Below, one piece after another: positions 1 through 64,000 of a stretch of 64,000 bases of DNA (its first letter is position 1; every line of letters begins with the position of its first letter). The stretch lies in assembly GCA_021817225.1 (NCBI GenBank), contig JAKAVR010000001.1:8002-72001 (forward strand), in the 5' to 3' direction. This stretch comes from Thermoplasmata archaeon (GTDB lineage Archaea; Thermoplasmatota; Thermoplasmata; Sysuiplasmatales; Sysuiplasmataceae). The position numbers and the translations under genes were made by a program. The notes beneath the pieces are model-generated. The model saw only the letters and a list, made by a program, of their open reading frames with translations, did no database searches and had not been told where the DNA came from.

Positions 1-399
1 AACCAGGCTATTGCAGGTGCGATGGATGACATATGCCGGGTAGTCTCACGATACAGGGTGGAGTACAGAGGCATTGGCGCATTTCCTTCCCGGAACAGGC
101 CGTCAGTCATCTGGGTGGGGGTAACTGACAGCGGCGAGACATCGAAAATCAACGCACTTCTTTCAGAAAGACTTTCAATTCTCGGTTTCCCGGCTGAAGC
201 CAGACCCTTTCATGCGCATATAACGCTTGCAAGAGTGAAGTGCAGGGTGGGGGAGGGAAAGCTGGAAAGGCTTTTCAGGGACTGGGAAGAAAAAAGCTTC
301 GGGTTTCAGGAAATCCGCAAGGTCTTCCTGATGAAGAGCGAACTCACTCCCCAGGGAACCATTCATACCTCTCTTCACGTCTCAAGGCTCAGAACCTAG
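1..399 (+). CDS. 2'-5' RNA ligase (LigT/ThpR-like), C-terminal part; the ORF runs off the 5' window edge
   Basis: Open frame from nt 1. Second H-x-T-x motif 'HAHITLAR' and LigT-like 'RPSVIWVGV' are present. Confidence 0.55.
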   Translation, partial: NQAIAGAMDDICRVVSRYRVEYRGIGAFPSRNRPSVIWVGVTDSGETSKINALLSERLSILGFPAEARPFHAHITLARVKCRVGEGKLERLFRDWEEKSFGFQEIRKVFLMKSELTPQGTIHTSLHVSRLRT

Positions 400-764
400 A
401 CCTTCTGCGAATTCCCCTCGTCCCACTCCAAGTTGTTCTTGATCCCTTTCTTCTGAAGCATTTTGCTGATTTTCTCAGTTATCCTGACGACTTCCGTGCT
501 GGAAGAGTTGCCCGCCAGGAACATCTCCTTCCGGCCAATGGGGAATATCAGTCTCATCCTTCCCCTTCTGTTGTACCCCTCAGGCTTCCTGTTCGACCTG
601 ATGTCCCTCATGTTCAGTTCTATGAACATGTCCAGTATCTCCTTCTCCTCCGGCATCTGGTCTGTCTCCTGGAGAAATGAGGTTATAAGTTCCGGGAAGA
701 CATCCTTCAATGCCCGGTACCTGAAGCCAGTCGTAAATACAATGTGGCCTACTTCAGCCTTCAC
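396..764 (-). CDS. hypothetical protein (122 aa)
   Basis: Intact ORF filling the gap between neighbours, charged/helical composition, no recognised motif. Confidence 0.35.
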   Translation of the reverse strand: MKAEVGHIVFTTGFRYRALKDVFPELITSFLQETDQMPEEKEILDMFIELNMRDIRSNRKPEGYNRRGRMRLIFPIGRKEMFLAGNSSSTEVVRITEKISKMLQKKGIKNNLEWDEGNSQKV

Positions 765-1294
765 GATTTGAGTTATTCATCCTTTCGATTTAATATCTTC
801 GTTCCCTGATTCGCACTACTGGCCCCATTCTCGAGACCAATCCATTTCATCTGACACCCCCTCGGTTTTCACGTGACCGGGCGCCGGCGGGCAGGTTCGA
901 CCCTCTGGGTGCTGATGCGGCGATGATCGCGGTTGTTGCAACGTGATAGAATTTCACACGCAGTTCGTCCTCTCTTTATTATTGCTACAACGACAGGTTA
1001 AAATACGCCTGCCCAAATCTTCTCGCCTGCGGGTTGCTCTATGAGTGGCAACATGCCCATATTGTGTGTGGTACCGGCGGAAAACCGTTATCCTGATGGG
1101 AGATTTCGGCCTCTGTCGAATTGGTCGGAGGAGTACAGGAATGTAGCTTGGGCACGAGTAGACGTTGCACCGTCCCATGGGCATTCTCCTGGGCCTGTCA
1201 TCGGATACTGTGCCCCCGCTGTGCGTGGCAACGGCAGAAAGGCAGTTTCACAAATACACGACGATACCTGACACAACCACAATGATGTGATGAA

Positions 1295-2455
1295 ATGAAG
1301 ATCGCAATGTTCACTGACTCATACTATCCCGCCGTGGATGGTGTTGTCACTTCACTCTCAACAGTTTCGAAGGAGCTGGAGCGTATTGGTCATGAAGTCT
1401 TCATATTCGCCCCCGAGCCTCCGAACGGTGAGAAGGTCCAGGACATCACGAAGGGCGGAACATTCTATTTCAGGTCATTCAGGTTCAAGCATTACCCGCA
1501 GTACAGGAGCGCATTTCTTCCGTCAAACAAGAACAGGATCCTCAGAAAACTCGGCGTGGACCTGATTCACACCCACGGCATGACTTTCATGGGCGTGAAG
1601 GGGCTTTCGGCAGGAAGGCACTTCGGCGTGCCCGTCGCCACAACCTATCACACGATGATGCACGAGGCTGCCGATTTCTACAATCCGCTTCCCCTGCCGC
1701 GGAGCACAATGGTAAGTCTCACCGTACGGTACGTGCGCCTTTTCCTCAACAGGCTGGACGCAGTCGTCGTCCCTACCAGGCCTATACTTGAGGAGCTTGT
1801 CAGGATGGCACCAAGGATGCCATACACTGCTGTCATACCCACCGGCGTGGACACTAACCGGTTCAGGCCAGGCAATGTCAACAACCCCATCAGGGAGAAG
1901 TATGGAATTGAAGATTCTCCGCTCATCCTGTATGTTGGCAGGGTCGCATTCGAGAAGAACATCGATTCGATACTGAGGAATCTGCACAGGGTATCAGACA
2001 GTTCCGCGAAATTGATGATTGTTGGGGACGGTCCTGCAAGGAAGCACGTCGAGCAGCTCGTCCGCTCTCTCGGGCTCCGGGACAGGGTAATCTTCACCGG
2101 ATTTATTCCCGACAGCCAGCTTGTGGACTACTACTCTGCCTCCGATGTCTTCATCAGCGCCTCGAAATTCGAGACACAGGGACTTTCCATGCTTGAGGCG
2201 ATGTCCTGCGGAAAGCCTGTGGTGAGCATTAACTACAGGGCTGTCACCGATTACATTGTCGACGGTGAGAACGGCTTCCTCTACAACGAGTTTTCCGACA
2301 ACATGGCGGAGACAATCGACAGGGCTCTCTCTTCGGACGCAAGCATAATGAAGAATGCGCGCAGGACCGCCGAGCGCTACTCGAAGGAGCGGACCTCTCG
2401 CTCCCTGAGCGAGCTTTATTCGAAGATACTTGACATGTACATCAACGGGCAATGA
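1295..2455 (+). CDS. glycosyltransferase family 4 (GT1/GT4 fold)
   Basis: C-terminal GT4 signature '...FISASKFETQGLSMLEAMSCGKPVV...' and 386 aa length typical of GT4. Confidence 0.85.
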   Translation: MKIAMFTDSYYPAVDGVVTSLSTVSKELERIGHEVFIFAPEPPNGEKVQDITKGGTFYFRSFRFKHYPQYRSAFLPSNKNRILRKLGVDLIHTHGMTFMGVKGLSAGRHFGVPVATTYHTMMHEAADFYNPLPLPRSTMVSLTVRYVRLFLNRLDAVVVPTRPILEELVRMAPRMPYTAVIPTGVDTNRFRPGNVNNPIREKYGIEDSPLILYVGRVAFEKNIDSILRNLHRVSDSSAKLMIVGDGPARKHVEQLVRSLGLRDRVIFTGFIPDSQLVDYYSASDVFISASKFETQGLSMLEAMSCGKPVVSINYRAVTDYIVDGENGFLYNEFSDNMAETIDRALSSDASIMKNARRTAERYSKERTSRSLSELYSKILDMYINGQ

Positions 2456-2456
2456 T

Positions 2457-3056
2457 ATGCTTTCGATAGGCCAGTTTGTGTACGACCTTTTCCAGCCGCT
2501 TGGTGTCTACGGCCTACTTGCCGCCCTCTTCTTGATCTTCTACTTCGACTCGACGCTGATCCCCACTCTCCCCGAACTCTTCACGGTCATTATCTTCCTG
2601 GCCCATCCGGTCCCCATTTTCGGGGTTATGATGATTGCAACACTGTGCGCAGCAGAGTTCTGCGGCGTGACCACCCTATACCTTGTCGTCAGGAAATACA
2701 CCCTGCCTCAGTGGATGCGGAGGAGGATTGTAGAATATTCCCGATTCCTTGTTGTAAGGGATGAGAAAATGATACTGCTCAACAGGATAGCACCAGTCAT
2801 CCCCTTCCTGGGGGCATTCATTGCCACATGTGAATGGCCGTACGGCAGGAGCATCCTCTACAACTTCGTTGGAGGGGTTGCCAAATACAGCCTGATTGTG
2901 GTAATGGCGTCCTACTTCCTGTTACTCTTCTCCGATCAGACGCTTGCCGAAGTGATAACAGTGGTCGCTGTACTTGCACTCGTTGGCTTCAGCTATCTGC
3001 TCTCGGTTCGAAGGAAAAAGAAGCTGGAACAAAGCTCTGCGGGTGGTAGCCAGTGA
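2457..3056 (+). CDS. polytopic membrane protein, DedA/VTT-like (tentative)
   Basis: About 5 predicted TM helices. Sits between two GT4 genes. Alternative ATG at 2430 overlaps the upstream gene. Confidence 0.45.
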   Translation: MLSIGQFVYDLFQPLGVYGLLAALFLIFYFDSTLIPTLPELFTVIIFLAHPVPIFGVMMIATLCAAEFCGVTTLYLVVRKYTLPQWMRRRIVEYSRFLVVRDEKMILLNRIAPVIPFLGAFIATCEWPYGRSILYNFVGGVAKYSLIVVMASYFLLLFSDQTLAEVITVVAVLALVGFSYLLSVRRKKKLEQSSAGGSQ

Positions 3057-4114
3057 ACATACTGGAGCTCAATCCCTTCTACCTTCCCTATAACGGCGGG
3101 ATTGAAAAGCGAATCGCAGCCCTGTCCTCAAGACTTTCGGGGAGGCACAGGATCACTGTCGTAACTTCAAGACTCCCGGGGACGGAGGAGGAGGAGACTG
3201 TCAACGGGGCGAAGGTCATAAGGCTTCCAAGCAGGTTCTTTTCAAACTACAATCCTCCCTTTGTCACGAGCAGCGGAATAGAGGAGACAATAGAAACTAT
3301 AGGTCCCGATGTTGTGGATTATCACTACCGGTGGTCGGGAAGCTACAACCGGGCATTCTTCCGCTCGAAGGGAAGGAAGGTGATGACCTTCCACAACCTC
3401 TACGGTGAAGGGACGGGTGCCCTCAGGCTGCTCAGTATACTCAACGACGCATCCTACGTGAGGAAACTGAAGCAAGTGGATCATGTTCTGGCGGTTTCGG
3501 ACTTCGTGAAAAAAGAGCTCGAGGAAAAAGGCCTGGCGCCGTCCATGCTCACCACCTGCTACAACGGAATTGATATGCACAACTGCAGGACGTCGGATGA
3601 GCGGTTTGCGCTTTTTATCGGCAGGCTGGTCCCGACAAAAGGGGTGGCTCAGCTTGCCCGCGCCGCTCTGAAGTCGGGAGTGCCTTTGAAGGTGGCCGGC
3701 AGCGGACCGATGTTCGACTGGCTCAAGAAGCAGGAGCGAAACGGGCCGATTGAGGTGCTCGGCCCTGTCAACGAGGAGGAAAAAGAGAAGCTTCTGTCCA
3801 CATGCACGTTCATGGTCGTACCGTCTCTTCACGAGGCATTTGGCCTTGTGGCGCTTGAAGCTATGGTCCATGGCAAACCAGTCATATCCTCAGATACAGG
3901 CGGGCTGCCGGAGGTTGTCGGAAAAGGGGGGACCATTGTCCCTGCACGGGACGTGGATGCTTTCGCCTCCGCGATGAAAACTTACTGGAATGACGAAAGC
4001 CTTGTTTCAGCCACGGGTGCCGTTGCAAGAAGTCAATCCGAGAAATTCTCATGGGACAGTTCTGTGAGAACAATCGAGTCGGTCTACAGCTCGGTCCTCG
4101 AATCGGACAGGTAG
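3053..4114 (+). CDS. glycosyltransferase family 4
   Basis: GT4 motif 'EAFGLVALEAMVHGKPVISSDTGGLPEVV'. The start overlaps the upstream stop by 4 nt (operon-like). Confidence 0.85.
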   Translation: MNILELNPFYLPYNGGIEKRIAALSSRLSGRHRITVVTSRLPGTEEEETVNGAKVIRLPSRFFSNYNPPFVTSSGIEETIETIGPDVVDYHYRWSGSYNRAFFRSKGRKVMTFHNLYGEGTGALRLLSILNDASYVRKLKQVDHVLAVSDFVKKELEEKGLAPSMLTTCYNGIDMHNCRTSDERFALFIGRLVPTKGVAQLARAALKSGVPLKVAGSGPMFDWLKKQERNGPIEVLGPVNEEEKEKLLSTCTFMVVPSLHEAFGLVALEAMVHGKPVISSDTGGLPEVVGKGGTIVPARDVDAFASAMKTYWNDESLVSATGAVARSQSEKFSWDSSVRTIESVYSSVLESDR

Positions 4115-5025
4115 AGGGAATAGCCGGGTATCCCCGTCTTTGTCCCCGTTGAAGGGTTGCTGATGTATGTCACTTTAATTGTAAATATAAGAGTCCTGCC
4201 GGCAACCGGCTGATTGAAATTGAGCGTCGCAGTTCCGTTGGAGTTCAGGGCCCATATGACGAAGTGCGAACCAGACGGGGCTCTTCCACCCACTGCCTTG
4301 ACCATCGACGCTGCAATTTCGTTGTGGAGCTCAATGAAACCGGTCCCATTGTCAGCGGCGCTATTGAATGCAATGACTTTCACAGGGAATCCGGTCATGC
4401 CCGCAACCGTTGCCGAATTGAGCGTGTAAGGGTCTAATGTCATTCCTGCATTCGGCTGGTACTGGTATGTCGCGGTTCCATTCCCTGTGCTGAGCACCTG
4501 CACATTCCATCCCCAGAAGGGATCCTTCACCACAAGCCCCATCTGCGGAGCCTCGCCAAAATCAGACTGGAACGTTGCAGACAGAACAGTGTGAAGCATG
4601 CTCACATTCTGGTAGAGCGGAATGTAACTCAGCAATGATGTGTTGAGAGGTCCGTAGCCGTCTGCGGGTGCTATTACAACGGTCTTGGACTGGTTCACCG
4701 TCATGCCTATGATCCCCTGGTCAAACCCCCGCACCACCTGGCCGCTTCCGACGTTTGATATCTGCAGCGGCTTGTAGCCAGCGGCACCCCTCCATGTGAA
4801 ACCCGGAGCCTTTGGATAACTTGCATTATTCTGGGCTATAGACAGCACGGATGTGTCGAAAATGAGATTATTGGTGTACTGGCCTGTATAGTTGACATAC
4901 ACCGAATCCCCCGGCTGGACAGAAAGGGGCGGGGTCGCCCTTGATGCAGTGGAGTACCCGTAGGCCGAGTAGCTCACGAGGCCCGCTCCTACAAGAAGAA
5001 GCACCACTATGACCGCTGTGGACAT
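4084..5025 (-). CDS. membrane-anchored FKBP-type peptidyl-prolyl isomerase domain protein with an N-glycosylation-sequon-rich C-terminal domain
   Basis: N-terminal signal-anchor 'MSTAVIVVLLLVGAGLV'. FKBP core 'GQVVRGFDQGIIGMTVNQSKTVVIAPADGYG'. At least 10 N-x-S/T sequons. The ORF could start at 5061. Confidence 0.55.
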   Translation of the reverse strand: MSTAVIVVLLLVGAGLVSYSAYGYSTASRATPPLSVQPGDSVYVNYTGQYTNNLIFDTSVLSIAQNNASYPKAPGFTWRGAAGYKPLQISNVGSGQVVRGFDQGIIGMTVNQSKTVVIAPADGYGPLNTSLLSYIPLYQNVSMLHTVLSATFQSDFGEAPQMGLVVKDPFWGWNVQVLSTGNGTATYQYQPNAGMTLDPYTLNSATVAGMTGFPVKVIAFNSAADNGTGFIELHNEIAASMVKAVGGRAPSGSHFVIWALNSNGTATLNFNQPVAGRTLIFTIKVTYISNPSTGTKTGIPGYSLYLSDSRTEL

Positions 5026-5169
5026 CGTGATTCTTGTCCTCTTCGCACCTGCTTCCTGCATTGCAACCGACTAAAATCATCCTGCTAATAAAGCTTCTTG
5101 ACAGTGCCTGCTTGTGAATCGCATCGAATGGCAGGCAGAACTTGCGCTTTTCAGGGCCCGTGCCCCATC

Positions 5170-5181
5170 TTTTATTATATG
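5170..5181 (+). promoter_or_regulatory. TATA-like box upstream of asnS
   Basis: 'CTTTTATTATAT' about 25-35 bp upstream of the 5206 ATG, archaeal box-A like, implies a short leader or leaderless mRNA. Confidence 0.3.
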
Positions 5182-5205
5182 GACTGCATCTAAACAGCGA
5201 AGTGA

Positions 5206-6513
5206 GTGTCCTTGACAAACGGTCACATGCACATTTCCGATGTCATCAGGTCGGGAAAGGAAGGTTCAGAATATTCCATCAGGGGATGGATTTACAGGAC
5301 AAGGAGCAGCGGCTCCATCGTCTTCTCAGTTATCAGGGATCAGTCAGGCATAATGCAGTGTACCGTCAAGAAATCCGATGTTCCTGCGGCTGAGTTCGAT
5401 GCGGCGGGAAAGGCGCTGATTGAGTCCTCGGTCGAATGCACTGGGATTCTCAAGAAGGATGAAAGGGCCCCGGGGGGATTTGAACTCAGGGCGACGGGGT
5501 TCAGGGTCGTTGCATTTGCTGACCCGTTTCCAATAACGGCAAACCAGAGCGAGGCGTTCCTCCTGGATAACAGGCATCTCTGGATCAGGTCAAGGGAGCA
5601 GACTGCAGTAATGAAGATCAAGGAGACCCTGCTCCAGGGTGCAAGGGAATGGTTCAGTAAAAACGGATTCTTCGAGGTAACTCCTCCCATACTCACTACG
5701 AATGCATGCGAGGGCGGAACGACCCTCTTTTCACTGAAGTACTTCGGCGAGGATGCATATCTCAGCCAGAGCGCACAGATGTACCTTGAGGCCACAGCCT
5801 TCAGCCTGGAGAAGGTGTTCGCTGTAACGCCCTCCTTCAGGGCGGAAAAGTCAAGGACGCCCCGCCACCTTACAGAATACTGGCACATGGAGGCGGAGGA
5901 GGCATGGGTCGACAATGAGGGGAACATGAAGATACAGGAGGATCTGATTAGCGCAATTGCGTCCGCCATAGCTGAAAGAAGAAAGGACGAACTGGAACTC
6001 CTCGGCAGGAAGGCGGAGGAGCTGAAGGTGATAGAGCCGCCATTCGAGCGGCTGACATACTCCAAGGCGATAGAGATCCTGAACGGCAGGGGGAAAGAGC
6101 TGGCGTGGGGTGATGACCTGGGCACCGATGAGGAGCGCTTGCTTACCGAAGACTACCGGAAGCCTGTCTTCGTGACAAGCTACCCGAAGACGTTGAAGGC
6201 ATTCTACATGAAGGACAATGAGGAGGATCCGAAGACCTACAAGTGCGCAGATATGCTCGCCCCCGAGGGCTTCGGTGAGATAATAGGCGGAAGCGAGAGG
6301 GAGACAGACTACTCCAAGCTTGTCCGCAGGCTCGAGGAACAGAAAATACCCATGGAGCCATACAGATGGTATCTCGACCTCAGGAAATTCGGTTCCGTGC
6401 CGCACTCCGGTTTTGGCATGGGTGTAGAAAGGGTGCTGCGCTGGATCTGCAGGCTTGAGCACATACGCGATGCAACGCCTTTTCCGAGGACACCCTCGAG
6501 GATATACCCGTAG
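5206..6513 (+). CDS. asnS: asparaginyl-tRNA synthetase (class IIb)
   Basis: Class II motifs 'FRAEKSRTPRHLTEYWHMEAE', 'KAFYMK', 'GFGEIIGGSERE', 'VPHSGFGMGVERV', 'PFPRTP'. These match AsnRS more closely than AspRS. Confidence 0.8.
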   Translation: MSLTNGHMHISDVIRSGKEGSEYSIRGWIYRTRSSGSIVFSVIRDQSGIMQCTVKKSDVPAAEFDAAGKALIESSVECTGILKKDERAPGGFELRATGFRVVAFADPFPITANQSEAFLLDNRHLWIRSREQTAVMKIKETLLQGAREWFSKNGFFEVTPPILTTNACEGGTTLFSLKYFGEDAYLSQSAQMYLEATAFSLEKVFAVTPSFRAEKSRTPRHLTEYWHMEAEEAWVDNEGNMKIQEDLISAIASAIAERRKDELELLGRKAEELKVIEPPFERLTYSKAIEILNGRGKELAWGDDLGTDEERLLTEDYRKPVFVTSYPKTLKAFYMKDNEEDPKTYKCADMLAPEGFGEIIGGSERETDYSKLVRRLEEQKIPMEPYRWYLDLRKFGSVPHSGFGMGVERVLRWICRLEHIRDATPFPRTPSRIYP

Positions 6514-6516
6514 TGT

Positions 6517-7629
6517 CTATTTCCCTGGCCTGACAAACGGCGGCTTTACCGTCCTGCCCTCTATCTCCCTTCCCCTCACTGCGATGGTCACCCTGTCATC
6601 CGCTTTGGGCCAGGGGTTCATGTAACCCATCGCTACCGCTCTTCCGAGCACCGGTGAGTAGCCTCCGCTCGTGACGTGTCCCTGCCCGTTTTCGCTCCGG
6701 ACAAGATCCCCATGCCGGGGTATAATCTTCCCTTCGGTCAGGAAACTGAAAAGCCTGGAATAACCGCCCCCGCTCTTCTGCCTCGAAAGCGCCTCCCTGC
6801 CTATGAAGTCGTGGTTCCAGTTAATTATCCAGTTATACCCCGTTTCAAGCGTCGACTGTTTCCCGTCGAAGTCTGTTCCCGACAGCAGATAGCATTTCTC
6901 AAGCCTGAGTGAGTCCCTGGCACCGAGTCCCACAGGATGGATTCCGAACTCCCTTCCCTTCTCCATTATCCTCCTCCATGTCTCCGCTCCCCTTTTCCTG
7001 TGCACGAAAAGCTCGAAACCGTCCTCCCCTGTATATCCTGTTCTGGAAATGTAGTTTGAACCACCTTCCAGCCTCTGAATGAAACTGCCTTTGCCGCTTC
7101 CAGTGAACATCCCCCTGAAGCTCCCGAGCGAGGTGGCTTCGGGCGATATTTTCTCCATGACTCCTACGGCGGCTGGTCCCTGGAGCGCGAAGCAGCAGAC
7201 TTCATCGCTATGGTCACTTATGCCGCAGTGCGCATTCTCAGCTACCCATGCAAGAACCTCGGATATCTTCGACGCATTCGGGACAGTAAGGAACTCATCT
7301 CCTGATATGCGCGTGGCGATTGTGTCGTCGATTATCCTTCCGTCCTCGTTCAGGTGGTGTGTATATGTGCAGACCCCCGGCTCAGTATCCTGCAGTGCGT
7401 TTGTCGAAAGCCTGTCAAGCTCCCTCGCTGCATTCTCGCCGGAAAAAATCAGCTCACCCATATGCGACACGTCGAAAAGCCCAACCTTTTCCCTGACGGC
7501 CATATGCTCCTCGATTATGGAACCGTAGTGGAGCGGCATTTCCCAGCCAGCGAACTCCACCATGTGTCCGCCGAGTCGTATGTGTTCTTCGTAAACAGGC
7601 GTCCTTTTCAGTGCGATATTCTGCATCTC
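6517..7629 (-). CDS. gcvT: glycine cleavage system T protein (aminomethyltransferase)
   Basis: N-terminus 'LKRTPVYEEHIRLGGHMVEFAGWEMPLHYGSIIEEHMAVREKVGLFDVSHMG'. Start taken at the internal Met to avoid overlapping orc1. Confidence 0.85.
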   Translation of the reverse strand, partial: EMQNIALKRTPVYEEHIRLGGHMVEFAGWEMPLHYGSIIEEHMAVREKVGLFDVSHMGELIFSGENAARELDRLSTNALQDTEPGVCTYTHHLNEDGRIIDDTIATRISGDEFLTVPNASKISEVLAWVAENAHCGISDHSDEVCCFALQGPAAVGVMEKISPEATSLGSFRGMFTGSGKGSFIQRLEGGSNYISRTGYTGEDGFELFVHRKRGAETWRRIMEKGREFGIHPVGLGARDSLRLEKCYLLSGTDFDGKQSTLETGYNWIINWNHDFIGREALSRQKSGGGYSRLFSFLTEGKIIPRHGDLVRSENGQGHVTSGGYSPVLGRAVAMGYMNPWPKADDRVTIAVRGREIEGRTVKPPFVRPGK

Positions 7630-7636
7630 CCGACCT

Positions 7637-8809
7637 TCACCTTGCTTTCTGCTTCTTGCTGCTGCTGAGCATGCGCTCAATCTGCTGCACCATTATGTCG
7701 GCTGGTACATCCAGCATTGTGATCATGTTCGTCATTCCCGCCACGCTACCCTTCTTGGACCTTATGTCAACCAGGCCAAGGCCCGCCAGCTCCTTCACGT
7801 GTGAATAGAACTGCGTATGTGCCCTGGGCTTTGTGTCATGCTCCTCACACGCTATCCTGTAACTTTTTTCGACTTCTGATGTTTCAGTGTAGGCCTTGTT
7901 CCTAAGCATCCTCGCGGTCGCCAGGAGGATGAGCATCTGATCCCTGTTCAGACCGGCCACCCTTTCCTCCGTCACGAAGGCGTAGGTTGCCGCTTTTGCC
8001 GCTCTCACGTCCTCGGTGTATATCTTCTCCCCGGACCGCTCGTTTGCTATCATGCCTGACTTTTCAAGCATCTCTATGGCGAATCTCGCATCGCCCCACT
8101 CGCTTGCAATGTCGGCGATCATGTCAAGGACCTCATCATCGTAGCTGCCGCTGACGAGCGCAAGGTCCGCCCTTGCCGAGATTATGTCAAAAAGCTGTTC
8201 CTTGGTGTACTTTCCGAATTCTATTATGTTTGTCCGCTTGAAGGTTGAAAGGGCCGACTTGTCAAGCAGGTCGAAAACATGTCTCTGTGAAATAAGTATG
8301 AGGGACACCCTGTTCTTCAGTGTGTCAGACTCTTCGGGGAGCCTGCTCAGGAAGTATACGAGGTCGCTCGCACCGCTTCTGAAAAGCGCATCCACCTCGT
8401 CAAGAACGAATATGCAGTGCCCTCCCCTTTTCTCAATATGCTTCCTGAGCACTTTCCTGAGCTCCTGCGCCGAGAACCCCCTGTCAGGGAAATTCGGATC
8501 GAAGTAGTTTATCATCTTTAGCAGCGTGGACGCCTCGCTGTTCCTCTGCCTGCAGTTGACAATGGTCCATTCGATGCTCTTCCCTGCCTTCCTTGCCCTC
8601 ATGGAAAGCTCAGTGCAGAAGCGCTTTGATGTGACCGTCTTACCCGTTCCGATGCTTCCGACAATGAGTGCGTTCTGGCTGTAACCGCCCTGTGTGACAG
8701 GCTCGAACATTACCTCAAGCTTCCTCCACTGTTCCTCCCTGTGAAGAAGCTTCTCAGGAACGTAATCGAATGAAAGCTTTGCTATATCTCTGAATACGCC
8801 GCTCGACAT
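7637..8809 (-). CDS. orc1: Orc1/Cdc6 replication initiator (AAA+ plus winged helix)
   Basis: Walker A 'GSIGTGKT', typical N-terminus 'DYVPEKLLHREEQ', 390 aa. Confidence 0.9.
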   Translation of the reverse strand: MSSGVFRDIAKLSFDYVPEKLLHREEQWRKLEVMFEPVTQGGYSQNALIVGSIGTGKTVTSKRFCTELSMRARKAGKSIEWTIVNCRQRNSEASTLLKMINYFDPNFPDRGFSAQELRKVLRKHIEKRGGHCIFVLDEVDALFRSGASDLVYFLSRLPEESDTLKNRVSLILISQRHVFDLLDKSALSTFKRTNIIEFGKYTKEQLFDIISARADLALVSGSYDDEVLDMIADIASEWGDARFAIEMLEKSGMIANERSGEKIYTEDVRAAKAATYAFVTEERVAGLNRDQMLILLATARMLRNKAYTETSEVEKSYRIACEEHDTKPRAHTQFYSHVKELAGLGLVDIRSKKGSVAGMTNMITMLDVPADIMVQQIERMLSSSKKQKAR

Positions 8810-8840
8810 GTGGGGTTCAGCCTAGGTTATCCGCGGCATC

Positions 8841-8850
8841 TTTTATTATC
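8841..8850 (-). promoter_or_regulatory. TATA-like box upstream of orc1/cdc6
   Basis: Minus-strand 'GATAATAAAA' about 32-41 bp upstream of the 8809 start. Confidence 0.3.
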
Positions 8851-8892
8851 TTTGCAATGGAACTGTCCCTGTACCGGGGTTTCCCTGTTGTT

Positions 8893-11800
8893 TCAGTCCG
8901 TGTGGGGCCAATCAGAATAGCTTTTCCTTTCCGATTCTATGCTGTGCTTTGCCATGACGAGCGATATGTCGTTGGAAACACTCGAGAGCGTGTCCAGCTC
9001 TGCGGAAGTGAATGGGGGCGGATTGTCCCTGTAGACCATCAGCACACCCAGCAGCTTCTCGTTCACTATCAGCGGCATTCCAAGCACGCTTTCAAACTTC
9101 TCCACATTCGTTCCCCTTATATGCACCGCATTGTTGTTGATTGCCGCATTTGCAATCAGCACGGGCATCTTGTTCCTCACCACACTTCCCACAATTCCCT
9201 GGTTTGAGTTCACCTCGTAACCCAACAGGTGTTCGGTGGACATATTCTTGTAGTACTCTGCCGAAACCCTCATCTTCTGCGCTTCCGGCTCATACTTCCA
9301 GAGCAGTCCAAGGTCTGCTCCGCACATGTCGACCAGTGTTGGCAGGACACTGTCGAATATCTCATACTCCTTCCTGCCGTAGACGAGTGCATTCAAGATG
9401 CTGTGTGTTATCTCGATATGCTTCAGCTTCTCGTTTATTCCAGCAAGCAGCCTCGTCTTGTCCAGTGCGGTTGAAACCATCCTTGATATCTTGCTGAAAT
9501 TTTCAATATCCTCCGCTCCGTACTTCGGCGCTCCTTCCGTGTTCACCACTGCGACAACCATTGAATCATGCTGCATGCCTGACCTTACAAGCAGCAGTTC
9601 GTTTGTCTCCAGACCTTTGGACCATTCCTCCTCCAGCGCTGCACGTTCAACTATCCTGGGGCTGTGCAGCTGTTCGTCGAACTGCAGTCCGATCGGGCCG
9701 CTGTTGTAAACGACATCGCCTTCCTCAATCTCCTGTGATGTCGAATACAGTATTCTCTTGACATTGTGCACATCCGCCGTGATGAGGACGGACGAGGCAT
9801 GGAAGAGATTTTTCACCTCTTCCGCCACCAGTTCAATCAGTTCACTGAAGGTCCTGGAGGAATACAGCCTGAGCTCTGCAGCCTGCAGCTTGTCAAAATC
9901 TGAAACAAGCCTCCTTCTCTCCTCCTTTGCCGTTGCCGCCCGTACTGTGGAAGATGCAATGTTGGAAAGGAGTTCCAGTGTCCTTACATGCTCCATCCCA
10001 TACCTGCCGTCCCTGGTGTTCATGACGGCAAGGAACCCTCTCTGCTTCACGTCTATCTTGATTGGAACACCTGCAATCTGCCTGAATTTGAGCGTTTCTA
10101 GAGCATACTGCTCCCTGTCCGGATCGCTCGCATAGTCGTTCACGATTTCCGCTTCCAGAGTGCGGAGTATCCTGCCGGTGACACCGTCAATGTACCACCT
10201 CTTGGCAATCTCATCCGAGATCTCAAAGCCTTTTGCCAAGCCTGAAATGAACTTCCCCTTTTCCACATCAATTATGGCCAGCGCCGAAAGATCTGAATTT
10301 GTCAGAAGCGAGGCAGCCTCGACGATTGAGGACACAATATTGTTGTCTCCCTCCGCGAGCGATATCCTGGATATCACCTCTTCGACCTTTTTCAGCCTCT
10401 TTCTCTCCAGTGCGGACTCTTCTGCGAGATCGATGCCGTCCATCCTTATGTTGGCAAGGGACGCAAGCCCGGAGAGCGTATCCTCCCTTGTCTTCGCAAG
10501 GAAATAATTGCTCTGTCCTGCAACTACGACAACACCTTTCAGATTGCCGTATGTTGACCTCACAGTCACGGCGTATATGCTCTGGTCCGTTTCGCTGCCG
10601 GCAAGTTCCGAGAGCTTCTCGCCAAGGATATCCGGCGGAACATCATGAACGTGCTTGGACACTTCAGTCGAAGAAGCAAGCATCATTGAAATTTCATCCG
10701 CACCCACCCTGAATGTATCGTTTGCGGGATCTACGAGTCTGAAATCCTCCCCTTCATTCACAAGACCGTACGCCCTGCCCTTGGTCATGCGTGATATGCC
10801 TTCAGTGAGTTTGGAGACAAGCCTGTTCAGCGTGTCGGCACTCTCTATTTCGAAAGAAGCCACGATGAATGCGGAAGCACCTGCTTTGAGTCTCTGGATT
10901 TCCTCGCTCTGCATCCTGTTTTTTGCCTTGAGGATAAACCCCCTGATCAGTATCCCGAAAGAACGGCTCAGTCTCTCCCACAACTCCTTTTCCTGGACCA
11001 GTCGGGGTTTTCTCGGCAGCTCGAAGGCAACGCTCCATACGTTGTCATCGTCGTCTCTTACGGGAAATGCAAGAAGACTCCCATTCGCTTCGTCATGCAA
11101 GAGTTGCTTTGTTTCCATGCTGTCTCGCATCAGCGCGACAAGACTTTCCTCCATCTTGCGCCTGCCATCTCCATCATTTTCCGGGGATGAAATGCAGGCA
11201 ACATCGCCCGCAGGCAGGAGTCCGTAACCTCGTATGAATCCTGTTTCCTTCAGCCTTTCAAGGATCCTGCCGAGTACTGCAGTTGATGTGACGACACCTG
11301 TTCTTGAAGACTCACTCACTGTCTTGTCTATCGCTTCTATTGCCCTCAGCCAGGCAAATGACACTCCTGTCTCCATCTCGGTCAGTCCAAGGAGTGTGCG
11401 GTACAGAATGCGTGTCCCTTCCCTCACCTCGTCTCCGTCACTCCTTGCCGCATCCATTTCATATATGGCAACAATAGGGCTGCCCCTGGAGGAATCGATC
11501 GGTATAATTGTCCTGGATTTCATCAGGCTGGTTGCCGGATCGAGCCGAAGTCCAGTCGTCATCACTCCTCTTTTCAGCGATTCCAGGATTTCAGCGAAGG
11601 CATCGACTCTAATGGTCTCCCCTTCCGAAACAATCAGTTCCGGCTTTCCTTCGTTCTCACAGTAAAGCTGTATTGATTCGAGGCCGAAAGAATCCCGGAT
11701 GGCGGTCGTAAGAGCTGCGAGCCTGTCGACTGCAGGTGCATTCAGGGTGAAGCTCCCTACGGCCCGTAGCAGTTTTTCGAATGCCTTTGCATTCATCCGA

Positions 11801-12426
11801 TTCTCATCATCCGCCTGGGGCAGGAGGGCAGTCACGGCGCCCTTCAGCATTCTGGAGAACCTGATGACTGACTCCCTGTCCTTTCCTGGTCCAAGGATTG
11901 CAAGCACTCCGGCGGCTATGTTGTCGCGGAACAGCGGCAGTGCGAAAAGGTCATCTTCTGAACCGATTTTGACATCCGACGGGGGAATCCTGTCCTCATT
12001 TGATGCCATGCACATGGCCAGGTGCTCCCGCTGCGACGGTGATGGGTTACCCTCTCCCGCCGCTCCTTCCGGTACAGAAATCATTTTCCTGAACTCATTC
12101 CCGTCGAATGAGAATAGAGCCACGCTCTTGCAGTCGAAAGTGTCCCGGATGCTTTCCAGCATCCGAAGCAGAAGGACATTTCCTGCGCCCGGGCCGCCTT
12201 CCAGCCGGACAATACGTTTGTCTGAGGCAACTCCGGATCGGAATGGCCTGACGTGGCCAGAACCCATGTAGCGGATTTTCCTTTGACATCTTATATAAAT
12301 TCCCGTACAATTACGGTTTTGTGATTCTGTTCGGCCGGTGCCCGATGGGATTTCCAGCTGGCAGTCATTGAACATCCATCCACGGGATGATGGAATGACA
12401 GGCAAATCGGTGCCGTCCGGTGTCAT
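8893..12426 (-). CDS. large multi-GAF-domain protein (about 1177 aa) with no recognisable output domain
   Basis: Several GAF-like blocks, e.g. C-terminal 'GIVGSVVRNKMPVLIANAAINNNAVHIRGTNVEKFESVLGMPLIVNEKLLGVLMVY'. No kinase or HTH seen. Exact start uncertain. Confidence 0.6.
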   Translation of the reverse strand: MTPDGTDLPVIPSSRGWMFNDCQLEIPSGTGRTESQNRNCTGIYIRCQRKIRYMGSGHVRPFRSGVASDKRIVRLEGGPGAGNVLLLRMLESIRDTFDCKSVALFSFDGNEFRKMISVPEGAAGEGNPSPSQREHLAMCMASNEDRIPPSDVKIGSEDDLFALPLFRDNIAAGVLAILGPGKDRESVIRFSRMLKGAVTALLPQADDENRMNAKAFEKLLRAVGSFTLNAPAVDRLAALTTAIRDSFGLESIQLYCENEGKPELIVSEGETIRVDAFAEILESLKRGVMTTGLRLDPATSLMKSRTIIPIDSSRGSPIVAIYEMDAARSDGDEVREGTRILYRTLLGLTEMETGVSFAWLRAIEAIDKTVSESSRTGVVTSTAVLGRILERLKETGFIRGYGLLPAGDVACISSPENDGDGRRKMEESLVALMRDSMETKQLLHDEANGSLLAFPVRDDDDNVWSVAFELPRKPRLVQEKELWERLSRSFGILIRGFILKAKNRMQSEEIQRLKAGASAFIVASFEIESADTLNRLVSKLTEGISRMTKGRAYGLVNEGEDFRLVDPANDTFRVGADEISMMLASSTEVSKHVHDVPPDILGEKLSELAGSETDQSIYAVTVRSTYGNLKGVVVVAGQSNYFLAKTREDTLSGLASLANIRMDGIDLAEESALERKRLKKVEEVISRISLAEGDNNIVSSIVEAASLLTNSDLSALAIIDVEKGKFISGLAKGFEISDEIAKRWYIDGVTGRILRTLEAEIVNDYASDPDREQYALETLKFRQIAGVPIKIDVKQRGFLAVMNTRDGRYGMEHVRTLELLSNIASSTVRAATAKEERRRLVSDFDKLQAAELRLYSSRTFSELIELVAEEVKNLFHASSVLITADVHNVKRILYSTSQEIEEGDVVYNSGPIGLQFDEQLHSPRIVERAALEEEWSKGLETNELLLVRSGMQHDSMVVAVVNTEGAPKYGAEDIENFSKISRMVSTALDKTRLLAGINEKLKHIEITHSILNALVYGRKEYEIFDSVLPTLVDMCGADLGLLWKYEPEAQKMRVSAEYYKNMSTEHLLGYEVNSNQGIVGSVVRNKMPVLIANAAINNNAVHIRGTNVEKFESVLGMPLIVNEKLLGVLMVYRDNPPPFTSAELDTLSSVSNDISLVMAKHSIESERKSYSDWPHTD

Positions 12427-12472
12427 TTGCAGGGTACAATTGAAAAAGGAAAAATAGTAACCAGTTCTACCA

Positions 12473-13177
12473 TTGCATGTGAAAGCACTGATTGCAGGTT
12501 ACGAAGTCATGTTTGCCGGTCCACATATGGACATGACTCTATCACCCGCAGATATTGCGTCCCTTTCGTCTGTCTTCGATGAAGAGGGGCACGACGTCGG
12601 TCCCCGGAGGCTTTCATATCTTCTGGACGAGCGAATGGGAGCCAGGGCGGCAAGGATCCGCGAAACAGGCATGGAAACACCCCTCGACGTACTTCTGGAG
12701 AGCATGCTTGACGATCTGGAGATAGATGCTCCCTACCTTGTACCAAGACTTGTCGACTCGGTTGCATCGAGGCGAATGGAAAGATTCAGGGCCGTAGATG
12801 GCTGCGTCGAGTTCATAAGCTCACTTCGCGAATCAAAGGTGGCGGTTGGAATGGTGTGCAATGCACCGATCGGCATTCCCCCGGACCACATAAGGGAACT
12901 GATCGAGCGGTGCGGACTTGGCGGTCTTCTTGACGACATGCAGTTCTCGTCAGAAAATGGGGTAGTCAGACCGCACGCCCGGCCTTACAGGTACCTGATA
13001 AGCAACCTGGACATCATTCCAGGCGAGACATCCGTGCTTACAGGCATCCCGGGAGAGATGGAAGTACTGCGCAAACTCGGATTTGAGAACATATTTTTCC
13101 CTGAGCTCGGGGAGCTGCCTAATCCAGACGGAGCCGTGACGATTCATGAGCTCGCCGATGTGTCGAGATTTCTTTAG
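12473..13177 (+). CDS. hypothetical protein, HAD-like C-terminal half lacking the N-terminal DxD catalytic motif
   Basis: 'VGMVCNAP' (motif II-like) and 'RPHARPY' (motif III-like) are present. No DxDG motif at the N-terminus. Confidence 0.35.
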   Translation: MHVKALIAGYEVMFAGPHMDMTLSPADIASLSSVFDEEGHDVGPRRLSYLLDERMGARAARIRETGMETPLDVLLESMLDDLEIDAPYLVPRLVDSVASRRMERFRAVDGCVEFISSLRESKVAVGMVCNAPIGIPPDHIRELIERCGLGGLLDDMQFSSENGVVRPHARPYRYLISNLDIIPGETSVLTGIPGEMEVLRKLGFENIFFPELGELPNPDGAVTIHELADVSRFL

Positions 13178-14125
13178 TCATTCCCATTCAATTGTTGCCG
13201 GCGGCTTGTTAGTTATGTCGTAGACAACTCTTGTCACCGAGGATCCAAGCCTGTTTGTTATCTTGGTGGACATGTTCTCCAGCAATTCGTGCGGCAGCAC
13301 CGAGAATCTGGCTGTCATTGCATCTTTTGATGCGACCGCCCTTACCACTACCGTTCTGCCAAATGCCCTGACATCGCCCTGAACCCCGACACTCCTCACA
13401 GGAATGAGGACAGCAAAGTACTGCCAGGGCAGTGAGCTGATTTGCTTCTCCTCAAAGGCCCTCTCTATTTCCTCCTCCACAATGGCGCAGGCCTCCCTTT
13501 CTATCTCCACGTCTCCTCGTGTGAGCTTCCCGAGAACACGGACTGCCAGACCTGGCCCCGGGAATGGCTGGCGCTCAGAAACGCTTATACCGAGGTGCCG
13601 GGCAACCGCCCTCACCTCATCCTTGTACAAATCCCTGAGTGGTTCAACAAGCTTGAGCTTCATCTCGGAAGGGAGTCCGGCGACATTGTGGTGGGACTTT
13701 ATCCTGTCCCTCAGCGTTCCGCCGCTTTCGATCCAGTCGGGTGCTATCGTCCCCTGCACCAGATACTCGGCGCCGATTGTCTCAGCCTCCTTCTCGAATA
13801 CATCGATGAATTTCCTCCCGATTATCGTCCTTTTCTGTTCTGCATCCTCCACTCCCTCAAGCGCCTCGAAGAAGATATCGGATGCATTTACGATCTTGAA
13901 ATTGAGATTCAGGCCGGAGAACATTGCATTCAGTTTTTCTGTCTCCCCCTTCCTCATGAAACCAGTGTCAACATAGACGGCAAGCAGCCTGCTTCCGATA
14001 GCCCTGCTGACTATCACAGCCGCCGTCGTGCTGTCCACTCCCCCGGAAAGTGCCACAATTGCCCTTCCGGTGACCCTGGAGGAGGCATCGCTTACCTGCT
14101 CTTCAACGAACTTTTGAACGTCCAT
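13178..14125 (-). CDS. guaAb: GMP synthase subunit B (ATP pyrophosphatase, PP-loop)
   Basis: PP-loop 'ALSGGVDSTTAA' and C-terminal 'PPATIEWE'. Confidence 0.85.
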   Translation of the reverse strand: MDVQKFVEEQVSDASSRVTGRAIVALSGGVDSTTAAVIVSRAIGSRLLAVYVDTGFMRKGETEKLNAMFSGLNLNFKIVNASDIFFEALEGVEDAEQKRTIIGRKFIDVFEKEAETIGAEYLVQGTIAPDWIESGGTLRDRIKSHHNVAGLPSEMKLKLVEPLRDLYKDEVRAVARHLGISVSERQPFPGPGLAVRVLGKLTRGDVEIEREACAIVEEEIERAFEEKQISSLPWQYFAVLIPVRSVGVQGDVRAFGRTVVVRAVASKDAMTARFSVLPHELLENMSTKITNRLGSSVTRVVYDITNKPPATIEWE

Positions 14126-14194
14126 CTGCTGCCTCTCGCAATTGACATCATCGAGAGGAATGACTAAAACCTGTCGATGAACAGTGCCAGCGCC

Positions 14195-14539
14195 TCAGGT
14201 TTTCATTATTGCCAGGAGGAACACAAGAACAGCTATGACTGCGCCTATGATTGCGGCAACTATGCTCAGGAACGCTCCCCATATGACATCGGCGAGTCCT
14301 GGTGTAGTGTAGCTGTAGAAGTTGGCGATGAAGAGCCACGCAACAGCCACGACTATGCCGACGACAAGCAGCACTGCACCAACGGCCCTGCTTTTGCCTG
14401 TTCCAAAGTAGGAGGTGAATGCGCCAGCGAGTATCATGAAAATACTGAATGTGAGGAGGAGTATTGTTACGAAGTTGCCCGCATTTTCAGTCGGTATTGC
14501 ATTTCCCAGAGCGAGAAGGAATATCCCTTGTAGCATCAT
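14195..14539 (-). CDS. small membrane protein (4 TM)
   Basis: 114 aa, strongly hydrophobic. Confidence 0.45.
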   Translation of the reverse strand: MMLQGIFLLALGNAIPTENAGNFVTILLLTFSIFMILAGAFTSYFGTGKSRAVGAVLLVVGIVVAVAWLFIANFYSYTTPGLADVIWGAFLSIVAAIIGAVIAVLVFLLAIMKT

Positions 14540-14570
14540 TTACTTTCCAACCCTGAAATTCCCTCGATAC

Positions 14571-14807
14571 TTAAAACTTTATCCCGGTCAAAGTCTTCGT
14601 GTCGATCACGCCGGGAATGGCCCTTACCTTGTCGACAACAACCTGGCCAAGCAGGTTGAAGTCCTCCGCTTCAATCTTGGCGATGAGATCGTACTCGCCA
14701 AAGAGGGGATGAAGCTCAACAATCTCCTTGACCTTCAGGAGCTCGTTGTAAACCTCATGCTCCTTAGCAGGCGCCGTACTTATCAGGACGAACCCTACAG
14801 CCATCAA
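14571..14807 (-). CDS. stand-alone Lrp/AsnC C-terminal (RAM) domain protein
   Basis: '...EVYNELLKVKEIVELHPLFGEYDLIAKIEAEDFNLLGQVVVDKVRAIPGVIDTKTLTG', 78 aa. Confidence 0.55.
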   Translation of the reverse strand: MMAVGFVLISTAPAKEHEVYNELLKVKEIVELHPLFGEYDLIAKIEAEDFNLLGQVVVDKVRAIPGVIDTKTLTGIKF

Positions 14808-14971
14808 CTTCGCCTCGTCCTATGTAACAGCCGTTATGTTCTTAATTATATCGTTGATATTCAATTCAGACATAATATGCATGCGCAGCTGTCAGTGCAT
14901 GGCAGAGCGATGTCCGGTGGTCCTGAACAGGCGGACGGATAGGACCAGTTAGCAGCCGCAACAACCGAAAG

Positions 14972-16498
14972 GTGAACAATGATATGACTCGTCCCGGTAC
15001 CAACGTGTCCGACAGCGCCTGTGCTGAAGTCGGAACAGTACAGGATTACCCTTTCAATTCCGTCCCGCTTCTTGAGAAAGGACGTGAATTCAGCGGAACA
15101 GTCGGTTCGGAAAACATGCTGATATGGGGCGAAAACCTCTCTGCTATGCGCGCCCTGCCGGACAGTTGTATTCAGCTCATATACGCTGACCCTCCATTCT
15201 TCACAAACAGGGAGTTCAGCCATCTCTACGGCTCCAGCAGGGAGTCTATTTTCAGCGACGTCTGGTACGATGGTCTTGAAGGTTATATGTCATGGCTCAG
15301 GCCAAGACTGGTGGAGATGCGACGCCTGCTGAAGGAAAGCGGAACGATATATCTGCATCTTGACTGGCATGCATCACATTATGTCAAGGTCATGATGGAT
15401 GGTATTTTCGGGTACGGTAACTTTCTCAATGAGGTGATATGGCATTACCGTGATCCGGCTGGGACTGTAAGGGATCGATTCAAGAAGAAGCATGACACAA
15501 TACTGATTTACGCAAAGAAGGCGGGCAAGCACATTTTCAATCTCGACCAGGTGAGGATGAACTACAGCAAAAGAACAGTCGACCAGGGCAAGAAGGGCGT
15601 GATTTCTTTCGGCAGACCCACAAAGCTGCACAGCCTGGGAAAGGTTCCGGAGGACGTCTGGGAAATACCGATCATAAACAGCCAGGCCAGGGAACGCGTC
15701 GGATATCCCACACAGAAACCGCTCAGGCTCCTGCAGACCGTGGTCAAAGCCTCCTCTTCCGAGGGTGACGTGGTTGCAGACTTCTTCTGCGGCAGCGGCA
15801 CGGCTGCTGTAGCTGCGTCGTCTCTCCGAAGAAACTGGATCGCTGTTGACAGCAACGAAGTTGCTATCAGGACAACAATGGGAAGGCTCTCCTCCCTGTC
15901 CGATGATGGATGGGAGGATACCACGAGGCTGCTGAGCGTTGGCATTGCAGCAGGCGATGCTCTTTCTTCGAAGAGGAGTGGCTTCCCAGGCTTAGCGCTC
16001 AGGGCGCTTGGCCTTGAGAAAAGCCATGCCCCCGGTAAAACGCATTCTGACAGCCACGGGGTGCCCGGCCTGTCCATTCCGTCCCTGTCAGCCGACGGGC
16101 ACGCCGTGAAATCGGGATTTACATTCAATTCAGGGGGATTGAGTTACTTCATACCAGCAGAGACTGCAAAGTCCCCTTTCGTCCTCCAGGGCAGGGATGC
16201 ACGATGCACCAGGTTTGCGATGCCTCCAGCCGCTTCCGTTGCGGTTGAGCGCTCAGGGAAAGGACACTCGATCACCCTTTCGGCGTTTTCTTCCGGAAGC
16301 GGCATTCTGTCGACTGCAAGTATCGAGATCACATGCATGCACGGTTCCGGCAGAAAGTCAGAGTCGGGCGTTTTCGAACAGTTGCACGGTGGCGCCGTTT
16401 CCTGCCACACTCTGATGAAGGGCAAATGCCTCATAACCGCAACAGTCCATGACACTGCAGGCGGCCAGTGCACTGTCACAAGGAACGTGACGCTTTGA
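14972..16498 (+). CDS. DNA methyltransferase (beta-class N6-adenine/N4-cytosine) with about 190-aa Ser/Gly-rich C-terminal extension
   Basis: Motif IV 'IYADPPF' comes before motif I 'DFFCGSGTAAVAA' (beta order). No adjacent restriction enzyme. Confidence 0.75.
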   Translation: MNNDMTRPGTNVSDSACAEVGTVQDYPFNSVPLLEKGREFSGTVGSENMLIWGENLSAMRALPDSCIQLIYADPPFFTNREFSHLYGSSRESIFSDVWYDGLEGYMSWLRPRLVEMRRLLKESGTIYLHLDWHASHYVKVMMDGIFGYGNFLNEVIWHYRDPAGTVRDRFKKKHDTILIYAKKAGKHIFNLDQVRMNYSKRTVDQGKKGVISFGRPTKLHSLGKVPEDVWEIPIINSQARERVGYPTQKPLRLLQTVVKASSSEGDVVADFFCGSGTAAVAASSLRRNWIAVDSNEVAIRTTMGRLSSLSDDGWEDTTRLLSVGIAAGDALSSKRSGFPGLALRALGLEKSHAPGKTHSDSHGVPGLSIPSLSADGHAVKSGFTFNSGGLSYFIPAETAKSPFVLQGRDARCTRFAMPPAASVAVERSGKGHSITLSAFSSGSGILSTASIEITCMHGSGRKSESGVFEQLHGGAVSCHTLMKGKCLITATVHDTAGGQCTVTRNVTL

Positions 16499-16570
16499 TT
16501 TCAGCGCTCTGTCAGTGCACTCAACTGTCCGTATGCACGCAGGCTGCAGGGAAATGCGGTCAAGCAACAT

Positions 16571-17518
16571 TCACCGTGATGGGCCATAATTTGCATTCCA
16601 CCTTTTCTCGAGCTGCCTGTAGCTTGCAAGCGACCCGACCCCTCCTTTTCCTTCTATCGCTATGGATGCCATCGCGTTGCCAAATTCAACACATTTCACA
16701 ATGTTGTATCCCTTTTCCATGGCTGCATAGTAACCGGCCCTGAACGCATCTCCTGCGCCAATAGTGTCGACATAGTTCTTTACCCTGCACGCAGGCACCC
16801 TTGTTACACCGTCCTCCTGAATGATGGCGGTGCCCCTGGATCCTTCTGTCATGATCACGGTGCCGCAGCGTTTCGCCAATTGCTTTACGCTAACCGCACC
16901 GGTCAGCTTGAGTGCCATCTTCATTTCTATCTCGTTTGTGAAGAAGATATTTGCACCATCGAGCAGCTTCCTGAACTTCCCTGCATTGTACCTGTAGTTT
17001 ATTTCCTGCCCCGGATCGAACGAGTAACTTCTTTTGCCAACCGCCCTCAAGTATCTGTCAGGGTCGCCGGTTGCTATGTGAATGACCGAGCTTTCGCTTA
17101 TGGAATCCTCCCACAGTGGAAGGTCCATGGTGCTCGCCATAGCCCCCTGCTCTATAATGTAGGTCTGTTCGCCATCCGGTGTATCAAATATATGGCATCT
17201 TGGCGTCCTCTCGCCCTCAACCACAATGACATCGTGGCAGTCCACTCCAGATTCCATGAGCAGTTTCCTGAAGTCGGCACTGAAATCACTTCCAACGTAG
17301 CATCCAATCGCAGTCTTAAGGCCAAGCGCGGATGCGTGCAGCGCAATGTTTCCCGCTGTCCCGCCGAAAAGCTCCCTCACATTGCCTGTATTGATGGACT
17401 GCCCTTTGACTGGAAATTTGCTCAGTTCATACACAACATCCACATTGATGTGCCCGAGAACCACAAGGAAATTGCCCTTCCTGTGTCTTGAAGTGAGCCT
17501 CTTCCAGGCTGCTTTCAT
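16571..17518 (-). CDS. PfkB-family carbohydrate/nucleoside kinase
   Basis: 'GGTAGNIA' and 'DTIGAGDAFRAGY' ribokinase-fold motifs. Confidence 0.8.
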   Translation of the reverse strand: MKAAWKRLTSRHRKGNFLVVLGHINVDVVYELSKFPVKGQSINTGNVRELFGGTAGNIALHASALGLKTAIGCYVGSDFSADFRKLLMESGVDCHDVIVVEGERTPRCHIFDTPDGEQTYIIEQGAMASTMDLPLWEDSISESSVIHIATGDPDRYLRAVGKRSYSFDPGQEINYRYNAGKFRKLLDGANIFFTNEIEMKMALKLTGAVSVKQLAKRCGTVIMTEGSRGTAIIQEDGVTRVPACRVKNYVDTIGAGDAFRAGYYAAMEKGYNIVKCVEFGNAMASIAIEGKGGVGSLASYRQLEKRWNANYGPSR

Positions 17519-18753
17519 GTGCCTTCATTCCATGAAGCAAGGTAATTCTTCTGCTTCTCCGTGAGCTTGTCTATCTTCACACCCAATGTCTTCAGCTTCA
17601 TCACTGCTATCTCTGTATCAAGCTTCCTGGGAAGGATATGTACTCCAGGCTTCAGCTTCGTCCGCTCGGTCGCGAGGTATTCGGCGGCGAGCGCCTGCAT
17701 TGTGAAACTCATGTCCATGATCTCAGCGGGATGCCCCTGCCCTGCGGCCAGATTCACAAGCCTCCCGTCTGCAAGTATGTAGATGCGCTTTCCGTTTTCA
17801 AAATTGAACTCTTCGACGTATTCCCTGACTGTGTTCACCTTTGCCTTTGAACGCATCGTTTCCACATCAATCTCAAGATTGAAGTGTCCCGCATTTGCCA
17901 TCACGCACCCGTCCTTTGCCTTCAGAGCTGTCTCGTACGTCACGATGTCCCTGTCCCCGGTGGCGGTCAGGACGAAATCAGCATCGGCAATTACATCCGC
18001 CATTTTTCCCACCGTGAAACCGTCCATTATGGCCTCTATTGCCTTTATCGGGTCCACCTCTGTAACGGTTACGACGCCACCCATTCCGCGTGCCTTGCTG
18101 GCTATCCCGCGGCCGCACCATCCATATCCCGCGACGACAATGCTCTTCCCTGCAAGCAGCAGGTTAGTGGCCGTCATTACGCCGTCAAGCGTCGACTGTC
18201 CCGTACCGTATCGGTTGTCGAAGAGATATTTCATGTATGAGTCATTGACAGCAACCACAGGGAAAAGGAGCTTCCCCTCCGCTTCCATTGACCTCAATCT
18301 GATAACACCGGTTGTAGTTTCCTCATTGCCTCCTATTACATGTGCTATGAGATCCTGTCTTTCAAGATGGAGCAGTGTTATGAGGTCGGCACCATCATCT
18401 ATAACAATGTCCGGGCCCATCTCAAGTACGCTGCCGAGGTTCCTGTAGTACTCCTCCGAAGTCTGTCCCTTCCTGGCAAAGGTGGGGAGGCCGTAGACTG
18501 AGTTGAGAGCTTCACTCACTGAATCATCAGTCGACAGTGGATTGCAGCTCGCGAGCCTCACCTCGGCGCCTGCATCCCTCAGCGCAAGTGCGAGGCAGGC
18601 AGTCTTCGCCTCCACATGCAGGGCCATGCCTATCTTCAGGCCCTTCAGCTTTCCTCTTTTTTTTATCTCTTCCCCAGCTATCCCCAGGACTTTCATGTGG
18701 GACTTTGCCCACTCGATCCTCTTCCTTCCCTTCTCGGCCAGTTCCTTGTTCAT
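17515..18753 (-). CDS. ahcY: adenosylhomocysteinase (SAH hydrolase)
   Basis: NAD-binding 'VVAGYGWCGRGIA' and conserved blocks 'NDSYMKYLFDNRYGTGQS', 'GHFNLEID'. Start taken at 'MNKELAEKG'; the ORF is open to 18936. Confidence 0.85.
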   Translation of the reverse strand: MNKELAEKGRKRIEWAKSHMKVLGIAGEEIKKRGKLKGLKIGMALHVEAKTACLALALRDAGAEVRLASCNPLSTDDSVSEALNSVYGLPTFARKGQTSEEYYRNLGSVLEMGPDIVIDDGADLITLLHLERQDLIAHVIGGNEETTTGVIRLRSMEAEGKLLFPVVAVNDSYMKYLFDNRYGTGQSTLDGVMTATNLLLAGKSIVVAGYGWCGRGIASKARGMGGVVTVTEVDPIKAIEAIMDGFTVGKMADVIADADFVLTATGDRDIVTYETALKAKDGCVMANAGHFNLEIDVETMRSKAKVNTVREYVEEFNFENGKRIYILADGRLVNLAAGQGHPAEIMDMSFTMQALAAEYLATERTKLKPGVHILPRKLDTEIAVMKLKTLGVKIDKLTEKQKNYLASWNEGT

Positions 18754-18895
18754 GAGAAACGCCCCTATAGCACGGTTGCCTGCTGTGTTCTTCAACGCCC
18801 TGCTGTAAATAAAATCATGCCTGCAGTCGCAGGGCAGCAGGTTGGCGGTGTACAGGTGCAGTCCTGATTCCATTATTTGGCGCCTGTCATGCCCT

Positions 18896-19240
18896 TCAGG
18901 AAATCTTCTGGAAAATCTCCGTGATTTCTCTCTCAAGTATGGAGGTGAACTCCTTCGTGACGTCTTCCTTGAGATCGCCCGGAATAAGCTCTATGCCCAC
19001 CCTGGCTGCTATCTTCCCAAGGCGCATGAGGGCATATGTCTCCTTTATTCTCGCCTCGAAGAGGTCCTCCACCGCAATCCTGATCTGTTCCTTCAGCTTC
19101 GGGTCCCTGTCTATCCTGGAATACACCTTCCTCTTGATCTCATCCTTCACTATGTCCTGCATTGCCTGAATGAAAAGGCCCTCTGTGTCAATCAGCCTGC
19201 CTGATTCCCTGGTGAGTTTTGAAATGATATCATCTGGCAA
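18896..19240 (-). CDS. hypothetical protein (114 aa)
   Basis: Fills an otherwise empty 620-bp gap, protein-like charged/helical composition. Confidence 0.4.
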   Translation of the reverse strand: MPDDIISKLTRESGRLIDTEGLFIQAMQDIVKDEIKRKVYSRIDRDPKLKEQIRIAVEDLFEARIKETYALMRLGKIAARVGIELIPGDLKEDVTKEFTSILEREITEIFQKIS

Positions 19241-19394
19241 TTTACCACTACTGCAGCTAATTGGTCTATGATGTACTTCAGCCTTGTCTTTTCTCCTCTA
19301 AAAAACGGGTGTTGGGCACCTCTGGCTGAACAGGCACAGGTTCTCACACCGTGGAGTAAGCTTAATTAACGGAGTGTGGAATGCAAAAACACAC

Positions 19395-20003
19395 ATGGTC
19401 GAAGAGGATTTCTCGAAGCTGAAAATCTACGTAATCGACAACGGGGGCCAGTGGACCCACCGCGAATACCGCGTCATAAGGGACCTTGGCGCCATCGTGC
19501 GCATTGTTCCGAACACGGTCCCGGTCAACGAGATATCCGACGCGGACGGGCTGGTGCTCAGCGGCGGTTCCCCGAGCGTTGGCCTTGAACCTGAAAAAAT
19601 GGGCATTTCGTCGCAGTACCTTGACAAGATCGACAGGCCTGTCCTCGGAATCTGCGTCGGCCACCATTTCATAGCATATCACTTCGGCGGTACCACGGGC
19701 CGCGGCAGCAGTTCCGAATTCGGCAAGGCAGATCTGAGTGTTTCGTCACCGGAGGGGATATTGAGCGGTCTTCCTGGAAAGTTCAGGGTGTGGGAGTCCC
19801 ACCAGGACGAGGTGAAGCGTGTCCCTCCGGGCTTCAAAGTTCTCGCAAGCACCGCCGACTGTTCCGTTGAGGCGATGATGTCGGAGAGCAGGCCAATCTT
19901 CAGCCTTCAGTTTCATCCCGAAGTGGACGAGACGGAACACGGTGTTGAAATCTTCAGGAATTTCCTGCGGAAGGTGGCGGAATGGAAATCAAGAAGGAAG
20001 TAG
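19395..20003 (+). CDS. guaAa: GMP synthase subunit A (class I glutamine amidotransferase)
   Basis: 'KIYVIDNGGQWTHRE' and catalytic 'GICVGHH'. Confidence 0.8.
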   Translation: MVEEDFSKLKIYVIDNGGQWTHREYRVIRDLGAIVRIVPNTVPVNEISDADGLVLSGGSPSVGLEPEKMGISSQYLDKIDRPVLGICVGHHFIAYHFGGTTGRGSSSEFGKADLSVSSPEGILSGLPGKFRVWESHQDEVKRVPPGFKVLASTADCSVEAMMSESRPIFSLQFHPEVDETEHGVEIFRNFLRKVAEWKSRRK

Positions 20004-20227
20004 CTGCCGCAATCGAGGCCACTCTTAACAACAGAAGAAAGGACGAGACATTCGAAAGGGCCCTTGGCAAGTCAATAAGGAAGAGACGCCTTTCCTTTTC
20101 CGATTACGTCGGCGCAATCAGCGAGATAAGAGAAAGGGCAAAGCGTGGCGGGGTGTCCCTGGAGGAGGCTGCCGGCGAGATTGTTTCAGAGGAAGCCGGC
20201 AAGGAGGGCAATGACAAGAAGGACTAG
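19982..20227 (+). CDS. small hypothetical protein (81 aa)
   Basis: Start overlaps the guaAa end by 22 nt. 3' end converges with the next gene. Confidence 0.3.
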   Translation: MEIKKEVAAAIEATLNNRRKDETFERALGKSIRKRRLSFSDYVGAISEIRERAKRGGVSLEEAAGEIVSEEAGKEGNDKKD

Positions 20228-20602
20228 AATCACGACTGCAAGTATCATCATGTATCCCGCAATCTTCCTGTCGCTTCCGAAGATTATGGGGATGGGCCCT
20301 ATGAAAATGACACCCCCGACGCCTTTTCTCACTGCTGTCGCCTGCTCTCGCCTTTCTGCAGAGTGGGGACTTTCCAGGTCAGCATGCTCTTCGATGCCCC
20401 TGCCGAATGAGACTGCAAAAAGGATGAATGCGGCGAAGACAAGAAGCACGGCAATGCCTGCAGCCAGGCCGCTCCCGTATACTACAGGTATGAAAAGGAG
20501 CAGGCCGAAATGAAGCTCACCGAGTCCGACTCCGGCCGCAATGACCGCAGCAGCTGCCGCAAGCATTGAAACGGCACCATACCAGTATGCGCTCCGTCCC
20601 AT
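20186..20602 (-). CDS. membrane protein (about 4 TM)
   Basis: 138 aa, hydrophobic. Confidence 0.45.
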   Translation of the reverse strand: MGRSAYWYGAVSMLAAAAAVIAAGVGLGELHFGLLLFIPVVYGSGLAAGIAVLLVFAAFILFAVSFGRGIEEHADLESPHSAERREQATAVRKGVGGVIFIGPIPIIFGSDRKIAGYMMILAVVILVLLVIALLAGFL

Positions 20603-20704
20603 GGCTTCATACCACTCCCTTCCACGGTAATGAATGTGCCTGTTTCATTCAGCCCAAATGGGCCGAATGCTTCTCCATTCTTCACCATGCGCCACCTTTC
20701 TCCC

Positions 20705-21217
20705 TCAATCGGAAAGCGCTTTTTCCACGACCTCCCTGATCCTTTTCCAGTGCGAGCCCTTCCAGTAGACCCTGCCGCAGGATGAACACATGTAGAAACT
20801 TTCATTCCTTTCCAGCACACCGTCAGGAACAATCGAACTCACATCTTCCCTTTTCTTTATGTGAAGCGTTCCATTGCACTGGCTGCAGCGCATCCTTTCT
20901 TCCTCAAACCTGAGGTTGAACCTGTGGACTACCAGCCTCAGCTGCTCCTCCGGCCTGATGTCATCGACATAGTAGGCGTTTATCCCTCTCCTTTTGACAA
21001 GCTGCTTGTCGCGTGTCAGTACAATCCTTTTCTCCGATTCGGAGATCCTTGCGATATCACCGTCATCACCCGATTTCACATACAGTGTGTCGCAGCCGAA
21101 TATCCTGAGCCAACCGGCAAGCCTGCCTAGCATGTTGTCAGCTATGAACGCCCTTTCCCCTTCTGCTCTCTCACCATGCCTTCCGGTTCCTTCCGTGTCG
21201 TTTCTTCCGTCTCTCAA
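20705..21217 (-). CDS. Mut7-C RNase (PIN-like) domain protein with C-terminal zinc ribbon
   Basis: 'FIADNMLGRLAGWLRIFGCD' and 'CSQCNG...CSSCG'. Confidence 0.6.
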   Translation of the reverse strand: MRDGRNDTEGTGRHGERAEGERAFIADNMLGRLAGWLRIFGCDTLYVKSGDDGDIARISESEKRIVLTRDKQLVKRRGINAYYVDDIRPEEQLRLVVHRFNLRFEEERMRCSQCNGTLHIKKREDVSSIVPDGVLERNESFYMCSSCGRVYWKGSHWKRIREVVEKALSD

Positions 21218-21855
21218 ACAGATCTCCTTTCATATTCGGAGAGGATTCCCTCGCCAGCCCTTCCCACAGAAACAAGGCTGAACCTGGCGAAGTCGCTCTC
21301 ATCCCTGAACCCTTCTCCGTCAGCCAGCGTTGGTGCATCCCTGCCGCCTATTATCACGGGGGAAGTGTAGACCAACAACCTGTCGACAAGCCCCAGCCTT
21401 GCAAGTTCGAAGATTATCTCACCTCCGCCTTCAACAAGGACAGACCTTATCCCCTCCTTGTAGAGCAGGTTCATTGCCTTCGAAATATCGACCTTCCTTT
21501 CTCCGCACCTCAGCATGACTGCATTTCCTATAATCTTCCTGCAGGAAGATGAAGTGATAATGTATGTCCTTCCTCCCTTCAGGACCTTTGCATCCGCGGG
21601 CGTTCTGCCCCTTGAGTCAAAAACGATCTTTGCGCACTTGCTCCCCTTTCCTTCTCTCCTGCTGGTGAGTGAAGGGTCGTCTGCAAGTATTGTGCCCACG
21701 CCAACGGCAACGGCGTCATGCTCCTCCCTGATTCCCATTACCCTTTCGATATCAGTAGCGTCCGAGATTCCTATCCTTCGCCTGCGGACCGTGGATATTT
21801 TCCCGTCAATCGACGCAGCGCAATTGACCGTAACGGCTGGTCTGTCCAAGGGCAC
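21214..21855 (-). CDS. 2,5-diamino-6-ribosylamino-pyrimidinone 5'-phosphate reductase (RibD C-terminal/ArfC type)
   Basis: 'VNCAASIDGKI' and 'LVEGGGEI' riboflavin reductase motifs. Confidence 0.75.
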   Translation of the reverse strand: MPLDRPAVTVNCAASIDGKISTVRRRRIGISDATDIERVMGIREEHDAVAVGVGTILADDPSLTSRREGKGSKCAKIVFDSRGRTPADAKVLKGGRTYIITSSSCRKIIGNAVMLRCGERKVDISKAMNLLYKEGIRSVLVEGGGEIIFELARLGLVDRLLVYTSPVIIGGRDAPTLADGEGFRDESDFARFSLVSVGRAGEGILSEYERRSV

Positions 21856-22069
21856 ACCGTATAACCCGAAGAGCAGGTATCCATTTAATCATTCACACCG
21901 CTTTTGTCGTCTGAAGTCTTGTGCCGCATTCCGGTTCCCGCCAGGCATCGTCAGACAATTGTCAGCTTTGCACATAAGGCTTAAGTAAGAATGACAGTAT
22001 AAGTGTAAACGGGATGCACGTGCGCTGTAAGCTACTTTCTATACCGCAGGGTCGCGACTCAATAAACAT

Positions 22070-23989
22070 GTGGAAGCGGGGCGTCATCCTGTGATAACTG
22101 AAACAGTTCTTTTCTTCCAGTTCGGTATCATTATGCTTCTTGCCTTCATTGGCGCCGGGCTTGCCGCCAGGTTCGGCCAGTCGGTCATACTCGGCTACAT
22201 TGCCATCGGTGCGCTGATAGGTCCGTACATGAGCATAACGCTTTTCGGTTTCACATACAATGGACTGATTCAGAACACCGAGACGGTCAGCTACTTCGCC
22301 AAGATGGGACTCATACTTCTCCTCTTCTTTGTCGGGCTTGAGTTTTCTGTGAGCAAGCTCAAGAAGACAAGGACTGCAGCAACCATACTGGCCATCTTTA
22401 ACTTCGGGATCGATATGTTTCTGGGCATACTCCTCGGCGTTTTGATGAGATGGCCCCTGGAGGATTCATTCTTTCTTGCGGCAATAATAGGGACGGGCTC
22501 GTCCGCGGTTGCTGCAAAGACGCTGATGGAGATCGGCAAGCTCACTGCCCCGGAGACAGACTTCATCATAGGCATGAGCGTCGTGGAGGATTTCATCGCG
22601 ATGCTTCTTCTGACTGTTGCCGGTGGTCTCACAATGACCGCCGGCAATGCGCCGGCCAGCCTCTGGGCCCTGCTTTCTGGCATTGGAATCTTCTATATGT
22701 TCTTCCTGCTCCTCGCTGTCTTTGTCATACCCAGGGTGGTGAAGCATCTCGACGTTATACGGAGCGACGAAATGTTCATCCTCTTTGCCCTTGGCATCGT
22801 GTTTATCTCCGCTGCCCTGGCAGATGCGCTTTATGTTCAGTCGCTGATTGGTGCATTCTTTATCGGAATGGTATTCGCCGAAACAAGCATGACAGACAGG
22901 CTGAAGACCAAGCTCATGTCAATGCGTGATGCATTCGTGGCCATATTCTTCGTCTACTTTGGCATGATGATGAATCCGTCGGTGATGATCATGGTGCTGC
23001 CGATGGTTGCTTTCGCCGTTCCGCTGATGCTCCTTTCAGACATCATAATCACAACAAGCGTCGCAATGCTGATTGGTTTCCCTTCAAGGCACGCGTTCTT
23101 TGTGGGAAGCACCTCTGCTTTCAGGGGAGCAGAGTCAATGCTTTTTGCAAGCGTGGGGGGTAGCTCCCTTGGTGTGACTTATGCCGAGCAGCTTTACGCC
23201 ATAGCCGGTCCTTTCTCCCTCATCATGGACCTTGTCGCTCTTCCCGTGCTCAAGAACTCCTCGAAGCTCGTCGTGAAGCTCTCGAAATATGTTCCCGCCT
23301 ACGTCAGATTCTGTTCCCTTCTCATCTCAAGAACGTTCTCGAAACTCGTGATGCCGCAGCCCCTGAAGATTTATGGCGATGCAAAGAGGTCCACACTTCC
23401 CCTCTGGTCCTTCATCATCTCATGTGCTGTCGCAATCTTCGTGAGCTTCCCTTTCAAGTTAATCCCTATCGGCGTGGCACTTGTCTCCGCATACATGTCT
23501 GTGCGTGTCCTGAGAAAGGATCTCAATTCAGCCATCAGCCTGATCAACTATGCAAACATAGGCGTACCGAGCAGCAAGGGAATTCCGGAGATACTGGATA
23601 TGGTCATCAGGCTTGTATCAGGACTCATGGTCACAACTGTCGCTGTAATAGCAGTGTCAGCGGTATACATCCCCGCATCACTGGGGCCGATAGCACTGTA
23701 TGTCCTGCTGATGCTTCATTCAATGAAGTCGAGCTACAGTGCTCTTTCCAGATTTACCCCACTCTCTTCCCGCACAATGGGAAGCAGGGGATTGCCGCGT
23801 CAGGAGAGTGCAGGAGGCTTCGGCATCGAAAGTCCGACTGTCCCATTCCACAACGCTGGTTTCAGGCAGGGTATTTCTCTTGCGTCAAGGCACAGTGACA
23901 AAGGAGGAGTAGGTTACATCATGACAAAACCCAAGGTCCAGAAGGCAAAAGAATTCCATGATGGCATTTTCCCGCCGCCGCTTAAATGA
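22070..23989 (+). CDS. monovalent cation:proton antiporter (CPA2/Kef-type Na+/H+ exchanger)
   Basis: At least 12 TM helices, 'FVGLEFS' antiporter motif region. Confidence 0.7.
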   Translation: MEAGRHPVITETVLFFQFGIIMLLAFIGAGLAARFGQSVILGYIAIGALIGPYMSITLFGFTYNGLIQNTETVSYFAKMGLILLLFFVGLEFSVSKLKKTRTAATILAIFNFGIDMFLGILLGVLMRWPLEDSFFLAAIIGTGSSAVAAKTLMEIGKLTAPETDFIIGMSVVEDFIAMLLLTVAGGLTMTAGNAPASLWALLSGIGIFYMFFLLLAVFVIPRVVKHLDVIRSDEMFILFALGIVFISAALADALYVQSLIGAFFIGMVFAETSMTDRLKTKLMSMRDAFVAIFFVYFGMMMNPSVMIMVLPMVAFAVPLMLLSDIIITTSVAMLIGFPSRHAFFVGSTSAFRGAESMLFASVGGSSLGVTYAEQLYAIAGPFSLIMDLVALPVLKNSSKLVVKLSKYVPAYVRFCSLLISRTFSKLVMPQPLKIYGDAKRSTLPLWSFIISCAVAIFVSFPFKLIPIGVALVSAYMSVRVLRKDLNSAISLINYANIGVPSSKGIPEILDMVIRLVSGLMVTTVAVIAVSAVYIPASLGPIALYVLLMLHSMKSSYSALSRFTPLSSRTMGSRGLPRQESAGGFGIESPTVPFHNAGFRQGISLASRHSDKGGVGYIMTKPKVQKAKEFHDGIFPPPLK

Positions 23990-24041
23990 CTTCAGCCCCT
24001 GCCTGTTCAGGATATTTCCATCTTGCCCGTGCCCCTGACCA

Positions 24042-24440
24042 TTATCGCTTTCCAGCTGAAAAGAGCATCTGCCCGCCTTTTTCTTCCGCCCCTTCACCGG
24101 CGGACTCGTTGTTTCTCCTCACCCAATCAAGAAGCCCGGCGAGGAGGGTCTTCAGTTCATGACCCTTTTCGGTAAGATTGTATTCGACCCGGGGAGGAGT
24201 TTCAGGATATACTCTCCTGACAAGAACTCCTGCTTTTTCAAGCTCCCGCAGCCTGTCAGAAAGACAGGCTGCGCTGATGCCCTCAATCATTCTCTTCAAT
24301 TCGTTGAATCTCAGGTTGTCCTTCAGTCCCATCGCATGTATCACAGGCATTGTCCATTTCTTGCTGATCTGGTTGAAAAACCCAGAGGCGAAGGCGCACT
24401 CCTTCACCGTTCCCTGATCCATTTCCATCTGCGAACTCAA
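24042..24440 (-). CDS. HxlR-family winged-helix transcriptional regulator
   Basis: 'KWTMPVIHAMG...LRFNELKRMIEGISAACLSDRLRELEKAGVL'. Confidence 0.75.
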   Translation of the reverse strand: MSSQMEMDQGTVKECAFASGFFNQISKKWTMPVIHAMGLKDNLRFNELKRMIEGISAACLSDRLRELEKAGVLVRRVYPETPPRVEYNLTEKGHELKTLLAGLLDWVRRNNESAGEGAEEKGGQMLFSAGKR

Positions 24441-24552
24441 GTAAAATCACTTTATCTGGTATAAGTTTCTTATTTGGTATATAAACTGGAGTATTGCCTG
24501 TACACACTATTTTACTTTCTGCATCAATCACTTTTCCATAGAAGGTGTAAGC

Positions 24553-25062
24553 GTGCGTCATGCCATCTTGACCGATGCAGCCCGGATTGCAGCGGTGCAT
24601 ATGGACTGCTTGCGATCGACATATGGAAACACTGTCGATCATGAAGGGCTGTCAGGCTTTTCCCATGAGTCGATAGCCGCAAGATGGAAGGATTGGATAG
24701 GGGAAAAGAAGACAAATATACTCGTGGCCGAGGTGGACAGGGAGAGCAGAGTAGTGGGATACTGCCAGTCAGGGCCCACCAGGGACAGGGACCCGAGATT
24801 CAGTTCTGAGATATACTCGCTTTACATCCTGAAGGAGTACCAGAGGAGAGGGATAGGAAGGGAACTCGTGAAGCTGACAGCGTCGCAGCTCCTCACCGAC
24901 GGTTTCGCTTCTGTCATGACATGGGTGCTGGCCGACAACCCCGCCAGAAAATTCTGCGAATACCTTGGCGGCACGGTGCTGGGAAGCAGGGCGGTGACTG
25001 TTGGAAATTCGGATCTTGAGGAGATCAACTACGGTTGGAGGGATCTGAAGGTTCTGCTCTGA
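24553..25062 (+). CDS. GNAT-family N-acetyltransferase
   Basis: Acetyl-CoA motif 'QRRGIGRELV'. Divergent from the HxlR gene. Confidence 0.75.
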   Translation: MRHAILTDAARIAAVHMDCLRSTYGNTVDHEGLSGFSHESIAARWKDWIGEKKTNILVAEVDRESRVVGYCQSGPTRDRDPRFSSEIYSLYILKEYQRRGIGRELVKLTASQLLTDGFASVMTWVLADNPARKFCEYLGGTVLGSRAVTVGNSDLEEINYGWRDLKVLL

Positions 25063-25073
25063 CCAGTGCGCCT

Positions 25074-26243
25074 TCAGCTGCCGGCAAATTTCATTACCGC
25101 TGGGCTTGCAGACATCCTTTTCACGGCTTCCTCCACCTTCTCCACAGGCTGTGTAACCGCAAACCTGACGTAATTGTCGCCGCGGAGGCCAAACGCGATT
25201 CCAGGGGTAGCCACTATTCCTGAATCGATCATGGCCCGAACCATGTCGGCGCCATTTCCCTTGACACGCAGCCAGAGGTAGAATGTGCCCATGGGCATAC
25301 GTGCATCGAATCCTGCCCCGTCCAGTCCCCCGACCAGGCGCTTCATTCTTCTCTCAAGCTCTTCCGCATTACTGACCAGCTCCTGCGGCCTTTCCCTGCC
25401 AGTGTATTTCGCCAGGGCTTCGGAACCGGCGGCCTGTATGAATTTCGGAATTCCTGAATCGATCTGCGACTTCACCTTCTTAAGCCCGGATATAAGATGT
25501 GCATCACCAGCAGCGAAGCCAATTCTGAAGCCAGTCATGTTGAATGTTTTGCTCAGTGAATGGAACTCAATTATGCCTTCCCTGGAGTGCTTCGTCTGCA
25601 GCACCGAGGGAGGGGGATTATCGCCGAAATATTGCTCGGAGTAGGCGTTGTCATAGCAGAGTATTGAACCTTCTGCATGTGCCGAATCCACAAATCCGTT
25701 GACATCATCCAGGCTGGCGAATGCAGCAGTCGGGTTGTTCGGGTAATTCAGGTAGACAACCTTCAGGCCCCGGTGGAAGGGCAGCTTTGGAAGGAAATTC
25801 TCGTCCATCTCAAGCCTCACGGGCCTTCCATCCGACAGCAGGGCAGCTCCCTGAGCGTACACAGGATATCCCGGGTCCGGTACACCGACCCTTTCTCCCG
25901 GATCCACAAATGCACGGGCGAAATTTGCCAGCCCCTCTTTTGAGCCTATAAGGGCGCATATCTCCCTGTCCGGATCGAGCTTGACGCCGAACCTTACGTC
26001 ATACCACTTTGCAACCGCTTCCCTGAAGTGCCGCTCGCCCTGGCTGGAGGAGTACTGATGTGACCTCTCCTCATCCAGCGCCCTGACAAGTGTATATATG
26101 ACAGACGAAGGGGGCCTGATATCGGGGTCACCTATGCCAAGGGATATGATATCCACACCCTCCCTCCGCTTCTGCTCCTCCATCCTTTCGAGGTCTGCGA
26201 ATATGTACGGCGGTAGATTCTCGACCCTGCTTGCAATCCTCAC
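25074..26243 (-). CDS. dapL: class I PLP aminotransferase, probably LL-diaminopimelate aminotransferase (DapL) by operon context
   Basis: 'LPPYIFADLERM...ISLGIGDPD', 'SKTFNMTGFRIG'. Last gene of the dapA-dapB-lysA operon. Confidence 0.6.
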   Translation of the reverse strand: MRIASRVENLPPYIFADLERMEEQKRREGVDIISLGIGDPDIRPPSSVIYTLVRALDEERSHQYSSSQGERHFREAVAKWYDVRFGVKLDPDREICALIGSKEGLANFARAFVDPGERVGVPDPGYPVYAQGAALLSDGRPVRLEMDENFLPKLPFHRGLKVVYLNYPNNPTAAFASLDDVNGFVDSAHAEGSILCYDNAYSEQYFGDNPPPSVLQTKHSREGIIEFHSLSKTFNMTGFRIGFAAGDAHLISGLKKVKSQIDSGIPKFIQAAGSEALAKYTGRERPQELVSNAEELERRMKRLVGGLDGAGFDARMPMGTFYLWLRVKGNGADMVRAMIDSGIVATPGIAFGLRGDNYVRFAVTQPVEKVEEAVKRMSASPAVMKFAGS

Positions 26244-27499
26244 TGCTCATCCCTCATGACTGCGGGCGGAACAATCTGCCTTCTCACAAAATCGGTCATC
26301 GTTTCCCTCTCCCTGGTGAGGTACGCCTTTCCTCCGATTATGAATGCCTCCGCCGGCATTGTCCTTGTGTTGTAGTTGCTTGCCATGGAATATCCGTACG
26401 CTCCCACATTCAGGAATGCAAGCAGGTCCCCCGGGGCGAGGTCCGGCAGCTTCCTGTCCCTTCCCATTATGTCAGTGTTCTCACAAATCTGTCCGGTGAC
26501 ATTTGCGACAATCGTCTTCGCCTCATCCATCTTGCCCGCCGGTAGTATTTCGTGGTATGCTCCGTACAGCGCCGGCCTCAGCAGAGTGTTCATGCCTGCA
26601 TCGCAGCCCACGAAATTCTTTACTGCCTTCTTCACATGAGTGACCGATGCAAGAAGCACTCCCGCATCGCATACGATGTATCTTCCGGGCTCAATGAAAA
26701 GGGCGGGGTCCCCCATTGTCCGGGTGGATGCTATCCTCTCCTCAAATTTCGCGACGACCATCTGGGCCACTTCGTCGATAGGCAGCTCACTCTCCTCCTC
26801 CTGGTAAGGCACACCGAAACCCCCGCCGATGTCAATGAATTCAAACTCTATTCCAAGTCCGGAGGAAATCCTTCCGGCTATGTCCATGAGCCTTTCGGTT
26901 ATTGCAGGGAAGTACTCAGGGTCGAGCACGTTCGAGCCGGACATCATATGCAATCCGAACCGCCTTATCCCCGCTTCCTTTGCCCTTCTGTATGCCCTCA
27001 TCGCCTCCTCCTCCATCATTCCGAACTTTGCGTCCGGACCGGCTGTGACGAGGCCCTCGTACTTGCCCTTCCCGGTGCCCGGGTTTATCCTGAATGACAC
27101 CACCCCGGGCCTTCCGAACCTGAGCAGCCTCTCGAGCAGAGGCCCGTCGTCCAGGTTTATGATGGCGCCAGAATCGAAGCCGTAGCTCAGCTCCTCGTCT
27201 GTGTTGTAATTGCCTGAATAAAGCATCCGGCTGCTTTCGAAGCCGGCCATCCTGGCAAGCATTATCTCAGCTGGACATGAGCAATCAGCTCCCGCACCCT
27301 CGCTTCTCAGTATGCTGAGCGTTGTGAGGTTGTTGTTGGACTTGACTGCAAAGTTCAGCCTGAAATTCTTTCTTCTCCTGTAGAATGCGCTGTGGATTCG
27401 CCTGTAGTTTTCCCTTATCCTTCTTTCCGAGTAGGCGTAGAGAGGGGTGCCAAACATCGAGGCGAGCTCTTCCGCAGCAATACCGTCAATAAACATCTT
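26240..27499 (-). CDS. lysA: diaminopimelate decarboxylase
   Basis: Orn/DAP/Arg decarboxylase fold, 'FAVKSNNN', 'GGGFGV', 'EPGR'. Start taken at 'MFIDGI'. Confidence 0.85.
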   Translation of the reverse strand, partial: KMFIDGIAAEELASMFGTPLYAYSERRIRENYRRIHSAFYRRRKNFRLNFAVKSNNNLTTLSILRSEGAGADCSCPAEIMLARMAGFESSRMLYSGNYNTDEELSYGFDSGAIINLDDGPLLERLLRFGRPGVVSFRINPGTGKGKYEGLVTAGPDAKFGMMEEEAMRAYRRAKEAGIRRFGLHMMSGSNVLDPEYFPAITERLMDIAGRISSGLGIEFEFIDIGGGFGVPYQEEESELPIDEVAQMVVAKFEERIASTRTMGDPALFIEPGRYIVCDAGVLLASVTHVKKAVKNFVGCDAGMNTLLRPALYGAYHEILPAGKMDEAKTIVANVTGQICENTDIMGRDRKLPDLAPGDLLAFLNVGAYGYSMASNYNTRTMPAEAFIIGGKAYLTRERETMTDFVRRQIVPPAVMRDEQ

Positions 27500-27561
27500 C
27501 CCTTTTCTGTTCTCAATACAGTCTGCAAACATCAACATAGGCAACGCACCAGCCAGATTGC

Positions 27562-28332
27562 TTAAGCACTTATCAGGTCCGAGAGCGAATACAGGCCATT
27601 CTCGTTCCTGTGTTCAGCCACCCATTCGATAGAGCGGACGATGCCGTCAACAAAGGCAAGGCTGCCCATCGTCGTATGCCTCAGTTCTATTTCCTCGTTT
27701 GGCGCCTCGGCCAGTATCCTGTGTTCCGAACCACCACCCTTACCCGCCCTTACGGAAAGGATCTCCAGCGCAGCCGCATTTCTTGCCCCCGGAGTCAGTT
27801 TTATCGTGAGACCGCCGTAGCGCTCGGAAATCCTTGCTGCCAGATCCTTCGCTGTTCCGCTTGGCGCGTCCTTCTTTGATGAGTTGTGCCTCTCCACTAT
27901 TGAGATGTCGAACAGATCCGGCAGCGGAAACACAAGTTCCACTATTCTTCTGAGAACAGCGATTCCCACCGAGAAATTGCTTTCAAGAACGACAGGTATT
28001 CTTTCTGCAGCCTGTCTTATTGCCTGCAGCTGCGATTCACTGTGACCTGTGGCGGCAATGACGACCGGTGAGCCGGATGCCGCTGCCCTGCCGATTATGG
28101 ACGATGTACCTTCCGGGCTGGAGCAGTCCACAACCACCCTGCCCTCAAGTACGCCTTTGAGCCTGTCTGCGTGAAGCAGGGGCACTTTCCCGTCCTGCAA
28201 GCTGGCCGTTCCGATCGGCGTGCCCCTCGACACTATGCCCGCGGCGACGGTCATGCTCCCGGGCAGGTTTCGCGCAACAGAAGACCCAAGCCTTCCCGCG
28301 AGGCCCACGACGACCAGTTCAGTTCTCTTCAT
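27562..28332 (-). CDS. dapB: 4-hydroxy-tetrahydrodipicolinate reductase
   Basis: 'VVGLAGRLGSSV' N-terminal NAD(P)-binding region and 'ERHNSSKKDAPSGTA' DapB signature. Confidence 0.8.
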   Translation of the reverse strand: MKRTELVVVGLAGRLGSSVARNLPGSMTVAAGIVSRGTPIGTASLQDGKVPLLHADRLKGVLEGRVVVDCSSPEGTSSIIGRAAASGSPVVIAATGHSESQLQAIRQAAERIPVVLESNFSVGIAVLRRIVELVFPLPDLFDISIVERHNSSKKDAPSGTAKDLAARISERYGGLTIKLTPGARNAAALEILSVRAGKGGGSEHRILAEAPNEEIELRHTTMGSLAFVDGIVRSIEWVAEHRNENGLYSLSDLISA

Positions 28333-29356
28333 AGCAGAGTCCCTCGAGAACTTCAGCGCTGTCCAGCCTTTGCCCGATGTCAACGTCGAAAGCATCCTCG
28401 ACCGGTTTCAGCAGTTCAGGATTCTGCTCAAGCGTCTTCCTCGCAGTCTCGACAATCTTCATCAGGCCCGTCGTTGTCATTCTGCCCAGAGGCCTTCTGC
28501 ATCCTCCCGACGGCATCCCGAAGAGGCTCATGATCGTCTTCACAGGCAGTGGATTCCTGAACCTCAGCAGCGTCTGCCCGTATCTGCACTGATGAGTGGT
28601 CTTGACCGTCACAAGATCGAACCAGGGTGAGAGAATCGGTGCAAGACTCTCCGCCCTTTCCCTGTCCCCGGACCTTATTGCGCCAACCATCTCTGAGACA
28701 TGTCTCGGGAAGACGTTTGACATGACTGAAATGACGCCGTTGGCAGATATCTCTCTGTCCGTCATGACTTCGTGGGTCAATGAATCGTCTCCTGACATTA
28801 TGGAATAATCTTCCCCGCAGAGTCTCCTCGTGAGCTTCATGTTTTCAATATCTCCGGTGGCTTCTTTCACCGTGTCCACCTGGGCATATTCGTCGTGCAG
28901 AATGGCGAGATCCTGCGGAAGAAGGTGTGTCCCTGTCCTTCCTGGAATCACATAGGGGACCAGGTTTGTCCCCGGAACCGCCCTGGCGATAGGCTCGATA
29001 TATTCCTTTCTGATTTCCATTGAACTCGGGCCATTGTAGTACGGTTCAACAAGGAGTATCGAACTGTAGCCGAGCTCCGAAGCGAGCTTGCTCGCCTCAA
29101 GCGCTTCATCGAAGTTGTTCTTGCCGCAGCTTGCCATTGCGCCGACATGGCCATTGCAGACATCACGGAAGGCAGGAAGCAGTTTCACATACTCATCATG
29201 GCTGAGAGCGGGTGTCTCTCCCGTGGTGCCTGCAACAAGCAGGCCGTCAATTCCATTCTCAATCTGGTAGCTGACCAGCCTTTCCATTCCTTCGGCATCC
29301 ACCGAACCGTCTTTGCGAAATGGGGTGATCATTGCAGTGTAAGTCCCAGCGAGCAT
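28319..29356 (-). CDS. dapA: 4-hydroxy-tetrahydrodipicolinate synthase
   Basis: 'AMITPF...GIDGLLVAGTTGETPALS', 'NPLPVKTIMSLFGM'. Overlaps dapB by 14 nt. About 45-aa C-terminal extension. Confidence 0.85.
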   Translation of the reverse strand: MLAGTYTAMITPFRKDGSVDAEGMERLVSYQIENGIDGLLVAGTTGETPALSHDEYVKLLPAFRDVCNGHVGAMASCGKNNFDEALEASKLASELGYSSILLVEPYYNGPSSMEIRKEYIEPIARAVPGTNLVPYVIPGRTGTHLLPQDLAILHDEYAQVDTVKEATGDIENMKLTRRLCGEDYSIMSGDDSLTHEVMTDREISANGVISVMSNVFPRHVSEMVGAIRSGDRERAESLAPILSPWFDLVTVKTTHQCRYGQTLLRFRNPLPVKTIMSLFGMPSGGCRRPLGRMTTTGLMKIVETARKTLEQNPELLKPVEDAFDVDIGQRLDSAEVLEGLCYEEN

Positions 29357-29384
29357 TGTATCGGCCCGTGTAGAAAGACCGCCT

Positions 29385-29392
29385 ATTTAAAT
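29385..29392 (-). promoter_or_regulatory. TATA-like box of the dapA-dapB-lysA-dapL operon (near-leaderless)
   Basis: Minus-strand 'TTTAAATA' ending about 29 bp upstream of the dapA ATG (29356). Confidence 0.4.
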
Positions 29393-29451
29393 GGTTGCTA
29401 TTTCGATACTCGAATTACGAAATTCGTTATAATGTCCGTAACCGCGCCCGG

Positions 29452-29667
29452 TTACTCGTCCCGCTTTCCAGCCGAAAGAGCCTGCAGACACCTTGGACAA
29501 ATGCAGTCATCGGCCATTGTGGACAATCTCTCAAGCGATTCCACTGGCACTTTCACGGATGAGCACCAGCACTTCCTGGCTGAAAGAAAGCCTTCGCATA
29601 TGAACTCCGAACCGCATAGCCCGCATCTGAGGTTTCTTGCCAACGGTATTGCAATGCACGCCGCCAT
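29452..29667 (-). CDS. possible small Cys-rich (zinc-ribbon-like) protein
   Basis: 71 aa with CxxC ... CxCxxC spacing in the only sizeable gap of this region. Weak. Confidence 0.2.
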   Translation of the reverse strand: MAACIAIPLARNLRCGLCGSEFICEGFLSARKCWCSSVKVPVESLERLSTMADDCICPRCLQALSAGKRDE

Positions 29668-29700
29668 AATCAGCCTGTTGCCTGCGTGCCGCCACTCCCT

Positions 29701-31680
29701 TCAGGCAACCCTGTTTCTCATTTCTTCGAAGAACCTGAGGGAAGCAGGGTTTGAGACTGAGCCAAGGTTGACAACCTTCTCAACAGGCTGGCCGGAGAGA
29801 ATTCTTTTCACCGGCACTTCCAGTTTCTTCCCGTTGAGCGTCCTTGGAACCTCAGTTATCTGTATTATCTCGTCAGGCACATGCCGTGGAGAAAGCTCTT
29901 TTCTTATCCTATCCCTGATCCTTTTCTTCAGCTCTTCGTCCAGCTTTATTCCAGCGCGAAGCACAACGAAAAGGGGGAGGAAATACTCACCTTCCTTCTT
30001 CTCCAGCCCGATGGCGAGGCTGTCCTGGATTTCGGGCATGGCCTCCACGCATCCGTATACTTCGCTTGTCCCTATCCTAACTCCGTGTCTCTTCAGTGTG
30101 GAATCCGATCTGCCGTATATCACCGCCCCGCCGGCAGGTCTGATCTTTACCCAGTCCCCGTGCCTCCAGACGCCTTCGAACATGCTGAAATAGCTCTCCA
30201 GGTAGCGCTCGTCATTCTTATCGTTCCAGAAGAAGACAGGCATGGACGGGAGCGGTTTTGTAATCACAAGCTCGCCTACCTGGTCAACGAGTGGCCTGCC
30301 ATCGTCCCCGTATGACTCAACGCTCGCCCCCAGGCCCCTGCACTGCAGTTCTCCAGCCCTCACCGGCAGAAGAGGACAGCCGAGAAGGAACGCAGTGCAC
30401 ACATCCGTCCCGCCGCTTACGCTTGTCACCCACATATATGGTCCAACGTTCTCGTATATCCACTGGAATCCGGACGGGGACAGTGGGCTGCCAGTGTAGG
30501 CTACAGACCTGAGCGATGAGAGGTCAAACTCCTCTCGCGGGACGATATGCTCCTTCATGCACGCCCCTATAAACGCGGCACTTGTCCCGAATACCGTCAT
30601 ACGTGTTTCTTCCGCCAGCTTCCACAGTACACCGATATCGGGATAGGCTGCGCTTCCGTCGTAGAGTATGCTCGTTGAGCCGGCGAGCATGGCACTGACA
30701 AGAACATTCCACATCATCCAGCTTGTTGTTGTGAACCAGAAGAATCTGTCTCCTTCCTTCAGGTCCGTATGCAGGATCATCATTTTCAGATGCTCCAGAA
30801 GTATTCCGCCGTGCCCGTGGACTATTGGCTTCGGCAGACCTGTCGTTCCAGAAGAATACAGTATCCAGAGGGGATGCTCGAAGGGGACACGTTCAAACAG
30901 CATATCATGACTGCCTGATGTGCAATCATCCCAGGAAACGGAGGAATCCATCTTCGCATTGCGATCGAGGTAAGGAACGAGAACGAGTCGCTTTATGCTC
31001 TTTATCGACGACATAACCTCTGAAATTGTGTCCCTCCTGTCGTAGTTCCTGCCCCCGTATGTGTAACCGTCGACTGCGATCAGGAGTTTCGGCTCTATCT
31101 GTTCGAATCTGTCGATAACACTCCTGCTCCCCAGATCAGGAGAGCATCCAGACCACACGGCTCCAAGGCTGGCGGCAGCCAGAAATGATATGACAGCCTC
31201 AGGAATATTTGGCAGGTAGCCTGCAACCCTGTCCCCCTTTCCGATGCCGATTGATTTCATGTAATGTGCCATCGCAGCGACCCTCTGCCTGAGCTCATCC
31301 CATGAGACTTCTGCGGTGCCTCCTCTTTCCCCTTTTGCAATCATTGCGGGTCGCTGCCTGCTCCCTCTCCTGAAGAGGTTCTCGGCATAGTTCAGCGTGA
31401 TGCCTTTGAACCACCCCCTGGATGGCATTTTTCTGGAAGCAAGCACATCTGATGCCTTGCCAGAATGAACAACATCCGTATATTCCAACAAATAAAGCCA
31501 GAAGTCTTCCAGCCGCAATGTTGACCATTCCCAGAGAGAACCGTAATCCGGAAAGTGCAGGTTCTTTTTTTCCGACAGCCATTCCATGAATGCCTTCATG
31601 TTCGAACTGCTGGTGAAATGTTCATCCGGGCTCCAGAGAAGCGTTCCTTCCTCGACTGCGGGCATGCCCTTTTCGGACAT
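29701..31680 (-). CDS. acetoacetyl-CoA synthetase-like AMP-forming acyl-CoA ligase
   Basis: N-terminus 'NMKAFMEWLSEKKNLHFPDYGSLWEWSTLRLEDFW' is AACS-like. AMP-binding 'YSSGTTGLPKPIVH'. ORF open to 31755. Confidence 0.7.
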   Translation of the reverse strand: MSEKGMPAVEEGTLLWSPDEHFTSSSNMKAFMEWLSEKKNLHFPDYGSLWEWSTLRLEDFWLYLLEYTDVVHSGKASDVLASRKMPSRGWFKGITLNYAENLFRRGSRQRPAMIAKGERGGTAEVSWDELRQRVAAMAHYMKSIGIGKGDRVAGYLPNIPEAVISFLAAASLGAVWSGCSPDLGSRSVIDRFEQIEPKLLIAVDGYTYGGRNYDRRDTISEVMSSIKSIKRLVLVPYLDRNAKMDSSVSWDDCTSGSHDMLFERVPFEHPLWILYSSGTTGLPKPIVHGHGGILLEHLKMMILHTDLKEGDRFFWFTTTSWMMWNVLVSAMLAGSTSILYDGSAAYPDIGVLWKLAEETRMTVFGTSAAFIGACMKEHIVPREEFDLSSLRSVAYTGSPLSPSGFQWIYENVGPYMWVTSVSGGTDVCTAFLLGCPLLPVRAGELQCRGLGASVESYGDDGRPLVDQVGELVITKPLPSMPVFFWNDKNDERYLESYFSMFEGVWRHGDWVKIRPAGGAVIYGRSDSTLKRHGVRIGTSEVYGCVEAMPEIQDSLAIGLEKKEGEYFLPLFVVLRAGIKLDEELKKRIRDRIRKELSPRHVPDEIIQITEVPRTLNGKKLEVPVKRILSGQPVEKVVNLGSVSNPASLRFFEEMRNRVA

Positions 31681-31806
31681 CCTCCAAAATATAGGGAGAT
31701 CTTTAGTTAAGCTTTGCCAGTCCTGTGTGGACCGCAGCCGTGGGCGGCACTTCAATCCAGCATCTCTCCTTGTTGCGGCACTCTCCTGCAGTTGAACCGG
31801 CTATTC

Positions 31807-33093
31807 TCAGACCATGCCTTCCAGCAGCGCCGCAACCCCGAGCAGGCCACCGGCGACCACAAGGCAGGAGGCGGTCCAGAATACCGTCATCTGGGCGCGC
31901 GAGTAGGACGTCCCTCTCATAAGCTTGCGATCTGACACCGCCCTTCCCAGGAAGTAGATTGAAGGTATCACCACTATCGTGTAGATGACCATCAGGTTCA
32001 GAAGGAGCTGTATGTAGTCTGCTACAAGCATGACCACGAACAGCGCAGGTATGCTTTCAGTCAGGTAAAGAGTCACAAATGAAGACTGCGATTTGAGTCC
32101 AAGTCCATCCAGAACACCCCATGCCGAGCCCAGGGAGACAACGACAAGTGAAAGGAATCCCGCAGCAACAAAACCGATTCCCATCAGGAGCGGGGCAGCT
32201 TCACCAAGAGCAGCTATTGCGCTTGATATTCCCGAGACCGAAATGAAACCGCCGGCCGATGCAATTCTTGTTCCGTCGATTACAATTATGCTCATCATGA
32301 TTTCCGATACAAGCGCACCCAGGAGTGTTTCCGTCCTTATGCTTCCAACGTGCTCGGTGCCAAGGTTCTTCCTTGAAGTGGCGCCTGACTGAAAGTAAAG
32401 CATCCATGGCATGATGACTGCACCTATGCTCGCCGCCATGAGGTAGGAGAATCCCGACTCGGTATAGGGCTGCAACGGACTAAGTCCCGTAGATACAAAC
32501 CTGGGAATATCGATTGGAAAGACAAGTCCCGAGGCAACTATGGCGCCAAGAAGTACAAAACTAACTGGAATCAGGACAACTTCCGCTTCCCTGTACTGCC
32601 TGCCAATGACTACAAATGCATGCAGTGCAAAGACGGCCAGCAGGCCTGGAATCACAGGCAAATGAAGCAGGGTGAACCCGATGGCTATGCCGGCGAATTC
32701 TGCAACGTATTCAAGGAAGTCTGACACCGCCATGGGTATAGAGGCTACGGCAGCCACTCTCTTTCCGTGTTTGTTCAGTATTGCTTTGCCAAGGCCCATG
32801 CCGCCCGCGGCTCCCAGCCGGCCCGCCGCGTCCTGGATGAGGAAGAGAGGGACTGTCAGGACGAGCATTACGAAGACCATCCGGTACCCCCAGGACGAGC
32901 CGGACTGGAGGCCCGTTATTATTGAGGCTACATCTACATCTGCTATCATCACAAGCCACGCCGGACCGAAGACGCGCAGCAGCGCTGACATTCTTCCCAA
33001 TGCTGAAGCTCCATGGCCCGCTGGTTTCACCCGGAAGGATTTCAGTGGCAGATCCTGCAATTTTCCTGCGGGCGCATGGGAATATGACCCCAT
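31807..33093 (-). CDS. NRAMP-family divalent metal transporter (MntH-like)
   Basis: 'GPAWLVMIADVDVASI' region and 11-12 TM helices. Confidence 0.55.
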   Translation of the reverse strand: MGSYSHAPAGKLQDLPLKSFRVKPAGHGASALGRMSALLRVFGPAWLVMIADVDVASIITGLQSGSSWGYRMVFVMLVLTVPLFLIQDAAGRLGAAGGMGLGKAILNKHGKRVAAVASIPMAVSDFLEYVAEFAGIAIGFTLLHLPVIPGLLAVFALHAFVVIGRQYREAEVVLIPVSFVLLGAIVASGLVFPIDIPRFVSTGLSPLQPYTESGFSYLMAASIGAVIMPWMLYFQSGATSRKNLGTEHVGSIRTETLLGALVSEIMMSIIVIDGTRIASAGGFISVSGISSAIAALGEAAPLLMGIGFVAAGFLSLVVVSLGSAWGVLDGLGLKSQSSFVTLYLTESIPALFVVMLVADYIQLLLNLMVIYTIVVIPSIYFLGRAVSDRKLMRGTSYSRAQMTVFWTASCLVVAGGLLGVAALLEGMV

Positions 33094-33337
33094 CCATGTA
33101 TCAATACGTTTTGCAATTACGGCTTACGCTCGCTTCCAGCGAAACAAGCTGCCATTTTCATCTTCGGGTAGCGCAGACCGCTGCATCCATGGTGCTTTCC
33201 CGGCGGAACCACCAGAAGGGGGCAGCCTTCTGTTCGGCTGCGGGACGGGCACCATCGGTCTTGGCATGAGCGGCTCGGGTCCAGGGGTTGAAGGGCTGAA
33301 GTCTCCAGGACCTTCCAGTATTGTCGTGGCCACAGCA

Positions 33338-34231
33338 TCACTCCTCCTGCGCCTGGCTGGGGACTGCATTCAATTCAATGTACCTGCCGCCTCTGAGTAT
33401 GCCGAGCATCACTTCCTTTCCGACGGCATCCTCTGCCAGAAGGTTGGAGATTCCAAATTCTCGCGATGCGTTCCTGCCGCCGACTGTCAGCAGAATATCC
33501 CCTGGAATTAGGCCAGCCACCTCTGCCGGGCTGCCTTTCTCCACCGACATTATAAGCAGGCCGTTTCTACCCTGCTTCATGCTTTCGGGAAGCCTGACAT
33601 AGCTGAGGCCAACTCCAAGATATGGCCTTCCTGGCGTCTTGCCTGTCAGGATGCCGTCCACCCTGCGTGCAATCCTGTTGACCGGGACTGCAATTCCTCT
33701 TGAGGAGACAAGAGCAACATTCATACCGACAATCTGGCCGGAAGCGTTTACGAGCGGACCCCCGGAGTAACCAGGACCGACCCTGGCATCGGTGACAATT
33801 GCCTCATCCAGCGAAAAGTTCCACCAGCCTCCCACTCTTTTCCTGACGCCCGTTATTATTCCGGACGTCGCTCCGACTCCACCATCGTACGGGTTTGCCA
33901 GCGCCAGCACAAACTGTCCGACCCGCAGGCGGTCTGAATCGCCCCTCCTGATTGGAGTGAGGTGTTCCGAGCACTCTATCAGGGCTATGTCCGAGGCAGT
34001 GTCGTGCCCTTTCACAATGCCCGAAAACTGTCTTCCTTCGACAGATATGTCGACTTCGTCATAATCCTCTACAACGTGGTATGCAGTGACCGCATGTCTT
34101 TCATCCCAGGCAATTCCTGTCCCTGCATTTCCCGGCCCACGCACAGAGAGGACAGATGGGCTGGCTTCCACCGCAACTCTTTCTATGTCATCCGAAAAGG
34201 TCTGTAGTGTAAACAATGTCTCGCTGCTCAC
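33338..34231 (-). CDS. HtrA/DegP-family trypsin-like serine protease with PDZ domain
   Basis: Catalytic blocks 'AVTAYHVV', 'DIALI', 'GYSGGPLVN', and C-terminal PDZ 'GSPAEVAGLIPGDILLTV'. Confidence 0.8.
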   Translation of the reverse strand: MSSETLFTLQTFSDDIERVAVEASPSVLSVRGPGNAGTGIAWDERHAVTAYHVVEDYDEVDISVEGRQFSGIVKGHDTASDIALIECSEHLTPIRRGDSDRLRVGQFVLALANPYDGGVGATSGIITGVRKRVGGWWNFSLDEAIVTDARVGPGYSGGPLVNASGQIVGMNVALVSSRGIAVPVNRIARRVDGILTGKTPGRPYLGVGLSYVRLPESMKQGRNGLLIMSVEKGSPAEVAGLIPGDILLTVGGRNASREFGISNLLAEDAVGKEVMLGILRGGRYIELNAVPSQAQEE

Positions 34232-34299
34232 TTGATTTCACCGCAGACGGATAAGCGGTGTGGATACTTGTTGACGGAGATTCGGATAATGCAATCACG

Positions 34300-34917
34300 T
34301 CAATTCTCGAAAACGCCCGGGCCGCCGGAATGATAGTTTTGGAGTCTGTGATGTCCCTGATCGTATAGCCTGGAGATGTACCCGACAAGCTGGTGGGAAG
34401 CTGCCACCGCCTCCGAAAGGCCCTCGCCCTCCAGGATTCTGCCCTCTATTACAAGTTCCTCCTGGCTGAAAATGGCATCCACCTGGATCCTGCCGCCCTC
34501 TGTTATCCATTTAAGCGTGGTCCCATTCCCGTCCCCCGAGTAGCCAAGCCATCTCAGGGGGCCAAACCATCGTCCCATGAGGCCGGACACCACTCGCCCG
34601 TTCTGATAGTCGGGGAGCAGCGTGCGGAGGAGAACAATCCCTGTCCTGTGCTGGCCCATCTGCCTCGCGCCTGACAGGTCACGGCCACGCTCCGTAACTA
34701 TGTAGCCGTGCTCTGTCTTGGTGAGGACACCCTGATCCTCCAGCCTGGCGAGTATTCTGGAAAGTGTTTCGGAATGTGTTCCGAGTTTCCTTTTCAGGCC
34801 TTCGAATGTGAAACCGTGCAGATCCTCCTCTCCTATGACGCGCATCACTGAGGAATCCCTGTCGGCAGGAGCATATGAGCCCTCTGCCTTCCCTTCGTCA
34901 TGGAAAGGTTCCATTGT
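34300..34917 (-). CDS. winged-helix transcriptional regulator-like protein with uncharacterised C-terminal domain
   Basis: 'LKRKLGTHSETLSRILARLEDQGVL' HTH region. Start taken at 'MEPFHDEG'. Confidence 0.4.
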   Translation of the reverse strand, partial: TMEPFHDEGKAEGSYAPADRDSSVMRVIGEEDLHGFTFEGLKRKLGTHSETLSRILARLEDQGVLTKTEHGYIVTERGRDLSGARQMGQHRTGIVLLRTLLPDYQNGRVVSGLMGRWFGPLRWLGYSGDGNGTTLKWITEGGRIQVDAIFSQEELVIEGRILEGEGLSEAVAASHQLVGYISRLYDQGHHRLQNYHSGGPGVFEN

Positions 34918-35043
34918 CAATCCGTACTCCCCCCATATTACAACTATCGGGGATAAAACCCTTGGTAAACAACATGACTCCCTTCGTGCCCCTGGCAACG
35001 GAGACCCTGCCCAGCACAGGCACAATAGTCAAATTCTCCTTCA

Positions 35044-35607
35044 TCAGTGATGGAACGGCGTGTGCATTAGTTTCCTTTCACGATACATGCTCTTGTTCAT
35101 AATCAACGAGCGCACCCTGTAGTACAGAGCGGTCACATATACAGCTCCCGCAACAGCTCCAACTCCACCTATGAACAGCAACACCTTCACCAGAAGTCCA
35201 GGTATCCACGATATAAGGAATCCGAGCGACAGCGGCACCACGTCACCGAAGTGCGTGAAGTCGAATGGAAACACAGTAAAGAACCAGAAACAGAACAAAG
35301 CAGCGAGTATGTATCCGGAGACATCAAGAGGTCTTATTTCGTTGCGCTTTCCAAGCACTGCTCTTGCGGTGCCTGTCGCAATTCCGAATGAAATCGAAGC
35401 ATAGAACAGGGCCATCTCGAAAGGACCGAATCCGGCCGTGAAGAATCCTGTATTCCAGACCTGGTGCGCAACGAAGAAGAAGACGGTCAGCACGGTGACA
35501 ACGATACCTGCAACTTCCCCCGTGCGCTCCGAAAGTTTCATTTCGTCCCTGAGGACAGCCGTCCTTGCCGTCCTTCCCAACCAGCCCAGCTCACTTGATT
35601 CATACAA
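35044..35607 (-). CDS. membrane protein (5-6 TM)
   Basis: Hydrophobic, 187 aa. Confidence 0.45.
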   Translation of the reverse strand: MYESSELGWLGRTARTAVLRDEMKLSERTGEVAGIVVTVLTVFFFVAHQVWNTGFFTAGFGPFEMALFYASISFGIATGTARAVLGKRNEIRPLDVSGYILAALFCFWFFTVFPFDFTHFGDVVPLSLGFLISWIPGLLVKVLLFIGGVGAVAGAVYVTALYYRVRSLIMNKSMYRERKLMHTPFHH

Positions 35608-36060
35608 TGAAGGCGTAGCCAGTCACCACTCTGTGTAGCAAGCCCACAAGTTGATACATAAGCATAGCCTGTGTAGAATCAGCATAGATTTTACACAGTC
35701 AGGGATGATTGTTTCTTGAATTCTCCTTGCCAAACAACATTGCCGTTACGGGTGAAATGAAATCTGCAATTGCGGTTCCCGAAAGGGTATCAGACAGTGT
35801 ACCGATTCTGCTGTAATTTGCTGATACTGTACATCCATTCTGATTCACTCCTGATGATTCAAGAGTGAAAGTACAGGGTCTATTCAAAATTACAGCAAAA
35901 TGTGTACACGTCCCAGAAGGCATTCGGCGAACTCAGGAAGCTCGACCTGTCGGATGTCAAAACTTTCCAACTGCCGTAAACAGTAATACTGCCCGCAATG
36001 ACCCGGCAGCCGTTGCATTGTGGAGGCATACTGTTTTATCCATGGTTTTGATAATTTGCC

Positions 36061-37035
36061 ATGATGAAATTCGGCATACTTGGTCTTGGAAATCATGCGA
36101 AAAGCAGAGTGATGCCCGCAATTGCCAAGGCGGGGCATGAGATTAGCGCGATCTACAGCAGGAAAATAGAAAAGGCAAGGGAAGAAGGCTCGAAGTATTC
36201 CTCCAGGGCATACGACAGTCTTGAAGGGTTCATGAAGTCGGGAATAGATGCGGTGTACATTGCTTCTCCCAACTTCCTGCACTATGAACAGGCTAGGCAA
36301 TCCCTTCTGAACGGCAAACACGTGCTGCTTGAGAAGCAGATGACTCTTCGGAACGACCATGCATCAGAGCTTGTCAGGCTTGCGGCCGATAAGGGATTGG
36401 CTCTTGCGGTTGGTTTCCACCTGCGTTTTCATCCGGCCATCGGACAGGTCAGGAAGATGATTCAGGAGGGAAGACTGGGTGAGTTGACGTACATCTCTGG
36501 AATATGGGCCAGCTACTCCTCCAGGAACTACGACAATCCCGACAACAAGTGGTGGATGGAAGACGAGCAGGCAGGCGGTGGCTCGGTCATGGGGACGGGT
36601 GTGCATGTCATGGACACAATCAATTACATTGCAGGAGAAGCACCGCAGTCGGTGAACTGTTTCAAGATCCCGCGCGGAGCGGTAATCGATACCACCGAAC
36701 AGGTGAGCATACAGTATCCCTCGGTGGTGGCAAGCGCTGTATCATCACGCAGAATAAGAAACTCGGAAAACAGTCTCGTTGTCTGCGGGACAGGCGGAAC
36801 AGTTACCGTCAGGGGCATGTTCTCAACCGATGTCAATTCAAAGCTCCTGCTCGGCGCCGAGCCGATGGAGCAATTCAGCGGTCTGAACATGTATGAGGAG
36901 GAAGTGAAAGCTTTCAATGACCTGGTCCGGGGGCACAGCGGTGTTATAGCCACGGGCTCCGACGGCGAGCTTGTCGTCAGAATGGTCAATGCCGCCACTG
37001 CCGCCGAGAAGGAAGGAAGAAGCGTGAAACTTTAG
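36061..37035 (+). CDS. Gfo/Idh/MocA-family NAD(P)-dependent oxidoreductase
   Basis: 'KFGILGLGNHAKSRVMPA' Rossmann N-terminus. Confidence 0.8.
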   Translation: MMKFGILGLGNHAKSRVMPAIAKAGHEISAIYSRKIEKAREEGSKYSSRAYDSLEGFMKSGIDAVYIASPNFLHYEQARQSLLNGKHVLLEKQMTLRNDHASELVRLAADKGLALAVGFHLRFHPAIGQVRKMIQEGRLGELTYISGIWASYSSRNYDNPDNKWWMEDEQAGGGSVMGTGVHVMDTINYIAGEAPQSVNCFKIPRGAVIDTTEQVSIQYPSVVASAVSSRRIRNSENSLVVCGTGGTVTVRGMFSTDVNSKLLLGAEPMEQFSGLNMYEEEVKAFNDLVRGHSGVIATGSDGELVVRMVNAATAAEKEGRSVKL

Positions 37036-37085
37036 TCCCTGCGGCCCCAGCATGAACGCCTGCGGGTGCATCCAGGCAGGGATGC

Positions 37086-37367
37086 TCAGACGTTGTAAAT
37101 TCTGTGATAGGGTCTTCCCGTCAGCATGTGTGAGCCACCCGACTTTGCACCGCTGAACTCCCTGGACTTGATGAACGATTCAAAGGAATCCCTGTCCTTC
37201 CATTCGGAGTAAATGAGATAGCTGCCCGCTTTATCGACTCTCTTGTAAAGCAGAGCTGACACAAAACCGTTCATCTTCTTTATTTCGTCTACGACGACCT
37301 CAAAGAATTTTTCGAAATCGCTTTCTCTGCCGGGAACAACGTCATAATACAAACCGACCGTCAGCAT
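37086..37367 (-). CDS. ABM (antibiotic biosynthesis monooxygenase)-fold protein
   Basis: 93 aa, 'YSEWKDRDSFESFIKSREF' ABM pattern. Confidence 0.55.
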   Translation of the reverse strand: MLTVGLYYDVVPGRESDFEKFFEVVVDEIKKMNGFVSALLYKRVDKAGSYLIYSEWKDRDSFESFIKSREFSGAKSGGSHMLTGRPYHRIYNV

Positions 37368-37674
37368 GGATTCGCCGTGTGACTGAAGACGGAACTTGTA
37401 TTTTAGCAGGTGTGATGTCTCAAACGACGTAGAGGCGCTCAGGCAGGTGTCAAGTATCGTGACGCCAAATCGGCGGGAATGGCACTGTTTTCCAACGGGG
37501 CAATGGAATTCAAATCCCCGTGCGCATGGCTGAAGGAAATGACGGGACCGCTTCCCGAGACTCCGGGGAAGGGAATTCTTGCAGATTCACGATCATCCCT
37601 TCAAGGCACACGGGAGGGCTGCGGCTCTGCTCTGTCCGCTTCGCTTGTTTGTGGCAAAAGATACGTTTGAATAA

Positions 37675-38412
37675 GTGAAGCTTTTAGAGCCAGATTGTTC
37701 GGGAACAGAAGTGATGCCTGTGGACGGAAATGCTAAGGAAGGTTCATTTGTCCAGTTCGCGGTATTCAAGCTTGATTCGAAATGGCACGTGCTTGGTCTG
37801 GACGAGAGGAGAAAGGGCGTGGCTGCCTTTCTTGATTCCCTTGATGGAAGGCATGTACACACGCACATCTACCTGCTCTCCGGCCTGAAGGCGTCGTCGG
37901 ATATACTTCTATGGAAGATCGCAAAGAATATGGAGGACCTCCAGGACAGTCATATCGCAATGAAGCGGACAGTTTTCGGCTCGCATCTTTCAGACGTGGC
38001 GATATACACCGGTGTCACAAAACCCTCCACATATACAAGGACCGAGAGCGAGCTAGAATTCCTTGCCTCTGCAGAGAAGAGGAAGAAATACATCTCATTT
38101 TACCCATTCACGAAAACGGTCGAATGGTATCTCCTGGCATATGAGAAGCGGAGGAAGATAATGTCAGACCACATCGCTATAGGCAAGAAGTTTCCAGAAG
38201 TGTCACAGGTGCTGCTTTACTCTTTCGGTGCGGACGACCAGGAATTTGTTGTTGCCTACGAGATGGACGACATGAAGCAATACATAGACTGTGTCATGGC
38301 GCTCAGGGAGAGCGAAAGCAGGCTTTACACTAAAACCGACACACCTGTATTCACAGGTGTAAGAAAGAGGCCGGAGGAGCTTCTCTCTCTGTTTGGTGGT
38401 ATCAACGAATGA
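37675..38412 (+). CDS. chdC: chlorite-dismutase-family protein, likely coproheme decarboxylase (HemQ/ChdC)
   Basis: Cld/HemQ-like length and blocks ('FYPFTKTVEWYLL', 'SDHIAIGKKF'). Sits directly upstream of and overlapping hemE. Confidence 0.6.
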   Translation: MKLLEPDCSGTEVMPVDGNAKEGSFVQFAVFKLDSKWHVLGLDERRKGVAAFLDSLDGRHVHTHIYLLSGLKASSDILLWKIAKNMEDLQDSHIAMKRTVFGSHLSDVAIYTGVTKPSTYTRTESELEFLASAEKRKKYISFYPFTKTVEWYLLAYEKRRKIMSDHIAIGKKFPEVSQVLLYSFGADDQEFVVAYEMDDMKQYIDCVMALRESESRLYTKTDTPVFTGVRKRPEELLSLFGGINE

Positions 38413-39433
38413 CAGGCTTCTGAAGGCTTGCCGCCTTGAGCGGACCGATGTCCGGCCTGTCTGGTTCATGAGACAGGCAGGCAGATACATGAAGGACTAC
38501 AGGGAAATAAGAAAGAAGCATGAGCTGCTCGAAATATGCAGGACTCCGGAACTGTCCGCCACGGTCGCAGCAATGCCAGTGGAGCAATTCGGCGTTGACG
38601 CTGCGATTCTCTTTTCTGACATAATGATACCGCTGCTTGAGATGGGAGTCGGCCTGCAGATAGTAGAAGACGTGGGTCCGGTCCTTGACCGACCTGTGCG
38701 CTCGCTGGAAGACGTGAAGGCAATGCAGCAGCTGGAGACCGGCAGAGTCTCCTATGTGGCAGAATCAATCAGACTGACCAGGAAAGCGCTGAATGACAGC
38801 GTCCCTGTCATAGGTTTCTCAGGTGCGCCATTCACTCTGGCAAGCTACCTGATCGAGGGAAGGGGCTCCAGGAACTACCTGAATGTTAAGGCGATGATGT
38901 ACACAAGACAGGATGCATGGCGCCTGCTCATGGAGAAACTCTCCAGGGTGGTGTCGGACTACCTGATGGAACAGGCCAGGGCGGGCTGTCAGGTCGTTCA
39001 GTTGTTCGACAGCTGGGCAGGAGCACTTTCAGCAGAAGACTACAGCGCCTACGTGCTGCCCTACATGTGTGAAATAGCTGAAAAACTCGCCGCAGCAGGC
39101 GTCACTGTCATAAGCTTCTCAACAGGCAACAGCGCGCTGCTCCCGCTAATGAAGTGCAGGGGTGTGGGGGTGATATCAGTGGACTGGAAGGTCAACATAG
39201 ATGATGCATGGCGCATGATTGGCTATGATGTCGCAGTGCAGGGCAATCTTGATCCTGCTGTGATGCTTGCCGACAGGGATTTTATTGTCGACCGGGCAAA
39301 GGCAATACTCGGGCGGACTTCAGGGAGGAATGGGCACATATTCAATCTCGGACACGGAATGCTGAAGGAGACGCCCGAGGAGAACGTGAAGGCGCTTGTG
39401 GAATTTGTCCACGGCTGGGAGTTGGATAAATGA
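38393..39433 (+). CDS. hemE: uroporphyrinogen decarboxylase
   Basis: '[12 protein letters not shown]' signature. Confidence 0.85.
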
Positions 39434-40317
39434 AGGCTGTGCTTCTGACAGCCTATGGATCGCCTTCGGGCATTGATGACGTTGAACGCTACTACACAAA
39501 GATACTGGGAGGAAGGAAGCCGCCCGCGGCACTCCTTGATGAACTCAGGTCGAGGTATGCTGCGATTGGAGGCATTTCCCCCCTTACAGAAATCACAAGC
39601 AGGCAGGCCATATCCCTCCAGGCCATGCTTGCTTCGCTTGGCAGCAACATTGCCGTCCGCGTAGGCATGAAGTACACCAGCCCATTCATCGGTGAAGTCG
39701 TCTCGAGAATGAATGAGGAGGGTGTGAAGAGCATGCTTCTCCTACCCCTCACGCCTTTCAACTCGTCCGTCAGCGCCGAGAGTTATCTGAAGATCGCCCT
39801 CGAAGCCGCAAGTACCGCGGGGCACAGTGTGACAATATCATCGCCTGGCCCATGGCATTTGAACGACCATTTTGTCGAATGCTGGAAAAAGCTCATAAAT
39901 GCCGAGCTGCGCGGGAAGGAGCATGTAATATTCACCGCCCACAGCATACCGAAGAAGTACATAGACGCGGGCGAACCCTACAGGGAGCAGCTCGAGGAAC
40001 TTGCTTCTCTGCTTGGGAGGAAGCTTGGGATTGCCGACTCCGAACTTGCATTCCAGAGCGCTGGAAGGACAAGCGAGGAATGGATCGGCCCGTCGCTGAC
40101 CGAGAGGATTGCCGCGCTTGGAAGGGAAGGGCATTCAGAAGCGCTCATTGTTCCAATAGGCTTTGTTTCAGAGCACCTTGAGGTTCTCTACGACATAGAC
40201 ATAGAGGCGAAGGAAGCTGCGGCAAGGGCTGGCATGTCTGTCAGGAGAACAGCGCTGCCAGACGATCATCCGCTTTTCATCAGGGCGCTCGCCGATGTGT
40301 GCCTTGCCTCACGCTGA
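39430..40317 (+). CDS. cpfC: ferrochelatase (coproporphyrin ferrochelatase type)
   Basis: 'LLTAYGSP...DVERYYTKILGG' and 'GFVSEHLEVLYDID'. ATGA overlap with hemE. Confidence 0.85.
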   Translation: MKAVLLTAYGSPSGIDDVERYYTKILGGRKPPAALLDELRSRYAAIGGISPLTEITSRQAISLQAMLASLGSNIAVRVGMKYTSPFIGEVVSRMNEEGVKSMLLLPLTPFNSSVSAESYLKIALEAASTAGHSVTISSPGPWHLNDHFVECWKKLINAELRGKEHVIFTAHSIPKKYIDAGEPYREQLEELASLLGRKLGIADSELAFQSAGRTSEEWIGPSLTERIAALGREGHSEALIVPIGFVSEHLEVLYDIDIEAKEAAARAGMSVRRTALPDDHPLFIRALADVCLASR

Positions 40318-40326
40318 ATCTGCCTG

Positions 40327-41691
40327 TCAACTGCCCGCAGAACAGTAGGCAGCCGCAGAATCGGCAGCTCTTTTCGCATCTGCCACGCATGAGGATATGC
40401 CGATCCCGGAAAACGCGGCTCCCGCCAAGAACAGGCCGGGGGGGCACAGTGAGTGTATTTTACTCACAAGTTCCATATGGCCCACTCCGTACCGGGGAAG
40501 CCCATTTTGCCATCTTGTCACGATGAACTGCAGCGGCTTACCGTTGATTTTCATGATTGCACCGAGCTCCCGATGCAGTTCGGATACAAGCTCCTCATCG
40601 CCCATATCCATCCAACTTACACTGTCTGGTGTTCCGACAAAGCATCTCACAAGGTAAAGGCCCTCGGCTTCGGCGCTGGACCATTTCGAAGAAAGCCAGG
40701 TGCAACCTGTCATAAGGAGACCCTCCTTCTCGGGAACCAGGAAGCCGCTTCCTTCCACCGGCGGTTTGAAATCTGCCGACCCGTAGCCAAAAACGACATT
40801 GGCAACCGAAGTATAGCGGATTTCGGCGAGCGCCGATGAGAGCGCCGCTTCACTCTTGAGAACCGGGGCTGCAGCGTGAGCAGGGAGGCAGGCTATGACC
40901 GCGTCCGATTCAATTTCCAGCCCTTCTCCAGTAATATGCCATCGGCCTTCCCTCCGGGACATCTCCTTCACCTCAACACCCGTTTTCTTCTGCACCTTTC
41001 CTGTTGCCGCATTGAGTTTGTCGGTCAACTCCGCTACCCCGCCTCTGAAGGAGAAGAAGGGCATTGACTCTGCCACTGATGCACGGGCGCGAGATGCCCT
41101 GAGAACGCTCCTGCTGGTCTTGGCCAGTGAGAACAATCCAGGCATCAGCTCCCTGGCACTGAGGTAGCTTGAATTGCACGACATCAGTCCACCTATGAGA
41201 GGGTCGACAAGCGTTGTCTTGAACTCTCGCCCGAACCTGCTTTCGGCCAGCTTTCCGATTGAGATGTCTTCGGCTACTTCAGTCCTTGGCAGCACAAGAT
41301 CCATCGCCGTCCGTGCTATTCCCGGAAAGGAGAGCACATGCGTACGCCATAAGGGGAGAAGTCCATGTGAAGGATAGCCGCCGAATACGCCTTCAGGGAT
41401 GGGTCTCAGCCTGTTCCTTGTCCACAGATATGATTTGCTGGTCTTGGGCCTGATCAAGCTCTGCTCCAGGCCGAGGTCACTGCACAGTCGCGTGATGACG
41501 CTGTTTCTTGCCACAATGCTGTCCGGTCCTGCTTCCGCGGCTGTGTTTCCAATCCTGTTGGTGAGCAGTTTTCCCCCAAGCCTTTTTGATGATTCCACAA
41601 GAGAGATGGAGGTCCCTGGCATCGATTGCTGGAGGAAGTAGGCAGCGGCAAGTCCTGTTACCCCGCCGCCGATAACAGTGATGGCCTTCAT
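40327..41691 (-). CDS. cgoX: protoporphyrinogen/coproporphyrinogen III oxidase (HemY/CgoX, FAD)
   Basis: 'ITVIGGGVTGLAAAYFL' FAD motif, 454 aa. Confidence 0.8.
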   Translation of the reverse strand: MKAITVIGGGVTGLAAAYFLQQSMPGTSISLVESSKRLGGKLLTNRIGNTAAEAGPDSIVARNSVITRLCSDLGLEQSLIRPKTSKSYLWTRNRLRPIPEGVFGGYPSHGLLPLWRTHVLSFPGIARTAMDLVLPRTEVAEDISIGKLAESRFGREFKTTLVDPLIGGLMSCNSSYLSARELMPGLFSLAKTSRSVLRASRARASVAESMPFFSFRGGVAELTDKLNAATGKVQKKTGVEVKEMSRREGRWHITGEGLEIESDAVIACLPAHAAAPVLKSEAALSSALAEIRYTSVANVVFGYGSADFKPPVEGSGFLVPEKEGLLMTGCTWLSSKWSSAEAEGLYLVRCFVGTPDSVSWMDMGDEELVSELHRELGAIMKINGKPLQFIVTRWQNGLPRYGVGHMELVSKIHSLCPPGLFLAGAAFSGIGISSCVADAKRAADSAAAYCSAGS

Positions 41692-41851
41692 CGAATCCCC
41701 GGTTTCTTTGGACAGGACATGCTACATTGACTGACTATTTACAACTTCCAGCCGATTCACTCCTACTATGTGGCCGCTGGCACTATCAAGCTTAATTATG
41801 TGTCATGAATAACTTCAAGCCAAACAGAAAGACAGTGCGAAGGTAGTTCAG

Positions 41852-42823
41852 ATGGCTTTTCCGACGACTAGGCTGCGAAGGCTCAGGACGAACGAAAGAA
41901 TCAGGGATATGCTGACTGAAACAAGGATCCATCCCTCCCGCCTTGTTTATCCTATGTTCGTGGACGAACGGCTGGGCGAGAAGAGGGAGCTTGATCTCAT
42001 GCCGGGCCAGTTCACTTATGCAGCAGGTGAAGTCGGTGAAGTTGCTTCACTGCTTGAGGAGAAGGGAATTAATGCAGTCCTTCTATTCGGCGTTCCGCGA
42101 AAGAAGGACGCAGGTGGTACGCAGGCATTTTCCAGGCAGGGGATTGTCCAGAAGGCAATCAGGGAGATAAGGAGCAACAGCTCTGTGCTCATCGCTTCGG
42201 ATCTCTGCCTTTGCGAGTACACTTCAAACGGCCAGTGCGGCATTGTGAAATCGGGGAATGTTGACAATGACACAACACTGGAAACATATTCAAAGATAGC
42301 ACTGTCCCACGCTGAGGCAGGTTCCGACATCATCGCGCCAAGCGGCATGATGGATGGCCAGGTCGCGGCAATAAGAAGAACGCTTGACGGCAACGGCTAC
42401 GGCGACAGGGCAATCATGGCCTATGCCTCCAAGAGTGCATCTTCCTTCTATGGCCCGTTCAGGGAAGCCGCAGAAAGCGCACCATCGGAGGGCGACAGAA
42501 AGGGATATCAGGTCAATTATGCAAACTTCCGCGAGTCAATGCATGAGCTTAAGCTTGACTTTGACGAGGGGGCGGATATTCTGATGGTTAAGCCGGCACT
42601 GCTCAACCTCGACATAATACACGGTGCCAGGAGGAGGTTCGACGTGCCCATTGCCGCCTTCAACGTAAGCGGTGAATACTCGATGGTCAGGGCCGCCTCA
42701 AGTGCCGGAATGCTTGATTACAAGCAGGCCGTGCTTGAGATAGCCACCTCCATATTCAGGGCGGGGGCCGACCTGCTTATCACTTACCACGCTCAGGAGC
42801 TTGCGGAGTGGGTCCTGCAGTGA
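41852..42823 (+). CDS. hemB: porphobilinogen synthase (ALA dehydratase)
   Basis: 'VYPMFV', 'SDLCLCEYTSNGQCG', 'GADILMVKPA'. Confidence 0.9.
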   Translation: MAFPTTRLRRLRTNERIRDMLTETRIHPSRLVYPMFVDERLGEKRELDLMPGQFTYAAGEVGEVASLLEEKGINAVLLFGVPRKKDAGGTQAFSRQGIVQKAIREIRSNSSVLIASDLCLCEYTSNGQCGIVKSGNVDNDTTLETYSKIALSHAEAGSDIIAPSGMMDGQVAAIRRTLDGNGYGDRAIMAYASKSASSFYGPFREAAESAPSEGDRKGYQVNYANFRESMHELKLDFDEGADILMVKPALLNLDIIHGARRRFDVPIAAFNVSGEYSMVRAASSAGMLDYKQAVLEIATSIFRAGADLLITYHAQELAEWVLQ

Positions 42824-43736
42824 GGTGGGTCTGCTGAGCTTCAGGCTGGGAACGAGGGGAAGCAGCCTTGCAATGGCGCAGGCAAATGAAATTGCAGGAA
42901 TTCTTGCCGATTCCGGCCTCTCGGAAGGCATCGAGATAGTCGCCGTGAGGACCACAGGCGATTCGGAGGAATTGAAGAGGACGCCGCTGGAAGGCTCCTT
43001 TGTCGATGAAATAAACAGGCTTGTGCTGGAAGGAAGCATAGACGGCGGCATCCACAGCATGAAGGATGTTCCAGTCAGGCTCCCGGCCGGGCTTTGCGCA
43101 TCGGTGATACCAAGGAGAAGGAACAGGGTGGACTGTCTCGTCTCCGGAGCATACTATACAAGGTTGCCCCCCGATTCCACCGTGGGGACTTCCAGCGCGA
43201 GGAGAATATCGCAGCTTCTGCATGCCCGCAGCAACCTGAGGCCCGTGCTGTTGCGCGGCAACGTGACAACCAGGATTGCAAAAGTGAGGGCTGGAGAAGT
43301 GAATGCCGTCATGCTCGCTTTGTGCGGACTGGAGAGACTCGGTTTCAGTGGTGAGGGAGACGTGCGGGTCCACAGCCTTCCTGCGGAACAGTTCGTGCCT
43401 GCCGCGGGGCAGGGGGCACTGGCCCTGGTAACAAGGAAAGACAGGCTCCCGGAGGGGTTGGTGGAAAGGGCTGATCATCCTGCCACCAGGTCTGAAGTGG
43501 AGCTGGAACGATCGGTGCTCGATTTGCTGGGCGCCGGATGCAATTCCCCCCTCGGTGTAAACGCGCAGGCGATCGGGAGCGGCATGCACCTCAGGGTGCA
43601 ATTGCTCTCAAGAGACGGTGTTTTCGAAAGGAAGATATCGACGTACATCAAGAGCCGTGAGGAACTGGCTGAAAAGCTTGCCCCTTTCACCGATCAGGTG
43701 TCCACATCCATACTGAATTACGGAAATACTCCATGA
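42801..43736 (+). CDS. hemC: hydroxymethylbilane synthase (porphobilinogen deaminase)
   Basis: 'RLGTRGSSLAMAQA' N-terminus. May start at GTG 42828 just after the hemB stop. Confidence 0.85.
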   Translation: MRSGSCSEVGLLSFRLGTRGSSLAMAQANEIAGILADSGLSEGIEIVAVRTTGDSEELKRTPLEGSFVDEINRLVLEGSIDGGIHSMKDVPVRLPAGLCASVIPRRRNRVDCLVSGAYYTRLPPDSTVGTSSARRISQLLHARSNLRPVLLRGNVTTRIAKVRAGEVNAVMLALCGLERLGFSGEGDVRVHSLPAEQFVPAAGQGALALVTRKDRLPEGLVERADHPATRSEVELERSVLDLLGAGCNSPLGVNAQAIGSGMHLRVQLLSRDGVFERKISTYIKSREELAEKLAPFTDQVSTSILNYGNTP

Positions 43737-43755
43737 GACTTACACGCAAGTCTGC

Positions 43756-44604
43756 TTGCAGCATCCGGCTTTCGCCGGGCAGAGTATGATGGCAATGGTT
43801 AAGATAGCACTTATGAGACCTGAGGACAGGGCGGGAAAGGCAGTCGAATACTGCAGGGAGAAGGGCCTCGAACCGCTCGTAGCCCCGGCCATTGGGATAA
43901 GGGATATGGAGGTCGAAGAGAGCGAAGTCCTTCGCTGGCTGAACCGGTGCGATATTTGCATTTTCATGAGCTCGACGGCTGTTGACAGATTCTTCTCACT
44001 CGGGAGCGACTGCGCTGATGCTCTGAGGCGGAAAGGGATGAATGTTGTTGCTGTGGGGAAGGCAACATCGCTCCGTCTTGACTCTCATTCCATAGCAAAC
44101 TCAGTGCCTGCCACCTACTCATCGGAGGGGCTTGTAGAATATGTAAAATCCCTTGAGGGAGCAAACGGGCCGGCAGTCGTGTTCAGAAGCGATAGCGGCA
44201 CAGTGCTATTGAAGAACGGTCTTGCTGCGGCCGGGCTGGAAGTGAAGGAGTTTGCAGTCTACGGGATAGCAATGCCCGAAGATACGGGGCCCATCAGGGG
44301 AGTCATTGCAGACATCCTCGGCGGACAGGGTTACATACTTCCATTTTCAAGCAGCATGATGGTCAGGAATTTTTTCAGATTGGTCAGCTCACTCGACGAG
44401 AAGGGAGCGATGCCTTCGGCAATTGTCAACTGCAGCATATGGGCCATAGGTGCGGAAACCGCAGCAGAACTCAAAGGGCAGACTTCCGCTCCTGTCAGCA
44501 TCGCATCGAACGCTGACTTTGAATCGATGCTTGGCGAAATTGCTGACTCGATTCAAGGCATGGATCGTCGGGCGAAGCACCACCGCAGGGGCAAGAATTT
44601 TTAG
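43756..44604 (+). CDS. hemD: uroporphyrinogen-III synthase
   Basis: HemD-like fold and position after hemC. Alternative start 'MMAMVKIALMRP' at 43786. Confidence 0.6.
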   Translation: MQHPAFAGQSMMAMVKIALMRPEDRAGKAVEYCREKGLEPLVAPAIGIRDMEVEESEVLRWLNRCDICIFMSSTAVDRFFSLGSDCADALRRKGMNVVAVGKATSLRLDSHSIANSVPATYSSEGLVEYVKSLEGANGPAVVFRSDSGTVLLKNGLAAAGLEVKEFAVYGIAMPEDTGPIRGVIADILGGQGYILPFSSSMMVRNFFRLVSSLDEKGAMPSAIVNCSIWAIGAETAAELKGQTSAPVSIASNADFESMLGEIADSIQGMDRRAKHHRRGKNF

Positions 44605-44694
44605 CTCCGCCTGCATTCGCTGCAAACAGGGCTGGATCCTACGGTGCCGATTTGAATGGGTTTGACAGTTTTGGGAAGCAGGACCGGGATTCCG

Positions 44695-45516
44695 ATGAAA
44701 CGGATTCCGGGCACGCACTTCTTCTCCATTCCAGCAACCGTCGGAGGCAGTCACGATGCAAGACTCATTTTCGACACCGGGATAGGTCCATCTATTGTAT
44801 CGGGCTACTTTGCAGAGAGGGTTCATTGCCGTCCTGTGGGGGAATCATTCACGGGCAGGAGAATGTCCGGGCAGGAGGTTACAATGCCCCTGGTTTCACT
44901 CGAATCCCTTGCTGTCGGTCCTGTTTTCAGGGAGAATGCCATTGTAGGCTCGTTCGACATCTTCGTGGAAGGAACACGGGTGCCAGAGGGTTTTGCCGGA
45001 ATCGAGGGCTTCCTCTCTCCTGCTTTCTTTGAAGGTATTCCATTCACATTGGAACTTGCAAAAGAGAGAATCCTGGTAGAAAGCGAGCAGTCGCTGTCAC
45101 TCATCCAGAAAACGGGAAAAAGCGTTCCATTGAGAATTGAGAGGGACGGGCCTTCCATCACGATGTTTATTGATTTGCTGCTGCCTGACGGAGAAGTCGC
45201 TGTTGTCGAGGTAGACACAGGATCTGACATACTGATACTGAACAAAAGATACATGCATCGACTGGGTATCGAGAAGTCGGGAAGCGCAACAACTAAAATA
45301 GAGGGGAAGGACGAGACGGGCCACAGTTATGTCAGGTATCGCGCCCCCGTCAGCGGATTGGTGCATCTCGAGTCGCACCATGACCTGTTTCAGGCGGCGC
45401 CAGAAGTGATGTTTCAGGAAATAATCTATGACGGACTTGTCGGTGTCGACTTTCTGAAGCGCTATGCCGTGACATTCAACACTGCAGGCTCTGAACTGAT
45501 ATTCAACAGGCCATAA
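44695..45516 (+). CDS. putative two-lobed aspartic protease (two Asp-Thr-Gly motifs)
   Basis: 'LIFDTGIGPS' and 'VVEVDTGSDILIL' about 150 aa apart in one chain. ORF open to 44656. Confidence 0.45.
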   Translation: MKRIPGTHFFSIPATVGGSHDARLIFDTGIGPSIVSGYFAERVHCRPVGESFTGRRMSGQEVTMPLVSLESLAVGPVFRENAIVGSFDIFVEGTRVPEGFAGIEGFLSPAFFEGIPFTLELAKERILVESEQSLSLIQKTGKSVPLRIERDGPSITMFIDLLLPDGEVAVVEVDTGSDILILNKRYMHRLGIEKSGSATTKIEGKDETGHSYVRYRAPVSGLVHLESHHDLFQAAPEVMFQEIIYDGLVGVDFLKRYAVTFNTAGSELIFNRP

Positions 45517-45653
45517 ACGGAATGACAGACGCTACATTCAACCTTTCTCGAAGGGTGCCACAATCCCCGCCTTACAAGTGACCAGTCAATCAAATGCATG
45601 CACTGGACAGGAGTCTCTGTTTCATAATCACTTTAATCTTTTCGTGGAGAACC

Positions 45654-46298
45654 TCAGAGACTGATATCCCTGTCTCCGTTAGCAAACAATTCTCCAATCT
45701 CAAGTATTTTGCAAAAGTAATCAAGTATGCTCGGAACAAAGGACTCCTTTGCGATCGTCCTGATTTCCTTTTTCCTCATTCCCTGCTCTACGAGAAGAGC
45801 CTGAACTGACAGGCTATGCCTGGCTCCGATTACTACCTCCTTTCCTTCCCTGAAGGGTATCGCAGCTATGCCTGACAGCTCATTCGAATTGGGTGAGAAG
45901 GTGTCAAACCCTGCTAATGCAGGAAGCATATAGACTTCAGAAAATTCTCTCACCCATGTCCCTTCATTTCTGAAAGTGAACTGGTTCCTCCCTATCTGGT
46001 GCATACCGGAGGAAGGCAACTCCACCCCAATCTCCTCCTTAGCTTCTCTAAGCAGTGCAGTCATGCCGTCTTCTCCTCTGCCAACATGTCCTCCTGCTGT
46101 CACATCAAGGAGTCCCGGAAAACCTACATTCGAGCTTCTTATCTGGAAGTACACAAACCTGTCGTCCACATACCAGCAATGCATCGTCTTGTGCAGTGCC
46201 CCGGTTGTATGCGCCTTATCGCGCTCAATGGCGCCTATAACTCTGTACTCATCATCGTATAGGTCAACAAGTTCTGAAATCATCAATTCAATTCTCAC
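45654..46298 (-). CDS. NUDIX hydrolase
   Basis: Nudix box 'GGHVGRGEDGMTALLREAKEEIGVEL'. Confidence 0.75.
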   Translation of the reverse strand: MRIELMISELVDLYDDEYRVIGAIERDKAHTTGALHKTMHCWYVDDRFVYFQIRSSNVGFPGLLDVTAGGHVGRGEDGMTALLREAKEEIGVELPSSGMHQIGRNQFTFRNEGTWVREFSEVYMLPALAGFDTFSPNSNELSGIAAIPFREGKEVVIGARHSLSVQALLVEQGMRKKEIRTIAKESFVPSILDYFCKILEIGELFANGDRDISL

Positions 46299-46687
46299 AC
46301 CGAAACAGCACGAGTGCCTTAAATGCCGGTGGTTTCACGACACCGAATGACAGTCATAAGGCGGATGGAGAGTCCGCACCGATGCATTGAAAGCATGTAC
46401 TGTCGAATTCAACTTCATGCAGGAGTGCTGTACATTCGCAATTTGAATGCATCAAAGTCAGAGGCACAGCATATCAGCCTAAGGGGACACCGGGCTCAGC
46501 CACAGAAAATAAGCATCATGGGAAATACCCTGAAGTCAACTGCCATTCTGCAGGCGGGCAGTCAAGAGCAACAGGACTCGTGAAATGTCATGGTTTATGC
46601 TCAGGCGGGAGTGGCTGACTTCTGGTTTTACGTTCCATTCACGCTCCAAAAGTCATATTGTCTTCAGGTCTGGTGCCTGGTTAACTG

Positions 46688-47881
46688 CTACGTTCCCTGT
46701 CCGGATGCTGCCCCTGCCCGTTTGCGGCCTGCATATTCCATTCTGTAGAAGGCGAAAGCTGCAACAGCTGTTATCGCACAAGCAGCATACATTATACTCA
46801 GGTAACTCTGGAATGTGCTTGCCCCAAATCCTGCAACCATATCAGCAAGCGCGCCTCCGGCAAGGGGCCCCCCTATCCCGGATAGTGCCATCACAGAAGA
46901 CAGCATACCTGCTGCCGTTCCTCTTTCACTTGACCGCTCAACAACGAAGCGCAGGCCACCCACATACATGAAGGACCATGATACGCCCAGCAGCAGCTGA
47001 GTCGACATGAGTTCGACGTAATTTGATACCAACGTGAATGAAAGGAATGTGAGTGAAGACATGCTTATGCCTGCAAGTATGAGCGTATTTGCTTTCATTC
47101 TGCCAGTCAGGTAATGCATCGAAAGAACTTGTATGATGGAGTTGAACACATAGACAACGGAAACAAGTGCGAGCCTCTGTCCGTAAGAGTAGGTGGCGGG
47201 TGTAAGTGCGAAGCAGAAAATGGGAAATATCGCCCATATTGCAGTGGCCCCGAAATGTCTCAATGCGAGCGAAATGTAAGCCGCCCTGCTTTTTGAAAAT
47301 GCACCCACGGGTATGAAACGCATCCTGCCTGCCCTTCCATGTCCTCTCGGCGTGCTGAGCGACAGGAAGAATGCGGCAAGCAGCAGAACAGAGGAAGTCA
47401 GGAACACGGGATCAATCAGTGCTCTTCCCGCCGCCCTGCCCGCCAGCAGATAAACAATTGTCCCGGCCAGTGCCTGCCCTATTGCTCCTCCAAGCGAGGC
47501 ATACGAACTGAAACTGCCGATATCCCTCTTGAGGTCTATCGCGTAGGCAATCAGGGAACTGCTTGAGCCAGCAGACAGGCCGAGAAAGAAGCGTACAACA
47601 AGAAGCTCCGTGGGGTTAGAGGCGATCAGCTGCAGGAAGGCAAATGCCGCAGCCACGGAGAGACTCACGGCCAGGACTCCCCTTCTTCCGTAATAGTCCG
47701 AGAGGCGGCCCAGGGTATAGTTGCTCAGCAGGAGAGCAACGCTGTATGAGGATACAATGGCGCCGATTTGGGCGCTGCCTGCCCCCATGTCGACGGCATA
47801 TATCGGTACAAACAGCGAAGATGATGTGTAAGCAATGTTGGTGAAGAGCTGCATATGCAGATCGCTGTTTCTAGGGCTCAT
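46688..47881 (-). CDS. MFS transporter
   Basis: 12 TM helices, 'GRLSDYYGRRGVL' MFS motif A. Confidence 0.8.
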   Translation of the reverse strand: MSPRNSDLHMQLFTNIAYTSSSLFVPIYAVDMGAGSAQIGAIVSSYSVALLLSNYTLGRLSDYYGRRGVLAVSLSVAAAFAFLQLIASNPTELLVVRFFLGLSAGSSSSLIAYAIDLKRDIGSFSSYASLGGAIGQALAGTIVYLLAGRAAGRALIDPVFLTSSVLLLAAFFLSLSTPRGHGRAGRMRFIPVGAFSKSRAAYISLALRHFGATAIWAIFPIFCFALTPATYSYGQRLALVSVVYVFNSIIQVLSMHYLTGRMKANTLILAGISMSSLTFLSFTLVSNYVELMSTQLLLGVSWSFMYVGGLRFVVERSSERGTAAGMLSSVMALSGIGGPLAGGALADMVAGFGASTFQSYLSIMYAACAITAVAAFAFYRMEYAGRKRAGAASGQGT

Positions 47882-48058
47882 CCGCGCACTGTCTTATGGC
47901 AGCCATACTTAAACATTTGACTCTGATTCTTCGATACAGGGTACAGCCACTGGACAGATATTTCCCCTCCTTCGGGAACAACTCCAAAAAATGGCCAGTT
48001 ACCAATTCGGCTTTTGGAAAGCATGCAATGTGCCAGGAAGCAAAGGCAGGCGGTGCCT

Positions 48059-50701
48059 TCAGGCAGGTTCTGATTTCCTTAGCAGAAGGCTCAGACCCAA
48101 TGCAATCATCACCGACCCTGGAATTATGAGTATGTAGCCCCCGGAAATGTTTGTGTTCGAGTACGAGATGAAGGCACCGGCATACAACGCCAGACCAAGC
48201 AGCATCGAAGCCGTTGCGGCGGCATTGTGCCGCTTCTTTTTCATGACCATGCCTCCGGCCATCCCGAAAGCAACTTTTGACTGAGCTGTCCGGTCAGCGC
48301 CTGCATTGTCCATTGCCGTCACCCGTCTCACTTTCATTCCAGGCGGCTCTGCGGCAGCTGCGACCGCCTTCGGGGCAGCTTCCTGCCTTGCTGTGGTTGT
48401 TGAAGGGCCGCTGTTCAACAATTCCGCAACCCTCGTCGAAACCCTGTCTGATATGTCGCTGGACATTGCCTGGAGTCTGTTGTCGAGCTCGTTCTTGAGC
48501 ACCAGTCTGTCTGTGAGCGACTTGACTTCCTTTTTCACTGCGAATATCTGGTCTTCCATGTCGCTCCTGATATCCTCAATACTTGTCCTTAGCTCGTTAC
48601 GGACACTCACTTCGCTGGAGAGCGCTTCCACTCGGCCATAAAGGGTTTCGAGGCTTTCGTTCAATCGCATAATGCCGTTCTTCACCTGTTCCAGATTTGC
48701 AAGATCGGGTGATTTCGCCTTTCGCTCCACAGTCCCCCCAACAATTTCCTTCTGCACCACTCCTGCTCCGATTTTCTTCCTGAGTTCAAATAGCCGATCC
48801 TCCATGCCAGCAATCTTCTCTTCAAGATTCTTGAGCCCATCACCAGCAGGATCTGCGTTATGCTCACTCGAACTGGGATGCATACTGACAGGCACCACTG
48901 TTTCTTCAGTGGCACCGGTGAAATTCAGGCGGTTCTTTCCCAATTCTTCAGCTCCACCGACACTGACAAGAGATATGCCGGGGCTGTCGTTCCTCCCAGG
49001 CCCATCGGCTTCCTTCTCCTGAGCGGAGTCGAGGATTATAACGTTTGAATTCGGCTGGGATTCACCGGCTGGTGTGCTGCTCGTCGTGACCTCACTCTTC
49101 ACTGCGGGGGCTGCTGCAGGAAGGGCGATATTTGCTGTCTTCTTTGTTTGCCTGTGCTGTCCCTTAAGCACCGAAGAGCCTGCTCTAGAAGCAAGTGTGA
49201 ATGCGAATGTGGAAACAACTATCGAGGTGAGCGCAAGAACGTAAATTGTACCTGAAGAGCTGGTCTGTGTCTGCAGCAGCAGGACGGAAATTGCCGCGAC
49301 TGTTACGCCTCGTGGCATCGTGGCACCCACGAGCTTGAAGTCTTTTCTGAAACTCTCTTTGTTCTTTCTGCTGTAGAACGCCAGTGGAAGACCGAACATG
49401 CCGCTGAGATACCGCAGGCCAACAAAGATCGGGACCATCAGCAGTATCAGCTCAATTGCACCTTTCACCTCGTTCGGAGGAATGGGAGGCAGGCCCTGCG
49501 GGGGGGAGAAGAGCATAAGGCCCAGCTCGATCCCGATGCTGAAGTAGAACACTATCCGGATGAGCAGCTCTATTTCATCGTGGAAGAGCATCATTCCAGT
49601 GAAAGTCCTCTTTCCCTGCAGAGATGAATCACTCTCGTAGCTCTTCCTTCCACCCCCGGGGAAAAGATATCCTATGAAAAAGCCCAGATATATCAGTGCG
49701 ATCAGGGCAAAGAGTGCGTTCGCAAAACCGGCAAATGAAGTGAGTCTCAGCATTTCCTCAAAAACAAGCAGTCCTATGCCCAGGACAATTCCGTAAAGGA
49801 TCATGCCCATCCTCATCTGCTTCTCGCTGAACTCCGTTACATCCGCTGAACGGCGTATTTCTATGTCTTCGGTGGAGGTGGGAAATGGCTTCCTCAGGTA
49901 GAGCACTGCATAAGGCTCTATGCCCGACTTGTTTCCGCCTGAAAGTCTTCGTTTGACAAAGAAGACAATTGTTCTTGAGCTCATGTACACAATAATCGGG
50001 ATTCCTGCAAGAGCGAAGACAAGCACCACAAGATGGTAGTCAATGACGCTTGATAGCGCACTTGCAGTTGTCTGAAGGAAGACAGGGATCGTAGGCGAAT
50101 TATTCCCGATGAATATCTGATTGTAGAAAATCGCAACCATGAGCAGCAGTACTATGCTGTTCATGGTGGATTCCAGTTTTATGACACTCGTGAGTTTTGT
50201 CAGATGTTCCGTTTTGTATGCCCGTTCCGCTGAAAGATTCGTGATGTGATTGAGATACGGAACCACGACTGCGGCGGAAGTCTCACCAATTATCGAACCG
50301 AACAGAGCGCCGAGCGCCCATGGCCATCCAAGCAGCAGCTGGCAGACATAGGCAAAGACTACAGCCGATGAAACGATGTCCACTACCGCCATGATGATGC
50401 CGCCGGCGGCGACTCTAAGGCCCGACCCGCGCAGCTGTTTGGCATCAAGACCGAGCTTGAGTCCCGTCCCCAGGTATATCAGCACGAGTACTGTGTCTGT
50501 AATCAGCGGTATTGAAAAGAACTGTATGAATGAAACGAAAGTCTGCGGCACAGCAATGAAATTGTACACCATGAGGAATGCGAATCCTACACCCCCAAGC
50601 ACAAGAAGCAGGACCTGGAATGCTACACCCGCCACAAATTCATAGATGGCAAATGTCAGAATGGAACCTATCAGTATGAGATACGTTGCGAAAAGCAACA
50701 C
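48059..50701 (-). CDS. cation:proton antiporter domain (N-terminal, about 440 aa) fused to a long coiled-coil/Ser-Thr-rich C-terminal region ending in a TM anchor
   Basis: Na+/H+ exchanger-like N-half. C-half has heptad-like 'LEEKIAGMEDRLFELRKKIG...' segments and terminal TM helices. Confidence 0.6.
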   Translation of the reverse strand: MLLFATYLILIGSILTFAIYEFVAGVAFQVLLLVLGGVGFAFLMVYNFIAVPQTFVSFIQFFSIPLITDTVLVLIYLGTGLKLGLDAKQLRGSGLRVAAGGIIMAVVDIVSSAVVFAYVCQLLLGWPWALGALFGSIIGETSAAVVVPYLNHITNLSAERAYKTEHLTKLTSVIKLESTMNSIVLLLMVAIFYNQIFIGNNSPTIPVFLQTTASALSSVIDYHLVVLVFALAGIPIIVYMSSRTIVFFVKRRLSGGNKSGIEPYAVLYLRKPFPTSTEDIEIRRSADVTEFSEKQMRMGMILYGIVLGIGLLVFEEMLRLTSFAGFANALFALIALIYLGFFIGYLFPGGGRKSYESDSSLQGKRTFTGMMLFHDEIELLIRIVFYFSIGIELGLMLFSPPQGLPPIPPNEVKGAIELILLMVPIFVGLRYLSGMFGLPLAFYSRKNKESFRKDFKLVGATMPRGVTVAAISVLLLQTQTSSSGTIYVLALTSIVVSTFAFTLASRAGSSVLKGQHRQTKKTANIALPAAAPAVKSEVTTSSTPAGESQPNSNVIILDSAQEKEADGPGRNDSPGISLVSVGGAEELGKNRLNFTGATEETVVPVSMHPSSSEHNADPAGDGLKNLEEKIAGMEDRLFELRKKIGAGVVQKEIVGGTVERKAKSPDLANLEQVKNGIMRLNESLETLYGRVEALSSEVSVRNELRTSIEDIRSDMEDQIFAVKKEVKSLTDRLVLKNELDNRLQAMSSDISDRVSTRVAELLNSGPSTTTARQEAAPKAVAAAAEPPGMKVRRVTAMDNAGADRTAQSKVAFGMAGGMVMKKKRHNAAATASMLLGLALYAGAFISYSNTNISGGYILIIPGSVMIALGLSLLLRKSEPA

Positions 50702-51046
50702 TTCTTCAGTTGACGGATAACTTGGGATGGCAGTCGTTTAAGCACTTCTCCCTATCCTCGACTTTATTTGCGTCTTCTATGCGCATTTCAGGCGGATGCC
50801 GGATCATCCTTTCCAGTTGGGTTTGTGATATAAAAAGGGTAAAGACCTGATTATCATCCCGAGGTCCAACATTTCCCCCTGCTTTCACATCAGGGGCACA
50901 ATTTTGTTCCCCTTTCAATTCTTATAAGTTGCAATTCATAAGACCCGCTGTGACTAGGAAAATCACAGTAAACATGTGCATTACCCCGGATGGGCATTCA
51001 GAATTCCAGGATTATCCGGGCCCGGATGCCCAGTTGAATGAACCGG

Positions 51047-51083
51047 GTGCGGCTGCCGGGATATACACATTAAGGTTCGAATC
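51047..51083 (+). repeat. cassette-boundary repeat, copy A
   Basis: 'GTGCGGCTGCCGGGATATACACATTAAGGTTCGAATC', 1 mismatch to consensus. Ends 72 bp past the vapC-1 stop. Confidence 0.85.
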
Positions 51084-51154
51084 TGAGATTGAATGGTACG
51101 TGCCTAAAGAAGACGTTTCAATGTTCAGTGTCAATTTGCACTAGGCGGGCAGTT

Positions 51155-51628
51155 TCAGCCTTTAGCGTGATGGACTGCTTTGGCCGTAGTGATACCGGAC
51201 CTTATTGCCCTGGTTATGCTCCAAACCTCAATAACGCGCTCATCCCGTATCTGATTGAAGTGCTTGTCATTGGTGATGAGGATTGCACTTTCCTGAAGGC
51301 AAGTGGCCGCATGAAGTGTGTCTGCCGGTTCGTTTGCCGGCATATATTTGGCGCAAATGGAAACGAAGTTGTTTCCAACCTGAACCATACGCATTCTGTT
51401 GAGCAGTGCCTCAACAAGTAAGGCTGCTGTTTCGGAATGAAATTCCTCTGCATACCGCAGCATCTCCTCTACCCAAAATTCATTTCCAACAAGTTGTAAG
51501 TTGTCATTTTGTATAAGTTCCAGTAGGAAACGAAGTGTACCCGTTTCCCTGCCTGGATGCCTCACAGCAGCTACGAAGACGTTGGTATCAAGGAGAAAGG
51601 ACCGGATAGGACTTTCTGATAAGAGCAT
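51155..51628 (-). CDS. vapC: PIN-domain toxin (VapC-1)
   Basis: 'LLDTNVFVAA' and 'ILITNDKHF' PIN acidic motifs. Confidence 0.7.
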   Translation of the reverse strand: MLLSESPIRSFLLDTNVFVAAVRHPGRETGTLRFLLELIQNDNLQLVGNEFWVEEMLRYAEEFHSETAALLVEALLNRMRMVQVGNNFVSICAKYMPANEPADTLHAATCLQESAILITNDKHFNQIRDERVIEVWSITRAIRSGITTAKAVHHAKG

Positions 51629-51881
51629 TTACGTCCTTCCTGATACGGCTGGCTATTTCATCGATGTCTTTGCCTTCCAGTTCCTTTTCAAGGCGCGCAG
51701 CTATTGATTTCACATCCAATTTCTGGAGTATTATGCGACCGCCTCCAGAGATTGTGATAAGAATCTTCGCGCCTTCATCAATTCCGGCCGCCTTCCGGAT
51801 TTCCTTAGGTATTACTATCCTACCCGCCCTGTCTATTCCTGCTATCTCTTCCATTGATTCATGTATATGCCATAATGCCAT
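51588..51881 (-). CDS. vapB: AbrB/SpoVT-fold antitoxin (VapB-1)
   Basis: 'AGRIVIPKEIRKAAGIDEGAKILI' swapped-hairpin motif. Overlaps vapC. Confidence 0.65.
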   Translation of the reverse strand: MALWHIHESMEEIAGIDRAGRIVIPKEIRKAAGIDEGAKILITISGGGRIILQKLDVKSIAARLEKELEGKDIDEIASRIRKDVNALIRKSYPVLSP

Positions 51882-52096
51882 TTAATCTTTATGTTGGTAT
51901 AATGGCAGTTCATCCGACACATGATGTGGATTGCAAAGCCTGGAGCGGACACTGCATTTCACGCCATATCAGTGATTGGAGCGTCTCATTCATGTTGTTC
52001 CCATTCCAGGATATGTTGACCCAGAGTCTCAAGTGTCCGGATTGCAGGCGAGCAACTATTCACTCTAAGCTCGAATTCTTAGCCATCTTTGAATAT

Positions 52097-52134
52097 GTGC
52101 GGCTGCCGGGATAAGCGCATCAATGTTCGAATCC
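52097..52134 (+). repeat. cassette-boundary repeat, copy B
   Basis: 'GTGCGGCTGCCGGGATAAGCGCATCAATGTTCGAATCC', 4 mismatches. Confidence 0.8.
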
Positions 52135-52373
52135 TGGAGACTACTTATAGACGCCCGCTTTGATTGAGCAACAAGGTTCCAACTCATTTAAGGTAGAAAT
52201 CTACCTTGTGACATTACGTGATTAACGCTGGCATCTATAGTCTGAAATACACTGCCTACGACGATGAAAGCTGTCTGCAATCTCCCGCTCATTTACGGAT
52301 TGCTCAAATAGCCGCATTACTCTCGAGGATTGCTGTAAGTAAGCCCGATTGGACCTTTAACTCCCTGTCAAAT

Positions 52374-53297
52374 TCAAATCACACGCTTCTTAACATCGCT
52401 CATACTTTGCACAAGACTGTCCTTGTCTTCGACTACCAAGACATTATACCTCACCCTCCTTCCACTTGAGAGGAGGAAGTAAATCCAGCCTGAATATGGC
52501 CGCTTGAATGGATTCAGGGTCTTCCTTACGTATCCTATTTCTTCCACAACTTTCCTGTCAATCCAGAAATCGTTCGGAAAGTGGTCAGAGGGACCACCAG
52601 ACTTAAGCGACTCAATCCTCTGCTGGCATATTTCCCTGATTGTTCCTCTCTTGAGACTGTCGTTCCACATTTCCTGGGAGTTACTTATGGGGCCCTGAAC
52701 TTGTTGAGGCGAGAGACATGTAAGGAAAATCAAACGTTTGTTCGTTACGATAATCACGTTCTCAGTGTATTTTCCTTCAGCAACCCCCTCCTCAACAGGG
52801 TGGAGCCTGAACACAGGTGCGGCGTGAGCCAAAAGTCCTTCTCCAGGCAGGAGTTGAACCGGAGAATTTCCAAAAGGATTAATCCCCTCTTCCCCTCTCT
52901 GTATATTTCCCCTAAGATTCTCCTCCTTATTGAGGTATAGCTGCCCGATCCGCCTGCTTTGGTATATCGCAAGCACGAGGATAAATAGCAGTATCAGGAA
53001 CAATACAGCCACATCATATATGGGAAGACCGAGTGGAATCGAGATTATGACAACGATCAATAAAAGGAAGAAGATGACGAGTCGTGCAAATGTTCGCATA
53101 GCTGACTGTCTCTTCATGGCAGTGGCTCCGATTGCCCCTGCTCTACCGGGACCACTGTATGTTGCACCTGCTGAAGGTATGCCATTGGTTGTCGGATTGC
53201 TCAGTTGTTTTCCGCATGAGGTGCAGTATACAGGGTTCCCCGAATGTTCAGTGCCACAATTTGGGCAACACACTAGGTTGTAAAGGGCATTTACCAT
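52374..53297 (-). CDS. double zinc-ribbon / transmembrane protein with uncharacterised C-terminal domain
   Basis: 'CPNCGTEHSGNPVYCTSCG', then 2 TM helices, then a roughly 190-aa soluble domain. Confidence 0.5.
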   Translation of the reverse strand: MVNALYNLVCCPNCGTEHSGNPVYCTSCGKQLSNPTTNGIPSAGATYSGPGRAGAIGATAMKRQSAMRTFARLVIFFLLLIVVIISIPLGLPIYDVAVLFLILLFILVLAIYQSRRIGQLYLNKEENLRGNIQRGEEGINPFGNSPVQLLPGEGLLAHAAPVFRLHPVEEGVAEGKYTENVIIVTNKRLIFLTCLSPQQVQGPISNSQEMWNDSLKRGTIREICQQRIESLKSGGPSDHFPNDFWIDRKVVEEIGYVRKTLNPFKRPYSGWIYFLLSSGRRVRYNVLVVEDKDSLVQSMSDVKKRVI

Positions 53298-53709
53298 AAG
53301 CGCTCATTCCTCAGAAACATCAACCTGCCCATACATCCGCCTACTTTGGGAAGAACAATACTGGAATTTCTGCTTACCAGAAACAGAGGAATATCGTCCG
53401 AGACGGACGATGTCGCGTAGTTGATCTGACTGTATTTACTTAAACTTAGTGATTTATTTTATCACATGTCTCATAATCAGTGCCAATTACTGGAATTCTA
53501 AGAGTGGACAAGTTACTGAGAAATGCGGCCAAAGCATCCAGTGGAAGATGGTGCGTGAAGCTGTAGAACCAATACTCCCGTGCGACGGCGGCCAATATCT
53601 CCATGACATACCTGGAAGGTGCAAGGTGTGGAAGGTATCGAGGCACAACAGGATTGGGCATTAGAGCGACTTAGGCGACAATATCTTGAAAGTGTTGGAT
53701 TGATTATAA

Positions 53710-55278
53710 TATTAATCCCTGACTCCCGCTGATTTAGGCAATCTGTCTCCAGTTCTTCGATTTTGAGCACGATTTCATCGGCAGATCTAAGTACTAGCTT
53801 GCCTATATACACTATTGATGACCACATTCCCGGAATGGGTGCTGAAATACAGGGAGAAGGGGACTGATGTCAGATACCTGAATGGTCACTACTACCTCTA
53901 CAGTGTGACGAGCAAATACGATCCTTCTGTGAAGCGGTCGCGGAAAGTAACACTTGCATATCTCGGCAGGATAACGCCAGAAGGACTTGTGAGGCCCAAG
54001 GCAGCCAGGATGATGGACGAGCTGCAGTACATAACAAACAGGGAGTATGGTGCATCGAGCTTCATACTCTCCGAGTGCTCCGATGTGATCGAGCTCCTGA
54101 AGAAACACTTCCCCGATGAATGGAAGGAGATTGCAGTGTGCGCAATCATGCGCTTCTTCCATTCATCACCCATGAAGAACATGCAGCTGCACTATGTTTC
54201 GTCGCATCTCTCCGATGCGCTGCCTGATGCACGTATGTCGCCCGAGAGTGTGAGCAATCTGCTGCACTACACTGGACTGCGAAGGCAGAGGATTGTTGAC
54301 TTCATGTCAAACTTTGTTCAGGGGGAGCAGTGCGTCATAGACCTGACGCACGTATTCTCGAGGAGCGAGAATGTAATAGCCGCCACACTGGGCCACAACC
54401 CCGGCGGCGGCCACATTCCTCAGCTGAACATGGTACTACTGACATCTTTGAAGGGCAACCACCCATCATTTTTCAGGATTGTGCCTGGGAGCATCGGCGA
54501 TGTATCCACGATAAGGATGACCATGAAGGAGGCTGGCATATCCGGTCCTGATGCTGTCCTGGTCGGAGACAAGGGTTTCTACTCAAAGGACAACATGCTC
54601 TTCCTCGAGAAGGAGAGGATGCGCTTCATACTGCCGCTCAGGAGGGACAGCGCATTCATCGATTACATACCTGCAAGGGGTGACGCACGCACAAAGTTCG
54701 ACGGCTGCTTCATGTTCGATGAGAGGGTCATATGGCACAGCAGGAGGGACATTCGGAAGAGGAGAGTGATCCTCTTCCTCGACGAAGACCTCAGGACGGA
54801 GGAGGGGAGGGACATGATCGCGCGCATAAAAGATGGCAGGGGAAGGATGTCATCGTACCATGAACAGATGCAGAAGATGGGAACCATTGCGATCATAACA
54901 AACACGACGGCACGTCCGCAGAGGGTGTATGAGCTTCTGAAGAGGAGGATAGAGATAGAGCAGACATTCGACACGTTCAAGAGCACACTGCATGCGGACC
55001 GCTCCTACATGAGGAGCGATGTGAGCATGCAGGGATGGATGTTCATCAACTTTGTTGCACTGCTGCTCTATTACAGGGTATACGACCTGCTGTTCAGGAG
55101 GAAGCTGCTCAAGAAATACTCGCCGGGGGACGTGGTGCTGCACCTGTCGCTCATATCGAAGATGAAGATTGGCGACAGGTGGGTGCTGTCTGAGATACCA
55201 AAGCAGTCCAGGATACTCATGGAGAAACTTGAAATCAGCGTATCGATTGCCTAAATCAGCGGGAGTCAGGGATTAATA
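53710..55278 (+). mobile_element. IS element (IS4/IS1634-like), 1569 bp, perfect 34-bp terminal inverted repeats
   Basis: Left IR 53710-53743 'TATTAATCCCTGACTCCCGCTGATTTAGGCAATC' is the exact reverse complement of 55245-55278. No flanking target-site duplication. Confidence 0.85.
53815..55254 (+). CDS. DDE transposase (IS4/IS1634-like, 479 aa)
   Basis: 'LVGDKGFYSKDN' and 'IEIEQTFDTFK' DDE-region blocks. Lies inside the TIR-bounded element. Confidence 0.75.
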   Translation: MMTTFPEWVLKYREKGTDVRYLNGHYYLYSVTSKYDPSVKRSRKVTLAYLGRITPEGLVRPKAARMMDELQYITNREYGASSFILSECSDVIELLKKHFPDEWKEIAVCAIMRFFHSSPMKNMQLHYVSSHLSDALPDARMSPESVSNLLHYTGLRRQRIVDFMSNFVQGEQCVIDLTHVFSRSENVIAATLGHNPGGGHIPQLNMVLLTSLKGNHPSFFRIVPGSIGDVSTIRMTMKEAGISGPDAVLVGDKGFYSKDNMLFLEKERMRFILPLRRDSAFIDYIPARGDARTKFDGCFMFDERVIWHSRRDIRKRRVILFLDEDLRTEEGRDMIARIKDGRGRMSSYHEQMQKMGTIAIITNTTARPQRVYELLKRRIEIEQTFDTFKSTLHADRSYMRSDVSMQGWMFINFVALLLYYRVYDLLFRRKLLKKYSPGDVVLHLSLISKMKIGDRWVLSEIPKQSRILMEKLEISVSIA

Positions 55279-55440
55279 CATCATCATTAAAATGTCCCCC
55301 ATGGGCATACCACTCCTTCTGCAGTCACCTGTTGGAATCTGCGTATCTCTTTGGATTCGCACCTTTTGGTTCTATTTTGGGAGAACTGATATCCCCGCTT
55401 CATTTGCTATAGGTTCGAATCTGATGCCCAAACGGACCGT

Positions 55441-55478
55441 GTGCGGCTGCCGGGATATACGCATTAAGGTTCGAATCC
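55441..55478 (+). repeat. cassette-boundary repeat, copy C (consensus copy; extended unit 55410-55478)
   Basis: 'GTGCGGCTGCCGGGATATACGCATTAAGGTTCGAATCC'. Upstream half-site 'TAGGTTCGAATC' at 55410-55421. Confidence 0.85.
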
Positions 55479-55670
55479 TGGCTTTTGCACCCTGAGCATA
55501 GAATCTGGCTACTTCACCAGCATAAGGCTCTCACCTATCTTCATTGTCTAATGTACATTGTTTGCCAGGGTGATGCCAGCAATCAACAGATATGCTCATT
55601 CTTCAATCTTAAAATGCCCCTTATAAGATCTGTCCATATATACATGCAGATCCTGAATTTCTTTTAAATC

Positions 55671-56036
55671 ATGTCAAGAGTGGTCTCGACCTATTTTCAT
55701 GCAAACCGTAGTATCATTAAAGTTTTGCAAAAGCTGATACAGCTAAGCGTGGTTAACTATAGACGAACTAGCTTGACTCTAAAACTGAAGATCGGGAAGA
55801 AAGGATACGTGATTATTCCAAAAGCGATTAGAAAGGCAATCGGTGTTGATGAAGGCGATGACCTGATAGTCACTGTTGAAGACGGAATAAGGCTAATTCC
55901 CGAAAGGAAGATTGACAGGAACTCGTTGCATAAAGCGATTGCTCGCCACAAAGCAGCTGTCTTTTCTATGGGCAAAGCCAAGGCCCCTAGGGTAGGGGAA
56001 GCAAAGAAGTACTCACTGGAGGACGAGTTTGACTAA
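55671..56036 (+). CDS. vapB: AbrB/SpoVT-fold antitoxin (VapB-2)
   Basis: 'IGKKGYVIIPKAIRKAIGVDEGDDLIV'. True start probably internal (GTG 55749 or TTG 55773). Confidence 0.55.
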   Translation: MSRVVSTYFHANRSIIKVLQKLIQLSVVNYRRTSLTLKLKIGKKGYVIIPKAIRKAIGVDEGDDLIVTVEDGIRLIPERKIDRNSLHKAIARHKAAVFSMGKAKAPRVGEAKKYSLEDEFD

Positions 56037-56128
56037 TGTTTTCATAGACACCAGCCTTTTTGTTTATCTTAACACACCATCAATAAACTTCGTCAAATGT
56101 GCTGCCTTCTATGAAGATGAAATTAATG

Positions 56129-57555
56129 CATTGGTGTTCGGTTAAGGAAATGCCAGTTCATCTCCCATCAGCCTCCTTCTCCTGACATTCGGATCCAGCG
56201 CAGGACTTTCATAGAAGGCGAGTGCCTTGTCGAAGCCATCCTCTATGTCCATGTAGTCAAGCAGGAAGTCAAACAGCCTTGTTCCCCTCTCTACAAATAT
56301 CTTTGACCATCTCAGGCGCGTGTACCGTATTGCGTCGATTCCCTTCCCGTCCACAACTATGAGATAGAGGCGGCGGGAAACGAGCATTGTTATGAGTGCA
56401 GTCCATACAAGCGCTTCCACAGCATGCGGGTTGGCCGTTGGCATCTGGTCCAGCCTGTACTGTGATTTCAACTCCTTGAACACAAGCTCTATCTCCCATC
56501 TGCAGCGGTAGAGTGTGGCGACTTCCGCCGCATTGAGCCTCCCGACAGGGAGGTTGGTAATGTATGAGTGATACTCCCTCCTGACATCATCCCACACGCA
56601 TACGAGCCTGAAACGTGCGGCCGCAGCAGATCTGCTGCCACGGTACTGCCTCTTCCTGAACGACACCTCGACAACTGCATCCAGCATACCATGATGCATC
56701 TCTGGAAGGAGTTCGCTGAGATGCCTCCCGGGCACACCTTCCGGGAGTCCGCTGCCCGCATTCACGCTGAGTATGAGCACATCGGCATTGGATTTCAGTC
56801 TTGAGAGGAAGTAACCGCCGTTCGCCTCAATCCTCTCAAACAGGGAGTATTTGAAGAAACCGGGATCTGCTATGAACAGCCTGTCCTTCACCCACTTTCC
56901 AATCCTGACTGTCTTTATCTCCGCCTGCCTCTCGCCGAATATGCGGACAGACTTCGGTCCGCCGCCTGTCATGCTTATGATTGCAGATACCCTGATGCCT
57001 GCGGCAATCCTCCTGCTCCTTGTTGCAGGCCACATCTCTGCAAGCTTTGCATTGAGCCTGATGACACTGCTGTCCTGGACAACAATATCCTTCAGGAAGG
57101 AGAGCGCTTCCTTCAGTTTCTTTCCCGGAAGCGATGAAAGCTGCTCCATGCCGTGCAGCACGCACTCATGAAGAAAGCGGACGAGCTCCGGGCTGAAGCG
57201 CTCATAGAAGCTGCTCATCGCAATACCGATGCCTGCCCTCTCCTCATAGCCGCGCTTCAGCGATGCCAGTGTCCTCTGCGTGTGCATGCTTATGCTGAGT
57301 GCAAACGTCCAGAAGAGATAGACCGGATCTATCTTCCTCTCCCTCTTCACGAGACCCGTCTTCCTTGCAGTGCTCCGAAGCCACTGAGGAGAGTACATTT
57401 CTGTGAGTCTCTCCTCCACAATGTAATCGTTCTTTTCTTTCTCTGCAGGCACTCCCTTCCGTTTGTTTACAGATACTCTCATTCATGCATCCCGGAAAGT
57501 GAATGCCAGTGGCGCTGTAAATAATTATTCAGAAATCCTTAACCGAACACCGATG
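56129..57555 (-). mobile_element. IS4-family insertion sequence, 1427 bp, 19-bp imperfect IRs, 10-bp TSD
   Basis: IR 'CATTGGTGTTCGGTTAAGG' (56129-56147) versus the reverse complement of 57537-57555. TSD 'GAAATTAATG' at 56119-56128 and 57556-57565. Confidence 0.85.
56142..57482 (-). CDS. IS4-family DDE transposase (446 aa)
   Basis: 'LYRCRWEIELVFKELK' Y-(2)-R-(3)-E-(6)-K motif typical of IS4. Confidence 0.85.
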   Translation of the reverse strand: MRVSVNKRKGVPAEKEKNDYIVEERLTEMYSPQWLRSTARKTGLVKRERKIDPVYLFWTFALSISMHTQRTLASLKRGYEERAGIGIAMSSFYERFSPELVRFLHECVLHGMEQLSSLPGKKLKEALSFLKDIVVQDSSVIRLNAKLAEMWPATRSRRIAAGIRVSAIISMTGGGPKSVRIFGERQAEIKTVRIGKWVKDRLFIADPGFFKYSLFERIEANGGYFLSRLKSNADVLILSVNAGSGLPEGVPGRHLSELLPEMHHGMLDAVVEVSFRKRQYRGSRSAAAARFRLVCVWDDVRREYHSYITNLPVGRLNAAEVATLYRCRWEIELVFKELKSQYRLDQMPTANPHAVEALVWTALITMLVSRRLYLIVVDGKGIDAIRYTRLRWSKIFVERGTRLFDFLLDYMDIEDGFDKALAFYESPALDPNVRRRRLMGDELAFP

Positions 57556-58020
57556 GAAATTAATGACAATCATGCTTACACAAATGTTGTTGTTCTTGAC
57601 GAACTACTCTATGTGTCAAAGAAGAAATATGGGGTACCTTATTCCACAACGCTTGATTTGATTGACTCAGCAATAGTCCCTTACGTCGACATCTTGAACA
57701 TAGATTTGAACACCTACACAACAATGAAAGAAATCCTCAGATACTGTCCTAAACCGAGCGATGCTCTTATTGCCGCAACAATGAAGAATTCCTCTATGGG
57801 TATCATTCTTAGCGAAGATGGCGGGTTTGATAAGATTCCGTTCATTGAGCGAAAGTGGATAGATCACTGAGATCGCCCTCTTATTCGTTTGACGATCTAT
57901 TTACTTCCAGATACGAGTGACCAGAATATGTAAGCGGTGTCTTAATAATCTGTTTATAAATATAATGTTGTTAAAATGCACCTTGTTGGATCTGATTGTA
58001 GGTGCATCCAAACCAAGACT

Positions 58021-58060
58021 GTGCGCGACTGCCGGATTATGCGCATTAGTGTTCGAATTC
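58021..58060 (+). repeat. cassette-boundary repeat, copy D (degenerate)
   Basis: 'GTGCGCGACTGCCGGATTATGCGCATTAGTGTTCGAATTC'. Ends 73 bp past the vapC-3 stop. Confidence 0.7.
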
Positions 58061-58132
58061 AATATAGGTCTTCATTGTAAGGGAAAAATCCAAGGTTGAC
58101 CGTTGACTTCAGTCACCCATAAGCCTCCAAAC

Positions 58133-58540
58133 TCACTGACTTGGCTGCTGTATTTCGAGACCACGAATTCTCCTGAATTCCTTCACATTGTTTGTAACAA
58201 GAGGAATACCGAGTGCCATTGCTGTTGCTCCAATTAGCATATCAAGCGACCCTATCGGTTTTCCGTTGTTTTCAAGGCTCGCTCTAATCTTTCCATAACA
58301 AACTGCGGCGTCATGGTCGAATTCGGCCACCTCCAGAGGCAGGAGAAACTTGTCCAGGGCTCTCTTGTTTCTCTCCTGACTCGAACTCTTCCGCACACCG
58401 TATTCCAATTCGGCAAGAGTTATCACCGAAATTCCCAACTCGCCTGCCTCATGTGCCCTGATCCATGGAAGGCTCCTGTCTCGGAATGCCTTGTTCCTGA
58501 TTAGGTCAATGCAATAGTCTGTGTCGAGCATGAGGATCAA
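58133..58540 (-). CDS. vapC: PIN-domain toxin (VapC-3)
   Basis: 'MLDTDYCIDLI' and 'PLVTNNVKEF' PIN motifs. ATGA overlap with vapB. Confidence 0.8.
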   Translation of the reverse strand: MILMLDTDYCIDLIRNKAFRDRSLPWIRAHEAGELGISVITLAELEYGVRKSSSQERNKRALDKFLLPLEVAEFDHDAAVCYGKIRASLENNGKPIGSLDMLIGATAMALGIPLVTNNVKEFRRIRGLEIQQPSQ

Positions 58541-58779
58541 TCGAACAGCTCCCCTCTCTTCTTCTGCAAAGGCTGTTTCCTTGATTCCATGAAGTCATCG
58601 GTGAACATTGATAGGCCTTCGACAAACACGTTCCAGACGTCTTCCATAGGCATCAACAACAGATTCACCCCATTCCTCTTGACATAGACCTCCTTGGCAT
58701 TTATCCGGAAATCGGCAGGGAGTCTGACTGCCTGGCTGTTTCCACTCTTGAAAACCTTAGCAGTCCTGATTTTTGGCAT
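58537..58779 (-). CDS. vapB: AbrB/SpoVT-fold antitoxin (VapB-3)
   Basis: 'KVFKSGNSQAVRLPADF'. Confidence 0.75.
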   Translation of the reverse strand: MPKIRTAKVFKSGNSQAVRLPADFRINAKEVYVKRNGVNLLLMPMEDVWNVFVEGLSMFTDDFMESRKQPLQKKRGELFD

Positions 58780-59007
58780 GATGATGTATATACATTAATG
58801 TATATATGTAGTTATCTAGGGGGCGCCCTTCCCATCATCTGATCCATAAGGGAGTGAAACGAGGAGGATCGCACAAACCGAAGAAGCAAAGTCAGTCAAT
58901 AATGTGGATTTTGCCCGATCTGGGTCTTCAGTTTCACTTTCTGGTGTGATGAAACTTCTTGTCACACTTTCTCCATGTTAGAACCTGATATCCAGATAGG
59001 GTATTCA

Positions 59008-59042
59008 CTGCGGTCGCGATATACGCATCAAGGTTCGAATCC
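59008..59042 (+). repeat. cassette-boundary repeat, copy E (internal deletion)
   Basis: 'CTGCGGTCGCGATATACGCATCAAGGTTCGAATCC'. Ends 42 bp past the fic stop. Confidence 0.75.
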
Positions 59043-59083
59043 TCGGTGACGGGCAATATCATTGATTTTCTAGAGCATTGCCT

Positions 59084-60010
59084 TCAATCTTTATTATTGC
59101 CCTGCGGCACGATCATTGTATATTGCTCCAATAGCAGATTTCCTAGGAACATGGCAAAGGATTTGTGGTTTCCTGCATCCCCTTTTTCCAATTCATTGTA
59201 GTATTGTTCCCTGTCAGTGAATTCCACTATGACAGGCGGAAACTTAGACCTTATGAGTATCCAGTTCATCATGAGCCTGGCAGTTCTTCCGTTCCCATCC
59301 GCAAATGGATGAATGTTAACGAGTCTGTTATGCACATAAGCCGCAAGTTCTACAGGATGGTTGCTCTTTCTCTTGCTGCGAATCTCCTCCATCAGTGAAT
59401 TAAGGAGCTTAGGGACCTCAGAGAATGTGGGCGGAATATGAGAAGAACCCGCAATTCTGACTTCACCGTCCCTGAATTTGCCTTGAATTCTGCAAGAAGT
59501 GTTCTTTGTTACCTCGTACTGCACTTTGCTCAAGAATCCATTGCTGAAAGGTCCTTTGTAGTTCTTGATAAAATCCCATGCATCTGCTGCGTTCAGGACT
59601 TCTATCACGTCATCCGTCCTTGCACCGGCAGGAGACACTCTATCACTGAGCAGCAGTGCAGTTTGCCGTAGGGTGAGCCTGTTGCCTTCTATCGCGTTTG
59701 TGTTGTAAGTGTATCGCACAAGAAAGTCTTTAGGTATTGCTTCAATCGGCTTTCTGTATACCGTGATCAGCGATGCTCTGATGTCATCCAGCTTCGCTAT
59801 CATGTCACTTTGCAGCCAAGTGGTTTTGAACCGGGGAGTTGACTGCTTTTCCAATTTGAAAAGATGCCTGCGCAATTCTTCAGGCGGGGGTATTTCTCTT
59901 CCAAGGAAAATTCTATACTTCTTTACAGTGGTGGCGTTGGCCCTCACGTTCTTGACCAGATAATAGTAATTGTGATTTCCATGCCGTTGAGTTTCGATGA
60001 AGGACATCAA
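59084..60010 (-). CDS. Fic/Doc-family protein (probable AMPylase)
   Basis: Fic motif 'HPFADGNGRTARL'. Confidence 0.8.
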   Translation of the reverse strand: MMSFIETQRHGNHNYYYLVKNVRANATTVKKYRIFLGREIPPPEELRRHLFKLEKQSTPRFKTTWLQSDMIAKLDDIRASLITVYRKPIEAIPKDFLVRYTYNTNAIEGNRLTLRQTALLLSDRVSPAGARTDDVIEVLNAADAWDFIKNYKGPFSNGFLSKVQYEVTKNTSCRIQGKFRDGEVRIAGSSHIPPTFSEVPKLLNSLMEEIRSKRKSNHPVELAAYVHNRLVNIHPFADGNGRTARLMMNWILIRSKFPPVIVEFTDREQYYNELEKGDAGNHKSFAMFLGNLLLEQYTMIVPQGNNKD

Positions 60011-60305
60011 GTATGGCTACGCTTTCCTTGATTTTAAATATTGTGGCCATAATGACCACTTTAGTATTATTACTGACTAAAGTAGCCATATAAGTCCATA
60101 TTCAAGTCAGGTTGTTTAGCAGATATGATGGACTCTCTGAATGAGCTGCAAGCGTGAGATAGTCACCGAATAGCATAAAAATGGATCTTCTGTAGCGGAC
60201 AGTAGGTGTTACCAGGTGAATTCGAGTCTCAAGGTTCGATTTTCGGTTACATGAACTGATTTTTTCGCTCACTTTAGGTTCGAATACAATGCCGCCATGG
60301 ATTAT

Positions 60306-60343
60306 GTGCGGCTGCCGGGATATACGCATTAAGGTTCGAATCC
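60306..60343 (+). repeat. cassette-boundary repeat, copy F (consensus; extended unit 60275-60343; extra half-site 60231-60244)
   Basis: 'GTGCGGCTGCCGGGATATACGCATTAAGGTTCGAATCC'. Ends 62 bp past the stop of the 408-aa gene. Confidence 0.85.
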
Positions 60344-60404
60344 AATCAGGGTGGAATTGTGGAGGTTGACAGAACTCAAGTTGCGAAGTTCAGGCTTGAT
60401 GAAT

Positions 60405-61631
60405 TTATTCCTCTTCGTGCTTCCGAAGCACCATCTGGGCTTCTAGAGGTATGCGCCTTTCGATCGAGGCTATCCAACTTACAAGCTCCTCTACGTTGCA
60501 GTTTTCCCCAGCCACTCGCAAATTCATGCTCTGGATGTTTAGGTATCGGAGAGCATTTTTGGCTTCTTCGGGCTCATCTTCCGAGTTGTAGGTGCTCACT
60601 GCCCAGCCGAATGGAATCAGCTCAGGCACTGTAGGCAACCAGTCATCTAGCCTTTCGTCGATATGTTCGAACGCATTTCTTACTCTGCGCGATATCATAG
60701 GATTCTCTCCTTTGATGCCCAGAATAAGCCGCAGCTCTCGCCCTCTCCTCACAGATCTACTGACCGCTTCAGGTCCTCTACCTTTATCAGGATTCGGCCA
60801 GAGAATGTGGGAAATGTTCGAAGCTGCTGAAAGCAAAGCATGAACCAAAAGCCAGATTCTCTGGTTCCATTGCCTCTTTCCTTTGTCATCAATCGGGGGT
60901 GGATCCTTCCCGGCCGATACAAAGGCCATAAACGCCGTAGCAATCTGGGCCGATTGTTCACGTAGTTCTACCATGAAGACAGCTAGTTCCCTAGCTTCTT
61001 CTGTCGAGCGTTGCAGTTCTTGCTCTGGCACTGGATCTTGGGCTATTATCGTTTTCAGAATACTGGCAGCTGCCTCTAAGGATCCAAATGCACTATTCTC
61101 AGTTATCCAAAGTTCCACCGCGCTGGTTATTTTACATATAGTGCTCAATGCAAAGTCTGTTTTCTGCGCTAGGCGGCTGCTAAAATTCCTCTTATTCCTC
61201 ACGAAATTGATTCGGTCTTCGATTTTAGTATCCACTATTTTCTTGTCTTTTGCTGATTGGATTATTCTACCCCAATCACTCTGGATATAGTCAAAGCTTA
61301 TGCGAAATACTCCTTCCTTCAGTCCGTTGCCTGGCTTCTTAACGACTTTCCTTATGACAGCAATGTATACAGCGGTTTCAATTGCTGCGCCACACATTAC
61401 AGCCGTGGCCAGATACGCACCATTTTGGAAGCAAGAGATGGACTCACGAAGGAGATCTATCGATGGCATGAAGAGAGTTGTTCTTTCAGTATCTAGTTTT
61501 TGTAATTCCAATCCACTCCAAAGTTCAGTTACTTTCACCTGTCTCGCCTTGCGATACTCATCGCATCTTGTGGGTCCGATGAATATTCCTGGTGTTTTCT
61601 GGTTTCTTAGGGCCCTTGGCTTGGTCGTCAT
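60405..61631 (-). CDS. hypothetical 408-aa protein with a possible HEPN-like R-x4-H motif
   Basis: 'RRVRNAFEHIDERL' fits R-x4-6-H. Otherwise no recognised domain. Cassette position. Confidence 0.4.
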   Translation of the reverse strand: MTTKPRALRNQKTPGIFIGPTRCDEYRKARQVKVTELWSGLELQKLDTERTTLFMPSIDLLRESISCFQNGAYLATAVMCGAAIETAVYIAVIRKVVKKPGNGLKEGVFRISFDYIQSDWGRIIQSAKDKKIVDTKIEDRINFVRNKRNFSSRLAQKTDFALSTICKITSAVELWITENSAFGSLEAAASILKTIIAQDPVPEQELQRSTEEARELAVFMVELREQSAQIATAFMAFVSAGKDPPPIDDKGKRQWNQRIWLLVHALLSAASNISHILWPNPDKGRGPEAVSRSVRRGRELRLILGIKGENPMISRRVRNAFEHIDERLDDWLPTVPELIPFGWAVSTYNSEDEPEEAKNALRYLNIQSMNLRVAGENCNVEELVSWIASIERRIPLEAQMVLRKHEEE

Positions 61632-61754
61632 GGGAAATGAGTATTCACCAATGCTTTACAAATCTCTTCTCGTCTAGGTTCATTTCGGCACTACACACGA
61701 ATGAGACTCAACTGGCTAGACAGGAAGTGTTTGTAGATCTAGGGGAACAGAGAC

Positions 61755-62932
61755 TATTGTTATGACAATTTAGATATTCGGTATATCTATATACACGCTT
61801 TCCCATATCCTGTCCGATGAGAAGGCTCGACATCATGCTGAATGACAAAGACATATCAAGACTCAGGAAGATCATAAAGAGCGGCATGGTGATGGTCAGG
61901 GCGGTGATGCGCGCCAATGTTCTGCTTCTGTCCGTTTCAGGGAAAGGAAACGACGACATCGCTCAGATACTCAACATCAACCGCGACACAGTACTCAGGA
62001 TAAAGAAAAGATACATGCAGGGCGGCATAGACATGGCTGTCTACGACGGAAAGAGGCCGGGACAGCCGAGGAAGTACACTGAAAAACAGATGGCGGAGAT
62101 AACGGCGCTCGCATGCACGAAGCCTCCGGGCGGCAGAAAGAGATGGTCTGTGCGCCTGCTGACGGACGAACTGAAGAGGAGGAAAGGCTTCAGGAGCATA
62201 AACAGGGAGACAGTCAGGCTCATTCTAAAAAAAACGGAACAAAGCCGTGGAAGAGAAGAATGTGGTGCATCCAGGCCATAGACAGCGAATACAGGAAGAG
62301 GATGTACGACGTGCTCGACCTCTATGCAAATCGAAGCAGAAGTGCTCATGTGATAGCCATCGATGAGAAACTGAAACAGATAGTATCGGACAGGAGAAAG
62401 ACCATACCGATGAAACCGGCTTCTCCTGAAAGGTATGACTACGAATACACGCGACACGGAAAGGCAAACATATTCATCGCCGTTGAACCGAAGAAGGGGA
62501 AGCGGATAGTAAAGGTGACGGAGAGAAGAACCAAAAGGGACTTTGCACTCTTCGTGAAGGAAGTCCTGAAAGAGTATCCGGAGGCAGGGAAAATCTGCGT
62601 GGTGCTGGACAATCTCAACACTCACTTTCCCGGTTCATTTGAGGAAGCGTTCGGAAGGGAGGAGAGGGAGAGGATCATGTCAAGGGTGGAATTCCATTAC
62701 ACACCGAAGCACGCAAGCTGGCTCAACATTGCAGAGATAGAGATCAATGTGATGGACATTGAATGCCCGGGAAGGAGATTCGAGAACAGGGAATCGCTGG
62801 AAAAGGAAACAGTTCTCTGGGCGGCGAAGAGAAACGCACAGAGAAAGAGGATAGAATGGGGATTCAACAGAAAACAGGCGGACAGGAAGCTGTCAAAATA
62901 TTATGCAACATAATTATATTGTCATGACACTA
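61755..62932 (+). mobile_element. IS630-family insertion sequence (about 1.18 kb), TA-flanked, imperfect 15-bp IRs
   Basis: Left 'TATTGTTATGACAAT' (61755-61769) versus right 'ATTGTCATGACACTA' (62918-62932), 13/15 complementary. TA at both outer ends. Confidence 0.65.
61817..62913 (+). CDS. IS630-family transposase, orfA/orfB joined by programmed -1 frameshift at an A8 run
   Basis: orfA 61817-62281 (HTH). orfB 62113-62913 (DDE 'VVLDNLNTH', 'HASWLNIAE'). Slippery AAAAAAAA at 62227-62234. orfB is in the -1 frame. Confidence 0.7.
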
Positions 62933-62965
62933 GACACGCTCTATTTGATAAGGGGATAAACTTGA

Positions 62966-63865
62966 CTACTGTTGAACTTCAAGTTCCCCTCTTTCAGCAA
63001 GAGATCTTATCTTCTTCTTCAGAACATCAACAAAACCCAATTCTCCCCTGAGTATGTTTTTTAACTCTTTACCTGAAAGTATCACAAAATTAGGTGCTTT
63101 CCCTACTTTCATTGCCTCCAAACCGTCTTCGGTAAAGCCATGTACCGAAATAAAGAGACCCCTAGTCCACGAACTCTTACGTTCAACCTTGTCGGAAAAA
63201 GATGCAAGATCAGATTTTGCAGCCTTTTTTGTCCTCCACCTTGCCTCCAGAAGATAGACTTCCGAGTCAAGGGTGAAAGAACCATCTACTTCTTCGCCAG
63301 TTACTCGAAATGGTTTTCCTGGATTTAATCCAAAATCCGAAAGGATGTCAAACAGCAATTCCTGGAACTCATATCCGCGGTTTTGGACATCTGGATTTGT
63401 TTCCATCAAGTCATATCTTTCACTAAATTCATGTAGTCTACTCCCTGAAATGTCCTCCATGTGCTTGGAATCATATAGATTGGATGACTCCTGCAGTAGC
63501 GAAAGGAAATCAGGATTGGACAACTCAGGTAGCACGAGTCCTAGATTCCTGATGGCCGTGTCGAGCAACACTACTTCCTCTTTGGTGACCGAATCGCCCT
63601 TCTTATCTCTGTATTTCATACCTTCTCTTACAATTGTGATTAGTAATGGGCCAAGGCATGCTTTTTCGAATGCACCTTCCAATAGACCCTGAAGTGCAGG
63701 GAGTTTGCTGCCGCCTGACCAATGAGCTTGAAGACCATGTCTCTGTGCAGCATCAGCAAAAGTGAATATGCGCCCAAAAGGAGGAGAAGATCCGGGAAGC
63801 CACTTGTAGAGCAGGGTGGCAATTTGGCTGATTAGTCTAGTTTGTCGGAAATCGGGCTTTGCCAT
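62966..63865 (-). CDS. Mrr-cat-like (PD-(D/E)xK) restriction-endonuclease-fold protein with uncharacterised N-terminal domain
   Basis: C-terminal 'VDGSF...YLLEARWR...GLFISVHGFTEDG' resembles the Mrr catalytic core. Tentative. Confidence 0.4.
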   Translation of the reverse strand: MAKPDFRQTRLISQIATLLYKWLPGSSPPFGRIFTFADAAQRHGLQAHWSGGSKLPALQGLLEGAFEKACLGPLLITIVREGMKYRDKKGDSVTKEEVVLLDTAIRNLGLVLPELSNPDFLSLLQESSNLYDSKHMEDISGSRLHEFSERYDLMETNPDVQNRGYEFQELLFDILSDFGLNPGKPFRVTGEEVDGSFTLDSEVYLLEARWRTKKAAKSDLASFSDKVERKSSWTRGLFISVHGFTEDGLEAMKVGKAPNFVILSGKELKNILRGELGFVDVLKKKIRSLAERGELEVQQ

Positions 63866-64000
63866 TCAAATTCAACCGTCGAATGAGTATTGAAATAGAT
63901 AATGACTTTTGATCGCGCTCACCGATGAAGTATATATCTGTAGGGCCTTTAAGTCTGGAAAAGCACTTGATACAATCAAGACACATCAGGAGGGCTGATA

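Follow-up and report, generated by a model that had tools for sequence, protein, structure and literature searches.

A probable tRNA-Gly(CCC)-anchored stack of integrase-less toxin-antitoxin and defence cassettes in a Thermoplasmata archaeon

Results

Organization of the cassette array

The 64-kb window (the whole stretch of DNA analysed, 64,000 nt from a Thermoplasmata archaeon) contains six copies of a 38-bp repeat (A to F), all in the same orientation (+ strand), which separate small gene modules. The 38-mer is exact in C and F and has two mismatches in A (chance expectation 0), while a profile search and repeat finding picked up B, D and E, bearing out the six same-orientation repeats reported in a first-pass annotation. 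The coordinates given there hold for A, B, C and F, whereas D and E had been placed 2-3 nt away from their positions below. Neither the remainder of the window nor the adjoining 10 kb on its right yielded a further copy of the 38-mer; copies are thus confined to the array and to one strand, rather than dispersed. Features are as follows, with repeats listed on the minus strand, on which each reads from arm to core.

48059-50701 (−), conserved membrane-protein gene, array boundary at the end far from the tRNA
51047-51084 (−), copy A, terminal and attR-like; core 51047-51062 (16/16 against the tRNA-Gly 3′ end), P arm 51063-51084
51085-52096 (−), cassette 1, vapBC-1: PIN 51155-51628, AbrB/MazE-type antitoxin 51588-51881
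52097-52134 (−), copy B; core 52097-52112 (16/16), variant P arm GGATTCGAACATTGATGCGCTT
52135-55440 (−), cassette 2: zinc-ribbon membrane protein 52374-53297, with a downstream IS insertion
53710-55278, IS in cassette 2: DDE_Tnp_1, 34-bp perfect inverted repeats
55441-55478 (−), copy C; core 55441-55456 (16/16), consensus P arm
55479-58022 (+), cassette 3, inverted: vapB-2 55671-56036, vapC-2 split by an IS, C-terminal part of PIN extending to 57870
56129-57555, IS in cassette 3: IS4-like, 20-bp inverted repeats
58023-58060 (−), copy D; degenerate core, 12/16 AATCCGGCAGTCGCGC, P arm GAATTCGAACACTAATGCGCAT
58061-59004 (−), cassette 4, vapBC-3: PIN 58133-58540, antitoxin 58537-58779
59005-59042 (−), copy E; intact P arm GGATTCGAACCTTGATGCGTAT, decayed core
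59043-60305 (−), cassette 5: Fic-domain protein 59084-60007, resembling SoFic and PDC-S04
60306-60343 (−), copy F, outermost in the window; core 16/16, consensus P arm
60344-64000 (−), part of the outer block lying in the window, without an internal att copy; at least 13.5 kb in all
60405-61631, 408-aa protein in the outer block, no family match
61817-62913, IS630-type element in the outer block
62966-63865, Mrr-like nuclease in the outer block

Pfam identifies three PIN/AbrB pairs (one PIN split by an IS), the zinc-ribbon protein, Fic, three transposases and the Mrr-like nuclease, in agreement with the modules first described (VapBC, zinc-ribbon, VapB-2 with a broken vapC-2, VapBC-3 and Fic). 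With the two IS subtracted, the units measure 1050, ~1775, ~1155, ~985 and ~1300 bp, within the ~1.0-1.8 kb originally proposed, and IS-free versions of both interrupted cassettes exist in related loci (given L numbers here): in L022 a copy of cassette 2 (86-88% identity) takes second place counting from the tRNA, and L018 has an intact counterpart of cassette 3 (81%), likewise inverted. Four of the five bounded cassettes are co-oriented, cassette 3 being the single inverted one, as had been noted. The repeat lies 38-74 nt past the stop codon in three of these four and 239 nt past it, at copy B, in the zinc-ribbon cassette; the four short gaps claimed earlier (42-73 bp) are real, but their values are 70, 74, 38 and 61 nt (A, D, E and F).

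As there is no repeat to the right of F up to 74 kb, the array consists not of six cassettes, as first counted, but of five bounded by two repeats and a further block, 13.5 kb or longer, and for the same reason the gene for the 408-aa protein lies outside any two-repeat unit. This protein had been called HEPN-like, but no Pfam, NCBIfam or PADLOC model matches it. Past the window the outer block continues with the MzaE-D-C-B defence genes, and two Logan contigs end exactly at copy F. On the low-coordinate side of copy A (~50702-51046) lies conserved host flank, which together with copy A shows 88-95% identity in L011, L012, L015 and L018. All arrays of relatives that reach this far end stop at the orthologous membrane-protein gene, just beyond which G+C content changes from ~0.53 to ~0.46.

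Anatomy of the repeat

On the minus strand of the window each repeat consists of a 22-nt arm, GGATTCGAACCTTAATGCGTAT, followed by a 16-nt core, ATCCCGGCAGCCGCAC. The core equals the tRNA-Gly(CCC) 3′ terminus, positions 59 (T-loop A59) to 73 (discriminator) plus one base, with 16/16 matches in A, B, C and F. The arm is non-tRNA sequence, and intact tRNA copies have the core only. Across 18 non-tRNA copies from at least five genomes, with varied cargo, conservation averages 1.43 bits per column in the arm and 1.65 in the core, compared with 0.24 upstream and 0.25-0.55 downstream. The abrupt edge past GGTTCGAATCC seen in the first pass is genuine (1.4-1.7 bits per column drop to ~0.25). However, the T-loop-like GGTTCGAATCC, taken there for the tRNA-derived part and possible crossover, is instead the outer end of the non-tRNA arm; the tRNA-identical part is GTGCGGCTGCCGGGAT, at the opposite end of the 38-mer and read on the other strand.

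DNA and RNA folding of the six units on both strands gave no conserved hairpin (z-scores −1.5 to +1.0), and pairing of the arm was limited to C and F. The earlier statement that the repeats have no palindromic partner holds only in part: C and F each have a second, pairing-capable GATTCGAACC-like motif ~57 nt away (55412-55421 for C; extra motifs at 60277-60286 and 60233-60241 for F).

Comparison with related arrays

Relatives, all Thermoplasmata archaea related to Ca. Sysuiplasma, hold differing subsets of one set of cassettes, with homology ending exactly at the repeats, so that the cassette-level variation to be looked for is present. Presence/absence differences with breakpoints in the core affect the Fic, VapB-PIN, 140-aa, Zn-ribbon and vapBC-2 cassettes. 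L021 and L022 agree perfectly (100%) until 2 nt past the core, where an integrase element follows in the former and a VapB-PIN cassette in the latter, and the alignment between the VapB-PIN cassette of L018 and the first cassette of L022 begins at the core. The Fic cassette is found from repeat to repeat in L015 (88.7% over 1327 bp; L015 2203-3529 = W 13525-14851) and also in L011, L012 and L018, at differing array positions. Cassette 1 is 90% identical to the cassette at 1-490 of L027, which also carries two paralogous copies of cassette 4 (81-82%). Individual repeats can be matched as well: the cassette-specific downstream arm of copy B recurs in L027 copy 449, the P′ arm type of copy C is common to L015_2, L022_2, L019 and L027_1580, and L018 copy 3 is the orthologue of copy D.

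The closest relative, L011, whose flank is 97% identical, has tRNA-Ala/purF on the far side of its array and has lost the internal Gly-type repeats; a similar rearrangement may have affected the locus in the window. Cassette order in all arrays is compatible with one ancestral order and differential loss, and divergence of cassettes is similar to that of the flank (Fic 88.7%, flank 88.4%); direct evidence that cassettes were recently inserted or reshuffled is therefore lacking everywhere but at the tRNA-proximal position. A search of 185,579 species genomes with the 38-mer returned one real match, in a Thermoplasmata TA cassette, and JGI metagenomes and IMG/VR returned no real repeat match.

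tRNA-Gly platform and integrase

An intact tRNA-Gly(CCC) gene stands at the start of the array in six related loci (L015/L016, L019, L021, L022, L024/L025 and L027). In L021 and L027 a PF00589 integrase gene adjoins it, overlapping the tRNA 3′ end by 32 bp, with the ORF passing through the 16-nt core. A remnant of the integrase (last 61 codons) lies beside the core in L015/L016, and shorter fragments in L007. The best match of the L021 integrase is archaeal XerA (122 bits); it reaches 65.4 of the 265 bits required by TIGR02249 and 46.6 of the 435 bits required by NF011946. A paralogue with 51% identity overlaps tRNA-Arg(CCT) in the same manner, and more remote paralogues (39-41%) are found in plasmid- or virus-like elements.

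The absence of an integrase gene from the window was confirmed, and ARAGORN called no tRNA gene there (0 hits). Neither a tyrosine recombinase nor a tRNA was found when the contig was followed through the next 10 kb (to 74 kb), so that none of the 74 kb shows a platform for the window's own genome. The prediction of a platform beyond 64 kb is correct as to the side, since relatives have tRNA-Gly(CCC), with the integrase in two loci, on the high-coordinate side, but not for the interval 64-74 kb.

Discussion

Origin of the array

The repeats are probably att copies used by a tyrosine integrase of the Xer-like type with the tRNA-Gly(CCC) 3′ end as its target, making the array a tRNA-anchored stack of integrase-less cassettes. 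Of the explanations offered in the first-pass annotation, tandem site-specific integration is favoured by this evidence, while the integron/attC reading is contradicted by the Xer-like integrase and the absent conserved hairpin. The stack is best read as having grown by serial site-specific integration and been pruned by att × att deletion, with an integron-like layout and cargo and a mechanism that seems nearer to the tandem accretion known from tRNA att sites.

On this model the array would extend from the tRNA gene, located past the high-coordinate end of the window, to the membrane-protein gene (48-50.7 kb), with each unit ordered as cassette-specific leader, one gene or operon, arm and core. 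Small circular cassettes with arm and core but no integrase would recombine at the tRNA core, restoring the tRNA end and shifting older cassettes toward the membrane-protein gene, and recombination of any two direct cores would remove at least one cassette. Because the cassettes of the window encode no integrase, the enzyme would work in trans, and we infer that individual cassettes can be mobilized in this way. TA modules probably keep the stack stable, with Fic, Mza and Mrr likely contributing defence functions. The D and E cores have decayed and three IS have inserted, and part of the array in the window is therefore probably frozen. Several observations speak against the model: an integrase and a tRNA are absent from the window and the following 10 kb, the L011 array ends at tRNA-Ala/purF, cassette order is compatible with differential loss from a single ancestral order, and neither a circular cassette nor an empty-site junction was seen.

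Each repeat could instead be the attR of a once full-size element that carried an integrase and was later reduced by decay to one gene; on this view the cassettes were never mobile as units, and arrays differ through ordinary deletion or homologous recombination between 38-bp repeats. Degraded elements of this kind are found in tycheposon islands (10.1101/2020.12.28.424599), and the integrase remnant heading the first cassette of L015/L016, the fragments in L007, the colinear cassette order, cassette divergence close to that of the flank and the decay of the D and E cores and of all internal L011 repeats are consistent with such a history. We nevertheless consider it unlikely, given a 22-nt non-tRNA arm whose conservation averages 1.43 bits per column over 18 copies with unrelated cargo and unconserved neighbouring sequence, uniform units of 1.0-1.8 kb with one operon apiece, window cassettes of which none has a detectable integrase remnant, and several independent multi-cassette differences that terminate exactly in the core.

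That this is a true integron array lacking its integrase (CALIN), with the repeats as attC sites, is highly improbable. Integrons and CALINs are known in Archaea (PMC9668308), and small co-oriented cassettes with TA/defence cargo and a site that follows the stop codon by 38-74 nt would suit one, but the linked integrase scores 65 bits on an integron-integrase model (cutoff 265) and matches XerA best, and folding gave no conserved single-strand hairpin (z −1.5 to +1.0, with arms pairing only in C and F). Furthermore, the sites show sequence conservation and have a tRNA 3′ end for a core, insertion is at a tRNA gene rather than an attI site, and on inspection GTTCGAA is incompatible with a GTTRRRY box. 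A dispersed repeat of the MITE/REP kind, or a tRNA-like element or structured non-coding RNA that is intergenic by chance, could account for the T-loop-like motif and the possible hairpin in C and F, but is equally hard to credit when Rfam gives nothing even at E≤10, no tRNA is called, folds are no better than those of shuffled sequence, every copy is on one strand within the array, a single real match exists among 185,579 species genomes, and aligned units show no terminal inverted repeats or target duplications.

Beyond serial integration at the tRNA, it is conceivable, although not the view to which we would lean, that this Thermoplasmata lineage has a second platform for gene cassettes that bears no relation to IntI and functions in the manner of an integron. 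The tRNA-Gly(CCC) 3′ end would serve as attI and the 38-bp, sequence-defined site after each gene as attC, with an Xer-like integrase, its C-terminal tail encoded across the site, capturing, excising and reordering single-gene cassettes in trans, and with sister systems at tRNA-Ala and tRNA-Arg.

Relationship to known systems

ICE/CIME accretion in streptococci is one form of tandem site-specific integration at tRNA genes. Others are the tycheposon islands of Prochlorococcus (bioRxiv 10.1101/2020.12.28.424599) and arrays of integrated elements in archaea (PMC6563490), and formation of arrays by re-use of one tyrosine-recombinase site, with partial-tRNA repeats left behind, is documented in both sources. 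The array described here, taken with those of its relatives, shares with such systems an att core derived from a tRNA gene's 3′ part, units separated by direct partial-tRNA repeats, a presumed order with newer units beside the intact tRNA and older ones pushed inward, fragmented integrases and decayed sites, and a fixed chromosomal position with strain-level turnover. It differs in having units that are single operons of 1-1.8 kb without integrase or replication module, a conserved 22-nt non-tRNA arm at every junction, an Xer-like integrase (in two relatives) with an ORF that crosses the core and enters the tRNA, and hosts that are relatives of Ca. Sysuiplasma.

As in integrons and CALINs (PMC9668308), small, mostly co-oriented cassettes are stacked with a recombination site just past each ORF, TA and defence genes abound in the cargo, and the recombinase, where present, is at the insertion end; like a CALIN, the window array is without its recombinase. 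Unlike integrons, there is no IntI or IntI-specific domain signal, sites are defined by sequence rather than by a folded single strand, insertion is at a tRNA 3′ end instead of attI, and the integrase gene lies inside the first unit.

The pdif/dif modules of Acinetobacter (PMC13141974, PMC6449649) are also small, often TA pairs, lie between short sites for Xer-type tyrosine recombinases and occur in varying combinations. A pdif/dif arrangement with inversely oriented 28-bp XerC-spacer-XerD sites was rejected here, as all six copies are direct and inspection of the 38-mer revealed no clear 11-6-11 dyad. pdif/dif modules reside on plasmids and rely on XerC/XerD of the host, whereas the present cassettes are chromosomal and linked to a dedicated integrase; the 11-6-11 sites flanking the former are inversely oriented, so that C and D modules alternate, whereas tRNA-derived direct repeats separate the latter.

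Repeat copies and cassette cargo

Searching the window with the 38-mer returned copies with ≤2 mismatches at 51047, 55441 and 60306 (none expected by chance) and three diverged copies at ~52097, 58023 and 59005. All six share the + strand; the exact nonamer GGTTCGAAT is restricted to the array region, on that strand only. Neither the rest of the 64-kb window nor the 10 kb that follow contain further copies. G+C content drops from ~0.53 to ~0.46 at ~50.7 kb. After subtraction of two IS, delimited by inverted repeats, each of the five bounded units measures 1.0-1.8 kb.

Features of the array (window coordinates, strand)
48059-50701, -: membrane-protein gene bounding the array
51047, +: copy A, followed by the vapBC-1 cassette
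~52097, +: copy B, followed by the zinc-ribbon cassette
55441, +: copy C, followed by the vapBC-2 cassette (inverted, IS-split)
58023, +: copy D, followed by the vapBC-3 cassette
59005, +: copy E, followed by the Fic cassette
60306, +: copy F
60405-61631, -: gene for a 408-aa protein

Pfam identifies three PIN/AbrB-type toxin-antitoxin (TA) pairs, one with an IS-split PIN gene, a zinc-ribbon membrane protein, Fic, three transposases and an Mrr-like nuclease. The six same-strand repeats partitioning TA and defence modules described in the first-pass annotation are confirmed, with Pfam-backed cargo in five bounded units. The 408-aa protein had been called HEPN-like, a label left unsupported by profile searches of Pfam, NCBIfam and PADLOC, all of which gave no match.

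The flanking 880-aa membrane protein has no Pfam match. Its ~350-aa low-complexity C-terminal extension is found only in the closest relatives; more distant orthologues are ~530 aa (‘cation/H+ exchanger domain’ in one source). Logan contigs carrying the 408-aa gene end exactly inside repeat F (L005, 2002-2031; L006, 1451-1480), as expected from the identity of C and F over >31 nt; breaks of this kind illustrate why short-read assemblies of these arrays are fragmented.

tRNA-Gly(CCC) origin of the repeat

In the Thermoplasmata loci L015/L016 the array terminates at an intact tRNA-Gly(CCC) with the 3′ sequence ...TCGGGTTCGAATCCCGGCAGCCGCA(C); reverse-complementing GTGCGGCTGCCGGGAT of the 38-mer therefore gives the tRNA stretch from A59 to one base past the discriminator. 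Read in tRNA orientation (minus strand), every non-tRNA copy consists of an unconserved cargo flank, the arm GGATTCGAACCTTAATGCGTAT, the core ATCCCGGCAGCCGCAC and a leader.

Mean information content over 18 copies from at least five genomes
Upstream cargo flank: 0.24 bits per column
22-nt arm: 1.43 bits per column
16-nt core: 1.65 bits per column
Downstream leader: 0.55 bits per column, down to 0.25

The leader is cassette-specific and moves with the following gene (that of F matches the leader of the L015 Fic cassette). On its low-coordinate side copy A borders host sequence conserved in four relatives at 88-95% identity. On these sequence comparisons, the repeats are tRNA-Gly-derived att copies bounding cassettes. 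As tRNA copies have only the core in common with non-tRNA copies, any crossover has to fall within it. The sharp edge of the repeat, previously suggested to mark the crossover point, is real but corresponds to the outer limit of the arm. The adjacent GGTTCGAATCC, taken earlier for a tRNA T-loop-like motif, is non-tRNA sequence; true tRNA homology is at the other end of the repeat, on the other strand.

A + strand tRNA 3′ half with GGTTCGAATCC as T-arm was considered, but no T-stem or acceptor follows and ARAGORN and Rfam were negative; this reading was dropped once the real tRNA placed the homology on the opposite strand and at the opposite repeat end. ARAGORN detects no tRNA genes in the window, and Rfam gives no matches at gathering thresholds and none over the array even at E≤10. 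Copies C and F have an upstream GATTCGAACC-like motif able to pair with that in the 38-mer. Folding of the six units with either RNA or DNA parameters, for each strand, gave z of -1.5 to +1.0, no better than shuffled sequence. A structured RNA or attC hairpin was rejected, the GTGCG...CGCAT stem and arm-arm pairing being no better than shuffles and not conserved, and an Xer-type 11-6-11 dyad in the 38-mer was unconvincing by eye.

Of 185,579 species genomes, only one is matched by a degenerate pattern that fits five of the six copies; the match is on a contig of a Thermoplasmata MAG, within a ParE/RelE TA cassette with an IS. Pattern matches in JGI metagenomes (L008-L010) are chance matches within coding sequence, and the IMG/VR viral collection contains neither att matches nor integrase relatives.

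Cassette variation in related arrays

Orthologues of the membrane-protein gene left of copy A (97, 89 and 83% identical) in Thermoplasmata assemblies each adjoin a different short set of TA/Fic cassettes, with the same repeat between them. Five further loci whose array begins at the tRNA were fetched via the tRNA-intron endonuclease, a core gene just outside tRNA-Gly(CCC), and a sixth via integrase look-up. The interval from this tRNA to the membrane-protein gene is a conserved hot spot.

The L015 Fic cassette aligns with the window F-E unit from repeat to repeat (88.7% over 1327 bp); it is last in the relatives L015 and L011 and fifth from the membrane-protein gene in the window. The inverted vapBC-2 cassette is present without IS in L018, and the zinc-ribbon cassette without its IS in L022, as second unit from the tRNA. 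Alignment of the L018 VapB-PIN cassette with the first cassette of L022 begins exactly at the core, and the first cassette in L019 is the 140-aa cassette of L018. L021 and L022 encode identical endonuclease proteins and match at 100% as far as 2 nt beyond the core; an integrase element then follows in the former and a VapB-PIN cassette in the latter. Cassette-level variation between relatives, anticipated from the window, is borne out: content differs, and the alignments (Fic, VapB-PIN, L021/L022) place the breakpoints at cores.

Order conflicts, which would prove reshuffling, were not found between the compared arrays. One ancestral order with differential losses fits all observed cassette orders, and cassette divergence tracks flank divergence, so most of the array appears to have been inherited vertically, with deletions from core to core pruning it. 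Cassette turnover appears to be concentrated at the tRNA end.

L027 carries two paralogous vapBC-3 cassettes, then vapBC-1. Both adjacent cassettes (443-2494) are ~81-82% identical to the window vapBC-3 cassette, reflecting either cassette duplication or two separate paralogue acquisitions. Two contigs of one MAG, L007 (JAJYOM010000195) and L025 (JAJYOM010000160), end in identical sequence, preceded by the tRNA-Gly core in one and by the arm and core of the ParE cassette in the other. The repeat may have caused an assembly branch, or the population may be heterogeneous for this cassette.

An Xer-like integrase family at the tRNA

In L021 and L027 a 331-aa PF00589 protein is encoded next to the tRNA, reading toward it and overlapping its 3′ end by 32 bp, with the tail ...ELCAAAGIRTRV* encoded across the core. 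Only the last 61 codons are retained in L015/L016, and shorter fragments in L007.

Integrase genes and overlapped tRNAs
L021: int 2526-3521; tRNA 3490-3561
L030 (paralogue): int 2534-3487; tRNA-Arg 3460-3536

The closest solved relatives are archaeal XerA (4a8e, 5hxy), and its bit scores are 122 against the archaeal XerA model (cutoff 220) and 65 against the integron-integrase model (cutoff 265); by these matches, the integrase is Xer-like. Its family falls into about 20 clusters at 39-93% identity, and the next proteins, generic Xer, are set apart at 28%. One paralogue (51%) overlaps tRNA-Arg(CCT) by 28 bp, and more distant ones (39-41%) lie in plasmid- or virus-like elements with MCM, PolB-thumb or ParB-type genes. 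This is a dedicated integrase family linked to the att site.

As a family trait, the ORF converges on its target tRNA with a 28-32 bp overlap, and the tail after the catalytic Tyr spans the att core; the C-terminal tail would differ between integrated and excised states. The ~415 bp upstream of int are 91% conserved between L021 and L027 (L027 9586-10000), then homology ends, and no att site, even degenerate, is recognisable at the outer end of this shared module. An 87-aa ORF in this region (L021 2013-2276) has no family match and could be an accessory or regulatory gene.

Proposed cassette mobility and relationship to known systems

We propose that integrase-less cassettes integrate at the tRNA core with the integrase acting in trans, and that the same integrase may excise them between cores; the conserved arm would be part of its recognition site. 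The main rival explanation takes the repeats to be inert and the cassettes to be what is left of full elements after decay. It is consistent with colinear cassette orders and the int remnant in L015, but at odds with conservation of the non-tRNA arm, uniform single-operon unit size and repeated core-precise boundaries.

Integrons are the textbook prokaryotic route to stockpiling single-gene cassettes, and have been reported in Archaea only recently. Integrons, including archaeal ones, resemble the array in layout and cargo, but depend on folded attC sites and on IntI with an extra domain (PMC9668308); tests for these two features here found neither. The integron-like reading of the first-pass annotation holds for architecture and direction, but not for the name. 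Tycheposon islands (10.1101/2020.12.28.424599) and archaeal integrated elements (PMC6563490) provide precedents in which one tRNA att site is used repeatedly, with partial-tRNA repeats, degraded elements and broken integrases left behind. Given these precedents and the missing integron features, the array is filed as tRNA-anchored tandem integration in a variant form whose organisation converges on that of integrons. Acinetobacter dif modules have Xer-type sites and TA cargo in common with the array, but their sites are inversely oriented and they are plasmid-borne (PMC13141974). No description of such an arrangement in Thermoplasmata was found in the literature.

The locus reaches an integron-like outcome from other parts, a tRNA gene as anchor and an Xer-like integrase: a co-oriented TA/defence stack at a single chromosomal position, in which every gene is followed by a short recombination site. 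Such a sequence-defined archaeal stack is a testable integron analogue. If cassettes are mobile in trans, cassette platforms would have more than one origin, a compact, sequence-defined pair of 38-bp site and integrase would be available for testing, and defence-gene turnover in uncultured Thermoplasmata would be explained. Read conservatively, the locus is still a clean example of tRNA-linked defence-island assembly and pruning.

Sequence beyond the window and a second att system

The 10 kb to the right of the window were read on ena:ERZ27237313:k141_398448 (110.8 kb), found by exact-protein look-ups, and encode an Mrr-like gene and an MzaB-C-D-E defence set. An integrase/attI platform had been expected beyond 64 kb; these 10 kb contain no recombinase, no tRNA and no repeat copy. 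A profile from 56 tyrosine recombinases has no match in the window plus extension, and no integrase or endonuclease search match maps to the 110-kb contig. The complete MzaB-MzaC-MzaD-MzaE set (L001, the continuing stretch, 2380-9776, i.e. window 64.1-71.5 kb; PADLOC E-values 1e-27 to 1e-194) follows the Mrr-like nuclease and an IS630 element, within the low-GC block ending at repeat F.

A tRNA-Ala att system of like design is seen in two relatives. L011 has an intact tRNA-Ala(GGC) after purF (6791-6864). L012 has only its last 19 nt, from the T-loop (1158-1176), preceded by unrelated DNA (PEMT gene), and is 99.3% identical to L011 from the tRNA-Ala onward. The 22 nt before the L012 fragment (CTGGATTCGCTTAAAACATCAA) have GGATTCG..CTTAA in common with the tRNA-Gly arm.

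Follow-up and report, generated by a model that had tools for sequence, protein, structure and literature searches.

Defence islands bring together genes for restriction, abortive infection and toxin-antitoxin systems along with mobile elements; VapBC pairs, Fic proteins, HEPN proteins, PD-(D/E)xK nucleases, Mza genes and IS elements are co-located in them, in DNA of atypical composition that varies between strains. A related organisation can be found in sedentary chromosomal integrons and in CALINs, which are cassette arrays without an integrase. Their cassettes are short, with one or two genes apiece, and behind each lies a site, attC, with the R''/R' consensus RYYYAAC...GTTRRRY. Integrons and CALINs have been documented in archaeal genomes, where the commonest cassettes are reported to carry toxin-antitoxin and restriction genes; Fig. 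1 and the data tables of that study list nine phyla, and a Thermoplasmata-like lineage is absent from its main text (PMC9668308).

Individual proteins can also be compared with described systems. RAZR (PD-T7-4) consists of a zinc finger and a DUF4145 domain, a proven HEPN RNase in which R146 and H154, eight residues apart, are essential (PMC13017515). HepT/MntA-type HEPN toxins carry the motif R-N-x3-H, with a polar residue after the Arg, in a helical bundle, and their partner is a nucleotidyltransferase. Mrr/MspJI-type (type IV) modification-dependent endonucleases have a PD-(D/E)xK fold. SoFic and the PADLOC system PDC-S04 are single-gene Fic defence candidates.

The locus described here lies at the end of a window of 64,000 nt, the whole stretch of DNA that was analysed, from an uncultured archaeon. 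A first-pass annotation had read the last 13 kb as a defence/addiction island, and each element that it listed was found in its place. PADLOC matches (to the Fic protein and to flanking MzaBCDE genes), composition, strain variability and the neighbourhoods of homologues all support that reading, and profile searches placed none of the unassigned ORFs in a housekeeping family. The island is real in this position but extends past the end of the window, where at least another 7.7 kb carries MzaB, MzaC, MzaD and MzaE (PADLOC models, E 5e-27 to 5e-194). Its left border was placed at 51083/51084 by comparison with a 98%-identical relative. Positions 51084-64000 very probably form the interior of an island of toxin-antitoxin and anti-virus genes that varies between strains and is at least 20 kb long. 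It lies in the chromosome of an archaeon that most likely belongs to the Thermoplasmata, and it is made up of a cassette part A and a repeat-free part B.

Composition sets the island apart from the core. The G+C content is about 0.46 in 51155-63865 and 0.53 before the island. In 25 core genes it is 0.536 +/- 0.013, with a GC3 of 0.621 (minimum 0.557), compared with 0.39-0.49 in the island genes when transposases are left out. GC3 is 0.40-0.52 in nine of the ten non-transposase island genes, the exception being vapB3 (0.63), and the tetranucleotide distance of the island from the 1-50 kb profile is increased twofold. An archaeal host is indicated by an Orc1/Cdc6 gene that scores over its NCBIfam cut-off and by a nucleoside kinase whose best match is of Thermoplasmatales type. 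The region differs in content between near-identical relatives.

Part A (51013-60343) makes up half of the island and was not recognised as an array in the first-pass annotation, which had overlooked a direct repeat in six copies. The repeats bound five cassettes, each 0.9-3.3 kb in size, which encode VapBC1, an orphan membrane protein with a zinc ribbon, VapBC2, VapBC3 and a class II Fic protein. The features are as follows.

51013..51084, + strand: repeat R1; the 44-nt core alone is conserved, and the left part is chromosomal flank beside an 880-aa gene
51155..51628, - strand: vapC1, PIN toxin, 157 aa (Pfam PIN E 1.3e-12, profile 2-118 of 120)
51588..51881, - strand: vapB1, AbrB/MazE-type antitoxin, 97 aa (Pfam MazE_antitoxin E 4.9e-10)
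52063..52134, + strand: repeat R2
52374..53297, - strand: 307-aa orphan protein with N-terminal zinc ribbon (weak Zn_Ribbon_1 match)
53710..55278, + strand: IS1634-family element, 1569 bp; transposase 53815-55254 (NCBIfam 133 bits, cut-off 100)
55407..55478, + strand: repeat R3, a full unit with both GGTTCGAAT boxes
55671..56036, + strand: vapB2, AbrB/MazE-type antitoxin, 121 aa (Pfam MazE_antitoxin E 3.1e-12)
56029..57870, + strand: vapC2, a PIN toxin gene into which IS4 has inserted (5' part 56029-56128, 3' part 57556-57870)
56129..57555, - strand: IS4-family element, 1427 bp; transposase 56142-57482 (NCBIfam 230 bits, cut-off 115)
57989..58060, + strand: repeat R4, the most diverged copy, without a left box
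58133..58540, - strand: vapC3, PIN toxin, 135 aa (Pfam PIN E 2.1e-18)
58537..58779, - strand: vapB3, MazE/AbrB antitoxin, 80 aa (Pfam MazE_antitoxin E 6.1e-6), overlapping vapC3 by 4 nt
58971..59042, + strand: repeat R5
59084..60010, - strand: class II Fic protein, 308 aa (Pfam Fic E 1.5e-20)
60272..60343, + strand: repeat R6, a full unit

The repeat is 44-72 nt long, with the core GTGCGGCTGCCGGGATATACGCATTAAGGTTCGAATCC. Six copies, all on one strand, compare with 0.16 expected by chance; all six lie in non-coding gaps, which form 28% of the stretch. Between copies, 27-41 of 44 nt agree, an identity of 61-93%. Four of the five cassettes point to their own downstream repeat, 42-240 nt away. The repeat is absent from the first 51 kb of the window and from part B. 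Neither JGI metagenomes nor IMG/VR gave a match, so that a single lineage is known to have it.

The array differs between the window and two relatives, and the differing blocks end inside repeats. The relative L016, 97.8% identical to the window over 13 kb of core, has one repeat copy, in which window position 51083 is joined straight to 59019. Both positions lie inside a repeat, with 21 of 23 nt identical; R1 and R5 are the left and right borders of the 7.9-kb block missing there. In the relative L017, the place of the single R6 of the window is taken by two copies with an additional cassette of 4.0 kb between them, which is the signature of insertion of a site plus a cassette. The Fic gene is also present in L016, L017 and L019.

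Three AbrB/MazE and PIN pairs were identified by Pfam, as the first-pass annotation had claimed, but only two VapBC pairs are intact because IS4 interrupts the second VapC. In the downstream vapC2 ORF (57463-57870, + strand) the Pfam PIN match covers profile positions 28-119 only. Taking out 56129-57555 together with one copy of the 10-bp target duplication, GAAATTAATG, restores an unbroken 133-aa PIN ORF that starts with TTG at 56029 and overlaps the vapB2 stop. The IS4 inverted repeats are 20 bp long, with 19 of 20 positions matching. The IS1634 element has perfect 34-bp inverted repeats, and no target duplication was seen at its ends. With the IS630 element of part B, whose inverted repeats have TA on the flanks, these are the three different IS elements that had been annotated, each over its curated NCBIfam cut-off.

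The Fic gene, too, is present as annotated. Like SoFic and PDC-S04, its product has the canonical HxFx(D/E)GNGRxxR motif (HPFADGNGRTAR, residue 234) and the N-terminal inhibitory-helix motif of class II (TNAIEG, residue 104), and it matches the PADLOC models (PDC-S04 E 1e-28, SoFic E 1e-24; range 1e-24 to 1e-29). It differs from SoFic in being shorter, covering positions 21-255 of the 361-position PADLOC model, and in scoring 23 bits against an NCBIfam equivalog cut-off of 550. The 307-aa protein agrees with its description as a zinc-ribbon membrane protein, with two transmembrane helices at about residues 70-113 (hydropathy). Its 190-aa C-terminal domain has no Pfam match at E<=1, and a search of 5.8e9 proteins gave nothing beyond the protein's own 90% cluster.

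Part B begins at 60344 and consists of a conserved gene string (299-aa PD-(D/E)xK nuclease, DUF4145 HEPN module, new Rx4H module), split here by IS630 and followed outside the window by MzaBCDE.

60405-61631, - strand: 408-aa protein, whole ORF, containing RRVRNAFEH (Rx4H)
60405..61031, - strand: its C-terminal half, residues 201-408, with the invariant motif R..RNxFEHxDE (R318, H323)
61032..61631, - strand: its N-terminal half, residues 1-200, DUF4145/HEPN family, with Arg (R153) in the catalytic His position
61756..62931, + strand: IS630-family element, 1176 bp, with overlapping ORFs 61817-62281 and 62113-62913 (NCBIfam 145 bits, cut-off 100)
62966..63865, - strand: 299-aa protein, C-terminal PD-(D/E)xK domain of Mrr/MspJI-like type (Pfam Mrr_cat 21.6 bits, cut-off 21)

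IS630 lies between the 299-aa and 408-aa genes, and L017 has the uninterrupted site. The 299-aa protein, annotated as Mrr-cat-like, bears this out in Pfam and in Foldseek, where its AlphaFold model (pLDDT 92.6) matches MspJI, EndoMS, AspBHI and FokI, with MspJI, AspBHI and EndoMS at the top. It has 107 homologues. Two features set it apart from the Mrr/MspJI type: its N-terminal helical domain (150 aa) matches nothing, with no SRA or winged-helix reader recognised, and Arg replaces the canonical ExK lysine, as in most members of the family. As with those endonucleases, the gene stands alone in its defence neighbourhoods. On unrelated contigs, homologues of this protein and of the 408-aa C domain adjoin Hachiman, Kiwa, R-M, PLD-nuclease and Cas1 genes.

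The 408-aa protein had been called HEPN-like from its Rx4H motif. The motif is there, but the recognisable DUF4145 HEPN domain, in the other half, has lost its catalytic His. PF13643 matches 32 of 37 relatives of the N half. Their consensus, IRxxGNFxAH, has the Arg-His spacing of RAZR; the window has VRNKRNFSSR. Two further differences from RAZR are the lack of a zinc finger and the second, unrelated Rx4H domain at the C terminus. That C half has no match in Pfam, PDB or PADLOC, and neither profile searches nor fold comparisons relate it to a known HEPN protein, HepT included. Its model (pLDDT 92) is a helical bundle with the His closing a short helix, in agreement with the HEPN description in PMC3710099, followed by a four-strand sheet and a helix that HepT does not have. 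The motif, the polar residue after the Arg and the bundle recall HepT/MntA-type toxins. So does fusion to a modifying enzyme elsewhere, although the partner has an acetyltransferase (GNAT) fold. Relatives of the domain occur in Thermoplasmata and Bathyarchaeia genomes, which also speaks for an archaeal host.

The 408-aa protein arose recently, when two families otherwise found alone were fused. In L017, where the DNA is 91% identical, the modules are two genes of 194 and 189 aa, separated from the fused form by a 1-nt indel in an A-run. With dN/dS ratios of 0.42 (N part) and 0.22 (C part), both are under purifying selection. RNAFEH, in the C domain, would be the only intact catalytic motif, and the protein is predicted to be a metal-independent HEPN-type RNase, silent until triggered.

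The two modules could alternately be a two-gene toxin-antitoxin or effector-regulator pair, of which the 408-aa protein is the fused version. They are adjacent in L017 (same direction, 71 nt apart) and, divergently, in a Thermoplasmata locus (L009); in L004 a GNAT-C gene is immediately preceded by a weak N-like ORF, in L007 the distance to an N-family ORF is 4.6 kb, and the GNAT domain might regulate covalently, as the analogy of MNT-HEPN pairs suggests. However, no N-family ORF is present within 6 kb at eight further C-domain loci, the closest stand-alone N and C genes (L019 and L022) have no partner, and all 893 cluster representatives contain a single domain, which makes such a pair unlikely.

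For the repeats, too, other explanations have to be weighed. They may be passive, as a lineage-specific intergenic repeat or miniature element that has multiplied inside the island, with strain differences (deletions and insertions) arising by ordinary homologous recombination between copies and without any dedicated machinery for cassettes. Deletion between 40-nt direct repeats can occur in this way, their identity is enough for occasional RecA/RadA-type events, no recombinase adjoins them, and the two boxes of each unit, being near-palindromic, could serve as short terminal repeats. This is possible but doubtful, since it leaves unexplained why unrelated one- or two-gene units each precede one copy, why all six copies share an orientation and why neighbouring core and part B have none; target duplications around the units are absent, and the L017 cassette has two copies where the window has one. 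A classical CALIN, with attC sites for an IntI encoded elsewhere, would account for the architecture, the likeness of the sites within the genome (as in sedentary integrons), the predominance of toxin-antitoxin and defence cassettes, break points within sites and the missing integrase. It is nevertheless quite improbable: the R''/R' pair is found at none of the six repeats, the two boxes are direct rather than inverted copies, folding is no better than for shuffled sequence (z -0.8 to -1.6), and no recombinase gene, tyrosine recombinase included, is visible in the window or the 10 kb beyond. Very little credence can be given to a decaying plasmid or virus, with toxin-antitoxin genes for plasmid maintenance and no immunity function. 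It would fit the low G+C, the presence of three IS elements and the disruption of a toxin gene, and also the C-domain fold, which a Gordonia phage protein and an IMG/VR contig share. The repeat also contains a tRNA T-loop-like GGTTCGAATCC, and integration sites of archaeal elements often carry tRNA-like sequence. Yet no tRNA gene or fragment was recognised, integrase, replication, capsid and conjugation genes are all absent, a separate integrated element would be much larger than a cassette of about 1 kb, genes besides vapC2 are intact with dN/dS of 0.2-0.4 against a relative, and MzaBCDE, Fic and the nuclease are of a kind that serves in defence.

The preferred reading is that cassettes are gained and lost through recombination within the repeats, most likely site-specific and due to a recombinase whose gene lies at another place, much like an integron array without integrase. 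Two IS elements entered the array later, one of them inactivating vapC2, and the intact VapBC pairs may act as addiction modules that stabilise it. The Fic protein, the Rx4H domain, the nuclease and the Mza proteins would be growth-arrest, abortive-infection or restriction effectors. In gene content, composition and strain variability the region differs in nothing essential from other defence islands and is a typical instance; the island is of an ordinary kind, but its architecture resembles that of an integron and one of its HEPN-like families is new.

The last 13 kb of the window are confirmed as a defence and addiction island, and as one of an ordinary type. Unrelated defence and toxin-antitoxin (TA) families are clustered there with mobile elements, the composition is atypical, and close relatives vary (51084-59018 is missing from one of them, L016). 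All of the open reading frames listed in the first-pass annotation were found in place, and its contrast with a core-metabolic region upstream holds: the first 50 kb are housekeeping (AsnRS, GcvT, GuaA, AHCY, LysA, DapA/DapL, acetoacetate-CoA ligase, haem synthesis). A difference in composition had been proposed as a check. On entering the island, G+C drops from about 0.53 to about 0.46, and tetranucleotide usage lies twice as far from the core profile. GC3 has a mean of 0.62 and a minimum of 0.557 in 25 core genes and lies at 0.40-0.52 in nine of the ten non-transposase genes of the island, the exception being vapB3 (0.63). Since defence islands are well known, the gene list by itself adds little.

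Genes and mobile elements of the island
51155-51628(-): PIN gene (Pfam)
51588-51881(-): MazE/AbrB-type antitoxin gene (Pfam)
53710-55278: IS1634-family element; transposase 53815-55254(+), Pfam DDE; ends are perfect 34-bp repeats
55671-56036(+): MazE/AbrB-type antitoxin gene (Pfam)
56129-57555: IS4; transposase 56142-57482(-), Pfam DDE; 20-bp terminal repeats, 10-bp target duplication
57463-57870(+): PIN gene (Pfam)
58133-58540(-): PIN gene (Pfam)
58537-58779(-): MazE/AbrB-type antitoxin gene (Pfam)
59084-60010(-): Fic gene (Pfam)
60405-61631(-): 408-aa protein gene
61756-62931: IS630; overlapping ORFs 61817-62281 and 62113-62913(+) with HTH and DDE_3 domains; TA flanks
62966-63865(-): 299-aa protein gene

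Three insertion sequences had been claimed, and the transposases are indeed of the IS1634, IS4 and IS630 families, all above curated cut-offs (NCBIfam) and with terminal inverted repeats present. Neither the IS1634, the IS4 nor the IS630 element has a further copy in the window. The IS630 site is uninterrupted in L017, a second close relative, where it lies between the 299-aa gene and its neighbour. IS4 lies within the second vapC; removing it in silico together with one duplicate yields a 133-aa PIN ORF that overlaps the vapB2 stop. Thus, of the three VapBC pairs first described, all PIN and MazE/AbrB genes are present but only two pairs are intact. In these, pairs 1 and 3, the PIN gene is directly downstream of the AbrB/MazE-type gene, overlapping or abutting it, and is a predicted toxin.

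The original description of the island stands, but it missed a repeat array. At each border of the block that L016 lacks stands a copy of the same sequence, and these two agree at 21 of 23 nt. A repeat search gives six copies on the same strand, with a unit of 44-72 nt and the box GGTTCGAAT, also given as GGTTCGAATCC. They divide the stretch 51013-60343 (part A) into five cassettes; part B runs from 60344 onward.

Repeats and the cassettes between them
R1, 51013-51084
Cassette 1: vapBC1, 978 nt
R2, 52063-52134
Cassette 2: 307-aa gene and IS1634, 3272 nt
R3, 55407-55478
Cassette 3: vapB2-IS4-vapC2, 2510 nt
R4, 57989-58060
Cassette 4: vapBC3, 910 nt
R5, 58971-59042
Cassette 5: Fic, 1229 nt
R6, 60272-60343

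A 17-nt core, allowing up to 3 mismatches, occurs 6 times against 0.16 expected by chance. It has zero copies in window 1-51 kb, and zero in the IS630, 299-aa or Mza part. All six copies lie in non-coding DNA, which makes up 28% of the stretch. Four of the five cassettes point toward the next repeat (minus strand), at a distance of 42-240 nt from stop codon to repeat, and R6 lies 62 nt past the end of the 408-aa gene. No similar repeat was found in the loci L007, L009 and L019, and the repeat sequence has no match in JGI metagenomes or IMG/VR. The IS4 terminal repeat (56129-56148, CATTGGTGTTCGGTTAAGGA) and the cassette repeat core (CATTAAGGTTCGAATCC) have CATT and GTTCG in common, a likeness that is probably due to chance.

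Evidence that the repeats mark points of exchange is provided by the two close relatives. L016 is 97.8% identical to the window over 13 kb of shared core and joins window 51083 to 59019, so that Fic abuts a conserved 880-aa membrane protein gene; one repeat copy is present. In L017, two repeat copies surround an extra 4.0-kb cassette (a 1119-aa gene) exactly where the window has R6 alone. The comparisons therefore give two independent strain differences, with both ends of each inside a repeat.

Part A, half of the island, resembles a sedentary integron array in its alternation of cassette and site, its TA cassettes and its strain differences at the sites. Integrons and CALINs are recognized by a series of two or more attC sites spaced at less than 4 kb, each with R''/R' cores and a hairpin. 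The repeat sites are 0.9-3.3 kb apart, and cassettes have been gained or lost with junctions inside the sites, both between window and L016 and between window and L017. In contrast to an integron, the sites fall outside the attC sequence definition and no integrase is visible. A regular-expression test found no R''(RYYYAAC)/R'(GTTRRRY) pair at any of the six repeats, which rejects a canonical attC, and the repeats fold no better than shuffled sequence (z -0.8 to -1.6). Examination of genes in the window and in L014, where the contig continues past the end of the window, revealed no IntI tyrosine recombinase and no other recombinase gene. The window's two unassigned ORFs of about 330 aa, considered as recombinases, are an FKBP-type isomerase and DapA. 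An integration site in a tRNA gene or fragment can likewise be set aside: ARAGORN is blank in the window and four related loci, Rfam is blank even at E<=1, and the repeat could not be threaded by hand onto a cloverleaf. The dif sites of Xer recombinases form an 11-6-11 dyad (PMC2958812), and none was seen in the repeat core when judged by eye.

In the main rival explanation, the repeats are passive and cassettes change by homologous exchange between them. The favoured reading, with a roughly even chance of being right, is site-specific recombination at the repeats, catalysed by an enzyme whose gene lies elsewhere. Because archaeal integrons and CALINs have already been described (PMC9668308), the best case would be a new variant and not a new category.

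Part B begins with the 408-aa protein, which as a whole has no match in Pfam, NCBIfam, PADLOC, PHROG or PDB sequences. A word-indexed search gives only eight relatives, all at residues ~200-408, and most of these carry an N-terminal GNAT domain where the window protein has its N half (residues 1-200). An exhaustive HMMER search gives 893 cluster representatives (50% identity, both halves together), each matching one half only. The protein is described here as two modules, each with its own family.

Relatives of the N half are stand-alone proteins of about 190 aa. Pfam DUF4145 (PF13643) matches 32 of 37 aligned members, with a best E of 3.3e-7; the window domain itself, at E 0.035, is below the cut-off. 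DUF4145 is a HEPN family (PMC3710099); the DUF4145 domain of RAZR acts as an RNase, and defence depends on its Arg146 and His154 (PMC13017515). The Arg-to-His spacing of RAZR is kept in the N family. At least 90% of the family share the His at the catalytic position; in the window protein this residue is Arg (R153), and a relative with 80% identity retains the His. Sequencing error is unlikely at R153, because the protein is identical in three separate assemblies.

The C half (residues 201-408) belongs to a family of about 200 aa with the consensus LWP...RG..LR...R..RNxFEHxDE..W, whose Arg, His, Asp and Glu are shared by at least 90% of the members (40 relatives). The HEPN Rx4-6H motif, with a polar residue after the Arg, is present as R318-N-A-F-E-H323. 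None of the 40 members matches any Pfam model, HEPN models included, and the family has no match in PDB, PADLOC or PHROG. A PDB profile search with the C half gave nothing relevant, and profile comparison with the N family and DUF4145 is insignificant (hhalign probability ~1%).

The AlphaFold model is of the C domain alone; a MAFFT alignment of full-length proteins placed C-family sequences on the N half. At pLDDT 92, it has long helices at 3-42, 49-77 and 87-104 and a short helix at 115-122 ending at the His, after which come a helix at 124-134, a sheet of four strands and a final helix. Its secondary structure is compatible with the published description of HEPN (PMC3710099). Foldseek gives nothing in PDB at E<0.2 and a sole match in BFVD (TM 0.61-0.67), an uncharacterised Gordonia phage protein. 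The HEPN-like label first given to the 408-aa protein survives in the Rx4H motif of its C half, but not in the catalytic His of the N half, which is Arg. Since it has no profile or fold match to a recognised HEPN, the C domain is treated as HEPN-like and not as a demonstrated member.

The Gordonia protein is from phage Madeline (BFVD A0A514A2X7), and a member of the C-domain family also lies on an IMG/VR viral contig (L011 506-1300). The family may therefore be carried by viruses as well as hosts.

The two modules are not always fused. In L017 (GCA_046705205.1) the same DNA, 91% identical, encodes the modules as separate genes (194 and 189 aa). The sole length difference is one nucleotide in an A-run (L017 5225-5240, window 61040-61055; fused GAAAACGATAA versus two-gene GAAAAAATAA), which in L017 places a stop codon after the N module. 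Fused and two-gene versions each recur in independent assemblies, and the slippery homopolymer could act as a reversible switch between them. Neither part is decaying, as judged by dN/dS (N part 0.42, C part 0.22). When window 60405-63865 is compared with L017, the 299-aa gene has a dS of 0.59, the N module one of 0.24 and the C module one of 0.14; such unequal values among neighbours indicate recombination within a conserved gene string.

Whether the two families are linked is a question on which the loci disagree. In L009, a Thermoplasmata locus, an N-family gene is head-to-head with a GNAT-C gene, and in locus L004 a GNAT-C gene beside Hachiman genes has a weak N-like ORF in front of it. 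Neither the nearest free-standing N gene nor its C counterpart has a partner of this sort. General adjacency finds no support in eight further C-domain loci, none with an N-family ORF. A functional link of the two families is possible, but not general.

The Fic gene was correctly assigned. Its active-site motif HxFx(D/E)GNGRxxR is present as HPFADGNGRTAR at residue 234, and the class II inhibitory (S/T)xxxE(G/N) helix is on the same chain, N-terminal to the Fic core (TNAIEG, residue 104). The match to the PADLOC SoFic HMM is partial (E 1e-24), and the score against the NCBIfam SoFic equivalog NF046030 is 23.2 bits, below the cut-off of 550. The 307-aa protein of cassette 2 has a zinc ribbon and two membrane helices and is known from the window's lineage only; homologues, PDB and PHROG offered nothing useful.

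For the 299-aa protein, the proposal of an Mrr-like nuclease is borne out as far as the restriction-endonuclease fold goes. The Pfam Mrr_cat match is marginal (21.6 against a cut-off of 21). The model, at pLDDT 92.6, has the fold at its C-terminal end, and the top Foldseek matches are MspJI (E 6e-5), EndoMS/NucS and AspBHI (EndoMS and AspBHI with probability 0.96-1.0), FokI and the Shedu nuclease. The N-terminal helical domain has no match. There are 107 homologues, mostly full length. D194, E207 and K226 are invariant; at the third position of the catalytic D...(D/E)xK triad, that of the ExK lysine, the window protein and most of its relatives have Arg, and some relatives have Lys. Homologues adjoin restriction-modification genes, Kiwa, a Ymh-HEPN gene, Cas1 or a Mu-like element. 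No fixed partner emerges from four outside contexts, a C-domain gene being found 4 kb off in L012 only. In that unrelated archaeal contig (L012 8001-13435), the region with the 299-aa-family and C-domain-family genes also holds a Ymh-type HEPN gene, a methylase-Mrr fusion and cas1; the closeness of the first two could be coincidence or a looser association between their families.

In public assemblies the same contig continues past the window with four genes matching PADLOC MzaB, C, D and E, in one operon (L014 2380-9776, E 5e-27 to 5e-194). No mzaA was found: the two genes upstream of mzaB (333 and 249 aa, L014 277-2041) are without Pfam or PADLOC match. Two unassigned genes follow MzaB-E.

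Several observations concern the core. The 880-aa membrane protein that borders the island (48059-50701(-)) is also conserved among relatives, where its length is 879 and 902 aa; it belongs to no Pfam family and consists of a cation-antiporter-like N-terminal membrane part and a long coiled coil with weak SMC/DruC/LmuB-like matches. An Orc1/Cdc6 replication-initiator gene (7637-8809(-), 270 bits against a cut-off of 181) identifies the host as archaeal and suggests that an origin of replication may be situated in a neighbouring intergenic region. A 508-aa adenine-specific (N6/N4, CcrM-like) DNA methyltransferase (14972-16498(+)) has no obvious partner nuclease adjacent and may be an orphan methylase. 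Finally, a bacterial-type coproporphyrin-dependent haem pathway is found in this archaeal chromosome (window 38393-45516 and L016 13372-19917), with URO-D, ferrochelatase, a HemY-type oxidase, ALAD, PBG deaminase, HEM4 and a chlorite-dismutase-like HemQ. Because most archaea make haem by the sirohaem route, horizontal acquisition is worth considering.

For a new effector, the C-terminal Rx4H family offers the best single-gene candidate. It is not small, and it combines a confident predicted fold and invariant Arg, His, Asp and Glu residues with consistent defence neighbourhoods; these, together with the lack of a database match, make it a good candidate for a new abortive-infection effector. 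A tentative joint proposal, rather doubtful in its entirety, is that the repeats are sites of a non-integron cassette-capture system in a Thermoplasmata-like archaeon and that the RNxFEHxDE domain founds a new family of HEPN-like RNases. In this proposal a recombinase acting in trans, possibly a host enzyme of the Xer type, would insert and excise TA and defence cassettes of one or two genes at the repeats, and the RNase family would circulate among archaea, bacteria and phages as a module of one gene, found also in fusion with GNAT or DUF4145 modules. With differences exactly at the repeats, and without attC-type sites or a nearby integrase, the array shows a possible route by which archaeal defence islands are assembled. 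If the repeats are true recombination sites, they would belong to an integron-like gene-capture device of a new type.
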